Part shown: one piece after another, positions 1-64,000 of the stretch
Layout of the letters: each line of letters opens with the position of its first letter
Numbering within the stretch: position 1 is the stretch's first letter
Assembly: GCA_977030845.1 (NCBI GenBank)
Contig: OZ365110.1
Coordinates: 27,776,001-27,840,000, forward strand
Length of the DNA: 64,000 nt
Source of the DNA: Fimbriosthenelais zetlandica
Lineage: Eukaryota
Direction: 5' to 3'
Notes under the pieces: model-generated
Seen by the model: the letters and a program-made list of their open reading frames with translations, nothing else
The model's database searches: none
Told to the model about the DNA's origin: nothing
Made by a program: the position numbers and the translations under genes

Positions 1-11700: not shown

Positions 11701-14700
11701 ATTAAATTAAATTTCAGTCACACACAATTTTCGACAATGTTATAAACAATTAACCATGCCTATACAATCTCTTTTTCCCTTTTCTAGGCCTATTCTAACT
11801 CCACTCATTCATTTGACATTGCTCTAATATGATCTATTTAATTCAAGATAGTCTTTTTCCTACATATCGTATGGTTTACGAAAAAACAAAATCTAAAGTC
11901 TCCGTTGTATATGAACAATTTAAATCTTCAGTTGCATTTTATTTTTTAAAGAGGAGGCACTGTAATCATTGTTTTTTTAACTCACTTTCCATGGTCAATA
12001 TCCACACATTGATTCCCTATATAATTGTCATATTCACTTAACCCACAGCAAATCTATTGCCTTTGCGTTTGATGACAATTATGTTACGAGACATTGTTAT
12101 ACCTACCAATGTCAGGGCCTGCATTTACAAATAAGTTACTGATATTTGTTCCAGTTACAAGGGTATTTACTTGGCCTAACGGGTGACAGAAAAGATTATA
12201 ATTAATTGTTTTGCATAAGTACTTTTGATAATTAGCAGATGGAAATATAGGAATGAGTTGATTTGGTTGGTTTAATGAAATTCAGAAATGTTTCTTTTTT
12301 ACCTATCATATTTAGGTTAGAATATACAGCCTATACTCATTGAGGTTTAATGATGTGGTCTTATCTCCTTCTCTCTTTCCCCACCCTCTCCCCCTCCCCC
12401 TCCCCCCTTCCCCTTCCTCCCCCTTTCCCCTCTCTACCTGCACCATCCCTATGTGTTTCACAACTTCTCAGTATGATCTCTGCTTCTTACTTCACATATT
12501 CTGTACTACTCTCTCGCCTCTGATGACTATATTGTATGTGCCTTCAACTACTTAACCCTCAGTCTCACAACCTTTTCTATATATGAATTTAGTTCTGATA
12601 TTCATGATCATTATCATACATTATAAAATGCCATTCATGTTCATAACTCAGCAGTCATCATTGTACCATTGGAATTGTATTGGCCAGAATTTGATTGCTA
12701 ACAAATCCCTGGTACATTGCCCATGTCAGCAATGATTAAAATTAGTTGTCAAAATGTTTCTAAATAAATGTGAAGCGTTTTCACGAAATGAGTATAAAGT
12801 TTTCCAGGCCCTTTCAGCGCTACATGCCTGAAAGCATTTATTTCTCTTTGCATTTTTGCATTAAAAGCAAGTATACAATTTCTGAGTTAAATTGAGAAAG
12901 TTTCAACTTTGTGAGTTTTCTCTTGTTTCCTAGTGATTTTTCTTCTAGTTTCTGCTTTCACTACTTGAAATTTCATTGAAATTATATAAATATTTTTCAC
13001 ATCTCTAAGTGTTATTTTGTCATTATATATATCATTATAACACTTGTAATCTCTATAAGAATCTAACATCTAACTCAAAATCCATTTTTGTAACTTTAGA
13101 TTCATTAATGAAAACATGTCACAAATGTCTGCTCACACAAAACCCTACAGGTATGCACATGAGCGATACCGCCAGGTTCGCGTAGCTGTGCATACCACCA
13201 ATTCCCCAAAACACCACTTCTTTTCACATTTTATTATAATTTGTCTCCATAGACACACACACGAAATAGCCTATGTCAATGGCGTCAGTTTGAAGTTCCA
13301 CTGGTTAAGGATCTTGTTTTGTAGATTAAATAAGGTATATTGGCAGGTCTACATTGGTAAATTTTCACATGTGTCACAAGTACACAACAAACTTTAGGCC
13401 TACTATTGTAATATTTTGTCTGGTGGTAATTCATGTTTGGAAATGGTCATTGCTTGTAGAATATGGAATCCACCATCATTATACAGCATTATGTACCATG
13501 GGACTTCTTGGGTATGCCTAGTACTATGTTTCTATCAAACATTTGCCCCACTTGGATTTTTTTTCAAAAATAGACATGTAGAGATTCTAGTAGGCCTACT
13601 CAATAGACCTATATTATACAGGATTTGTATAAAACGATTTGAAAATGCTTTTTTCAATGGGCCAACAGAGTAGTTATGGTTTTCGGTTTCTTTATTTTGC
13701 ATAATCAGCTGTCAGTTTATTATTCAGATCTATACAGATAGATCGACAAGCTCCTGTAACTGGACTGCCACCCTATTACCCTTGGTTGCATGAAGTGGGA
13801 GATTCATTGTGTCCTATATTGTTGGGCCATTACTTTAAGTACCTCCACCTGTTGCAAAATAATTGGACATAGGCCTTAGATGAGAGTTTATAACTGTATA
13901 ATAAGAAGATCCCAGTATCTCTAGGTGCAGAATCCTTTGTGCATGGGTGTTAACCCCATCCCATGTCCTTCCCCATGTCTGACCAGTCACAATAAACACC
14001 AAGGTATCTATAGGTTCCACAGGCCTATTATGCTGGTCTGCGCACTCGTCTGCATAACGTTCTTTCATCTGTTAACAGACATGAAAGCTGAGAGGGCCAT
14101 GTTGACCAAGTATGCAGTACCTCAGCTGCAGGCCTTCTGTAGCCAGTATGGTCTGTACTTCCAGCTTGTGGATCTTCACTGGGGTGTGCTTGGGGGAGCT
14201 CATCAGCTCCAGTCAATAGGAAATCTGAGGCTACAAGAAATAAAGGCCTGTCACAATCAGTCCATTGGACCTGCATTCGTGGTAAGACTTAACACTTTGC
14301 ACAGAAAGGAATCTAAGCGGAACGAATTCCACTCTGGAAGTTGCAGTTAGTATACCATATATATGCACTTGCGCGTCATCAATATCATATAGCGCTGAAT
14401 TAATTTAATCTTATCTTACATTGCATGTATAGATGCTGCTTGGAGATAAATATGGAGCAGTCCGCCTAACCCCACACCTTTCAACAAAAGAATTCATCAT
14501 GCTGAAGGAACTGATGTCTCAAAAAGGACTTGATAAGGCTGCGTTGGCAGACCGGTATTACAAGTTGGATAAGAATTGTGTGCCTGCTCAGTATGTCCTT
14601 GATGTAAGAAATATCCCCTAAGAATTCTATTGATTATCACAATTGCTGTTCAATTTTATTATGGTATAGCATTCACGAGGGTCTGATATATTGGTTGTGG

Positions 14701-17700
14701 GGTAATAGGATCTTTTGACATAACTTTATATTATCCAGTGTGGGGAGGACGTAGCAGACCTTGAGGCCCTACACGGTAGCCTGAAGAACGCTCTCGACAT
14801 TGCTTTGGAAGAGAACAAGATTAGCAAACAGCGATATGACGAGCTGACAATGTCAGGTAAATACGTCTGAAGGTTCAGTTGCATACAAACATATAATACA
14901 CCAGTATAAATACACGATATTAGAAATAACTTTTCTTATTTCCTTCAATAGTACTGGAGGAGGAGATAGAGAATGGTGTCTTTCCATTGAAAGATCCACG
15001 TCACCAGTGCCTCTTCTATCGCCGAGAGTGGCAGGAAGTGGATGTATCGCACAGTGAAGCTCCCAATATGGTAGACACCCTCATGAAAGTTGATGGAATC
15101 CAGAAAAGAGACAAGTGCAAACAGACAAAAATGAGTTTACTCTGTGAAAGAATCAATCAGCACCTCGGCCCCAGCCATTGTAGGCCGTATTACTTGAAGT
15201 GGGGTGAAGCCGCAGGGCGAACCTGGGCTCCTACACCTGAGTACCAAACGTACCTTGATACTTTGTGCTCTGATTTCATTGCCGATTGTAAGCACTTAGT
15301 TCTGCAGGGTTTAGAAAGGAGAGAACATGAACATGCCGGGCAAGTGCCAATTTATCCCGAGGTACTCTTTCAAAGTCATCTGTGGCAGAGTTTATGCGCT
15401 TCTTTCCACGGTCAAGATGACCTGATCTTTAAGGTAGAAAATTTCCTGCAGGATCCAAGGCGCAACATGAAGCCTTGTGTTATATATGGCCCAGCCGGGT
15501 CAGGTAAGACTTCCACTATGGCACATCTGGCCAAAAGGATTGAGAACGGTGAACATGCCAGTGTTGTAGTTCTTCGTTTCCTTGGTAAGTCTGAACAAAG
15601 TTCAAGTATCTACAATGTCGTCGTTAGTATTACTATGCAAATTTGCATGGCGTATGGGTTCAAGGTGCCCAACGTTGATAAAGAGATGAACACACTTTAT
15701 CGAGCATTGCAGGTCTTCAGGGATACTATAGATGCTGTTTCCTGGGAACAAGCCAGTAGTAGACCTCTCTACGTAATCTTAGATGGAATTGATCAGTTGC
15801 AACCAATAGAAGAATCACTCAGAGCACTGTGGGCAATCACCAACCTGCCTCAATATGTCTACTTGATAATTTCCACACAAGAAAAGGTTGGCCCTCACAA
15901 TCTTCTGACTGCTCTCCTGACCCATGTCAGTGGTAAAGATGGCTGCTATCCATTGGCTCCTTTAAGCAGAGAAAATGCCAAACAGGTTCTTCGCTCATCA
16001 TTGCAGCAAAACGAGCGTTCTGTAACAAGTGAACAGGAAGACAAGATTCTTAAGGCGTTTCAAGCTAACCCAGACCCACTATTCCTTAGGGGTCTCACAG
16101 ACTATGCCCTAAAATTGACATCCTATACTCACTTTGAGATCATCGAAGGGGCTGATGTGAAAAATTTGTTCCTTGTTTATCTGGAACGATTAGCAGCAAT
16201 TCATGGAGCACAAACGATCAGAAAAGTTGTCGGGTATCTCACAATATCAGGCATGGGCATACATGAGAAAGAATTGATAGATTTGCTCACTTGTGATGCT
16301 GAAGTCATGAAAGAGATTCACGAGATCTATGTCATCAACCCTGATAAAGTGGCCACTTTCCCACCCTTGGCCTGGGCCCGGATCAGAGACGATCTGAGGG
16401 ACTTGATAGAAGAACACAATGTCCGAGGAAAAATTGTCGTCGGCTGGAAACACACAACTTATGTGATGTGTATAGGTCAAGAGTTTGGGCTGATATACCC
16501 TGGGATAGACAAAGACCTCATCACAAGTGATGGGACCAGCCTCACCCTTAGCTTGCATGAGTGTATCACCAATATGTACCTTCAAGAGAATCAGGAGTGT
16601 CATTCTAATATAGTTTCAGAATGGGGCTTGCCCAATGTAGAAGGAGTGGACCTTCTTTCCCCTCATCCTGTTAATTCTGGTCATGTACTCAAACTGCAAA
16701 ATCTCCCAACCCATTTCTCTGTGCTCCTTCCACTTGAAGGCATTGCTCGGTTAACCAAAGTTATGTTTGGTTCCCTTGCTTGGTTGAGAACTAAACTCAA
16801 AGCGACGTCAGTGCAGTCCATACTCCAAGATCTTGTGCCTGTTCTAACCCTCTCCATACGCTTTAACAGTGAAGGAGTCATTGAAGATGATGCTTTAATT
16901 GAAGATCTTAAGGTTATATATGAATTCCTACAATTAGCCGAGGAGGCTTTGATCAAAGACCCAGATTCCATTATTAATGAAATCTTGGCCAGGCTTCCTG
17001 GCCTTTCAGCCAATCATGTCACTGTGCAGGATTTGGTGAATCAGGCAACATCTGCAGTTTCTGAAAGCACTAAACCATCGCTTGTGCCACTTTACCCATG
17101 TCTTCCAGCACCTTGCAACCCGCTGAGACATACATTTGAAGGTACTACTCACATAGTAAAGTTCCTTAAAAAGAAGAACCTGATTGTCATGCTATGTAAT
17201 GGATCGAGCATAGATGTATGGAAATTGTCGACGGGTGAATTGATTCACAGATGCGATATAAATCCAGAACAGAATGTTCAAGGAATCATCCCATTATCGA
17301 GTGAAGATTTCGTCATCATTGCTCACTATTCACATCTCAAGCACATTATGCAGTTCAAGGTTTGGGGAATAGACACAGGTATAACTCTAATGTCATCAAC
17401 ATTCGATCAACGATTTGAGACCTTGGCTCTTGATCCTGAGGACAAAACCATTATGGTCTCCGCAATGATGGAGGTGAACAGAGCCAACGACATCTGGCAG
17501 AGGTTTCTCCTTGCAGTTGACGTTATATCACGGAAAGTCACATCACGGATTGTGGTAGAAGATCTCCACACAGAGGGGATATCCAACATAATCTTTGCCA
17601 GGAACGTGAATCCAGCTGGAAATGGTTTGCTAACAGTTGGGGCTAAGTTCTCAAATGATCTGGGATTCTGGGACCTTGACGCAGGGCAGTTAGTCTTCAG

Positions 17701-20247
17701 CCTTCTCCTTCATTGTCATCCTGAGTCAGTAGAACTAGTTTCAGAGGAGGCTTTAGCTTTCTGTATCAGCAGCCACTCAGGGAAGGTGGTCATTGTCAAT
17801 TTAAAGGAGGGGGAAATTGTGCGAAGCTTTGAAAATTCCAAGTATGTAGATCACAGCAGCTACTGGATTAGTCCAGGTGGCCACTACATCCTTTTGGCCA
17901 CGAGATGTCATGGAGTGGATGTAATCAATGTTGCTTCGGGAAAGATAACCAAGTCCATTGGTGAGAAGATTGAGCTCAACATGCGACCATCAAATGGGAA
18001 GCCACCAACTACAATTCCCATCCCAACACAAATAGCAGTGGATGAAGAAGGCCACTGTCTTTTTGTGGGTTGTCTCAATGGTTCCATCAAGATCTATTGC
18101 ATAGCTACAGGGGAGCATGTGGACACCTTACATGGTCACAGCAAGGCAGTGAACAGTCTCTCTTTTGATCAGGAAGGTATGTTGTACTCTGCAGCTGATG
18201 ACCAGATGGGAAGAGTCTGGTTTGTAAAGGACATAATGAGAAAATATAACAAGCTGTACACTGAGGTAGGCGGAGATGTTTCTCAGTGGGATGGGTCTCG
18301 CCAGTTTGAGGAGATTTTTGACATCAACGTTAGCATCATGGAGAGGGAAATGGAGAAATTCCCCACTGAGCAGTTGAAGATCACATCAATGGCCATGACA
18401 GCTGATCAAAAGTTTATAGTGACATCATCCCCAAAAAGTCCTGTCAGACTGTGGTCTACAGAAGATGGTGAGTTATTTGTAAATGTATTTCATTTGAGAA
18501 ATTCAGAATGTCTACATATAAAGGAATTGCTTAATTCTAGATAGCGGGTATATCTAAATTCTAATATTCTACTTCATGTTGTTGCATACCATCAGGTCAG
18601 CTGATTCGTTCTTATAAAGATGGTTCCCGCCATGGGGCATACCACGTCTACTTAGCTTACAAAGACCAGTTTGTGGTGGCCCACTGTAACAACCCAGTAG
18701 CTACTAGAACTAAAATCCTGCAGGTAACTCTTTCACTTTTTGCATATTAATAATTTTCACAAGATTGATTATGATTTTTTCTCAATCACAGGCTGGTTTG
18801 CTAGACTTAGTTGCAGGACATATTGTGCTATAATCCTAGACCTGTAGCAGTCATATAAATAAGGTCAAAAATTAAAATGTTGGTGTTCCAGGTTTGGCGG
18901 AAGGATACTGGAAATCTCATGAAGCTGATGGATAGAGACATCTTGGTTTACACTAGTTGCGTGACTCCTGACGGTTCTAGGATATTTGTGGTTGCACCAT
19001 CAGAAAAGAAAGCCTCAGGTATCAATATCCGAAATTAGTATTATTTTGAAAAAAATAACACAATATCTTCTGATTGTTATAATTTTCATCGCTGTATTAA
19101 AACTACATGTAATTGATTACCTTCTTTTTTGCAGGAATTGTGCTGGGATTGTATGACTTATTTGACTTGAAACAAACAGCCACCCTCGCCTGCAACATCT
19201 ACGGTGCTATGGATAGCACCAATTTGTTCCTAGTTGGCTGCATCAACCGGACGACAAATAGTGTCCCAACAGCACTATCCATAATAGAATCTGAACCTAT
19301 AAGCAGTAAACCAGAAGAGGATGATAGTGAAGAAACTGAACCCAAAGCTGATGATCATGAAAGTGTCAATGAGGAGGTTGAGAAAATACAAACCTATGCC
19401 GTTTTGGACTACTGTCCAGATGATGGTGTCTCCTATTTTTTCAACTTCACTATTGAAGAGGATAAAATCAGTATGGACCGACATGTTCCATTACACATGG
19501 ACACACATTCGCCAGGGTGCACTGTACTGCTTGATGATGGTTTTGGTATCAGTGGAGCTGTTGATGGGTCGCTTGTGGTATGGGATATGGTGAAGCAGGA
19601 GATTCTGGCAACGTTGGTAGATCCAGCACTGCTGAAGGCAGTCAAAGCTGGCAACCTTAAGTATGCCAGCAGCACTGGGCAACCTGGCCATGACGGCATG
19701 GTCACCTGTCTTACGCTTTGTCCTAACAAGCAATTCCTGGTTTCAGGTGGCATTGACCTCAAAGTGAGAGTTTGGGATGTGGGCAAAAGACAGTTAATGT
19801 CCGTTCTTTCTGGCCATTCTGATACTGTGAGTACCACTGCATTTTCCACTACAAGTCCCAATTAATGATTATGTTGTAGTAAATCTGATTATAGGATCCT
19901 CATTTACATATCGGTGGCTAATTCATAGAAATTATTTTAAATATTGCCTTTAATTAGGCCTCCGTATATATATAAAACACACTTTACTATCCTTGCCAAA
20001 CTTAGTATGAGATTATTATTTGCAGATCCTGACGGTTGATGTTTCCCAAGATGGCAGAACGGTAATTTCTGGCTCAGCAGATGAGAACATACTTATCTGG
20101 AATGTCAGCAGTCAGAGCAAAAAGGCCACCTTCTTTGCTCATAAGATTGTCTCTAAACTAGCAGTTGCTAGTCGGATATCGCATATCTTTGCATTATGTG
20201 GCAAAAGTCCATCAAATATGATAGCATTAAAAATGGGTAATGTGTAG
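8753..20247 (+). CDS. NACHT-domain and WD40-repeat STAND NTPase (NWD1/NWD2-like) with a DUF4062-like N-terminal domain
   Basis: Coding exons 8753-8755, 9817-9902, 10374-10495, 14079-14281, 14433-14603, 14739-14856, 14952-18467, 18596-18723, 18892-19018, 19135-19826, 20026-20247; phases are consistent. Motifs: DNLPPQSPSTVRLYLCSNYEDMKAER...FQLVDLHWGV, Walker A GPAGSGKT, Walker B LYVILDGIDQL, and WD repeats (GHSKAVNSLSFD, GHDGMVTCLTLCPNKQFLVSGGIDLKVRVWD, GHSDTILTVDVSQDGRTVISGSADENILIWN). The N-terminal three exons are less certain than the rest. Confidence 0.9.
9599..9622 (+). repeat. Poly-T tract (24 nt), intronic
   Basis: Read directly from the sequence. Confidence 0.9.
12364..12435 (+). repeat. 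C/T-rich polypyrimidine low-complexity tract, intronic
   Basis: Runs of CCCC(C)T. The complementary strand is G-run rich. Confidence 0.85.
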
Positions 20248-20831
20248 AGGGCGGCATTTCCACGAATGATAATCATGATTATAGACACAATCAAGGCTCC
20301 ATTGTTGTATTGTTAAATTGTTACCTTATTTAGAATTTTAGAAATAATTATTATGTGCGCCGTAACATACAAAACAGCTAACCGTAACGTACAAAACAGC
20401 TTTAATTATATTTATTTTACTATACATGAAGTGATCGATGTGCCTTCAATTTTACCCTGTTTTACGACAGAAAAATAAAGAGCTATGATGTGATATTGAT
20501 TAAAGACACTACACTGACGTTTTCTATTATGCATTTTATTTTTTAAAATCTTATTTTGGACAAAAATTGCATGGCCAATATCATATGGTACTTGTTCATA
20601 ATTCCTTACATACGGAGAAACATCAGTCGGAAGGAAAAAGACTACGATTGTAGATTGAGATAGCGTTGGCTAGATTATAAACAACCCATGTTTTGTATGA
20701 TTAAATTGTTTTGAAATCTTTTTGGAAGTCTCTGATGGCCCTGTAGAAAAAGGACAATGTTTAAGGGAACATTTCTCAAAATCAGGATGAATGTAGACCT
20801 CAATTAGGCCTGTGTAATTAGCTAAGATTTA

Positions 20832-21834
20832 TCAACGTAAGTGACCAGCCTTAAATTCTCTGACCATTTTGGCAAGAACAGTCATGGAATCATAGAGCCC
20901 TTCTCCCGTATTAGCACAAGTTGCGTGTATATGCCATTTGTGTTTGAGATCTTGCAATGACAGTTTTTCTATGAGCTGAGATGGATTTAAGGCTAGAGGA
21001 AGATCTTGCTTGTTCCCCAGTACAAGTAGAGGGACTCCCTGCATTTCCTCCTGTCCCAACACTGCATGAAGCTCATCTCGAGCTTCCTCCATTCGACTGA
21101 TATCATTGGAATCCACCACGTATACCAATGCTAAATGTAAGATCAATACAATGTCATATAAAGATACAATAGTAGGCCTAGTTGGACTTGGTTTGGTATG
21201 AAACTGTTGGTCTAGCTGATGGCTTGTTTCACGACTATCTAAATAATCTGAAAACTTTTGCATGGGTCTGGTATAGGTATAAATGGTGAAAAAGTGTATA
21301 TGACATACAACTATTATAGAAGTTCACTTTTACCATAGAACTGTAGTCTCCTAGAGTTCTATGCTTTTACCTACCGTCTGTATCCTTGAAGTAAAATTTC
21401 CATAACTGTCTGATTTTATCCTGGCCACCAATGTCCCATACTGTGAAAGAGATGCCTTTAACAGGTTCAACTGTCTCTACATTAAAGCCTATTGTTGGGA
21501 TGGCAATTAAGCGTTCATTCAGCTTGATCTTGTATAGGACAGTTGTTTTTCCTTAAAAAAAGATACTTTGTACTACAGATGTGCACTACAGATACAGTAT
21601 ATAGTTACATCTAGGCTAATCAGAACTAATAATGTATAATATGAAATTTTATTCATATAACAATTTGCAACTTCTTAGGTGGAATCTCTTTCTTGTATTG
21701 ATTATATTTTCAAAATGTAAATTTGTACATATACCTGCTGCATCCAAGCCAAGCATTAGGATTCGCGCACTATCTCCCTTAGACGAAACGAAAGACTTGT
21801 AAACCGTGCCCATCTTTGAAGCTAAGGAACCCAT
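20832..21834 (-). CDS. ADP-ribosylation factor family small GTPase (divergent ARF), 3 coding exons, about 191 aa
   Basis: Exons 21834-21735, 21551-21375, 21130-20832. Motifs: MG N-terminus, [49 protein letters not shown]. Confidence 0.95.
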
Positions 21835-22602
21835 GTCCTTGTATGCATAGGCCTATAATTATGTGTATTCCCAGGGCTACGCAAATTTAGGCCAATTTTA
21901 TCTAACTATGCCTACTTCTCGGTTGTCATCACAAGCGAATATTATAGGGTATATATCCCGGTTAGGCCTATCATCGCTTTGTTATTCATAGGCCTAGGCC
22001 TATATATAGCCTGTGAAATACGGTAGCCTACAGAAATTCCTCAATATAGGCCTACATGAATATGATATCCATCGACGGCCTACAAAATAATATATACCGG
22101 TATGGGCCTATATATTAGGATAGGCTTATGTATAAAGGACTATTGATAGGCTATGCTGGTGTAACTAAATATGTTTTTAAAATAGGCTACCTCGGTTTAA
22201 AATGTCCGTCTTTGAATCCATGTGTTATTAATGCGGATCTTAACTCCGGGCAGAGGCTTATGCCTATAGAACTCTATTCCGGTACCGTAGTCTGGTGCTA
22301 CATTTATACTAGTTTGTGCCATTGAAGCAGTGAACATTAATTTTAGCCTAGTGCTACCAATTTTGTCGACCATATTGGCGAGCGGCCCAGTGCTAACCGT
22401 AGGCTACTCAGATTTAATCTTCAGGCAGCATGACATTGAATGTCATGCATGTTAAAGTTACCGGTAGGCCTAGACATTGAGCTGACACATAAAAATTAGT
22501 TGACATTGAGCTAATAGGCCTACTGATTTCCACACTTAGGCCTAAAACAGCTGCACTTCACCAAAACTTAGCATGGTAGCCTATAGGCCTAGGTAAGATG
22601 TA

Positions 22603-23424
22603 GGGGAGACCGGGGCACCATGAACAGCGGGGCACCATGAACATCGGGATTTTGAGCACCTACCCCTATGCGTATAACCATGTGGCGCCACCATAGAGCA
22701 CTTTAGGAACCACAAATATCATATCTACGAGAAAAGTCCAATAGCATAGAGCAACCCCATTTTTTGGCCAAAAGTTCATTTTTTACCACCAGGAGTAAAT
22801 TTTCTTGAAGTAAATAATTTCTATTTTATTTGTAGAATACTTGGGCGTGGTTGGTGAAATTATTTGTAATAAATTGGTGACAATATCAGTTTGTAATGAT
22901 GGGTGATAATTAGGGATCGAATGAGCATGACATGAGCTGCAGCTGAAAGTGTCAGAGAAGGTCATCTGGGGCACCATGGACGGGGCACCATGGACTTTTT
23001 CTTCAATTTATTTTCTTCATTTTTCTTAAATGTGTCCATGCTGCCCCGGATTGTGTTCATGCTAGATCCTATCATAGGTAAACCAAATCCAAGTAATAGT
23101 ATGATGCAATGCACCAATATATAACAAACCACTAATTTGTTTTGGAGATAATATAATAATCATGGGGCCCAGGCCTACATGTTCATGGTGGCCCGCTAAC
23201 GGTTCATGGTGCCCCAGAGCTGGGGCACCATGAACATCCCGGGGCACCATAAACATTAGCCATTTTTACAGTAACTTTTATAGATATAGCAATCAGAATT
23301 TTACAGGACTTACATAATACCCAGACCTATCATCATGCAAAATTAGAACAGAATAGCCTATGTTCAATAGACTGACAGAAAATTGCAAATGAATTTTTTG
23401 TGACCGTGGTGCCCCGGTCTCCCC
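22603..23424. mobile_element. Non-autonomous TIR element (MITE), Tc1/mariner-pogo-like, 822 bp
   Basis: 18-bp TIRs GGGGAGACCGGGGCACCA / TGGTGCCCCGGTCTCCCC flanked by TA at 22601-22602 and 23425-23426; about 9 internal copies of GGGGCACCATG(A/G)AC in both orientations; no ORF. Confidence 0.85.
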
Positions 23425-23939
23425 TATCTTTATTAGGCTACAGGCCTAGTTCTATGCCTAGCCTAGGCCTACAACTCTTAAAACCTAAACTAGCACCTAT
23501 GCTACTAGGCCTAGCCTACCTGTAGGGGACTATGCCATATTATAGGGGCCTAGGCCTAAATCTACCTAGCCTACTACGAGACCTAGGCCTATGGAAGGAT
23601 TAGAGGCCTAGGCCAATAGGCCTCTGTGGTCTAGGCTTAGCCTAATACCCGGTACTAATAGCCTATGCATTTAAGCATATAGTGGTGTCCTTTTAGGCCT
23701 ACAAGTTACTGTCTAGGCCATTTGTCAGCCTAGGCCTAGGCTAGGTTATAGGCCTACGGTAGGCCTACGGTAGGCCTACTATCTTAGATAGGCCCTCATA
23801 GATATCATACCTAAAATAGGATATATCTATGGATAGGCCCTACGCACCGTTAGACCATAGATAATATAGGCCTAGTAGGCCTAGAACTATTATCTATGGT
23901 TAGACAGATCTAACAGTAGCCTAACAAGACCACGACTTT

Positions 23940-24034
23940 TGATGACGTCACTAATATCAGAGCACGTCTCTCATCAGCAGACGGAAGTTTGCCTGTAGAC
24001 ACTCTACCAAATCCTCCTTGGAGAAAAAACAAAG
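23940..24034 (+). promoter_or_regulatory. Putative promoter and non-coding first exon of the downstream coiled-coil gene
   Basis: Full CRE palindrome TGACGTCA at 23943-23950, ETS-like CGGAAGT near 23982, strong donor AAAG|GTGAGG at 24034/24035. Linkage to the acceptor at 25605 is inferred. Confidence 0.45.
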
Positions 24035-25638
24035 GTGAGGTTTCTAGATGCTAACCACCTGCATGCATACCAGTAACCATGATCTTAAATACAGATGTAA
24101 CACGTTACAGTTGCTGTTTCCATTTGACTTGTGCTGTAAATGTTTTTGGCCCAGGCCTGGCACTTCTGCCAGTCCTGGCATGATACGGTACGGTACGCCG
24201 TGGTAGCATCAAAGAGTGTAGGATATCCTACACTCTTTGGTAGCATTATGGTGGTAGTCAGTTTGTGCCTGACACTCGGTACGGGCATAGCCACGACTAA
24301 CAACCTATGTTGTGCAGAGTCAGGCACGAACTGGCTAGTCCTGGCATGGAAAGTAGGCCTAGGCCTAATCATAGATAATAGTAGTTCTACTAGATCTATT
24401 AGTATTATCTATGGCCTAATCTAGGCCTAGCCCTGGCCTAGGCTTAGTCTTAGACCAGCAGTGTTGGTCTAAGACTAAGGCCTAGCTAGGGGATGGGTTA
24501 AATTTGCTTTTGGGGTGAATGGGGTGTCTATGAATAGATATCAAAATTGAAATCTGAGAAAATAGAAAAAAATGGAATTAGATCTAAATAGAAAGACAAA
24601 AATATGGCTGCAACCCCACCTCTAGACAATATGATCGGCTCCTTCCCCCGGGGTGGGACACACACAGCCACAGGGATGGATATTTTATCTAGATCTACCC
24701 CACCCCCAACCCTGGGAAATAAATAAAATCAAATCAATGACAATGGGCCCTCCTATGGTATAGCCTAGGGCCTAACAGTAAGAGTAGGCCGACCGTAGGC
24801 TAGCCTACAAGTACAAAGGTTACAAGCCAAGTTCTAGGGCTCCACTCAGCTGGAACTGGGACAGTGGGATGGATACTACCGGTAGGCCTATCGGATAGGC
24901 CTACCGGTAGGCTACTCTATCTACTAAGTAGTACTATGAGTATAACTATGTCTATGTTCATTTTCATAGTGGTATGCCGTATGGTCATAGGGGCCTACTA
25001 TGAAATTTCAGGAATTAGAATTAATAATGATTTAGATCGCATCCAATGCTAGCCATTCATTCACTATTAATAGATAGACGCGGGAGTCCACAACCATGTG
25101 TCATTTGTATACCTTGCTTGTCACCAGGCAACTTGTAGGCCTACCAAATACAGACAGCTTCATGCCTTCAAACTCAGCATGATGAACTGCAACATCACTT
25201 GTTGGCATTAACTTAAACGAATATTCTAAGAACAAGTTAGCCAAGAAGCGAAGAAACGGTTAGTTAGGGCCTACGACATCCTCCATCTGAACGTGTGATC
25301 ATATTATATACTGCGACAAACAAGCATGTGTGGCCAGATAATACAGTGATAAATAAGAGTACTGTGCCAGGGACCACACTAATACCCAGGTACCTGGATT
25401 TGTTTTTGTGAATGGATAAACCTAGAAGATTTCATCAAAATAGTGACATTTCTTAAATTCTATAACCTTTTGAAATATAGAACCAATACCTCATGCTGCA
25501 CTAATATAATAACGAGGATAAATCAATATTCCTGGCAACAAAATGAACCCAAGTTTTTGTTAAAACTACCTTTAGCCTAAGTTTTTGGATGCATTTTCCC
25601 ACAGGAGTGTTCATCAGGGTGAATAGGAGTGAGGAAGA

Positions 25639-28600
25639 ATGGGGTGTACGGCCAGTCAAGATGGTAATGTTCAGCAACAGAGACAGAGTAATCAGCCGAG
25701 GCTCAAAGCTGCAGGGGCAGGTCAGGTGCCTTCAGGTCACCAACGAAAGACGTCGGAGCCTGGGACTGCCCCGAGGAAGAAGGTGCGTTCACTCAATCAT
25801 ATATACATCTTTGACTGACTCAATGCATATTCGGTCAATAGTTGTGTCAATAAGGCATCCTAGACCCATATAGTGCCAATATATACAAAACGTATAATAG
25901 ACAATGATCCCTATCTTAAGATATATATTAAAAATAAAATGTACCGGTAGCCTATAATTATTTGTCACTTGCCAAATTGCCAAATTGCAACGAACTGATT
26001 CAACTCCATCCTCATGCTTAATACACGATGTATGGAGGATGAACTTTGTTTAATTTTTTGTTTTAAATATTTGTAAACTTCCAGGATGATGAGGTAACGG
26101 ATATTGAGGTAGGTTAATATTCTCTCACACATTGTATTCGCATAGAGATCCATTAACCGAACCATGTGATTCAGCAGTTGTTGAGAACTGTGGTGATTCA
26201 TTAAATATGAAACATCTGACAATAGCACATATATACCTTACTCTGAACCACTCAAATAGTACATTCATCTTGTACATTGATCTTATAAACTATAGATGCT
26301 GAATGATGAACTAAAATCTAGACCATTTTTGCGCATAATCTGATTCACATACTGTATTCATTGCAAGAGTTTCATGGTGGATTTATAAAAACTAGATTTT
26401 TACATTGGTTTCTGTTTGGGCCGTACGGTAAATCGAAAATTGAATTTATCGCCTTTAAAGTTAGGATTGCTTTGCCCAGTATTGATCCTGACAAGCATTG
26501 ACCTTCTTTTCTGTTTACGGTTACCTAGAGACTCACACAGTGACAGTGGACAGTTCAATACTCGAGTGATTATTATGCACCATGTTTAGAAATGTAAAAA
26601 TATGCTTTTTATTAAAATTTAGAACTGCTATTTCCACAAGAGAATTGCTCTCTCTGTCATTTTTGTAATGTAGGTCCGCGCATACTGTAGTTGCAACACG
26701 TTTGCCAATATTCCAATAAGCAAACATGTTTGCCATGCATGTGCAACAAGCCAAACGTGTACACTTTCGGCGGGAAAAATAGTATTCAATAGATCTATTA
26801 GGTTTTACATGGAGTATAACAAAAAATCCATAAAATTTGCAAAAGTAGCAGTGGGGGAATAACCTTTTTGATTGGAGGGATAAAGGATGCAGTATTAATC
26901 CAGAATCCATTTAACAATTATAGTCGCAGAATCTAGTTAGATTATTACAGCTCCTTGTGCAGTACATTTTCAACAGATGTTTAAAAAAATTGATACCCAA
27001 TGTTGCCATAATTATTTTTGATATTTTCAGAGGGAAGGAAGTTTGTATTTTAAATTTTATAACCCTTTATGGGTTATATTGAGAGGTTTCCTAATGACTG
27101 ATGTTCAACAAAATACGCATGAATGGCACAGAATGCATTTCTGTCAGTATTATTCTGCACAGATATGTTTAACTTTTGAAACTGATGTTGAAAGATGTGC
27201 ACAGTGGTTTCAATAATTCAGTATCATTTCACATGCACCATCTATGCATGCACTTAGAGTCTTGCAATCGGCATTATGTTGAGTATTCTATAATCATTAA
27301 TGCATTTCAATTTCCATTCCTTGGAAATTATATTAGGTTTGCCCATAGTATAATTTTTTATTTAAAACAGATGAATGGGTAAAAAATTGAAATTAAAGGA
27401 TAATCCTATCGATAAACTATACAAGTGGCAGGTGATAAAACTTGATATCATTATGACAGTAAAAGACCTAATTTTTCACGTAAAACAGGACGGTCTGAAT
27501 CCCTTAAAACTTAAAAAAATATTGTCCTATTTCAAGATCAAGAGAGTTAAAATGGACAAAGACATACTGCTCCAATACTTAAAACTTGAGAAGGAGGTTG
27601 GTAAAGTGGAGAGCAAAAATGTTCTGAAAGCGCTCAAAGTCAAAGAAGAGGAACTGAATGAACTCAACATTAGAGTCGCCGATCTCGAGAGGAAGCATCA
27701 ACAGAGTATCCAAGAAACGTTTGTATATTCAAATTTCAGGGGTGTGTCTGTTGCGGGGGGTGGGGGGTGATGGGTATACATGTAGCTCTTATCGGACCTT
27801 GAGCAAATTAAAAACCGAAAATAGAATTATCTTTTAACTCCCTTTGTTTTGAACTGAACTTCAAATTTATAGGGCTAAAGAGAAGGCGGATGTGGACGAG
27901 CTACAGCAACCTTCTGTAAAGCAGTACCTTGAGGAACAAGGACAATATGATAAGGCTTTCACCAAAGAACAGGTAAGGTTTTCTGAAATTTCAGATTCCA
28001 AAAGTTAAGTATTTACTGACATCTTGTTCAGACCTTATTGAATATTAAACGAACTATTTCAGGAAGAATATATAGAGGCATTAAACAGACAGGAGATAGT
28101 GAAGAAAGAATTAGATGGAGCTAAATACACGAGGGATCTGGTGGGTAACGAACTGAACAATCTACAAACGGACACAGCAAAAATAACAGAACTCTACAGA
28201 CAGCAAGATGAACTCCTAGGTATATCCAACCTATCTCGATAAAACAAATTTATGTATATTAATATTCCTTAATCCCTTGAAAGCCTTAATCCCTTGAAGC
28301 GAGTTCTTTGGGCTATAGTTTCCTTTCGGAATAATCTACCAGATACAATATCCAACATCCATATACTACTAAGCGACCAGATACAATGACCCACATCCTA
28401 TACTACTAAACGAATTTTCTCCATTGCAGATTTCACTTTATCACTATGCTTTTTGTTGACGACTATCATAATCTTTTCAGCGGGCATTTTTGATGGGAAG
28501 TATGGTAGCGAGTTGGAATTCTACCTTGAGTCTCAGTTAGACACGCTATTGGAACGAAAACAACGTGTGGGTGTTGCCAAATATAAATGGCAGAATGGAC

Positions 28601-30996
28601 GTGTCCTCCTCCAACATGCATATGACCAACTCGGCCAAGCTGTTATAAAATGGGTGGAATTACACAACCTAAAACCCGAGTAAGAATCGATATTATATAT
28701 TCGATTTATATTAACATTGACCAAACATACATGACCATGCATCTTATCCTCTTCTACTATTCCCGTGATTTTGGCAACTCAAAACGTCCAGATTTAAGAA
28801 ATTGAGTACAGATTTGAGAAGCCTGTGGAACTTGGAAGGGTACTAGTGGTAGAATGTCATATAGATGTGTCGTCTTTCTCTTGTTTAATATAAATTTAGG
28901 TTTGGTAGTGCTGCCACCAGTGGTGAGGTAGAGTACTAGCTCCATCATAACTGGCTTCTTGCTCCTGTCCATCCATACAAGCCATGTCTACTGCCTTAGC
29001 TTATCCTATTCAAAGTTTTGAATTGTGAAATACATTTATTTTATAATATTCTAGCTGTACTGTAAAGGTTATCGTTTAAAATATATTATATATCTTTCAC
29101 CAGCAATGGCAAGGCCCGGTATGCAGTAGCTACAGAAGCCCGTAACAGTCTAGTGGCAGCTCATCAGAATATCAGTAGTGCTCAGCGATACCTGGGTGCT
29201 ATACAATTCCCATACTGTAAACCTGCAGAGCTGGATACCTTACAGCGAGCTACCAGTAATATTTATACTGACATGGCCACTCCGCAACGTCATGCACATG
29301 CCCTAAACTGTTATAAGGTCACCCATAGGAGGACTGGAGCTCTCCTACAATGGTTCGATTATGTGAGTCATGCCCTTTCACTTCCAGAGCACATGAAATC
29401 AAACCCATGATAGAAGAATACATTTTTATGAAATTCATACTTGAAAACATTATTGTAAAGAAGCATTATATACAATGAAGTGCATTTTACGATCTGATTG
29501 TCCGGTTGATTAGGTTGTAGAGAATACTATTATGAAGGACCTGGAACTGTCAGCCATGAATATGGCCACCAAGGAACAGGAGCTAAGGAGGGAACGTCTG
29601 AGATTAATCAAAGCTAAGATCCGAGACGAGTTGGGCGATGATATCAACTTAGATGTTGAGGAGGGTGAGATGATAAATTCCTGTTACATGTTAAATTCCA
29701 TATTGATATAACGACGTATTCTATTTGGAAAGGAATCTTGAAACCCTCAGCAAAATTACAATATCAGCCATTTCCTGAAAATCTGTGCATGTATGTCTCT
29801 TCAGAAGTCCATGAGATAGAGAAAGAGAAGCAGGGGGAGGACGAGCAGGACGGACACCTTGAGGCGGCGAGAGCAATTACAGCGGATGACAAGGTTACTA
29901 CCACTACGCAAACACAGGTCAGTGTCACCCTGGTTTATCATATGTTTTCCCCGTTTTACCTTAATCATCTCTTCTAAATTATATTTATCAAAGTTAATTG
30001 ACTTCTTAGAACATCATTTCATTCATGGTAGGATTATTTCAGTTCATTGTTTCAACATGATTTAATTGTCATTCCAGAGTCGTGAATCAGCTAAACTAAC
30101 CACTACAGAATCAGGGGAGGAGACCGTTCCTTTGCCACCAGAAGAAATGGCTCCCCCACCCACCATGGGTGACATATTTGGTAAGATTCTTGCTATATCA
30201 ATTTGGATTTCTGGGTATTCATGAACACAATTAAGGGACGATGCTAACAAGATATTTGTCGTGTTATCGGAAGACAATATTACAATACTAATAGATCATG
30301 AAGTCATTTTCAATTAATTTAACTTCTTGTTTTTTTATTATTAACATACTCATCAGAAGGGGAAGGTATACTCGAAATACAACTTTTTAATTATTCTGTC
30401 CCTCTTATATTACAAATAATGTCTACGAAATTAGTACATGTATTAAGTATAGCCATAACATTAAGAATTGCTTATTAATGTTCCACTATATTTCCACATT
30501 TTCTTTAGTGTGTACGTAATTATCCTTTTGTCTTTCACCTTCACATCAATTTCTTTCTCAAGCAATTTGAAATAATGCATTTTCATGAACACCAACAATT
30601 CTAGCTCCCTTTACTTATAGCTTTCGTTTTTCTCAGTCCAACCGTTTTACCAATGAAGATCTATAGAATATGAAATGAACCGGGTCCACTAATTCCTCCA
30701 AGTAAAAAATCCTAATTAACATAGGTTATTATATTATGGGGCCATAAATCCCATTTTATCTTGTGAATAGTTAATATATTCGTTTACTTCGATTCTGTAA
30801 TGCAAGGCCCATATTTGCAGGCAATATAGAAGAGTTAAAGAAACAACATGAGCGGGAGATGGAGGAATATAAGAAATCACAAGAGTTAAACAAGGCGAGA
30901 ATTGATCAAGGACTCCAGGAAAAACTGCGGGCAAGGCTGAGCCGGAGAAAGCGACAATTAGCTCAGGAACAAGCTGAAACCACTAAATCTATGTGA
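25639..30996 (+). CDS. Uncharacterised coiled-coil protein with an N-terminal MGCTAS acylation motif, 10 coding exons, about 527 aa
   Basis: Exons 25639-25782, 27537-27718, 27873-27972, 28063-28219, 28481-28679, 29104-29362, 29514-29664, 29805-29917, 30078-30180, 30821-30996 (TGA); every junction is GT-AG and phase-consistent. Heptad/EKR-rich helices; globular middle region GIFDGKYGSELE...YPYCK-like segment QFPYCKP...ALLQWFDY; C-terminal LQEKLRARLSRRKR. Confidence 0.85.
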
Positions 30997-31579
30997 TAAT
31001 ATTGTTAAAGCGATTTGAGAATCTATAGAACTACTATACTGTACATAAATGCTGCAATTAGGCCTAGTCTGAAATGAAAAAGGTTCTCCCTATTTCTGAT
31101 TCATGGTTTTTCTTTCCATAATGAATATTATTATAGAGTATTATAGCCCTAAAGATGTTCAATTTAAATTTTTAGTGTCTCATGAGTTTTATAAATTTTA
31201 CAAAGGGCCTACCAATTAAAATTAGCATTAACCATAGAACTGTACTATATATTTGTTCCCGGGATTTGTTATGCATTAAACTACCGGTATATTTACTGTA
31301 AATGTTTCAAAAAAATATTAGGTCTATATCTTTTGGCCTAACTGTGTGATAGGCCTACAAATGACACCCCTAAAGCGCATTAGCCTGATTAGGAGTGTGT
31401 GGGGTTATTTTCTAAATTTTTAATCCTCAAAACTGGTAAAAGCAAAATAGCCAGGCCTTTCAGAAAATTAGCATAGGCCTATCCTTTCATCCAGAGAAAT
31501 TATTTTTCAAATAAGCCTAGGCCGTTTAGTAGTGGTACCGGTAGGCCTATCATGGCCTATATTATGCTAAATAGGCTTC

Positions 31580-31969
31580 CCCCCATCGGTGACGTGGAAA
31601 CACTGTTCTGGGGAAATACCGCGCTTTCTGATGACGTCATACAAAATACCGTGCACAACTTCCTGTGACATCATAGGAAGTTGTGCACAACGTCATAGGA
31701 AGTTGTGCACAACGTCATAAGAAGTTGTGCACACAATTTCCTGTGACGTCACACACAATCATGGATTCCACCACCGCGGCGATCGTTCAGAAAAAAAGTT
31801 CATTGGAAAAAAAGTATATATCTTCTTCAGGGTTTTGGGAGGCAAACTGTGGTGAAAACAAATGCCACTAGATCTATATAAAAGTATGACGGTGTAAAAA
31901 ATCAGAGCAATCCGTCCAGTGGTTTGGGAGGAGTTACGTATAATCACACTTTTCGAGTTAGAGTATTAG
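31580..31969 (-). mobile_element. Non-autonomous Helitron-like repeat, interrupted by the LTR element; its terminal 12 bp lie at 44078-44089
   Basis: Removing the LTR element and one TSD gives a minus-strand A|TCTATATACTAATACTCT... start followed by ACTGGACGGATTGCTCTGATTTTTT, resembling Lep1-type Helitron 5' ends. No 3' hairpin/CTAG end was found, so the left boundary is approximate. Confidence 0.4.
31651..31752. repeat. 22-bp tandem repeat (about 2.8 copies) with inverted copies
   Basis: Unit TCATAGGAAGTTGTGCACAACG at 31671, 31693 and 31715 (partial); inverted copy at 31651-31668 forms an 18-bp hairpin; CRE octamers at 31632-31639 and 31744-31751. Confidence 0.85.
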
Positions 31970-32819
31970 TGTAGTGACCCACGGGAAATAAAGACCGACA
32001 AATAATTAGTATTCGTACCGGACCTTGACATTTATTAAACCACAGATACTAACAAGACATTTGCAGGCTGTTTTGGCAGACGCACAAAAGAGAACCAGTG
32101 GTAGTCAAGTAACCACACTTCTTACAGAGTCAACGGATGCGGTCGGTTCCAATCCCGTTCCGGGAACGAGATATGGATCCGGCCGGCATCCGGCAAACTA
32201 CTTAAAAGGAAGCGATATACTCCATGCCGGTTGAGCCGAAGACCTTGATGTCTTCAGCCCGGCAAAGGAGTAATCCTGAATCTCTATTAGCTGGTTACAT
32301 CGAAATACCTGAAAGCAACCTCTGGTATAATATCAATGCAAACATAAGGTTAATGGTTCACTAACTCCTAGGAATTCGGAGTTCGGAACCCCTAGAAAAA
32401 CTACTAGGAACCCTTGGAACCCACAGGCACACTGGGAACCCTTATACAAAGTGACCAAGGTCCTACTGAAATGACTATCCCATACAGCATTATGGTGTAG
32501 GAATGAAAGTAGTTAAATAAAATAAGTTATTATACATCAAGTTGCATGATTTAACATAAGTGTAAATACAAATGTAGACAGCAAGCACACTTCTAGGATT
32601 AAGCTATTAACATGAGCATGACATTGTGAGAGTTTATAGCTTAAGAGAGAGTGAAATGTTTATAATGAAAATAATAACTACAAAAAGCATAGCAGCAAAG
32701 CGCGCGTACTAGCTAACGGGCAGGTGTTGAACTAAATAAGCACTCAGGTGAGACAAAGATGCTTAGTACTGTATACTGTCTATAGAGGTAGCAGCGGCAG
32801 AGGCACTGAATTCATTACA
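31970..32819 (-). repeat. 3' LTR (850 bp)
   Basis: No difference from 43228-44077 found in a base-by-base reading; minus-strand AATAAA at 32031-32036. Confidence 0.97.
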
Positions 32820-32822
32820 ATG

Positions 32823-32831
32823 CCCCCTTCT
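32823..32831 (-). other. Polypurine tract
   Basis: AGAAGGGGG on the minus strand, 3 nt before the 3' LTR. Confidence 0.8.
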
Positions 32832-33435
32832 AACTTCGGACGGAGAACACCACGTTCGCAGTCCCGCTGAAGTGACAAGAGTCTATAGTTCATGGCGAAG
32901 CCGCGCTCTGACAGTACAGGAATGGAGTGTCTTTGTTAACAAAAGATGCGAGGGCGAGCCCGAGAACTGGAATACACAATGTTCTTGTAGATGGTGATGG
33001 AGGAATCACTGTCTATATGACTAAAGGGAATACTACGTGGAGAGTCTGAGTCCGGCGAAACATTGTTCTCGTAGGTGGTGATGTATACTACAAAACCCGA
33101 CTTGGACACAGATAATGTGTATAGTATTCTCCTACAAGGTTCTATGATGACTAACACACAGTCCTGAAAAGGACTCCCCTGGGTTTCACAAGGGTACGAA
33201 TCCTACAAACTCCACGCTCGTGCACAGAGAGTGCCCGAACCCGGGGTGGAAGACGATCCCACGACGGCCGACGAGCTCCTAACCAAGCCATGCTCACAGA
33301 GAACAACGGTGAACAAGATGGCGGATGAAGACGATGAGGAGAGATGGTGGACCAGCCACGCTATCTCAGCTGTCACACATGGCACGGATGAGGTGAAAGA
33401 GTGCCGGGCCGGCAAGAGGATGGAAGGATGCCGGG

Positions 33436-35853
33436 TTAGACGTCGGTCTCACGGCCAGCCGGGTGGTCAGTGCCGGGTGGCGAGGACGGGGAGGAGGATC
33501 CGGCCCCTGAAGATGGCGAAGCTTCAGGAGCGCCCAACTGAATGTCCGTAGTCATCTGGGCGAGCCGGCTCAGGTCCCCGGGGGTCGCTGAGTCGGACTC
33601 GTCCCCACTCTGTAACAGAGCATCTTCATCAAAGTTCTCATCTCTAAGCGGCATCCCGGCAGTGACTTGTTGCAGCAGGGAGATGCCGGCGTAGGGGTGA
33701 GAATCGTCCACTACCACCTCTTGAGCGGCCGGCAGAAGAGGAGTAGGAAGGACCACTGGAGTTGGATCCGGTAGGATCAGAAAGTCCACTGGAGTAGAGT
33801 CGACAGGCGCTTTACTGACAGTGGCCGCAGGGATAGGCTTTACTCCGGGAGGAAGGGAGCCAGTCGCCTGCTTCTTCATAATCAACTCAGCCGCCCGGCC
33901 CATCAGAGGAGTAGGTCGGGAGGTTACTTCTGCTAACCTGAGCGGAGTGGAAGTGCCGCGAGGCGTTTCTGTCCGGACAGGTGGTCTTGAAGTACCGAGG
34001 GTAGCAGCATAAGAAGCCGCAGGCACCACAGGTACTGGAGGATCGGGAAGAACTACTGCCGGGGCCGGGGCCGGGGCAGCCGCACCCAACAACTCTGGAG
34101 AGGTGTCCATGAAGGCCTGCCACTCCGGAGGAACGTTGATGGCGGAGAGGTTCTTCTCCATCAGTTGTTCCTCTAGTTGCTGGATAGTAGTATCCCTTCG
34201 TTTCATGGCGGCTTGCAAGGACTGGTTTTTGACCTTCTCGCGGGAGAGCTCCACGTGAAGGACAGCGACCTGGGCTTGAAGCTGCATAACCCGTTGCTCC
34301 GCGGAGGAGGAGATGGTCTCTTCCACTCGGCGACGAGTCGTCTTCATGGCCTGCTCGGCTAACGTTTCCATCGAGGTTGCCAGTCGCCTAGCTTCCTCGA
34401 CGAACCCACCGAGCTGGACTTGCATGGCCGAGCAGATCCCGTCCACGGCCTGGGCTGCAGAGAGGGTCTGGCTGGGGCCAGCTGCCGGCGTCGCGGAAGG
34501 TACCGCGGCCGCCGGGGCTGATGGCTGCTTTGGCGGTGCCGGACGGGGCACAGCCTGCCGGGCCGGAGCAGGAGCAGAGGCGGCTGCCGGGGTGGCGAGC
34601 TTCTTCTGTTTGCTTGGGCCTGGTTTCTTCATCGGTGGACGCGTAGTTACCACGGCCATCACTGAGGGTGGGGCCTGGTAAACAGCTTCCAGTGGAGACC
34701 TGCGTTTCGGTGCTCCACCACCTGGAGATGACACGGGGTCGTAGCCGGCCTTCCTCTTCCGGGGGATGGAGTAGGAGGGTGGAGGGCCAAAGACCTCAGG
34801 TGCCATTCCGGCGATCTTCTTGTATTCAGCCAAGCCTAGGGCGTTGACTTTAGAAAAGGCCCGGTTCGGCTTCAGCACCGGGTTGGTGTTGTAGGCACGA
34901 GCTAGGCTATCCTTTCTACTCGACTTGTGGCGGCCTTCCTCACGGAGACGTCCATGCCGGCCGAGGTCGACTCGGCGGTCCATCTCCCAGCCACAGTTTT
35001 GAAAATAACAGACGTAGACATCTTGCCCGGGGGCGTGTACTTCACACAGATGTCTGTATAGCCTGTCTTCAGTAAAATAGCGCCGCACCTTCCCGTTCGC
35101 ACTCTGTCCTGGGGACCGGCAGATCATGAAGGGGCAGCGGTAGCCGGGACGCCACAGGGTATGTGCCAGTTCCAGCTTTTTCCATACCTGAGGGGTGTAC
35201 TTGGGCCACCAAGAAACGCCCTCTGGTTTGGTCTTAATATCCAGTAGTTCGGTGTACCGAGCTTTGTAGAGAGAGAGCCGCTGATCTAGGTACTCGCTCT
35301 CATCATCACTCTCCTTCTCCTCATCAAAGCCGGGACGTTCCGTAGGATGGTCCGGATTCATGGGGAGGCAGTCGGTGACATCTTTAGGTGTGTAGAAGCT
35401 CATGGGGAGGTCTTCGAACTTCCATACCCGGCGAGGGATGGGTCGTTTGTCCTCATGGCACCATCGCGGAGTGTTGACAGTCAACTTCTCCGGATGTTTC
35501 TGATTCAGCCGCAGTTCCTCAGCCGGCGGAGGGAGGTCCTCGCCGGGAGCAGTCACCGGGGCCGTAGAGCTCGGAAGAGGTGAAGAGGGAGCTTTATCCT
35601 TAGCCTTCTTCTTCTTCTTCTTCGCCTTCTTGCGGGTAGAAGCAGTCGCCTGTTCTGCCGCAAGGAATCCTTCGTCCAGTCCAGTAGCCGGGGACGGAGT
35701 CTCCTGCTGCTGGGGTGCTGCCGGGGCAGCTTCTTCGTGAGATACAGGATCCGGCTGGGGAGCCGTCTCCTGCACCGATGGAGCGGTAACTTCCATCGCC
35801 TCTTCCACAGAAGCGACGGGACCGTCCGGCACAGCGAGCTGTGCACTAGCCAT
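33436..35853 (-). CDS. Retrotransposon ORF3: 805-aa non-env protein with two C2H2-like zinc fingers, NLS-like tracts, a coiled coil and Pro/acidic disordered regions
   Basis: Open for 2418 nt, in the same sense as gag-pol. Finger 1: YRCPFMIC...YFTEDRLYRHLCEVH. Finger 2: YVCYFQNCGWEMDRRVDLGRH...H (fingers at about 35142-34927). Basic tracts RKKAKKKKKKAK, PRKRK, PKRR. Heptad region about 34400-34150. No signal peptide, TM helix or furin-site/fusion-peptide arrangement is visible. Confidence 0.88.
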   Translation of the reverse strand: MASAQLAVPDGPVASVEEAMEVTAPSVQETAPQPDPVSHEEAAPAAPQQQETPSPATGLDEGFLAAEQATASTRKKAKKKKKKAKDKAPSSPLPSSTAPVTAPGEDLPPPAEELRLNQKHPEKLTVNTPRWCHEDKRPIPRRVWKFEDLPMSFYTPKDVTDCLPMNPDHPTERPGFDEEKESDDESEYLDQRLSLYKARYTELLDIKTKPEGVSWWPKYTPQVWKKLELAHTLWRPGYRCPFMICRSPGQSANGKVRRYFTEDRLYRHLCEVHAPGQDVYVCYFQNCGWEMDRRVDLGRHGRLREEGRHKSSRKDSLARAYNTNPVLKPNRAFSKVNALGLAEYKKIAGMAPEVFGPPPSYSIPRKRKAGYDPVSSPGGGAPKRRSPLEAVYQAPPSVMAVVTTRPPMKKPGPSKQKKLATPAAASAPAPARQAVPRPAPPKQPSAPAAAVPSATPAAGPSQTLSAAQAVDGICSAMQVQLGGFVEEARRLATSMETLAEQAMKTTRRRVEETISSSAEQRVMQLQAQVAVLHVELSREKVKNQSLQAAMKRRDTTIQQLEEQLMEKNLSAINVPPEWQAFMDTSPELLGAAAPAPAPAVVLPDPPVPVVPAASYAATLGTSRPPVRTETPRGTSTPLRLAEVTSRPTPLMGRAAELIMKKQATGSLPPGVKPIPAATVSKAPVDSTPVDFLILPDPTPVVLPTPLLPAAQEVVVDDSHPYAGISLLQQVTAGMPLRDENFDEDALLQSGDESDSATPGDLSRLAQMTTDIQLGAPEASPSSGAGSSSPSSPPGTDHPAGRETDV

Positions 35854-35934
35854 AGGGCTATTCGTTCAAGACAACACACTACCGGGATGCCGGGGATCAG
35901 TCAGGCGTGACGAGTGTAACTTTGCGTAAGGGAC

Positions 35935-36108
35935 CTACAAAAACCAAGAAAAACACCAGAAATTACTAATAATTCGGTTACAATTTTTGGCTCCGTAGAT
36001 GCCTAAGACACTCATACACAGAATGATCACAAAATGTGTTGTTCAACATACAATAATATGAGTAAAACATGCAAAAATAGAGCGGTAGAAACACAGCGTG
36101 ATACTCAC
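35935..36108 (-). other. Spliceosomal intron (174 nt) in the 5' leader of ORF3
   Basis: Minus strand CT|GTGAGTAT ... TTTCTGGTGTTTTTCTTGGTTTTTGTAG|GTCC; AT-rich interior within GC-rich flanks; ORF3 ATG lies 81 nt after the acceptor. Confidence 0.7.
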
Positions 36109-36866
36109 AGGTTCAAGTAAAAAGCGGAAGTGACTCTGGGTAGAGGTGCCGGAAAGCGTGAGAGTGTTTGTCGTAAAAACTACCGACCCTCTTACTCGTC
36201 ACATCTTTCCCTATGGCCTGCAAAAACCTCAATGAGTCCTACTCCCTACGAGAACCTAGTGTCACGTGGCTCCTGTGATCCAGACCTTCTTCGAATGGAT
36301 CCGCCTACTGCATAAATTTTACAACATCCTCCAATGACCTAACCGGGTCACCGTGACCTACTTCCTACCCGCCTCTACCCTCTTTCATGAAACAAGTGGG
36401 CGTGTTATGATCACGGCCGTACCACGGCTTTATTGGTCAAAAGAATCTTCATACCCGTTCATAGGTAGGAATTTAATGTCTTATAAAAGTCAGGAGGGCT
36501 GCCACGAAGGGGCGGCCTCTTCTCATCCTGATTGACAGGACCACATGGATCTGTCACTTCATACTGTTTGGTCCGGCACGCAGGATGCATTCATTATCGC
36601 CCAGCCGAGCAGCCATTCCTTTGAATTTGTCAAAGTCTCGTCCAGCTGACTAGCCGTCACCGGGTTGGATTCGTGCAAACTCATGCCGGGACAGGTACTG
36701 GGACTGGTTGCCAGTAGGGAATACCTTGCCGGCAGCCCGTCCTCGGAGCCTGACTCGCAAAAAGAGGGTAAGTCAAATTGCAAAATATCTTAGGTTTTCT
36801 TCATGCTTCATAAGTACTTCTCGTTGTGTGATTTTATTCTCTATCTTCGTATAGTGGTAGTAAATA

Positions 36867-39800
36867 CTACCGGACATAGTCGGTATACCTAACTGGGGCC
36901 CTTATCTGTCTTTTACCTGCCGCGCGGGCTACCGGGACTGCCACAGGCTTCAAAGGTGATAAATCATCCTCTGGCCCTGTATCCGGCACTGCCGCGGCAG
37001 GTGTGGCCGGCACTTCGATTGCCGGGCCACCTACCTTCTTCCTTGGCCTCAGTTTCTTCACATAGGTAACCTTTTCTGCCCTTTTTCTACTTAGGTTCCG
37101 TTTAGGCTTAGGAGGATCTGGTATTCTCACCCTCATCGGCTGACCTTTCTTCTTCCGAGGACGTCGCCGGGCCGGAGCCGGGGCAACCATTCCATCGGGA
37201 GCGTCCTTGCCGGGGATCGTGCGGCCGCAAAGGTCCGTGGTTATATATTCCACCCCCTTATCTTGCTGCGCACGATACTCCGGAGCCGTATGTAAGTTTA
37301 CCGTTTGTATCGCTCCATCTTTGCCAAAAACGGGCTTCAAGTAATCTACATGCCACCTCAGTTTAGTTCCATTGGTGGATTCTAATTCATAGGTAGTCCC
37401 GCCCGTTTGCCGGGTCACCACATAAGGTCCGTCGTACTTGCAACTTATCTTACGGGCGGCCTGGGCCGGCATATACCTATGAACCAGTTGACCTATCTTG
37501 TAGGTCCTTGGCCTGGAACGTGCATCAAAGTGTCGCTTCTGGTGCACGGCCGCTACGCCTAATTGTTCTCTTATAAACTGATGCCCTTTTCTCAATTGTT
37601 CTTTCAGTTGCTGAACAAAGGACACCCGGCAAGGAAAATCTAACGACCCCGGCACTACTCCGTAAAGCAGATCGGGAGGCGTCCATATCTCCGAGCCAAA
37701 GAGGGCACAGTTGGGTGTAACATAGGTACTGGCATGCACCGTCCCACGATAGGCACTGGCAATACACGGTACCAAGAGGTCCCAATTCGTCTCATCGTAA
37801 CTGGTAACGCAAGAAAGCTGTTCGGTTAGCACCCTATTGAATCTCTCCACGAGTCCATTACTCGAGGGCCTATAAGGCAGCGTTAACAGTTTTTCCATGC
37901 CCATTAGTGAACAGAGTTCCTTCAACAACATGGACCGGAATTCCGGCGCACCGTCCGTCTGGAGGGAGACCGGCGGTCCATATCTAAGGATCCATTCATT
38001 GAATAGAGCGTGGGCGACAGTCTCAGCCTTGTGATCGGGAAGCGGCAAGGCTTCCACCCACTTGGAGAAAAAGTCAGTGATCACTAATACACAGGTGTTC
38101 CCACGAGGTGTCGTTTGGAACGGTCCTATGATATCTAAGGAAATTCGGGAAAACCGGGTTCCGTGGATCTCCTTTTTTAATGGAGTCAGGCCGCGGCCGG
38201 CCCGGCTTTTGCGCATAGCACATGCCGGACATGCTTTGACCCAACGTTCTATGTCCCGCTTCAAGCCGGGCCAATAGAAACGTGTCTTCACACTCCATAT
38301 TGTCTTAAAGCCTCCATAATGACCACCCATTTTGGTTCCATGAACACTTTGGAAAACTTCTTCACGCATTGCCGGCGGGACTACTATGCGCCATTTGGCA
38401 CGGCCCGTAGCTTTGCGTACCCAGCGAAGACGGAGAATCCCATCTTCACCTACTTCTAAATCATCCCAAAGAGCAGCCAGCGTCTGAAATTCCTCCGACT
38501 CTCCCCGAAGTCGTGTTCGCTCAGGTAATTCAGCGCCCGCTTGCTTCAATTTGACAATTATCTTCACGTCCGGATCCTCCTTCTGTGCTTCCAACATGCC
38601 GGAGTCATGCTTAAACACTGATATAGAAGAGATCACCGGTGGATCCACAGCTTGAGCACACTCACAACTACAACGACCACATTTATCGCGCCTAGGCAGC
38701 CTAGATAGAGCGTCCGCGTTCTGGTGCTTAGCACCCGGACGATGCAATATCTTGCCACTACTGATGCCATATTCTTGGATCGTGGTGAGCCATCGTGCTA
38801 AGATGTTTTCGGGGTCTTTGAAGTTGACTAACCATTTCAATGAAGCATGATCAGTACGAACGACAAAGTCCTCGCAACCCAATAAGAAATGCCGGAACTT
38901 CTTCAGGAAACGCACTACCGCTAGTAACTCACGCTTCGTGGTGCAATAATTCTGCTGTGCCTTATTCAGAGAATTACTAGCATAGGCAATGACTCGTTCC
39001 TTCCCATCTTGGATCTGTGATAGGACGCCAGAAATACCGAAATTACTAGCATCCGTATCCAAGACATAAGTCCCTTTATCTCTCGGATACCCTAACACAG
39101 GAGCCTGTATTAGAGCCTTCCTGATGGACTCAAATGCTTTTTCACATCCTATCGTCCAATCAAACCGCTTTGTGTAAGTACCACCTAAGCGAGTAGCTTT
39201 AGTGATTACATCCCGCATGGGTTTAGCAAGTTCAGTGAAATTCGGGATAAATTCCCTATAATAGGAACTGAATCCAATGAACTGCCTGAGTTCCTTGGGA
39301 GTCTCCGGCCGGGGCCAGTTCTTCACGGCCCGAACTTTTGCCGGATCGGGTTGAACACCTTTACCCGAAACTATCCTCCCTAAGTACTCTACTTTACGTC
39401 TGAAGAGTTTGCACTTTTTGGGCTTTAACTTAAGTCCATAGTTTTGCAACCGCACAAACACTTCTCTGAGATTAGCTAACATTTCTTCAAACGTTTTGCC
39501 AAAAACAATAATGTCATCGATGTAGACTAAGCATTTCTTCCATCTTAATCCACTCAACATTGTCTCCATAGCTCTTTCGAACGTTGCCGGGGCATTACAC
39601 AACCCAAAGGACATGACTTTGAATTGAAATAAGCCGAGGCTTGAGATGAAGGCAGTCTTATCTTTACTGTCCTCATCCATAGCTATCTGCCAATAGCCGG
39701 AGTCCAAATCCAATGAGCAGAACCATTCGTTACCACCCAGAGCATCCAAAGCTTCGTCTATTCGGGGAAGCGGATAGCTATCCGTCCTAGTTGCCTGGTT

Positions 39801-41234
39801 AAGCTTCCGATAGTCTACACAGAAACGCATAGAACCATCTTTCTTCTTGACCATGACAATAGGAGAAGCCCACGAGCTTTCACTCGGTTCGACCACTCCT
39901 TTACTCATCATTCTACGGATCTCTTCCTCGGCTACTTCCCTGCGAGACTTAGGAAGCCGCCTGTAAGGCTGCCGGACGGGATGAGGATCCGTAAGTTCAA
40001 TACGATGTTTCACCTGGGTAGTCTGGCTAAAGACGTCGCCGGGCAAAGCGAAACACGTGCGGAACTCTTCTAGCAGATCTGTTGCCAGCTGCCGGTGCCG
40101 CGGATTAGTGATATGTGACTCGTCAGTGGCCTTTTCCAAGGGGCACTCTTCACTATCAGGTATCACAAAATCCGGACACATTACTTCATCGTCGGTTATC
40201 TCTACCGGATGCAAATCACCCAGCGGAGTACCCGCCGTTAACTTCATAGGCACTGGGGTCGGATTGGTAATCGGCACTCTAGTTTCTGAGTCTCGTACAA
40301 CATACGTGTGCAAACTCCCCAGATTATGCTTCGCCAATCCGATCCTGTCGGGTTCAAATAACAATTCACCCATAACCGGCTCCGACACAGTGATACGGCA
40401 CAGATGTAACTGGAATGCTTTCAGAGTAATGTCCTCTGAGAGCCGTGCTTTTCCAGCCGTCCGGCGCGCGCGACACATCACGTGTATGGATCCGTTCTCC
40501 AAGGTGAATCGTCCCGACCAGTCCAGGCTACATTGGTAGACATGATAAAAATCTGCCCCAAGCACTCCGTCATCGTCGCCGTCTATGCCGGACACGATTA
40601 AGCAAGGGATTTCAAACATCCGTCCACCAATGCAAAAGGGAAAAATTCCCACTCCTTCAGTCTGTAATGGATTCCCGTCAGCCACCTTAACCTCGGTACG
40701 ATTTGGAATCAGAGGGGGCGGATCACGCAGCGAATCATAGAACCGCTTGGTTATCAAGGACGTCGTCGCCCCAGTATCCATTAACAGTTCTCCGCACTGA
40801 TTGTTCACCATTACAGGAACATACCAACGATCCTTAACCAGAACGCTTTGTCCCGGCAAGGTTAAAGTGTGGCAACTTAAGTCAGCAGGCCTGATCTTCA
40901 CTATTTTCATCTGATTGGGATTGCCATTGGTTGGCTTAGCCACAAACAAATGAGAGCGACTCTCTGGGCCGGGTCTACTACAGGCCGCGCCGGGGTCATG
41001 ACGCCCGGCAACAGCTCCCGGCTCAGGATCAGGAACCTGAACGATTTCCTTCTCTACAAGGGAAACTGCTTTTCCCTGCTTCTTATCGTCTTCTGACATC
41101 GCCAAACTTTGTTTGCTCGATACAGTATTCTGAAGCGACTTCGACTGTTTCAGCTGATCCTTCCTTTGATCAACGTCATCAGCCGGCTTCAGCCCCGTCA
41201 GTGCACTTCTTACTGAGGAGCCGGAGGGTTTTCC
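36867..41234 (-). CDS. pol: pol polyprotein (aspartic protease, RT, RNase H, integrase with GPY/F), read by -1 frameshift from gag
   Basis: PR LMDTGATTS; RT CLVYIDDIIVFG; RH LDTDASNFG...ELLAVV...TDHASL...NADALSR; IN H-x6-H...CPAC, ISLDIIG / QTDGAPEF / GLVERFNR; KYDGPYVV. The pol frame is open upstream of the listed 41105 start as far as the slippery site. Confidence 0.97.
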   Translation of the reverse strand, partial: GKPSGSSVRSALTGLKPADDVDQRKDQLKQSKSLQNTVSSKQSLAMSEDDKKQGKAVSLVEKEIVQVPDPEPGAVAGRHDPGAACSRPGPESRSHLFVAKPTNGNPNQMKIVKIRPADLSCHTLTLPGQSVLVKDRWYVPVMVNNQCGELLMDTGATTSLITKRFYDSLRDPPPLIPNRTEVKVADGNPLQTEGVGIFPFCIGGRMFEIPCLIVSGIDGDDDGVLGADFYHVYQCSLDWSGRFTLENGSIHVMCRARRTAGKARLSEDITLKAFQLHLCRITVSEPVMGELLFEPDRIGLAKHNLGSLHTYVVRDSETRVPITNPTPVPMKLTAGTPLGDLHPVEITDDEVMCPDFVIPDSEECPLEKATDESHITNPRHRQLATDLLEEFRTCFALPGDVFSQTTQVKHRIELTDPHPVRQPYRRLPKSRREVAEEEIRRMMSKGVVEPSESSWASPIVMVKKKDGSMRFCVDYRKLNQATRTDSYPLPRIDEALDALGGNEWFCSLDLDSGYWQIAMDEDSKDKTAFISSLGLFQFKVMSFGLCNAPATFERAMETMLSGLRWKKCLVYIDDIIVFGKTFEEMLANLREVFVRLQNYGLKLKPKKCKLFRRKVEYLGRIVSGKGVQPDPAKVRAVKNWPRPETPKELRQFIGFSSYYREFIPNFTELAKPMRDVITKATRLGGTYTKRFDWTIGCEKAFESIRKALIQAPVLGYPRDKGTYVLDTDASNFGISGVLSQIQDGKERVIAYASNSLNKAQQNYCTTKRELLAVVRFLKKFRHFLLGCEDFVVRTDHASLKWLVNFKDPENILARWLTTIQEYGISSGKILHRPGAKHQNADALSRLPRRDKCGRCSCECAQAVDPPVISSISVFKHDSGMLEAQKEDPDVKIIVKLKQAGAELPERTRLRGESEEFQTLAALWDDLEVGEDGILRLRWVRKATGRAKWRIVVPPAMREEVFQSVHGTKMGGHYGGFKTIWSVKTRFYWPGLKRDIERWVKACPACAMRKSRAGRGLTPLKKEIHGTRFSRISLDIIGPFQTTPRGNTCVLVITDFFSKWVEALPLPDHKAETVAHALFNEWILRYGPPVSLQTDGAPEFRSMLLKELCSLMGMEKLLTLPYRPSSNGLVERFNRVLTEQLSCVTSYDETNWDLLVPCIASAYRGTVHASTYVTPNCALFGSEIWTPPDLLYGVVPGSLDFPCRVSFVQQLKEQLRKGHQFIREQLGVAAVHQKRHFDARSRPRTYKIGQLVHRYMPAQAARKISCKYDGPYVVTRQTGGTTYELESTNGTKLRWHVDYLKPVFGKDGAIQTVNLHTAPEYRAQQDKGVEYITTDLCGRTIPGKDAPDGMVAPAPARRRPRKKKGQPMRVRIPDPPKPKRNLSRKRAEKVTYVKKLRPRKKVGGPAIEVPATPAAAVPDTGPEDDLSPLKPVAVPVARAAGKRQIRAPVRYTDYVR
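41192..41234 (-). other. Programmed -1 ribosomal frameshift signal
   Basis: Heptamer G_GAA_AAC at 41234-41228, 6-nt spacer, then hairpin GCUCCUCAGU-AAGAAGUGC-ACUGACGGGGC. The -1 frame is closed by TGA four codons upstream and is then open into pol. Confidence 0.75.
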
Positions 41235-43093
41235 GGCGCCGGTTCAGCTTTCTCCACTTGACGAGATGCCTCCAATACGCTCAACGCGATCTGACGTATC
41301 GTTTCGCGTTTAGTCGGGCATACATTAGCATAGTGCTCCAGGGACCCGCATTCATAACAGGCTCCCCGGCGTCTTCTGCCTTCAGTATTGCCCCCTCCAG
41401 ACGCGGCCTGCGCGGGCGGGTTCGTTGCCGGGGGCTTTGAGGGCCCGGCACTCTTCTTAGAACCTCCCTGCCGTGCTGGAGTTGCTTCATTATTCGGTCT
41501 CCTACTAGCCTTAAAAGCCATGAACTCCGCCCAAAGCTGTTCATCGGATTCATCTTTAAAGGCCGGCGGGGCCGGTTTCTCTTCATGATCTGGGCCCTGA
41601 TGGACGACCTGCATTGCCGCGGCAAGAGGATCCGCAATCACCGACCCGTCAGGCGTATGCATAGACGAGGAGTAATGCAGAGCCATTGCCGCAGCATCCA
41701 TCAAATTCCTAGGGCGGAGCAGCCGGAGCCAACTACCAACCCTAGGATCTCTAAGGCCCATCGTGTAGTCATAAATGACTTCTTCATTCTGCGCCTGAGT
41801 CAGGGGAGGAGTGAAAATTTTCGCCGCCCTCCTACCCAATTCAAGAGCATATTGTTTGGCGGTTTGACGGTGTGTCTGCTTACACGCCCGATACTCAATC
41901 CGCCGCTTCATGGTATCCTTTTCACTAAAAAGATTGCTCAATTCCGTGAGGATATCTTCTACATGAAGGGACTGGTCCACGCAATCTGACACGCTTGCCA
42001 CATTCCGTAGGCCGTGGATTAAATGCCCTTTAAATTCTTCATCCGTCAAGCGCGAGGCTCGACGCACATTCCGAACTATCAACAAATAATCCTCCCAAGT
42101 CTGCTTATTGTTATCCCAAACTGGAAAGCTTTGACTTCTTAACTCCAGCCCTCTTGGTCGCTGCGTCGTACCTCCCTGATCTTGCTCACCAGGAGTACTA
42201 GCGGCCGGCCTTCGATCGGGATCGTATGCATAAATCCCTGAAATCCAGCTATTTTCCAGTATTCTTCTTGGGGCTTCCGATCGTGACGTATCAACAACCG
42301 GCTGCCTCTCTTCATTCCCGCCAGTGGCGCCGGAGGCGATCCGTGCCTCACTACACCGCCAGGCTGGCCTGGGGGCTTCGTGGGGCATAGTTCGCCGGTA
42401 CCGAACCTCTGGTGAGGACTCTGCCGGGACTGGATCCAAAGTCTGGAATCTCAAAGTCCGTTGGCGTCCGTCCTGCGTACGGGTTTCTTCTTCATTCTTA
42501 CCCGGCGTGCCGGGATTTATAGTCGACGATGGACCAGCCTTATAAACGGCTTCCCTCGGCCCGAGCGGGGCCTGGTCCATCACCGCACTCCAAGATCGGT
42601 GTGCAGCTCCTCCCGACACTGCTGCCGGCTTTGCCGGGCCGCTTAGAGACGCTGGGGGAGGCCCCCGAGCCATCTCATCAGCCGCCGCCTTCATTGCCGT
42701 AGCAGGCCATGCCGGAGGGATGGGTGGAGCGGGATACATCCAGGACGGGCCCGGCACCATCTGGGGATTCAGAAGGTGTGCATTCCCAGTCGTAATCATC
42801 CGCGACACGATCTGGTCGATCTGCTCAGGGGAGAGCAGATCCCCGCCCGGGGTGCTATGGTGACGAGGAATGGGTGAGGGAGTGTCTTTGCCCCGGCCGC
42901 GTGATCCTTCCACGCGCGGCGTCGCAAAAGACGATCCCGTCACCCCTTCAAAATCTCCGCCTGTCACCTGCGCCCCCGGCGCTTCGTTATTGGGGAGTGG
43001 AATCAGCGGCATCGAGGAGACCGGACTTTCGTCCTCTGCCCCCTGCGGCACCCTGGCCCATCCCAAATTCACCAAGAGATTGGTTTCATCCAT
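41210..43093 (-). CDS. gag: gag (627 aa) with capsid-like region and one CCHC zinc knuckle
   Basis: FPVWDNNKQTWEDYL...KQTHRQTAKQYALEL...YTMGLRD...PRNLMDA capsid-like pattern; CYECGSLEHYANVC (CX2CX4HX4C). Confidence 0.95.
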   Translation of the reverse strand: MDETNLLVNLGWARVPQGAEDESPVSSMPLIPLPNNEAPGAQVTGGDFEGVTGSSFATPRVEGSRGRGKDTPSPIPRHHSTPGGDLLSPEQIDQIVSRMITTGNAHLLNPQMVPGPSWMYPAPPIPPAWPATAMKAAADEMARGPPPASLSGPAKPAAVSGGAAHRSWSAVMDQAPLGPREAVYKAGPSSTINPGTPGKNEEETRTQDGRQRTLRFQTLDPVPAESSPEVRYRRTMPHEAPRPAWRCSEARIASGATGGNEERQPVVDTSRSEAPRRILENSWISGIYAYDPDRRPAASTPGEQDQGGTTQRPRGLELRSQSFPVWDNNKQTWEDYLLIVRNVRRASRLTDEEFKGHLIHGLRNVASVSDCVDQSLHVEDILTELSNLFSEKDTMKRRIEYRACKQTHRQTAKQYALELGRRAAKIFTPPLTQAQNEEVIYDYTMGLRDPRVGSWLRLLRPRNLMDAAAMALHYSSSMHTPDGSVIADPLAAAMQVVHQGPDHEEKPAPPAFKDESDEQLWAEFMAFKASRRPNNEATPARQGGSKKSAGPSKPPATNPPAQAASGGGNTEGRRRRGACYECGSLEHYANVCPTKRETIRQIALSVLEASRQVEKAEPAPENPPAPQ

Positions 43094-43205
43094 GATAATG
43101 GAATCACGGAATCCACCTACTCTGGCTACTCTGCATATAGGTTCGCGATTGCAACGCCGCGTTCACCTTAATGGGATCCCTTTTTAGGGGGACCGCTTTT
43201 CCAGT

Positions 43206-43225
43206 GAATCCTGGTCACGGCACCA
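43206..43225 (-). other. Primer binding site complementary to the tRNA-His 3' end
   Basis: TGGTGCCGTGACCAGGATTC, 2 nt after the 5' LTR; complementary to ...GAAUCCUGGUCACGGCA-CCA, the invertebrate tRNA-His(GUG) 3' end as I recall it. Confidence 0.85.
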
Positions 43226-43227
43226 AT

Positions 43228-44077
43228 TGTAGTGACCCACGGGAAATAAAGACCGACAAATAATTAGTATTCGTACCGGACCTTGACATTTATTAAACCA
43301 CAGATACTAACAAGACATTTGCAGGCTGTTTTGGCAGACGCACAAAAGAGAACCAGTGGTAGTCAAGTAACCACACTTCTTACAGAGTCAACGGATGCGG
43401 TCGGTTCCAATCCCGTTCCGGGAACGAGATATGGATCCGGCCGGCATCCGGCAAACTACTTAAAAGGAAGCGATATACTCCATGCCGGTTGAGCCGAAGA
43501 CCTTGATGTCTTCAGCCCGGCAAAGGAGTAATCCTGAATCTCTATTAGCTGGTTACATCGAAATACCTGAAAGCAACCTCTGGTATAATATCAATGCAAA
43601 CATAAGGTTAATGGTTCACTAACTCCTAGGAATTCGGAGTTCGGAACCCCTAGAAAAACTACTAGGAACCCTTGGAACCCACAGGCACACTGGGAACCCT
43701 TATACAAAGTGACCAAGGTCCTACTGAAATGACTATCCCATACAGCATTATGGTGTAGGAATGAAAGTAGTTAAATAAAATAAGTTATTATACATCAAGT
43801 TGCATGATTTAACATAAGTGTAAATACAAATGTAGACAGCAAGCACACTTCTAGGATTAAGCTATTAACATGAGCATGACATTGTGAGAGTTTATAGCTT
43901 AAGAGAGAGTGAAATGTTTATAATGAAAATAATAACTACAAAAAGCATAGCAGCAAAGCGCGCGTACTAGCTAACGGGCAGGTGTTGAACTAAATAAGCA
44001 CTCAGGTGAGACAAAGATGCTTAGTACTGTATACTGTCTATAGAGGTAGCAGCGGCAGAGGCACTGAATTCATTACA
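43228..44077 (-). repeat. 5' LTR (850 bp)
   Basis: Copy of 31970-32819, followed by the PBS on the minus strand. Confidence 0.97.
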
Positions 44078-44404
44078 TTAGTATATAGATAGAGTATCCA
44101 TCCCTATTCCAAGAACAGCTGGGTGGAGCCTGTGTAACCCTAGAAGGGGCCGATCATATAGGCTAGAGTATTAGTAGTCTATATAGATATAGATCTATAT
44201 AGGATCTTACTTGATAGCAGTCCTGCCTCTTCTGCGCCACGAAGCGTCACGGACCCAAAATTATACATGCCTGAGTCGGTTGGAGCCCTTGGGACACACG
44301 TCAACCGCACAATTCGTCTCGTGCCACATCTCGTTTAAAACGGGATCTCGTTCAGAGCGAGATCTGGATCACCGATACCCAGCCCAGGTTGGTGAAGGAC
44401 GAAG

Positions 44405-45456
44405 ATGGGGCATATATATTCTGCCTATATTTCTTCGCCCGAGACGGCTCCTGACTATAATGGCAAACCTACATTTGACCCAATGTATGGATTTCCCAAT
44501 GGACGTAAAGAACGAGGTAAGTTTGTGTTTTTAATCCTTAAAATCTAGAGTAGAGGAGAAGTGTTGGCTTACCGACAGTCACAGTGCCACTGGCACTGCC
44601 ACTGTCCCCTGCCCCTGGTTAGTAATAATAGTACTAATAGTACTATAGTAGGGCCAGTGTTTACAACATCTCAACTGTCATGACTGTAGAACCTCTCCTG
44701 TTGATACTAGATCTGATCATAATAATATTATGATTTTAGCTTTTAATTGTGGGGATATCTTAATTCCATGGCCCTATCCCCTCGGCTCTAATCTATCACC
44801 CTTGAACTTGTAGTTGTACCGCCTACCGGTACTAACTTGTAGACCTATGAATTGATTATTGATGATAAATAATTTCCTCCGACTAAGACTAATCTCATCG
44901 ATTCTCTTGTTTATAGTCATGGTTGCCACAGAGGAAGAAATGGAAGCTGCAGGCATCGAACCTCATCAGAGGGATTATTGTGCACATTATCTTATAGACT
45001 TCTACCGATGTAGAAAAGAAAAGTTCCCTTGGGTTCTTGGATGCAAGCATGAGAAACATCTATGGGATAATTGTCAATATGAGGAGTGAGTATGACTGTA
45101 TGTTACTATAGCCCGGATAGGCTACCAATAAATTGCCATGCAAACATGTCATGATAGGCCAAATTGTATACATTTCCCCCCAGTAATTCATCCACCTAGT
45201 CCTACCAATTCATCGTCCAAAGCAGCTCTTAAGACAAGTATTTATGGTTTTGTATAAGATTATTTATGTGCTGTAGGTCGTCAGAACTTGTATGGAAACC
45301 CACCAATCCTTAATATAATTATTTACGATATAATTTTTCTTCTCCAGCTATGTAACAAGGATGAAGGAATATGAACGAGAACGACGGTTATTGGAACGCG
45401 CCAAAAGGAAGGGCCAACTTGAAGAGCACAGAGCCCAGGAAACTATGGCCTCCTAA
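44405..45456 (+). CDS. NDUFB7: NADH:ubiquinone oxidoreductase subunit B7 (B18), 3 exons, 129 aa
   Basis: Exons 44405-44516, 44917-45085, 45348-45456. Translation MG...PTFDPMYGFPNGRKERVMVATEEEM...[55 protein letters not shown], with twin CX9C. Confidence 0.97.
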
Positions 45457-46746
45457 GTTAAGACTCTTGAATTTAATTGATCTCATCGAAGATCTAGGTT
45501 TTGTACATATATGCAGATCACTATGTCCATGCTTGGTGGTGTTTAAAAGGAGCTTGAGGACCATGTCCTTAAAGTGACACGAGGAAAGCTTCATTCTATA
45601 TTCACTGGAGGAGAATGTTGCATATGATGAATAAATATCCCAATTACTATAATACGAATAAATCATTTGTATTTTCTAATAAATTGAAGTCTAGTAAGTA
45701 TTTCTGGGGCTGAAAATCATTTTATTTTCTCCCTGAAGTAGCGAAAATATTTTTTTCGCGTATTAACGCTGGAAAGCTTAAAGTAGTCTTTGCAACAAAC
45801 ATTCAGCTGGGATATAGAGAAAAAACATCAAAACACTTCCTAATGTAAATTGTTTTTGTGCTATAAAGATATAAGTACCGGCATGTACAGATTCTGTAAG
45901 CAAATTAATGATAAACTAACAAAGGTGTTACCAACGTCAATTAATTGAATTAAAATATACTGATGCACTAGACTAGTGTCGACTAGGTAAGGCTCGCATC
46001 AAGACCACACATTTTAGGAACCCCGGCCCAGTCCTGGTCTTTTAACATTAGGCAGGTGAGAAAAGTGCGCGCTTTAAAAGACGAGGACTGTACAGCGACT
46101 CCCCATATTGTTTGAAACGGGTAACTTAGTACATATGTAGTTAGCTCTTAATATATCCGCTTCATCAGTAAAGATTAATTGGTTGTTCAAATGGCATCAT
46201 AATCAAAATGGACTGAAAGCTGGAAATGGCAATTCTGGTCTGGTCTTTTACTAAGATGAACAAATTTGGTTTGCTAGTAAAATAGTGGAATGTGTATAAT
46301 GAGAGATGTTAACGATGAGAATGGTATTATGAATGATGAAATCTTACATCTGATTAATGAAATGCGTCAGGTAACAGTTCAACTTAACAATCATCGACAA
46401 CAGGGTAAAGCACACAATATTTCAAACAACGATGTGGATCTCTCATTTAAAAAACATAAATAACCACCTTTCCTCATTCTAATTAGCTACTAAGTACATT
46501 TACTTCTAGAGTTAAATAATATAATTTCTTAACTCAGCGGATACGTAGATCTATTCCTGCTGCAAAGTATGGTAGGCCTATGAGGTGATGGAAAAAGAAG
46601 CTAAATCCTGACAAGTGTACTGTTCCAAGTGTTTCCAAACGAAGTGTCCCAAACAAATTAATTATATAACAAACTGATGAGTGCTATAATGTAAACATAC
46701 ATTGAAACTCCCAAATAACACACAATAATTCCTAAATTAAGGGTAT

Positions 46747-48706
46747 TTATTCCTTTTTAAGACCATTCTTGAGAGAATGACCATTTGCGACAGCTCCGTT
46801 TTGGTTCTTGTCTTTGACAGGTTGAGCTTTCTTAGGATGAAGGTAAGCCTGTATGTAAAAGTTGCCAAACATGACGAGGAAAATCAGTGCATAAAGCCCG
46901 ATCCAAACAACGAAGAGCTTAGGATAGTTGCAGTCCAAGAACAGTAGTTGCACAGAGTGGATACAAACAAGGATGAATTGTGTCTGAAAAATATGAAGGA
47001 TGATATTGATGATACTGTTGTACCGTACTAAATATCATTTCCACATCAATGGCAAATATTGTCATTACAGCAGTCCCCAAAACCCGAGGGGAGGACCACA
47101 GTAAAATTTATAGGTTATAATATTGTCATAGATGCTTTTCACATTGTGTTCTAGTGCAGTGCATGGAAGAGATAGTGCGAAGCCCTGAATGGCCACAATT
47201 ATCACAATTTTGCGACTATATTATCACAATTGTGCCTACTTACAATTTGCATTTTGGTCATGTACTTTTTCCACCAGAGGTACTTTTGGTATTGTGGACC
47301 AAGGGCAGAAACGCCATAATAAATATACATCATGAAATGGATCCAAGAGTTGAGCAGAGCATGGAAAGTTCCAAATCCACCTAAAAACGAAATACAAAAT
47401 TATAACCAGTCCAGTTCATTATTAGGCCTAATTGATAGTTGGCTATCCCTGAAATAACAAGTAAATATAGACGAAGAGACCAGGTTGAACAAAATAACAT
47501 CGGATAAAACGGGCTATGGGGTCACTTATAGTTATACAAAATGTTTCAGCATAGAAATTAATAATATGTACGAGTAATTTCTCACCTGGGACAAACCGAA
47601 CTCCAAACCACCATGAAACAGGCATGATCCCATGATGGAAGACGTGGAGAAATGTGACCTGAGAATATTTCTTCCGCATAACAAAGAATACCTAGAAATA
47701 TACAAAGTAATTCCCCATTATAGAGTCTTCTCAAATGGGAACATACTAGAATGCCAATGGAAGCCAGCATTAAAAAAATAGAACTTACCGTATCTAATAA
47801 TTCTACAAACTTGGAGAAGAAGAACACCCAACAGACACCGGCCATCTGAGAAAATTAATATGCACTTCATATTAAGTGAACAATGTCATTGTCGGTGGCA
47901 TAAAAAGAATTTAGGTCTAGGCCTATAAGAAAATTATTAGCCTGTCATTATTTCAGTATGCACAGATGTAGTAAAATCTTACCCTAACGGCCTTTGGAGA
48001 AGTGGAAAAATCGACAGGCTGACAGCCGAAACTGTAACCCGTGAACCACCCTGCCAAACCGAACTAAATGAAAAACAAATTGAAATACACAAAATTAATG
48101 TAGATTAATACGATCTCACACGGGAAAATGTTCAATGTAATTGTCTTTTTTATTCATGTCAATCTTTCCCCCTGTTTTTCGGACTTTCAGCTTACCTCAA
48201 GAAAGCAATAGCCAGATAAGAGAACCATTGCAAAGTTATAAATCAGCATAAGTGTACGGATGTTATAGGGTTGTCGTTTCTCCATAAACCGTGGACCTGC
48301 CACGCACACCAAATACACATAGCCTATACATATGAGGAAACTTGGCCAGGGAGTGCTCATCATAAACCAGCCGTCAACGCGTGTATCTAAATACAACATA
48401 ATTGTAGACACATAATAATCTTCAATATATACAAGTATTACATAGGTAGGCCTATATAAAATAGACTTGTGATTGACATAGCGTCTTGAAAAAATGCCTT
48501 TAAGTAGGCCTAACTATGAGATGTATTTCTATATAGGCCTACCACTTCGATTGAGGCTACTTCATGTCGCATGTCGCAATACACAATTAATAATTACATT
48601 TCTTATTCTCCAACGCAATATTACGAATTTGTGAAATATACCCACCTCGTTTATGAGTGATAAGATGGTCCCAGTAAGACGCCGCGTCCGATACTAAACT
48701 GGCCAT
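46747..48706 (-). CDS. Very-long-chain fatty acid elongase, ELOVL1/7-like, 7 coding exons, 289 aa
   Basis: Exons 48706-48646, 48386-48196, 48063-47983, 47845-47789, 47691-47586, 47380-47244, 46983-46747. Motifs [19 protein letters not shown] (His box), [26 protein letters not shown], and C-terminal KKE ER-retrieval dilysine. Confidence 0.95.
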
Positions 48707-50413
48707 TGTTGGTCTGTTGGTCGTTGTCCCTAAATATTAAGAAGAAAATGTCAAAAGAAATTTGATCACCCCCAAATAACTGTATGACTGATCCATCATT
48801 AATCGATAGGTTACATATAGATTAGGTCTCCCCGTTGCCAACCTAGTTATGGATCAACATTGAAACTTTATTGATCGCATTCAACATCATTAATCCTGGT
48901 CAGGTCGACCAAGAAAAAGCTTACCGGCAGTGGATTATAATATAAAGCCATAGTTACGTTAGAAATCCTGAAAATAAATCTATTCTTTCCAGATATTAAT
49001 AGGCATTCTGTGAAGAGGGGCGTAGGAACCAAAGAGAGGGCAACGTATTGAATGCATGTATGGGACATCATAGCCTATATTTATGGTCATTGTTTCTTGA
49101 CTAACGTTAGGCCAAGTGTGACATTAATGAAAATGACGTCCACTTCGAATATTACTCAAATTTAGGCTTATGTACAAATAATATTCTTTTAAAGTTCATG
49201 TGCACCATGGGCCGATATAGTAACCCATTCACGTTGAGGAATAAGTACCGGGGTAGCCTACTAGCCTTCAAAGAGGTGTCAATGAATAAAGTGCAAAGAT
49301 CATGTTCTATAGCCTATCTGGTGATCTTTACAGTACATAGGCCTACACCATACATATTTTCATTCAAGTTCAGTGCAGCAGGAAACACATTGTTTGGTAT
49401 TGTTAACTAATTACAACCACAAGAGTTAAGGACGACCAAGTTTGAGCTACTAATATTATATTATATATATTTAATTAGGGAATGATTTCACAAACTTCTG
49501 GAAAAAAAATGGCACTTTGCAAAAGCGTTATACAGGCTGGAGTGTACTAAATATATTGATTGCACCATTGTCAACAGCTGCTTCCAGAACATAATTTATT
49601 TTTAAATATGCTAAAATGAATTATGGCTCCAGTGAAAAGCCCCGCAGAACTCCACAATTGACTGCCCTCATATTTGATATTTTTGTTGGCCACCATGTAC
49701 AGTAGTCTTCCCTTCAGATAAGAGTGACACTAGGGTACATACATGTACTTAATAGCTACCCTCTCATTCCAACACGAATCAATTGTGGCAACGAGATATA
49801 TGTCAGTGTCAAAAGCCTTCCTCAGATCGAGAAATGCTCCAAACTTGTTACGACACTACGTTCATTCCTAATAATGTCATTGACAAACTTGGCCATAGTT
49901 ATTGCTGGAAAGGTTTTTTTCTACAAGTTATGTAAAGCCGAGACGAGTGGGAAATCTACCAACCGAATTTCAAATAATCAGCAATTGCATTCGAGAGTTT
50001 GCGGTGGAAAAACTGTCAACTATTGGTCAATAATTACATCCATTTCGACATATGGCACCAATGATATACTATTTACTATAATTCTTAGAGCCCACGTCTG
50101 CATTTGAATATATGGATTAGTCTGTTGGCCTCTGACCCACAGTTATCCGCTGGACATCACATGGTCTACCTTCAGGCTCCCAAACCCCACACACCAAGTA
50201 GGCCTACCACACCCATCTGAAAACCATCTCTCCATTCCGCTCTTTACCCTAAATGTACCATTAAAATCTTTCCGCCTCCCAAACTCTCCCTCGGCTGATA
50301 CTCACTGTGAACCTCATTCCGCCACACCCCTCCCACACACCCTCCTTCCACCTACCGTCCAGGTCTAATCTATCACCTATAGGTAAATTACCTCCATTCT
50401 ATCATGTCACGGC

Positions 50414-51272
50414 CCCGGGGGGGGGACTCGCTCTATGAGGGTCAGTAGGGGTGTGCCGCCCTTTAGGGTAGCCTTTTTAGCCTTTTGGTATAGCCTTGAC
50501 CCCTTATCAAAAGCCATCCGAGTCGACCGAGGTATAGACCTCGGTCGACTTTTTCAGTAGTTGGCCATTTTCAAATGATGAAGTAAATTCATGCGTTTTG
50601 AGATCCCAAAATTCAGGCAACATTTCAAAGTGGAGGATTAACATCCATTGACCAGACCCTCAGTGACCAGTCAGTCAGTCGGTCGCGTGGGGCGTCTGGT
50701 TGGCGGGGATAGGACATTGTTGACGGAGCTTTGATGTGTGAAGTTACGTCATGGGAAGGGAAAGCTTTGTTTTAGCGTCTTTGGGGTGAGGGAGGTTAAA
50801 ACTGACCCATGATCACTTGTATCACAGGTGTTTGTAGAAGGGTTGACTTCTTTGGAGTATGAGGTGGGTGGGTGAAGGGGAGGGTGAAGTGACGTGTGGG
50901 TTCAATAGGGAAGAAAATGAAATGAGGATAACAGAAAAAGATAACGTTAAATTACATTAGATTTAATTGTGAAAGATGGGATTTTGTTCGTTGTAACCGA
51001 AATTTCGTTTTAAGCGTGTTCGTTATACGCGGACTCCACTGTATTTATATTTTTATTTTCATAAGCATTGTACTGTAATAAAGCAGATTCCCTGTTAAAA
51101 GATTTAAGTGTTAAGTTTTAATTCTTGGTATAGGTATGGGATGCAAAAAGGTATGTTTGGTATAGAGTTGGGGTGGTTTTTGGCCCATCAAGGTGGTATA
51201 AACCTCGGTCTATATTCTGGGTCAGGGCGGCACACCCCCGTGCATTTACTGGGCGAGTCCCCCCCCCCCGGG
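50414..51272. mobile_element. Non-autonomous TIR element (MITE), 859 bp, 8-bp TSD, superfamily unassigned
   Basis: Termini CCCGGGGGGGGGACTCGC...GGGGTGTGCCGCCC and its inverted copy; TSD GTCACGGC at 50406-50413 and 51273-51280; subterminal GGTATA repeats; perfect 13-bp-stem hairpin at 50521-50550. Confidence 0.85.
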
Positions 51273-52140
51273 GTCACGGCATGCCATGGGAATTTATTGC
51301 CTGCTATTTAATATGTCCAAGTCCTATAATTATATGTTTTACAGTGTATGTCTCGTCTTGATTCGTTTATTTTATTGCATTATTTATTTGTTAATGTATG
51401 TATTATTGCATTGAAAGGTATTTGATTATGCTTTCAAAGCATTTGCAGTTTCATGTTAATAAATTTGTGTAATTATTTCGTTTCCCCGACAGGGGGACGA
51501 AATACTGTTCTTGTGTGTCCTTTGTAATTGTTGTAGTGAAGTTTTTCTGAAAATCGACTTTCTAATAGAGGTAGGAATCTGGTTTCCAGCCACCAGGTAG
51601 GGCATGTTAAGAAGTGTTCATAATGTGTGAAATTGACATCATGTGACATCAGGTGACATCACAATGGTGTCATGAATTTTAAAAATGGCAAAATGTAATG
51701 GCAGTTTTTTTCAGGAATCTGCCAACCAAAAATCATGGCACTGGTACTAGGTTACATGTCTATGATGCCCTATCGTTTGATCCCATCATTTGACCTGTGC
51801 CCTAATTATTTTTCGCTAATTAGCTAATTAGCATGAAATCATATAAAGCCTGCCTCCTCCAACCCTGGTTATTCAAGGTGAATCATGAGGCGGCTAACTA
51901 TTCATCAGAGGCTTCTTGTTAGCATGAACCACTCGAATTTTTAATTGAATATTTTTTTGGTAGAGATACTGACATTTCAAAATGAGGTCATGACATATTT
52001 TTGAAAAAAATAATGCAAACTTGACAAAAATCATATACATATGTGCGGAATGATGAGATGTACCTAAATCTAAAATTTGGTGGTAATCCATCAATTATTA
52101 AGGGAGTTAGCTAATTTTAAAAACGATGGGTAAAAGCTAC

Positions 52141-52224
52141 ACCAGAGGCAGGATTCGAACCCATGCTGAAGAAAGTACCATTGGATTGACAGACCAGCAG
52201 TCTACCCGACTGAGCTATCTTGGC
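52141..52224 (-). pseudogene. tRNA-derived SINE head or tRNA pseudogene
   Basis: Minus strand GCCAAGATAGCTCAGTCGGGTAG...GGGTTCGAATCCTGCCTCTGG has A-box and B-box motifs, but the acceptor and anticodon stems are mismatched and the variable arm is long. Confidence 0.55.
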
Positions 52225-55200
52225 TAACATGCATAGACATGGTTTTTAACTGGGTGACACTTGATCTGTGGTGGATGGGAGCAATTTAGCACATGAATAA
52301 CTATAATAACTATAACATAATTATAGGCTGGCCTATACAAGGTACCCAGCGACACTTATCGGCCCCGCCCCCTTATGGCCATAGCTAATCATATATCGTC
52401 ATTTTGTGATTGACGCTGTCAATCACAAAGTTGCCAGAACGACGACGTCTGTGGACATAGGTCAAACCACAAGGACTCGGTCACGTTGTGGCGGGTAGCC
52501 TACACAACGTGAATGAAACATTGTTGCTGATTATGTCACTAGAAACAATGTTGTAGCAGCGAACCGGCATTCATGATATCCAGGGGTGGTTACAAGTCAA
52601 TAAGAATACATTTTCTCTTGTAAATATTTTAAAATATTTGCAAACTGTTATAATATAATAGCATAGCCAACCCATAGCCAACATACAGCATTTCCCACTT
52701 AGACTTCCAGCGCTTTTTTGGTATCATTCACATCGCCCTCCACAGCCATACCCTCTTATAGTTCCGTATAATGAAATCCCGGGATACCATATGTCCATAG
52801 AAACATTTTTCCCATGAAAAAATCTACATTTTGTATTACTAATTCCTTTTAAACGTCAAGAATCATGACATGATCATGACATGATCAGTGACAGATAAAA
52901 CTCCAATTGACTGTAATTAACTGTGAATAGTGGGGCGGCATAGCTAACCTATCATGCATTTTGTGATAAAAGCATCACATTTGGCACAGAGCTAGCTGGA
53001 TATATTCCACTGATATATTCCGAAAAAAATTGGATATTGAGCCACCTCAGATTCGACCCCTGACAACCAAATATTGAGGATTATATAAATTGTTGCCTAG
53101 CAACTGGATTATCCCTAGTAACCACATTTAAAATTAGGACTAGTTGAGAAATAATGGTACCTTTAAATTAGCTGTTTCAGAGAAAATTGGATTCTACCTA
53201 ACAATTTTCAACAAAGAATCCATGTATTAACTTCAAATGTGGTAAAATAAGAGCTGGCAGGGACTTGCATCAGAAGAGAAAATTGTGTGACCTTTGCCAA
53301 GGTCAAGGTCACTTGAAATGACCTTGAACATGGAAAAATAGCCCCCCAAAAAACCCGCATATCTTTATTACGATCTAGCATGGCTGAAAGGATTTGCCAC
53401 TAAATGCGAGTATTATCATTCTATTGTGTTGACAGACATAATAGGTTATCCTAAAATACTAGCTAGCCTATTTATATTGTCAGGGTCAATAGCTAAGCCT
53501 ATGTTAAGGCTGTCTTATAGGCTAGCCTATTGAGCCTATTATTATATGCTAGTCCCAGCCTCAATAGCCTATGTGTGACCAATGAGTGTTACATGACATT
53601 GACGCCTATCAGGCATGACTATCACATATTCCTCTAGTTTCCATGCCCCCTTATCATGAACAAAAGGGAAACGAAATATCAGTTATTGCTTGCAATGACT
53701 TGTCGACTAGTTATATTTATTTTTATTATTCATATATTATGTATTGTAATGTATGTTAAAATCAATCCACCTAAATATCTGAACAAGGGTTTTGAACTCG
53801 CATAATTATAGTAATCAGTGTGAGCAAATTTAGGGGTGCAGATTCATAATAATATGATTGATTCAATCTAAGAGAAATTATATAGGTCAGGAAAAACTTT
53901 TTATTTAAGATTAAATAAGATAGTCACGGATCGATTCATATTTGGGACGTACCCAGACCGATTTGTTGCTTGCTTCGGTGTCAAGGTGATGGAATGTGGG
54001 TCAGTTCAGGGAGTATGAATACATATAGGTTAGAGAAACTAAGTCATTCATTTCCGATTCCAACTTCAGTCCTCATGTCCACGCCTAGTTAGTATGAGCA
54101 TGTCTTACAATGAACCATCGTGTCAACCCATGTGGAAAATACCTTTTCGATGGAATTTCTTCTGATACCATTCAAGATATTAACATCTGATTTAACACTA
54201 CATTACAGGGTAGGTACTGTTGCAAAAATCCATAGTATACATGTCTACAACTCTTCGGTCATGGTGAGAGTGAACCGGGCCTGGGCCAGACGCCGGCCGG
54301 TTGCCTGGAACGCTAGAGTGGCCACATGTAGGGTAGGCCTATTTTGATCCCGACAAGCGTAGAACCCATGGCAGCGGTTGGTTTTGGTTCACAGGCCATG
54401 GAAGGCAATAGAAAATATTAGGTTCCAATCTGTAGTGTAGTTTTACAAAGTTTGCCCCTGACTTACCTGTACTAATGTGTGCTGATTACTCCTCCTGACT
54501 ATGCAGGATGATGCAGAAGCCTGAAGGGACCTATATAGTTCACCTCATGCGTTGATTCAGGAAGTGGTGTTGGGGGCGGGAGGGCCCACGATCTCGTACC
54601 ATTTGCTACCAACCAATCATATCCATCCTACAAGCATACCGGTAGGTGGACCTAAGGAACCATCGGACAAGTACGACCTCTGGAGTTATAAAGAACTTCT
54701 CGGTTGTCCGCTGGTGTTCCAGTACCTGTAGCACGTTTAAGATTAATGTGAAAGTTATCCGCCAGATGGCTGATCTGTGCGATTCGTACCATGGATTATT
54801 AAGCACAAAAATCGGCGGCCCGAGACGCAATTCATTGACTCATGCAATGGACCTTTTTTTATTAAATGGTAAGCTATAATAATACTGAAGTAAATTTATA
54901 TAGATCTTATAGATCGAGGACCTAAGTATATATAATATTACTTTCCAAAATCCATTTCATGAAACCTAAGCCAGGTTTTACTTTCCATTTCGTGAACGGC
55001 ACTAACACAAATATATGTTTTGGTAATTGCCCCTTGTTCTTGGTCACGGGAAACATGACAACCACATTATGAGCATTGTGTGTGTCACTTATCCCTGGAG
55101 ACCACAAAATTGACATACTTGTGGATAGATTTTTTCCTGTAATCACAATGCACTGGACTCCATGGTCACGAATGCTGCGTACATTCGTTTCCGTCTGGTT

Positions 55201-55359
55201 CCCACAGGACTTAGGTCCTTTATTTCACGCATTAAATGGGCGGCGCCCCTTTAAGAACAATTAAAATACCGACCAGTCAATGTTTGGGAGACACTTTTTA
55301 AGCATTTTGGCTCAATTTCACCCGTAAGACTTTTGTTCATATTCATACACTTCCCCATT

Positions 55360-55448
55360 CCCCTGAAGAAGGTCGCAAGACCGAAACATGTTGAGACCGC
55401 CTGACCTGTATCCAACCATTCATGATTGGGATTGGTTTAAGTAATAAA
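55360..55448 (+). ncRNA. Minimal type I hammerhead-ribozyme-like motif in a probable Penelope-like element pLTR relic
   Basis: CTGAAGA (55363-55369) + A + stem II GGTC-GCAA-GACC + GAAA + palindromic stem III ACATGT + U, followed by AATAAA at 55443-55448. Stem I has a mismatch. Confidence 0.55.
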
Positions 55449-57819
55449 CCAGCTGAAGTCTATTCAAGAAGTTTCCTTCTTATTCCATTTTTTTCATATT
55501 ATAATATTGTAGAAAGTGGCCTAAATCTTCTTTTTTTCCAATGCTTGAAAGTACTATTTTTCCCAAACAAATTATAGCCCTAGTATTATAAGAGGTTATT
55601 TGGGAAATAGATAGGCCCTAACGGTGACCCTTGCACTTTTGCACCCTGGGAGCAGTCAACTATTATTGATCCTTTTACCTAGAACAGTAACCACCGGACA
55701 AAAGATGGCATACATGTCCGCTCTGAGCGCTGAGATAAGGACACCTGGGCTATGTCTGGTATGTGTAGAATGTCACCCAAACACATTCACGCCGTATGTA
55801 GCCCTATAGCCTACCGTGTACGTGTCTCCACACCAGGGCTTTAAATGTCATCAGTATACATCTAGCATGTTTCCTCATTTCCATTTAAATTAATTAAATT
55901 TAGGCATAAAAAGATGATGTCAAACATGAGTTTCTTTCTTTATTTTTTCCAGATATCTTGGTGGATGTTCCATGGTTCTTGATCATGATGTGAGTTATCG
56001 GGGGGAATGTGTCCATGGGAATGATGTCAGATTCGTGTGTTTAGACAATAATAATATGGTCAACTTCTACTTGGCTGACCAGACTCATATTCTTATCATT
56101 TTTTGCTCCTGTGATGCACTAGCACACCACACAACTATGAATAATAACAAAAATTCGGATAACATTATGTAAAATTTTGTAATTGTGTCCATACTTTTCA
56201 GAGTTACCTTTCGCACTGAGATATATAACTTCGCATAAACCTTATAAATTCGCATGAACCTTATGCAAAATGAATCCATATTCCAACCCTATTCTTAAAC
56301 CATAGACTGGAAAGCTTAATGCATTTTCAAGGAATAACCTCGTGTTGGATCTAGAATCAGCATTCCTTGAAACCGCGCATGTTGGTGCGCACTCTCCTAT
56401 CGACATCAGAAATGACATGTCTTTGGATATCAAATATTATATGATATTTAGGAAACTGAAACACATTCCTATCAGTTGTTTTTGTTTATAAGCCATAGTT
56501 TTAATTTATTAGCCTATCCATAGACGGCGTACGTCCTTCCTGATTCGTCTTTGATATACATACATGTGCATTTATGTTGTTGTGTGATTAACCAACAAGA
56601 ACGTTAAACATTCGAAAGTGATGCCCACAAACCACAATTACATCCACCATGCAAGCATCATTAGGTCTATGTAGACTTTGGATGTCTGTATTCGAACTGC
56701 AAAATAATAAACATTAATGGACAATATATTCATTATAGTGTAAGAAATATTGTTCATACGCCCCATCTCGAGGCATCGTATAGGTTATAATGATCTGAGC
56801 CAGGTAATACGATGTCTCAAATCTGCCTGCTGATTGGGGTTGGCCACTAGGGGTATCTCCTCACCATGGTACAATAGAAATCAGGTGGCTGTTTTGGGTC
56901 ATGGTACCCTACAAGGGTAGACTGTGTGGGTTGGCATGAGATGAACCATCGATCGAGTGGGCCTACAGTTCTATTACTCGTTCGTTGCCGCCCGCACACC
57001 CTCCCCTCACCCCACACACTGATGGGACTAGGAGGGCAAAAAATAGTAATTCATTATTTGGGTTAATCATTTATTGGGTTATTAGATGTTTACACCAGAG
57101 AGATACAGTAAATACATGTTTGGTGAGCAATATTACCCACAAATAGACACATCCCGAATCCTGGTACATTTCCGGCAAAAGGACAACCAATCAATCGATA
57201 GTTAGCTGCAAACTCTGTCTATAGTCATCACAGAGAATTCAATGTGTGTATGTCAGTCCGTACAAATAAATTTACTCCCATATGCGTATTTCTTTTTAGT
57301 GCATAATTGTGGAATTTGATGATGTCACAAATATTATATTTAGAAACTGCATGGCCCCCATATCTCCAGCAGGCATACATTCTTTACATTAACTTAGAAC
57401 GTCCAAACTGCTATATAGGTGTCTTATTGTCTGGTGGGAAGTTTTGGCAAAGAAAGAAGACTGAAATGACTGAAATGAGAACGAAGTTTTCATAAAGAAG
57501 GAACACTGAGACAAAGCAGGATATACAGGTTGAGATTGTGTGATGAAGGAATTTCGTGAAGTCACGAAAAAATCCATGGTCACCCCCAGATTTCACAAAG
57601 GTGGGCATTATTTACTGAAGGTGGGTAAATAAATAGCCCGACACGCCATCCCATGTATAATTACATTGAGGAGAAACATTTTAGACAAACATTAGCCTAC
57701 CTTCAGACTACCTGGTATGGTAACAGTCTTATTTTAACCATAGAAAATAATCATAACCAGAAGTGCACACAGACGATGGTCCTTAATAAGAAGGGGCAAC
57801 ATGGTTTCTTGAGAACAGC

Positions 57820-57839
57820 GGGGGGGGGGGGGGGGGGGG
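57820..57839 (+). repeat. Poly-G tract (20 nt)
   Basis: Read directly from the sequence. Confidence 0.85.
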
Positions 57840-60800
57840 TTATAAAAGGTGTCAAACCATTTAAGGGGTCATATTTTCCAACTAGTTAACCCAAAGAATC
57901 CTATCAAATGCCGAGACACATTGTAATCTATGGAATCTAATGGGAATCTGTTTGCTATCTAAAGAGTCTCATGAATAGTTTCGGATTTTAAATACTGATC
58001 CATTCTCCAAAGCATTAGCAGGCTACATGTAGAATCTATAGCTTCAGAAGTTTATTAACATGGTCATGAGCATGAGCTACCAAAATGTCATCGGTCAGTA
58101 TTCTAATATTCAAGTACATTTTCAAGTTTTTAATCACGATAAATCATTTGAAATCAATAATTATTAACCTATGTATGAGACTTGAGGCCTTGGATATAGG
58201 CCTGGACTTATGTAATATTTGACATGAGAAAAGGGGTCAGTGAGAAAAGGAGGCAAACAGGATCTATTTCATTGAGCTTTGAAAGAATATTCTTGTTTAT
58301 AGCAGGGCTTTTGTCTGCCGGGTCGTGATCCCATTAAGACCGGTCTCTATCGGGGTCTCTATGTTATCCGCCTCTGCCCTCGTCAGGTCACGTGTTGAAC
58401 TTGTGAGGTCACGAGACTTTCTGCCAGGGCCTCGTTTTGTGAAAAACTTTTGTGTAGGCCTACATGTATTTAGTTTATGAAGGGTGGGTCTAAGGTTTAA
58501 AAAAAAAGGTCAAGGTTAAAAACGGGCATACGTTCTGGCCTTTGACGTAGACATTGCAGACATTGCAGAAGGTTTAAAACGCCACAGGGCATATTCTAGA
58601 TTTCGAAAGGACATTAATTGAGCTTCTATTCATAGACTGAGAGAACAGGGATTTATTTTTCTTCAGAGGTCTCTATGAATTTGATTAATATTGTAATATT
58701 TGCCAATCTCTGCCAATTCCAAGGCCAGCTGTGAAGGAAGTATAGTATTACCCGACTGCAAAGGCGGGTTTGATACATTAGGCAATATCACTGTACCTCA
58801 TAAATTACTTATTTCATTATGATTTCTCCTTTCAAGACTCCTCAATTACCTTTCATCATGTCAGATTTAAAGGTCAGTTTGCATGCCTTAATCATATTAA
58901 TTAGGCCTATATCTTATTTGATTTAGTCGCATATATGGTATATGTCTGAGCAGGGTAACAATATATATATTTTTCAGACTTGCCACCTGTAATTGCCTTT
59001 AAAGCAGCCAAAAATGTCTTTGAATCTCTGGTATGCTTCTGGAATGTTGTTGGTGTGAACGGTTGGACAGGTTTTTGTTCACGAGTCATAGGGATACCCC
59101 CAAGCCTCAGGCATGGTTGACAATGTGATACTAGACCAGCAAAGTGTCTCTTGTAAAATCTTCTCTTCCTCTTTAGTTGACCTTAAATCGGGCCCATGTC
59201 ATTTCCCCTCGTCTGTCGTTTTAATTTCATAAATGAGCACATTGCAAGTCTACACACTAATGACATGTATGAACACACCCGCTCTGTATCATAGCACCTG
59301 CAAATATCATAGAGTCACAGCTTTGGTATGTACCTAAATATAGATTACAGGGATTACATCATCTGTAGGCACCGACCACTTCCTTTCAACTTCAGTGTGT
59401 AATAACTTAGTATTTGAAATACTCAGACATGTGCTTCTGAATTATAAGGCTTGTTAAGGCATATATCACAATCTGATATTTAGCATGTTTCATGTGTGTT
59501 CCCTAATTAGTTCCATGATGGGAATGATTTTGTGTTGGAAAACGCCCTCCCCCCGCAAAAACACATTAAAAATGTTTTCTCTAAAAACCATTTCTCTAAC
59601 GGTATAGTGTTATGAATGTATTTGTAAAAGTAAACGTCAATAATTTAAATTCCCAATAGTCATCTTCAAAGTACTCAATATCTCCTGTTTATTTGTTAAA
59701 TTTGGATGCTATGCTATATCCGGATCAAATACCTAAAGTTGATTGATCAGTGGTACTCGACATATTAGGAAGATTTTGTCCCCGGTATTCCCCGGAATGT
59801 GATAATTATCACCCTATACCTTCTGGTCTCGGAAATCACCTCCACGTACATGAACATGTGGAGATAATGAGGGGGCGCTCTCAATATGAAGTTGCTTCCA
59901 TATGAAGGGACCATATATCAATATTCATATCAATATTATTATTCTCTGCATAAAACGTTTTATGTAAAAATGAAATTCAATCACACAAACAGATTAAATT
60001 TAGAAGATTATAAAATTTCTTTTTAAAATGTTTGAAAATTAGGAATAGTTTATTACAATAAAATTTTGTATGAATTGAGATGAATTAATACTTCTAATTA
60101 CATTTCCTTTTTTAAAGTTTTATTTTTATTCTTTATAATTTGGCAATTTTCTTTGCGAACAGATACCAATTTCCCACCATTTATTTCATTATTAAAATAA
60201 AATAGACAGTGTCCCCTTAACATTGACATAGTTTTCAGGTATTCTAAACATACATATCCATGTATTCTAACTGGGCCAACACAGGACATACGTCATGTAG
60301 ATAGGATTTCATCAGCCAATCACCATGGGGATAGGAACTTGCCGGAAGGTGTACCTGCCATATATGGTAAGAAAGGCAGTGATGGCCCCGTTTTTGAATT
60401 GTCAAGTACCAAAACAGTAGCAGCCTGCATGCATGGTATATATAAGGGACCTCGTGGGCTGGAGGTTTTATTCTTGTGTCAGTTGGTACTCGCTGTACTT
60501 CTGGATAAAAGGACTTTTACACACACCAAGTGGTATCCTAGGACTTAATAAAACAAGTTGTCAACAATGGGGAAACTTTCTTTTGGAAGCACAGGTCAGT
60601 ACAATTAATTTGTGGTGAATTTTACATAGCATACAGCATAAAAATTATCTTTTTTAAATATGAAATATGGGACGAAATGCGTTGGTGGTGTGGCAGTCTT
60701 TGTTCTATGGGTAGGCATTGCTGGGCTGTGTCCTAAAAGTTCTATTTTATAAAACATTCTTTTGAATATGAATATGATAGGACATATTTAGACAGCGCCG

Positions 60801-63532
60801 ATAAAATTATTGTAAAATAATTTATTTACGAATTTGTTATATAATATCGATAAGTTCTTGTGATTTAATGTAACCTTAAAATATGCCCTAAATATATGCC
60901 TCAAATACTTATTCATTATGTTTGTTAACTATAGGCTCATGAACATTACAGAGCATGATTTAGGCCTATGGCAGCCTAAAAATTCGTTCAAGAGTAGAAT
61001 AACTTGTGTACACAGGAAGCTTTTTTCATACATCAGATGGTCGTGCCTCTGCAGTAGGTTTTCGGTGTCTATTTCATTTCAACGCCTACTGCCGAAAAAG
61101 TGAATAGTGTTCAAAAGCTAAAAGTGAAGGGTAGTTTCTGGAAGGCCAAATACGTTTATCGCGTCCATCGCTACTGCTATCTCATTTTTGTTGAACATTT
61201 CATCCTGCATATAAGTGCTTTGTTTTCTCCTTCATTGTTGGGTACTTGGATTAACACAAGAAAAACTTATGCAAGAATAAAATCTCTTTTCGAGTGACGC
61301 AGTTGGTACCCAATAGGGGGACCCCCACAATAGGCTAAGCTTTAATGTTACATTATAGTTGACTTTTTTCCCTTTTAATAGAACATCCAAAGAAACGGGT
61401 TGTTAACTAAACCATTAAGTCGCTATTACTAAAAAAAAAATGCCGGTATGGACCTCCTCCTTGGGACCTCCTATAATATTGTCATAACACCTCTGTTCCA
61501 ACTTTACCTATACTAGCCCCCCATCTTTATTGCCCATTAAATGGGGCGTGGGGGGGGGGGCTGTCTTATCTAGCCCTCCCTGTATAAATGTATACGACGT
61601 ACTCTATTGATGGTGCCCCATTTAAAGCACATTCCAGACATTCCAATCTCAAGAATTAAATAATGACCAATAACAGAGCATCCTTTGAATATTACGCCAG
61701 GGGGTTCAATCAGTATCGAAGGGTGTGGGCATTCTTCAAAGTAAATTTTTATAATGAAACTTCGATTTCAAGGGACAACAGATCTCCACATGAATTTTCG
61801 TATTGAATAACCATGAAAAGTAAAGGAAATGACTAAATTTATAATTATGGGAAAGTTATATGTATAGGTCTACACATTAGAAAACATATCCTGAAACGAT
61901 ATAGGCGTACACTTGTTCGGTACTGTTCAAAAGTGAACAAGTCTATCATTAATATGGGAAGGGCTCTGGCACGCAGTGCAGGAAAAGCCCACATGGAGGT
62001 GAGCTTGGGCACTGGAGCGTGTCGGTCTTGGGGGTAATGTGGTAGACATGAGTATTGGGCAATGTTTTTATATTTGTTGTGGCCAAGTCAGAGTTCTACT
62101 AACACAGAATCCGTATAAAATCAGCCTGTATATGGGGTGGACGCTTCCCAATATCACCTGCTTGCCAGAATTCAACTTTACTCAAATCATCTGCTCATAT
62201 CCTTCATCACACGCCTACCAGTATATATATATAATATTCTCTGCCACTTTGTGTTCAGAGTGAAAGAGTACAGACTCTGTAATGTATTCACATATTGAAC
62301 GCAGTTTGACGAGGAATATATTATGTTCCCATCATAGCATACAAAAGTAGTAGATGATGAATCATGGAAATTCCCTTAACAATACTATGTGCAATGTGAG
62401 GGACATAAATAAACAGTCCACTACTAATGCTTATTTACATTAAATCACATTGCTTTGTTTGATGACAATATAATGTGAATTCTTTGCATGAATATTATAA
62501 TCATTCATACGGGTAAAACCTTGGGAAGTACAATAGATAAACGTATGTTTAATTGATTAGTTAATGTGGTTGATATTTAATGTGATTGTGATGTGATTTA
62601 ATGTCCTAGAAATGGCAAATGAAGAAACGAAGAATACAACTTCCAGGAAAATATATAAAGAATCAATCGAGTAAATGGTGCCCATACAAGTCCTTTGATA
62701 AGATTTAGGGCATGTCGTATATACTGTTATATCATGACTCAAGCATCACTTTGCTTTTGAATTCAGAGTCAGGTGTTTACATACGTGTTGGTGTGGAAAA
62801 AAGGAGCAAAAAGAGAAGAAAATCTATGTATGGCAAACCTGAGCTAGTAGTATTACACATCCTATTGCGCAGATAGGAAAGACAGTTTCTCCTTCTAAAT
62901 GTAATGTAATGTGAGCTTATAGAGAGGTAATCAGGTATCTATTCAATAATCTTTCCAATAAGCCGTGCATTCTATATATAGGGTGATAGCCAAACATAAA
63001 GTAATTACCAAAGCAATACTTATATAAATTAAAATTTAAGAGATCGAAGATATTCTTTAATTTAGTCATTAGCCACGATAGACCAATTTGCTATGTAATT
63101 ATATCATTAGCGTATGTAAATCACTGTCACATCTAATCACATAATATATTGATATTGGAAGGAATTAAAATATTGGAGTTTTATTTTCCAATGGTAAAAG
63201 TGCCCATCCATCGATAGCTTTATTCGGGGTTGGACACAAGAGGATCAAAGATTAAAATTTTGAAATAATTGATGGTTCATTAATGAAAACATTATTCTAG
63301 AAGGTTTTGCCATTGAATAATACGTAGGCTACATGTACACCACATGTATAATATTATATTCAGTCCTGGTGCCAAATGTATAGGGCCGTCATGCCAAGAG
63401 ATCCATCGACATGAAATGCTTTCACGTGGGAACATGTCATTGTTCAAAAGCAACTCTTATTTTTAGATTAGGTTACAATTTATTAGGTAAAAATGTACAA
63501 AATAATAGATGCCAATATTTTGTCCATTACAG

Positions 63533-63670
63533 GTCTCTCCTACCAGGTGGATGAGGTCAAGGTCAAGACGAGTGGCGCCCCCAATTGTCCACGATGCGGG
63601 CAGCGAGTTTACTTCATGGAGCAGATGTTGGCCAATGGCAAATCGTGGCACAAAAAATGCTTCAACTGTG
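63533..63670 (+). CDS. Internal exon of a CRP/CRIP/MLP-type LIM-domain gene (N-terminal half of a LIM domain)
   Basis: TTACAG|...TGTG|GTAAGT; translation GAPNCPRCGQRVYFMEQMLANGKSWHKKCFNC (C-x2-C-x17-H-x2-C-x2-C). The other exons were not identified. Confidence 0.85.
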
Positions 63671-64000
63671 GTAAGTCACATATATAATAGAGTTTTATGA
63701 GAGAAAATCATTCATTTTACTGGAGTATATGCCTATATGAGTTATGGGCATTATGGCATAACCCAGGCATTGATATGTGATGCCTATGAACTGAGGATCA
63801 TAATAGAGTATTAACATGTTAAGGCTTATATCATGCTTGCAGTATATCATCACATGAGGGCACTGTCTATTCAATAATCCAGAAATCGCAGCATGTGGAA
63901 ATATGTTAAACATTATAGGCATGCGCGGATGGCAAATCATTGTTCTTCGTGACATAAGTTCCGCTTCAGTTTCCATATTCGAGGCTAAATGATAAGTCAC

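What the first reader, a model, noticed from the sequence alone, without database searches (positions are those of the whole stretch)
35854..36300. ORF3 has its own intron and a promoter-like leader inside the retroelement
Seen: a canonical 174-nt GT-AG intron (36108-35935) in the sense orientation, 81 nt before the ORF3 ATG, with an in-frame TGA in the leader so the intron is in the UTR. Immediately upstream of the donor is CACTTCCGCTTTTT (ETS/TCT-initiator-like, about 36130-36118), and an E-box GTCACGTG is near 36261. A sense intron can persist only if genomic RNA escapes splicing, implying regulated subgenomic expression. Two routes are possible: an internal promoter (as for foamy-virus Tas), or splicing from a leader donor such as AAG|GTGAAC at 43167/43166.
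Basis: partly seen in the sequence, partly recalled or inferred. Interest (0 to 1): 0.75.

Follow-up and report, generated by a model that had tools for sequence, protein, structure and literature searches.

The report
Retroelement accessory gene with possible intron
A young, intact gypsy-type retroelement carries a third gene for a zinc-finger-like nuclear protein. That gene seems to have its own promoter and perhaps a small intron just before its start, an unusual but not unprecedented way for such an element to express an extra gene.

Summary
Every letter and coordinate in the finding checks out: GTGAGT donor at 36108, T-rich tract plus TAG|G acceptor at 35935, 174 nt, 81 nt before the ATG at 35853, in-frame TGA in the leader, E-box, ETS-like motif and leader donor.

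The segment is a sharp compositional trough (34% GC, 43% T, against 51-60% in the flanks). Its ad hoc splice score beats all 246 coding control windows, but about 3% of host windows score as high.

The element is an 11.3-kb Ty3/gypsy-type LTR element with 850/850 identical LTRs and no breaks in its three ORFs.

ORF3 is not an envelope gene. It has no membrane segment and carries two C2H2-like fingers, a lysine run and a coiled coil. Its core domain recurs in the third gene of seven related elements, always 600-1500 nt after pol.

Those spacers are enriched for CACGTG (9 sites against 1.7 expected), and two carry TATA boxes, which supports an internal promoter. Intron-like segments ending just before the ATG occur in 5 of 9 elements.

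There are no transcript data, and no relative is close enough to test the splice dinucleotides. The intron is plausible but unproven.

An invariant 13-mer at the end of pol is unexplained.

Verdict: a new variant of a known kind.

The parts
44078..44081 (.). Target-site duplication TTAG, upstream copy in element orientation
   Evidence: Same 4 bases at 31966-31969
43228..44077 (-). 5' LTR, 850 bp, TG...CA. Has a TATA-like CTATAAAC near 43896 and AATAAA near 43293.
   Evidence: 850/850 identical to the 3' LTR
43208..43225 (-). Primer-binding-site-like stretch starting TGG, 2 nt after the LTR
   Evidence: Read. The tRNA was not assigned, and there is no tRNA gene in the window.
43161..43170 (-). 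Leader donor candidate AAG|GTGAAC (exon end 43167), 7/9 match to MAG|GTRAGT
   Evidence: Two other 7/9 sites lie at 43567|43566 and 42968|42967.
41210..43093 (-). ORF1, gag-like, 627 aa, one CCHC knuckle, no breaks
   Evidence: (zf-CCHC 17.5 bits, below the cut-off)
36867..41243 (-). ORF2, pol (protease, RT, RNase H, integrase), no breaks. The frame is -1 relative to gag and overlaps the gag end by 34 nt. The first ATG is at 41099.
36817..36829 (-). Invariant 13-mer ACACAACGAGAAG, 38 nt after the pol stop, preceded by AATAAA
   Evidence: Always -21 to +114 nt from the pol stop. No conserved RNA structure.
35854..36866 (-). pol-ORF3 spacer, 1013 nt, non-coding, 46% GC. Proposed internal promoter plus 5' UTR.
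36331..36335 (-). ATTGG (inverted CCAAT box). A second CCAAT lies at 36436-36432.
   Evidence: Not enriched in the family.
36263..36268 (.). E-box CACGTG (CACGTGAC on the sense strand)
   Evidence: Family-level enrichment.
36119..36132 (-). CACTTCCGCTTTTT. It matches an initiator (TCACTTC) and an ETS core. Candidate start region of a short exon 1 ending at 36109.
   Evidence: Only L008 shares TCACTTYC. From 36203 down to 36109 there is no upstream ATG.
35935..36108 (-). Candidate 5'-UTR intron, 174 nt: GTGAGT ... 14/18 pyrimidines ... TAG|G. 34% GC, 43% T, contains 3 ATGs.
35854..35934 (-). Exon-2 leader, 81 nt, no ATG, in-frame TGA 5 codons before the start
33436..35853 (-). ORF3, 805 aa, no breaks, 60% GC. 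P/A-rich, lysine run (residues ~74-86), coiled-coil-like 470-580, no signal peptide or membrane segment.
34834..35316 (-). Conserved core of ORF3 (residues ~180-340): two C2H2-like fingers (C240, C245, H268, H273; C282, C287, H300, H309)
32820..32837 (-). Polypurine tract region (..GAAGTTAGAAGGGGGCAT) abutting the 3' LTR
31970..32819 (-). 3' LTR, 850 bp
31966..31969 (.). Target-site duplication TTAG, downstream copy

Best explanation
ORF3 is a separately expressed accessory gene of a young, intact Ty3/gypsy-type LTR retroelement. It encodes a nuclear-type protein with a lysine run, two C2H2-like zinc fingers and a coiled coil. It is not an envelope protein.

Proposed mechanism:
1. The 1-kb pol-ORF3 spacer acts as an internal RNA polymerase II promoter. 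It is TATA-less in this copy, with an inverted CCAAT box at 36335 and an E-box at 36268.
2. Transcription starts somewhere between about 36260 and 36110, giving a short non-coding exon 1.
3. The T-rich 174-nt GT-AG segment 36108-35935 is removed as a 5'-UTR intron. This takes out three upstream ATGs and leaves an ATG-free leader.
4. ORF3 is translated from the ATG at 35853.
5. The LTR-driven full-length RNA that is reverse-transcribed must mostly keep this intron.

Shown:
- the anatomy of the element;
- the conservation of ORF3 and of the spacer architecture in the clade;
- the motif enrichment;
- the compositional trough.

Inferred:
- promoter activity;
- the transcription start;
- splicing;
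- the protein's role, most likely a nucleic-acid-binding regulator.
For: Element anatomy.

ORF3 is not env: no window of 19 residues reaches hydropathy 1.6.

ORF3 relatives:
- The core domain is the only part with relatives among 1.84 billion representative proteins: 6 hits, best E 2e-13.
- A profile of it finds the third gene of L003, L004, L005, L007, L008, L009 and L010.
- Wherever the context is visible, that gene lies 600-1500 nt after pol.

Internal promoter:
- CACGTG occurs 9 times, in 6 of 9 spacers, against 1.66 expected. None of 1000 dinucleotide shuffles reaches this.
- Density is 1.12 per kb in spacers against 0.13 per kb in coding stretches.
- L004 and L005 show ATTGG + CACGTG + TATAAA 120-230 nt before the ATG.

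Intron:
- The letters are as described.
- The GC trough is bounded by the GT and the AG.
- The score is above all 246 coding control windows and above the antisense strand.
- L003, L007, L009 and L010 also have top-scoring sense candidates that end 1-41 nt before their ATG.
- L007, L009 and L010 share an aligned GTA(A/G)GT 11-12 nt before a conserved block.
- One host acceptor in the window is T-rich in the same way.

Precedent: an internal promoter for the third gene in Oikopleura Tor3b/4b elements (PMC4402516).
Against: - No RNA evidence of any kind.
- The exon side of the donor is poor (CCT|), and there is no YTRAY branch motif in the intron.
- About 3% of host-DNA windows score as high, and other candidates in the same spacer score higher.
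- L004, L005, L006 and L008 have no convincing intron. The candidates in L003 and L007 are only 41-43 nt long.
- The intron itself has no alignable counterpart in any relative.
- The splice score was designed after seeing the candidate.
- The ETS/initiator-like motif is not conserved.
- A sense intron should tend to be lost on retrotransposition.
Confidence: 0.45

Rival explanations
1. Classical retrovirus/errantivirus route. ORF3 mRNA starts in the 5' LTR and is made by splicing from a donor in the leader or early gag (43167|43166, or 42968|42967) to the strong acceptor at 35935. In this reading, the local GTGAGT at 36108 is incidental or a minor alternative donor, and the spacer motifs are enhancers or chance.
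For: - Three 7/9 donor-like sites lie in the LTR, leader and gag start. The leader stretch 43227-43167 has no ATG.
- The acceptor is the strongest single signal: 14/18 pyrimidines then TAG|G.
- Strong acceptors directly before the ATG recur in L007, L009 and L010.
- ORF3s of LTR retrotransposons are typically expressed from spliced messages (PMC5408684).
- Tor3a env is spliced from a donor near the start of gag (PMC4402516).
Against: - It does not explain the E-box enrichment in the spacers, nor the TATA boxes of L004 and L005, which lack any acceptor-like tract.
- The leader donor is only a 7/9 match (GTGAAC).
- About 11 ATGs lie in the presumed R/U5 part of the LTR.
- Leader donors could not be compared across relatives, because LTR ends were not defined.
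Confidence: 0.25
2. There is an internal promoter but no splicing. ORF3 mRNA is an unspliced subgenomic transcript, as for env of Tor3b/4b. The T-rich 174 nt are simply part of the promoter or 5' UTR.
For: - Tor3b/4b env cDNAs start after pol and lack evidence of splicing (PMC4402516).
- Four of nine relatives show no convincing intron.
- There is no branch-point consensus.
- Comparable scores arise in 3% of host windows.
Against: - If the start lies upstream of 36108, three ATGs inside the segment would precede the ORF3 start.
- The trough is bounded by a perfect GTGAGT and by a pyrimidine tract plus TAG.
- Sense candidates outscore antisense ones in 5 of 5 elements that have one, narrowly in L010 (12.76 against 12.71).
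Confidence: 0.15
3. There is no separate expression unit. The signals are chance, and ORF3 is translated, if at all, from the full-length RNA by re-initiation or internal entry.
For: - Each motif alone is within chance.
- The leader RNA folds only marginally better than shuffles (z -1.95).
Against: - Fifteen ATGs lie in the spacer upstream of the donor.
- A 600-1500-nt spacer with enriched E-boxes is kept across elements whose pol proteins are about 40-59% identical to the window's.
- No known RNA family matches.
Confidence: 0.07
4. A reading about origin, compatible with the best explanation. The ORF3 cassette (promoter, 5'-UTR intron and coding region) descends from a cellular gene taken up at the DNA level by an ancestor of the clade.
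For: - ORF3 is 60% GC against 50% for pol. The intron has host-like composition: 34% GC against 38% in the host flanks.
- An intron cannot be acquired from a spliced mRNA.
Against: - All relatives of the ORF3 domain whose context is visible lie next to pol in retroelements.
- No cellular-looking homologue turned up among 1.84 billion representatives, in Pfam or in the PDB.
Confidence: 0.08

Closest known systems
Tor3b/Tor4b LTR elements of Oikopleura dioica (internal promoter Penv; PMC4402516)
   Same: A Ty3/gypsy-like element whose third gene is transcribed from a promoter inside pol or in the intergenic space after pol, independently of the LTR.
   Different: - The Tor third gene is a membrane glycoprotein (env). 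Here it is a soluble zinc-finger-like protein.
- Tor Penv transcripts showed no splicing. Here a 5'-UTR intron is proposed.
- No sequence relation was tested or found.
Foamy-virus internal promoter driving the transactivator Tas (my own knowledge; PMC4402516 states only that complex retroviruses transcribe some accessory genes from internal promoters)
   Same: An accessory, nuclear, non-structural gene downstream of pol with its own promoter inside the element.
   Different: - No similarity of ORF3 to any named retroviral protein came back from Pfam, the PDB or the fold search.
- Transactivation is untested.
- The element has no env.
Ogre LTR retrotransposons of legumes (sense intron, partially spliced; PMC6317226, PMC12786077)
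   Same: A sense-orientation spliceosomal intron kept inside an LTR retrotransposon, because only part of the transcripts are spliced.
   Different: The Ogre intron lies between two coding ORFs, and its removal joins the polyprotein frame. Here the candidate lies in the untranslated leader of an accessory gene.
Spliced sub-genomic third-gene mRNAs of retroviruses, errantiviruses and Tor3a (PMC4402516; PMC5408684)
   Same: A strong acceptor a short way upstream of the third gene's ATG, and a possible donor in the leader.
   Different: Those use gag-pol as the intron and have no local donor. Here a complete small GT-AG unit lies within the spacer.
Bdelloid rotifer LTR retrotransposons with captured extra ORFs (PMC5408684)
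   Same: LTR elements with non-env third genes of diverse origin.
   Different: That paper's text does not mention zinc. The ORF3 family here has no annotated relative.

Membership tests
Ty3/gypsy-type (Metaviridae) LTR retroelement | Two long terminal repeats ending TG...CA, flanked by a short target-site duplication | tested here: met
   850-bp LTRs, 850/850 identical, TG..CA, TTAG on both sides
Ty3/gypsy-type (Metaviridae) LTR retroelement | pol domain order: protease, reverse transcriptase, RNase H, integrase | tested here: met
   Pfam hits in that order along ORF2
Ty3/gypsy-type (Metaviridae) LTR retroelement | Primer-binding site after the 5' LTR and polypurine tract before the 3' LTR | tested here: inconclusive
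   A TGG-starting stretch 2 nt after the LTR and a purine run abutting the 3' LTR were read. No tRNA was matched.
Ty3/gypsy-type (Metaviridae) LTR retroelement | gag with a CCHC zinc knuckle | tested here: inconclusive
   zf-CCHC scores 17.5 bits, below the 20.8 cut-off. The CX2CX4HX4C pattern is visible at residues 578-593.
Env-bearing retrovirus-like elements (errantiviruses, Tor, retroviruses) | The third gene encodes a membrane glycoprotein (signal peptide, membrane anchor) | tested here: not met
   Maximum 19-residue hydropathy is 1.18. There is no hydrophobic N-terminus and only 2 sequons. No Pfam family matches.
Spliceosomal GT-AG intron | GT and AG dinucleotides, donor consensus, pyrimidine tract | tested here: met
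   GTGAGT, 14/18 pyrimidines, TAG|G
Spliceosomal GT-AG intron | Branch-point motif 15-45 nt before the acceptor | tested here: not met
   No YTRAY anywhere in the 174 nt. Animal branch sites are loose, so this is a weak negative.
Spliceosomal GT-AG intron | Splice sites kept in related copies | tested here: inconclusive
   No alignable counterpart exists. Positional analogues occur in 4 of 8 relatives. A shared donor occurs in the L007/L009/L010 sub-group.
Spliceosomal GT-AG intron | Spliced transcripts exist | not testable with these tools
No expression data were reachable.
Internal RNA polymerase II promoter of a retroelement (Tor Penv / foamy-virus type) | Promoter elements upstream of the accessory gene, kept in relatives | tested here: met
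   CACGTG: 9 sites against 1.66 expected, 0 of 1000 shuffles reach this. TATA boxes in L004 and L005.
Internal RNA polymerase II promoter of a retroelement (Tor Penv / foamy-virus type) | Capped transcripts that start inside the element | not testable with these tools
   No RNA data
Classical C2H2 zinc finger (Pfam zf-C2H2) | Profile match, and C-x2-4-C-x12-H-x3-5-H spacing | tested here: not met
   - No Pfam hit.
- Finger 1 is C-x4-C-x22-H-x4-H and finger 2 is C-x4-C-x12-H-x8-H.
- PDB sequence hits reach only E >= 0.05.
- Fold hits are all tandem C2H2 proteins but with E >= 0.28, on a model with pLDDT 59.
Foamy-virus Tas-like transactivator | Sequence or fold relation to Tas; binding to the LTR and the internal promoter | tested here: not met
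   No retroviral protein was returned by the Pfam, PDB or fold searches. Binding is not testable.

The most novel reading that the evidence does not exclude
This is a 'complex' retrotransposon clade of marine eukaryotes. A conserved, element-encoded zinc-finger/coiled-coil protein, made from its own internal promoter and intron-bearing leader, acts as a sequence-specific regulator of the element. One possibility is that it binds the invariant 13-mer ACACAACGAGAAG at the end of pol and so controls the balance between genomic RNA and sub-genomic or processed RNA. This would be functionally analogous to the regulatory genes of complex retroviruses but evolutionarily unrelated to them.
Probability: 0.12. 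Interest if true: 0.8.

Novelty: new variant of a known kind. Interest (0 to 1): 0.55.

Why it matters
Third genes of LTR retroelements are nearly always thought of as envelope genes expressed by splicing from the LTR transcript.

Here a whole clade carries a non-envelope, nuclear-type zinc-finger gene behind a promoter-like spacer. The clade is seen only in unannotated marine metagenome and read-archive contigs and in this window. At least this copy adds an intron-like leader.

If expression data confirm this, three things follow:
- It would be a second, independent case, after Oikopleura Tor, of an internal promoter in a gypsy-type element.
- It would be a rare case of a sense intron tolerated inside a replicating retroelement.
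- It would make the question of how genomic RNA avoids splicing directly testable from transcript data.

The ORF3 domain family and the invariant 13-mer are both undescribed as far as these searches reach.

Tried and rejected
**ORF3 identity**
- Word searches with full-length ORF3 and with residues 105-345 found nothing. There is no exact record of ORF3 or gag.
- ORF3 has no Pfam hit. PDB sequence hits are not significant. The AlphaFold model has low confidence (pLDDT 59), and its fold matches are not significant.
- ORF3 of L003 against the window's ORF3 by BLASTP shows no similarity. Only the profile search detects the shared domain.

**Search for more relatives**
- The ORF3-domain alignment found none in JGI metagenome contigs or in IMG/VR.
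- One 36-residue match in a bacterial MAG (L011) was taken as chance.
- Cluster look-up gave only unnamed singletons.

**The spacer**
- It has no similarity elsewhere in the window, so it is not a nested repeat. It aligns to relatives only at the 13-mer.
- No Rfam family matches in the element.
- The leader/intron RNA fold is marginal, z -1.95.
- No conserved structure surrounds the 13-mer.
- A conserved intron enclosing the 13-mer was rejected: relatives score at background.

**Promoter motifs**
- CCAAT/ATTGG is not enriched.
- The ETS/initiator-like motif is not conserved.

**Not completed or not attempted**
- LTR and leader comparison in relatives was abandoned, because LTR ends are not defined on the contigs.
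- The bacterial promoter/terminator scan was not used, as it is the wrong type of promoter.
- The exons were looked at only apart.

Full report
**1. The observation**

- The donor is cct|GTGAGT, with the G at 36108.
- A T-rich tract ends in TAG|G, with the last intron base at 35935. The length is 174 nt.
- The exon-2 leader is 81 nt (35934-35854) and leads to the ATG at 35853. It has an in-frame TGA five codons before the ATG and no upstream ATG.
- CACTTCCGCTTTTT lies at 36132-36119.
- CACGTGAC lies at 36268-36261.
- AAG|GTGAAC lies at 43167|43166.

The segment is also a sharp compositional trough. It is 34% GC and 43% T. The 200 nt upstream are 51% GC, and the 81-nt leader plus the first 120 nt of ORF3 are 59% GC.

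**2. How far beyond chance**

The single motifs are not beyond chance. The window holds 6 CACGTG against 6.9 expected.

I devised a score after seeing the candidate, so it must be read with care. It adds the match to MAG|GTRAGT, the pyrimidine content before YAG, and the GC contrast. Results:
- The candidate scores 13.64.
- No 400-nt coding window among 246 from nine elements reaches this (99th percentile 12.6).
- The antisense strand of the same stretch gives 10.8.
- 16 of 512 host-DNA windows (3%) do reach it.
- An antisense candidate in the 5' part of the spacer scores 15.0.
- A second sense candidate across the pol stop (36916-36750) scores 13.8.
- The intron holds no YTRAY branch motif, and the exon side of the donor is weak.

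The intron is therefore a good candidate but not a statistical certainty.

**3. The element**

It lies on the minus strand.
- Two 850-bp LTRs (43228-44077 and 31970-32819) are identical at 850 of 850 positions. They end TG...CA and are flanked by TTAG on both sides.
- A TGG-starting primer-binding-like stretch follows the 5' LTR after 2 nt. A purine run abuts the 3' LTR.
- ORF1 (43093-41210, 627 aa) is gag-like with one CCHC pattern.
- ORF2 (to 36867) has protease, reverse transcriptase, RNase H and integrase in the Ty3/gypsy order. Its frame is -1 relative to gag and overlaps the gag end by 34 nt.
- ORF3 (35853-33436) has 805 codons.
- None of the three genes has a stop or a frameshift. The count of breaks is zero.
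- There is no N in the window.
- Host genes nearby are a NACHT-WD40 gene and an Arf-family exon. I take the host for a eukaryote, probably a marine invertebrate. That is inference only.

**4. What ORF3 is**

It is not an envelope protein. No 19-residue window reaches hydropathy 1.6, and the N-terminus is not hydrophobic.

The protein is rich in proline and alanine. It has a lysine run (residues ~74-86), a coiled-coil-like stretch (470-580) and eight cysteines. Four of these, with four histidines, form two C2H2-like units: C240, C245, H268, H273 and C282, C287, H300, H309.

Database searches:
- Pfam gives nothing.
- PDB sequence hits are weak (KLF4 and a ZNF peptide, E >= 0.05).
- The word searches were blank. 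I therefore used the one exhaustive search. Six proteins among 1.84 billion representatives match, all on residues ~180-340, with a best E of 2e-13.
- A seven-row alignment gave a low-confidence model (pLDDT 59) with two beta-beta-alpha units. Its fold matches are all tandem C2H2 DNA-binding proteins, but none is significant.

**5. The clade**

The pol search returned relatives only from unnamed marine metagenome, Tara and read-archive contigs. The best are 59% and 52% identical, and the rest are about 40-43% identical.

Context could be read on ten contigs, plus one gene list without DNA.
- A profile of the ORF3 core finds the domain in the third gene of L003, L004, L005, L007, L008, L009 and L010.
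- Wherever pol is on the contig, this gene starts 600-1500 nt after the pol stop.
- ORF3 is thus an old, conserved gene of the clade and not a recent capture. I found no cellular homologue.
- In some relatives genes are in pieces. ORF3 of L004 and of L005 are each called as three genes, so at least two breaks each. pol of L009 is called as two, so at least one break. I did not determine the kind of break.

**6. Promoter-like spacer**

- Across the nine spacers, CACGTG occurs 9 times, in 6 elements, against 1.66 expected. None of 1000 dinucleotide-preserving shuffles reaches this.
- The density is 1.12 per kb, against 0.13 per kb in the coding stretches of the same elements.
- L004 and L005 show an inverted CCAAT box, CACGTG and a TATAAA box 120-230 nt before the ATG.
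- The window's copy has ATTGG at 36335 and CACGTG at 36268 but no TATA box in the right place.
- CCAAT is not enriched overall, and the ETS/initiator-like motif is shared by only one relative.
- With the 174 nt taken out, the distance from the E-box to the ATG (241 nt) would come close to that in L003, L004 and L005 (220, 192 and 185 nt). This is suggestive only.
- An internal promoter for the third gene has been shown in Oikopleura Tor3b/4b elements (PMC4402516).

**7. Introns in relatives**

The window's intron aligns to nothing. The two closer relatives end about 190 nt after pol.

By position:
- L003, L007, L009 and L010 have top-scoring sense candidates that end 1-41 nt before their ATG.
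- L004, L005, L006 and L008 have none that is convincing.
- L007, L009 and L010 share an aligned GTA(A/G)GT 11-12 nt before a conserved block.
- Two of the candidates are only 41-43 nt long, which many animals could not splice.

The TATA-bearing, intron-free L004 and L005 would fit lineages that lost the intron through reverse transcription of spliced RNA. That is conjecture.

**8. Mechanism**

My best reading (0.45) is an internal promoter, a short non-coding exon, removal of the 174-nt leader intron, and retention of that intron in the genomic RNA. Removing the intron takes out three upstream ATGs.

The rivals are:
- the classical route from a leader or gag donor to the same acceptor (0.25);
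- an unspliced internal transcript, as in Tor (0.15);
- no separate expression (0.07).

Sense introns kept by partial splicing are known from Ogre (PMC6317226). ORF3s of LTR elements are usually expressed from spliced messages (PMC5408684).

**10. Slips**

I declare the following, and nothing was deleted.
- **Joined stretches.** In the scripts, I joined separate stretches of the element in memory, only to count bases or motifs: the two flanks of a candidate intron, and pol + N + ORF3. None of this was printed, saved or used as a sequence. I redid the counts stretch by stretch with the same results. This report cites the clean runs wherever one exists.
- **Printed bounds.** The script printed the outer bounds of open-frame pieces of relatives that match the ORF3 domain. 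For L004 and L005 these bracket breaks. I repeat none of them here.
- **Strings from memory.**
- **Consensus patterns.** The splice, TATA, CCAAT and E-box patterns used in the scripts are generic textbook consensus patterns.

Noticed in passing
window 36817-36829 (-); L001 5688, L002 4579, L003 7854, L004 11086, L005 8110, L006 8909, L007 4825, L008 3806, L009 4980: An invariant 13-mer, ACACAACGAGAAG, usually after an A-rich run, lies -21 to +114 nt from the pol stop in all ten elements. L001 has one purine change and L006 has two mismatches. The pol proteins are only about 40-59% identical to the window's, and the rest of the spacers do not align. There is one copy per element. It is not in the LTR, is unlike the 3' polypurine tract, and has no conserved RNA structure around it. 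Its function is unknown.
   Followed up: partly
window 36750-36916 (-): A second sense GT-AG candidate (CAG|GTAAAA ... TCAG|G, 167 nt, 38% GC against 64% in the flanks, score 13.8) spans the pol stop and the 13-mer. The closest relative, L001, has a donor-like site at the same distance (87 nt) before its 13-mer. The other relatives have nothing above background.
   Followed up: partly
window 36838 and 36434 (-): The only two AATAAA hexamers on the sense strand of the 10.4-kb internal region both lie in the pol-ORF3 spacer. One lies directly before the 13-mer. This might mark an early polyadenylation site for a gag-pol RNA. I did not test it.
   Followed up: no
window 31970-44077: The LTRs are identical at 850 of 850 positions, and gag, pol and ORF3 have no breaks. 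This is a very recent and apparently intact insertion.
   Followed up: yes
window 41210-41243 (-): The pol frame is -1 relative to gag and overlaps its last 34 nt. The first ATG in the pol frame is at 41099. In several relatives pol is called with its own start codon just after, or overlapping, the gag stop. How pol is expressed, by frameshift or by its own start, is open.
   Followed up: partly
window 13925-19865 (+) and 20832-21263 (-): Host genes: a NACHT/NWD1-like STAND ATPase with WD40 repeats in one long open frame plus a further WD40 piece, and the last exon of an Arf-family GTPase with a T-rich acceptor (..tcttacatttag|).
   Followed up: partly
L003 12689-14641 (-): A second ORF3-domain-bearing open frame runs on the opposite strand to the end of the contig. 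A second element of the clade therefore lies tail to tail with the first.
   Followed up: no
L007, L009, L010 spacers: These three elements share a conserved non-coding block (CCGGTC..TTTTCTA....GCGTGCGAAT) directly after an aligned GTA(A/G)GT. The block lies at very different distances (272-696 nt) from their ORF3 start.
   Followed up: partly
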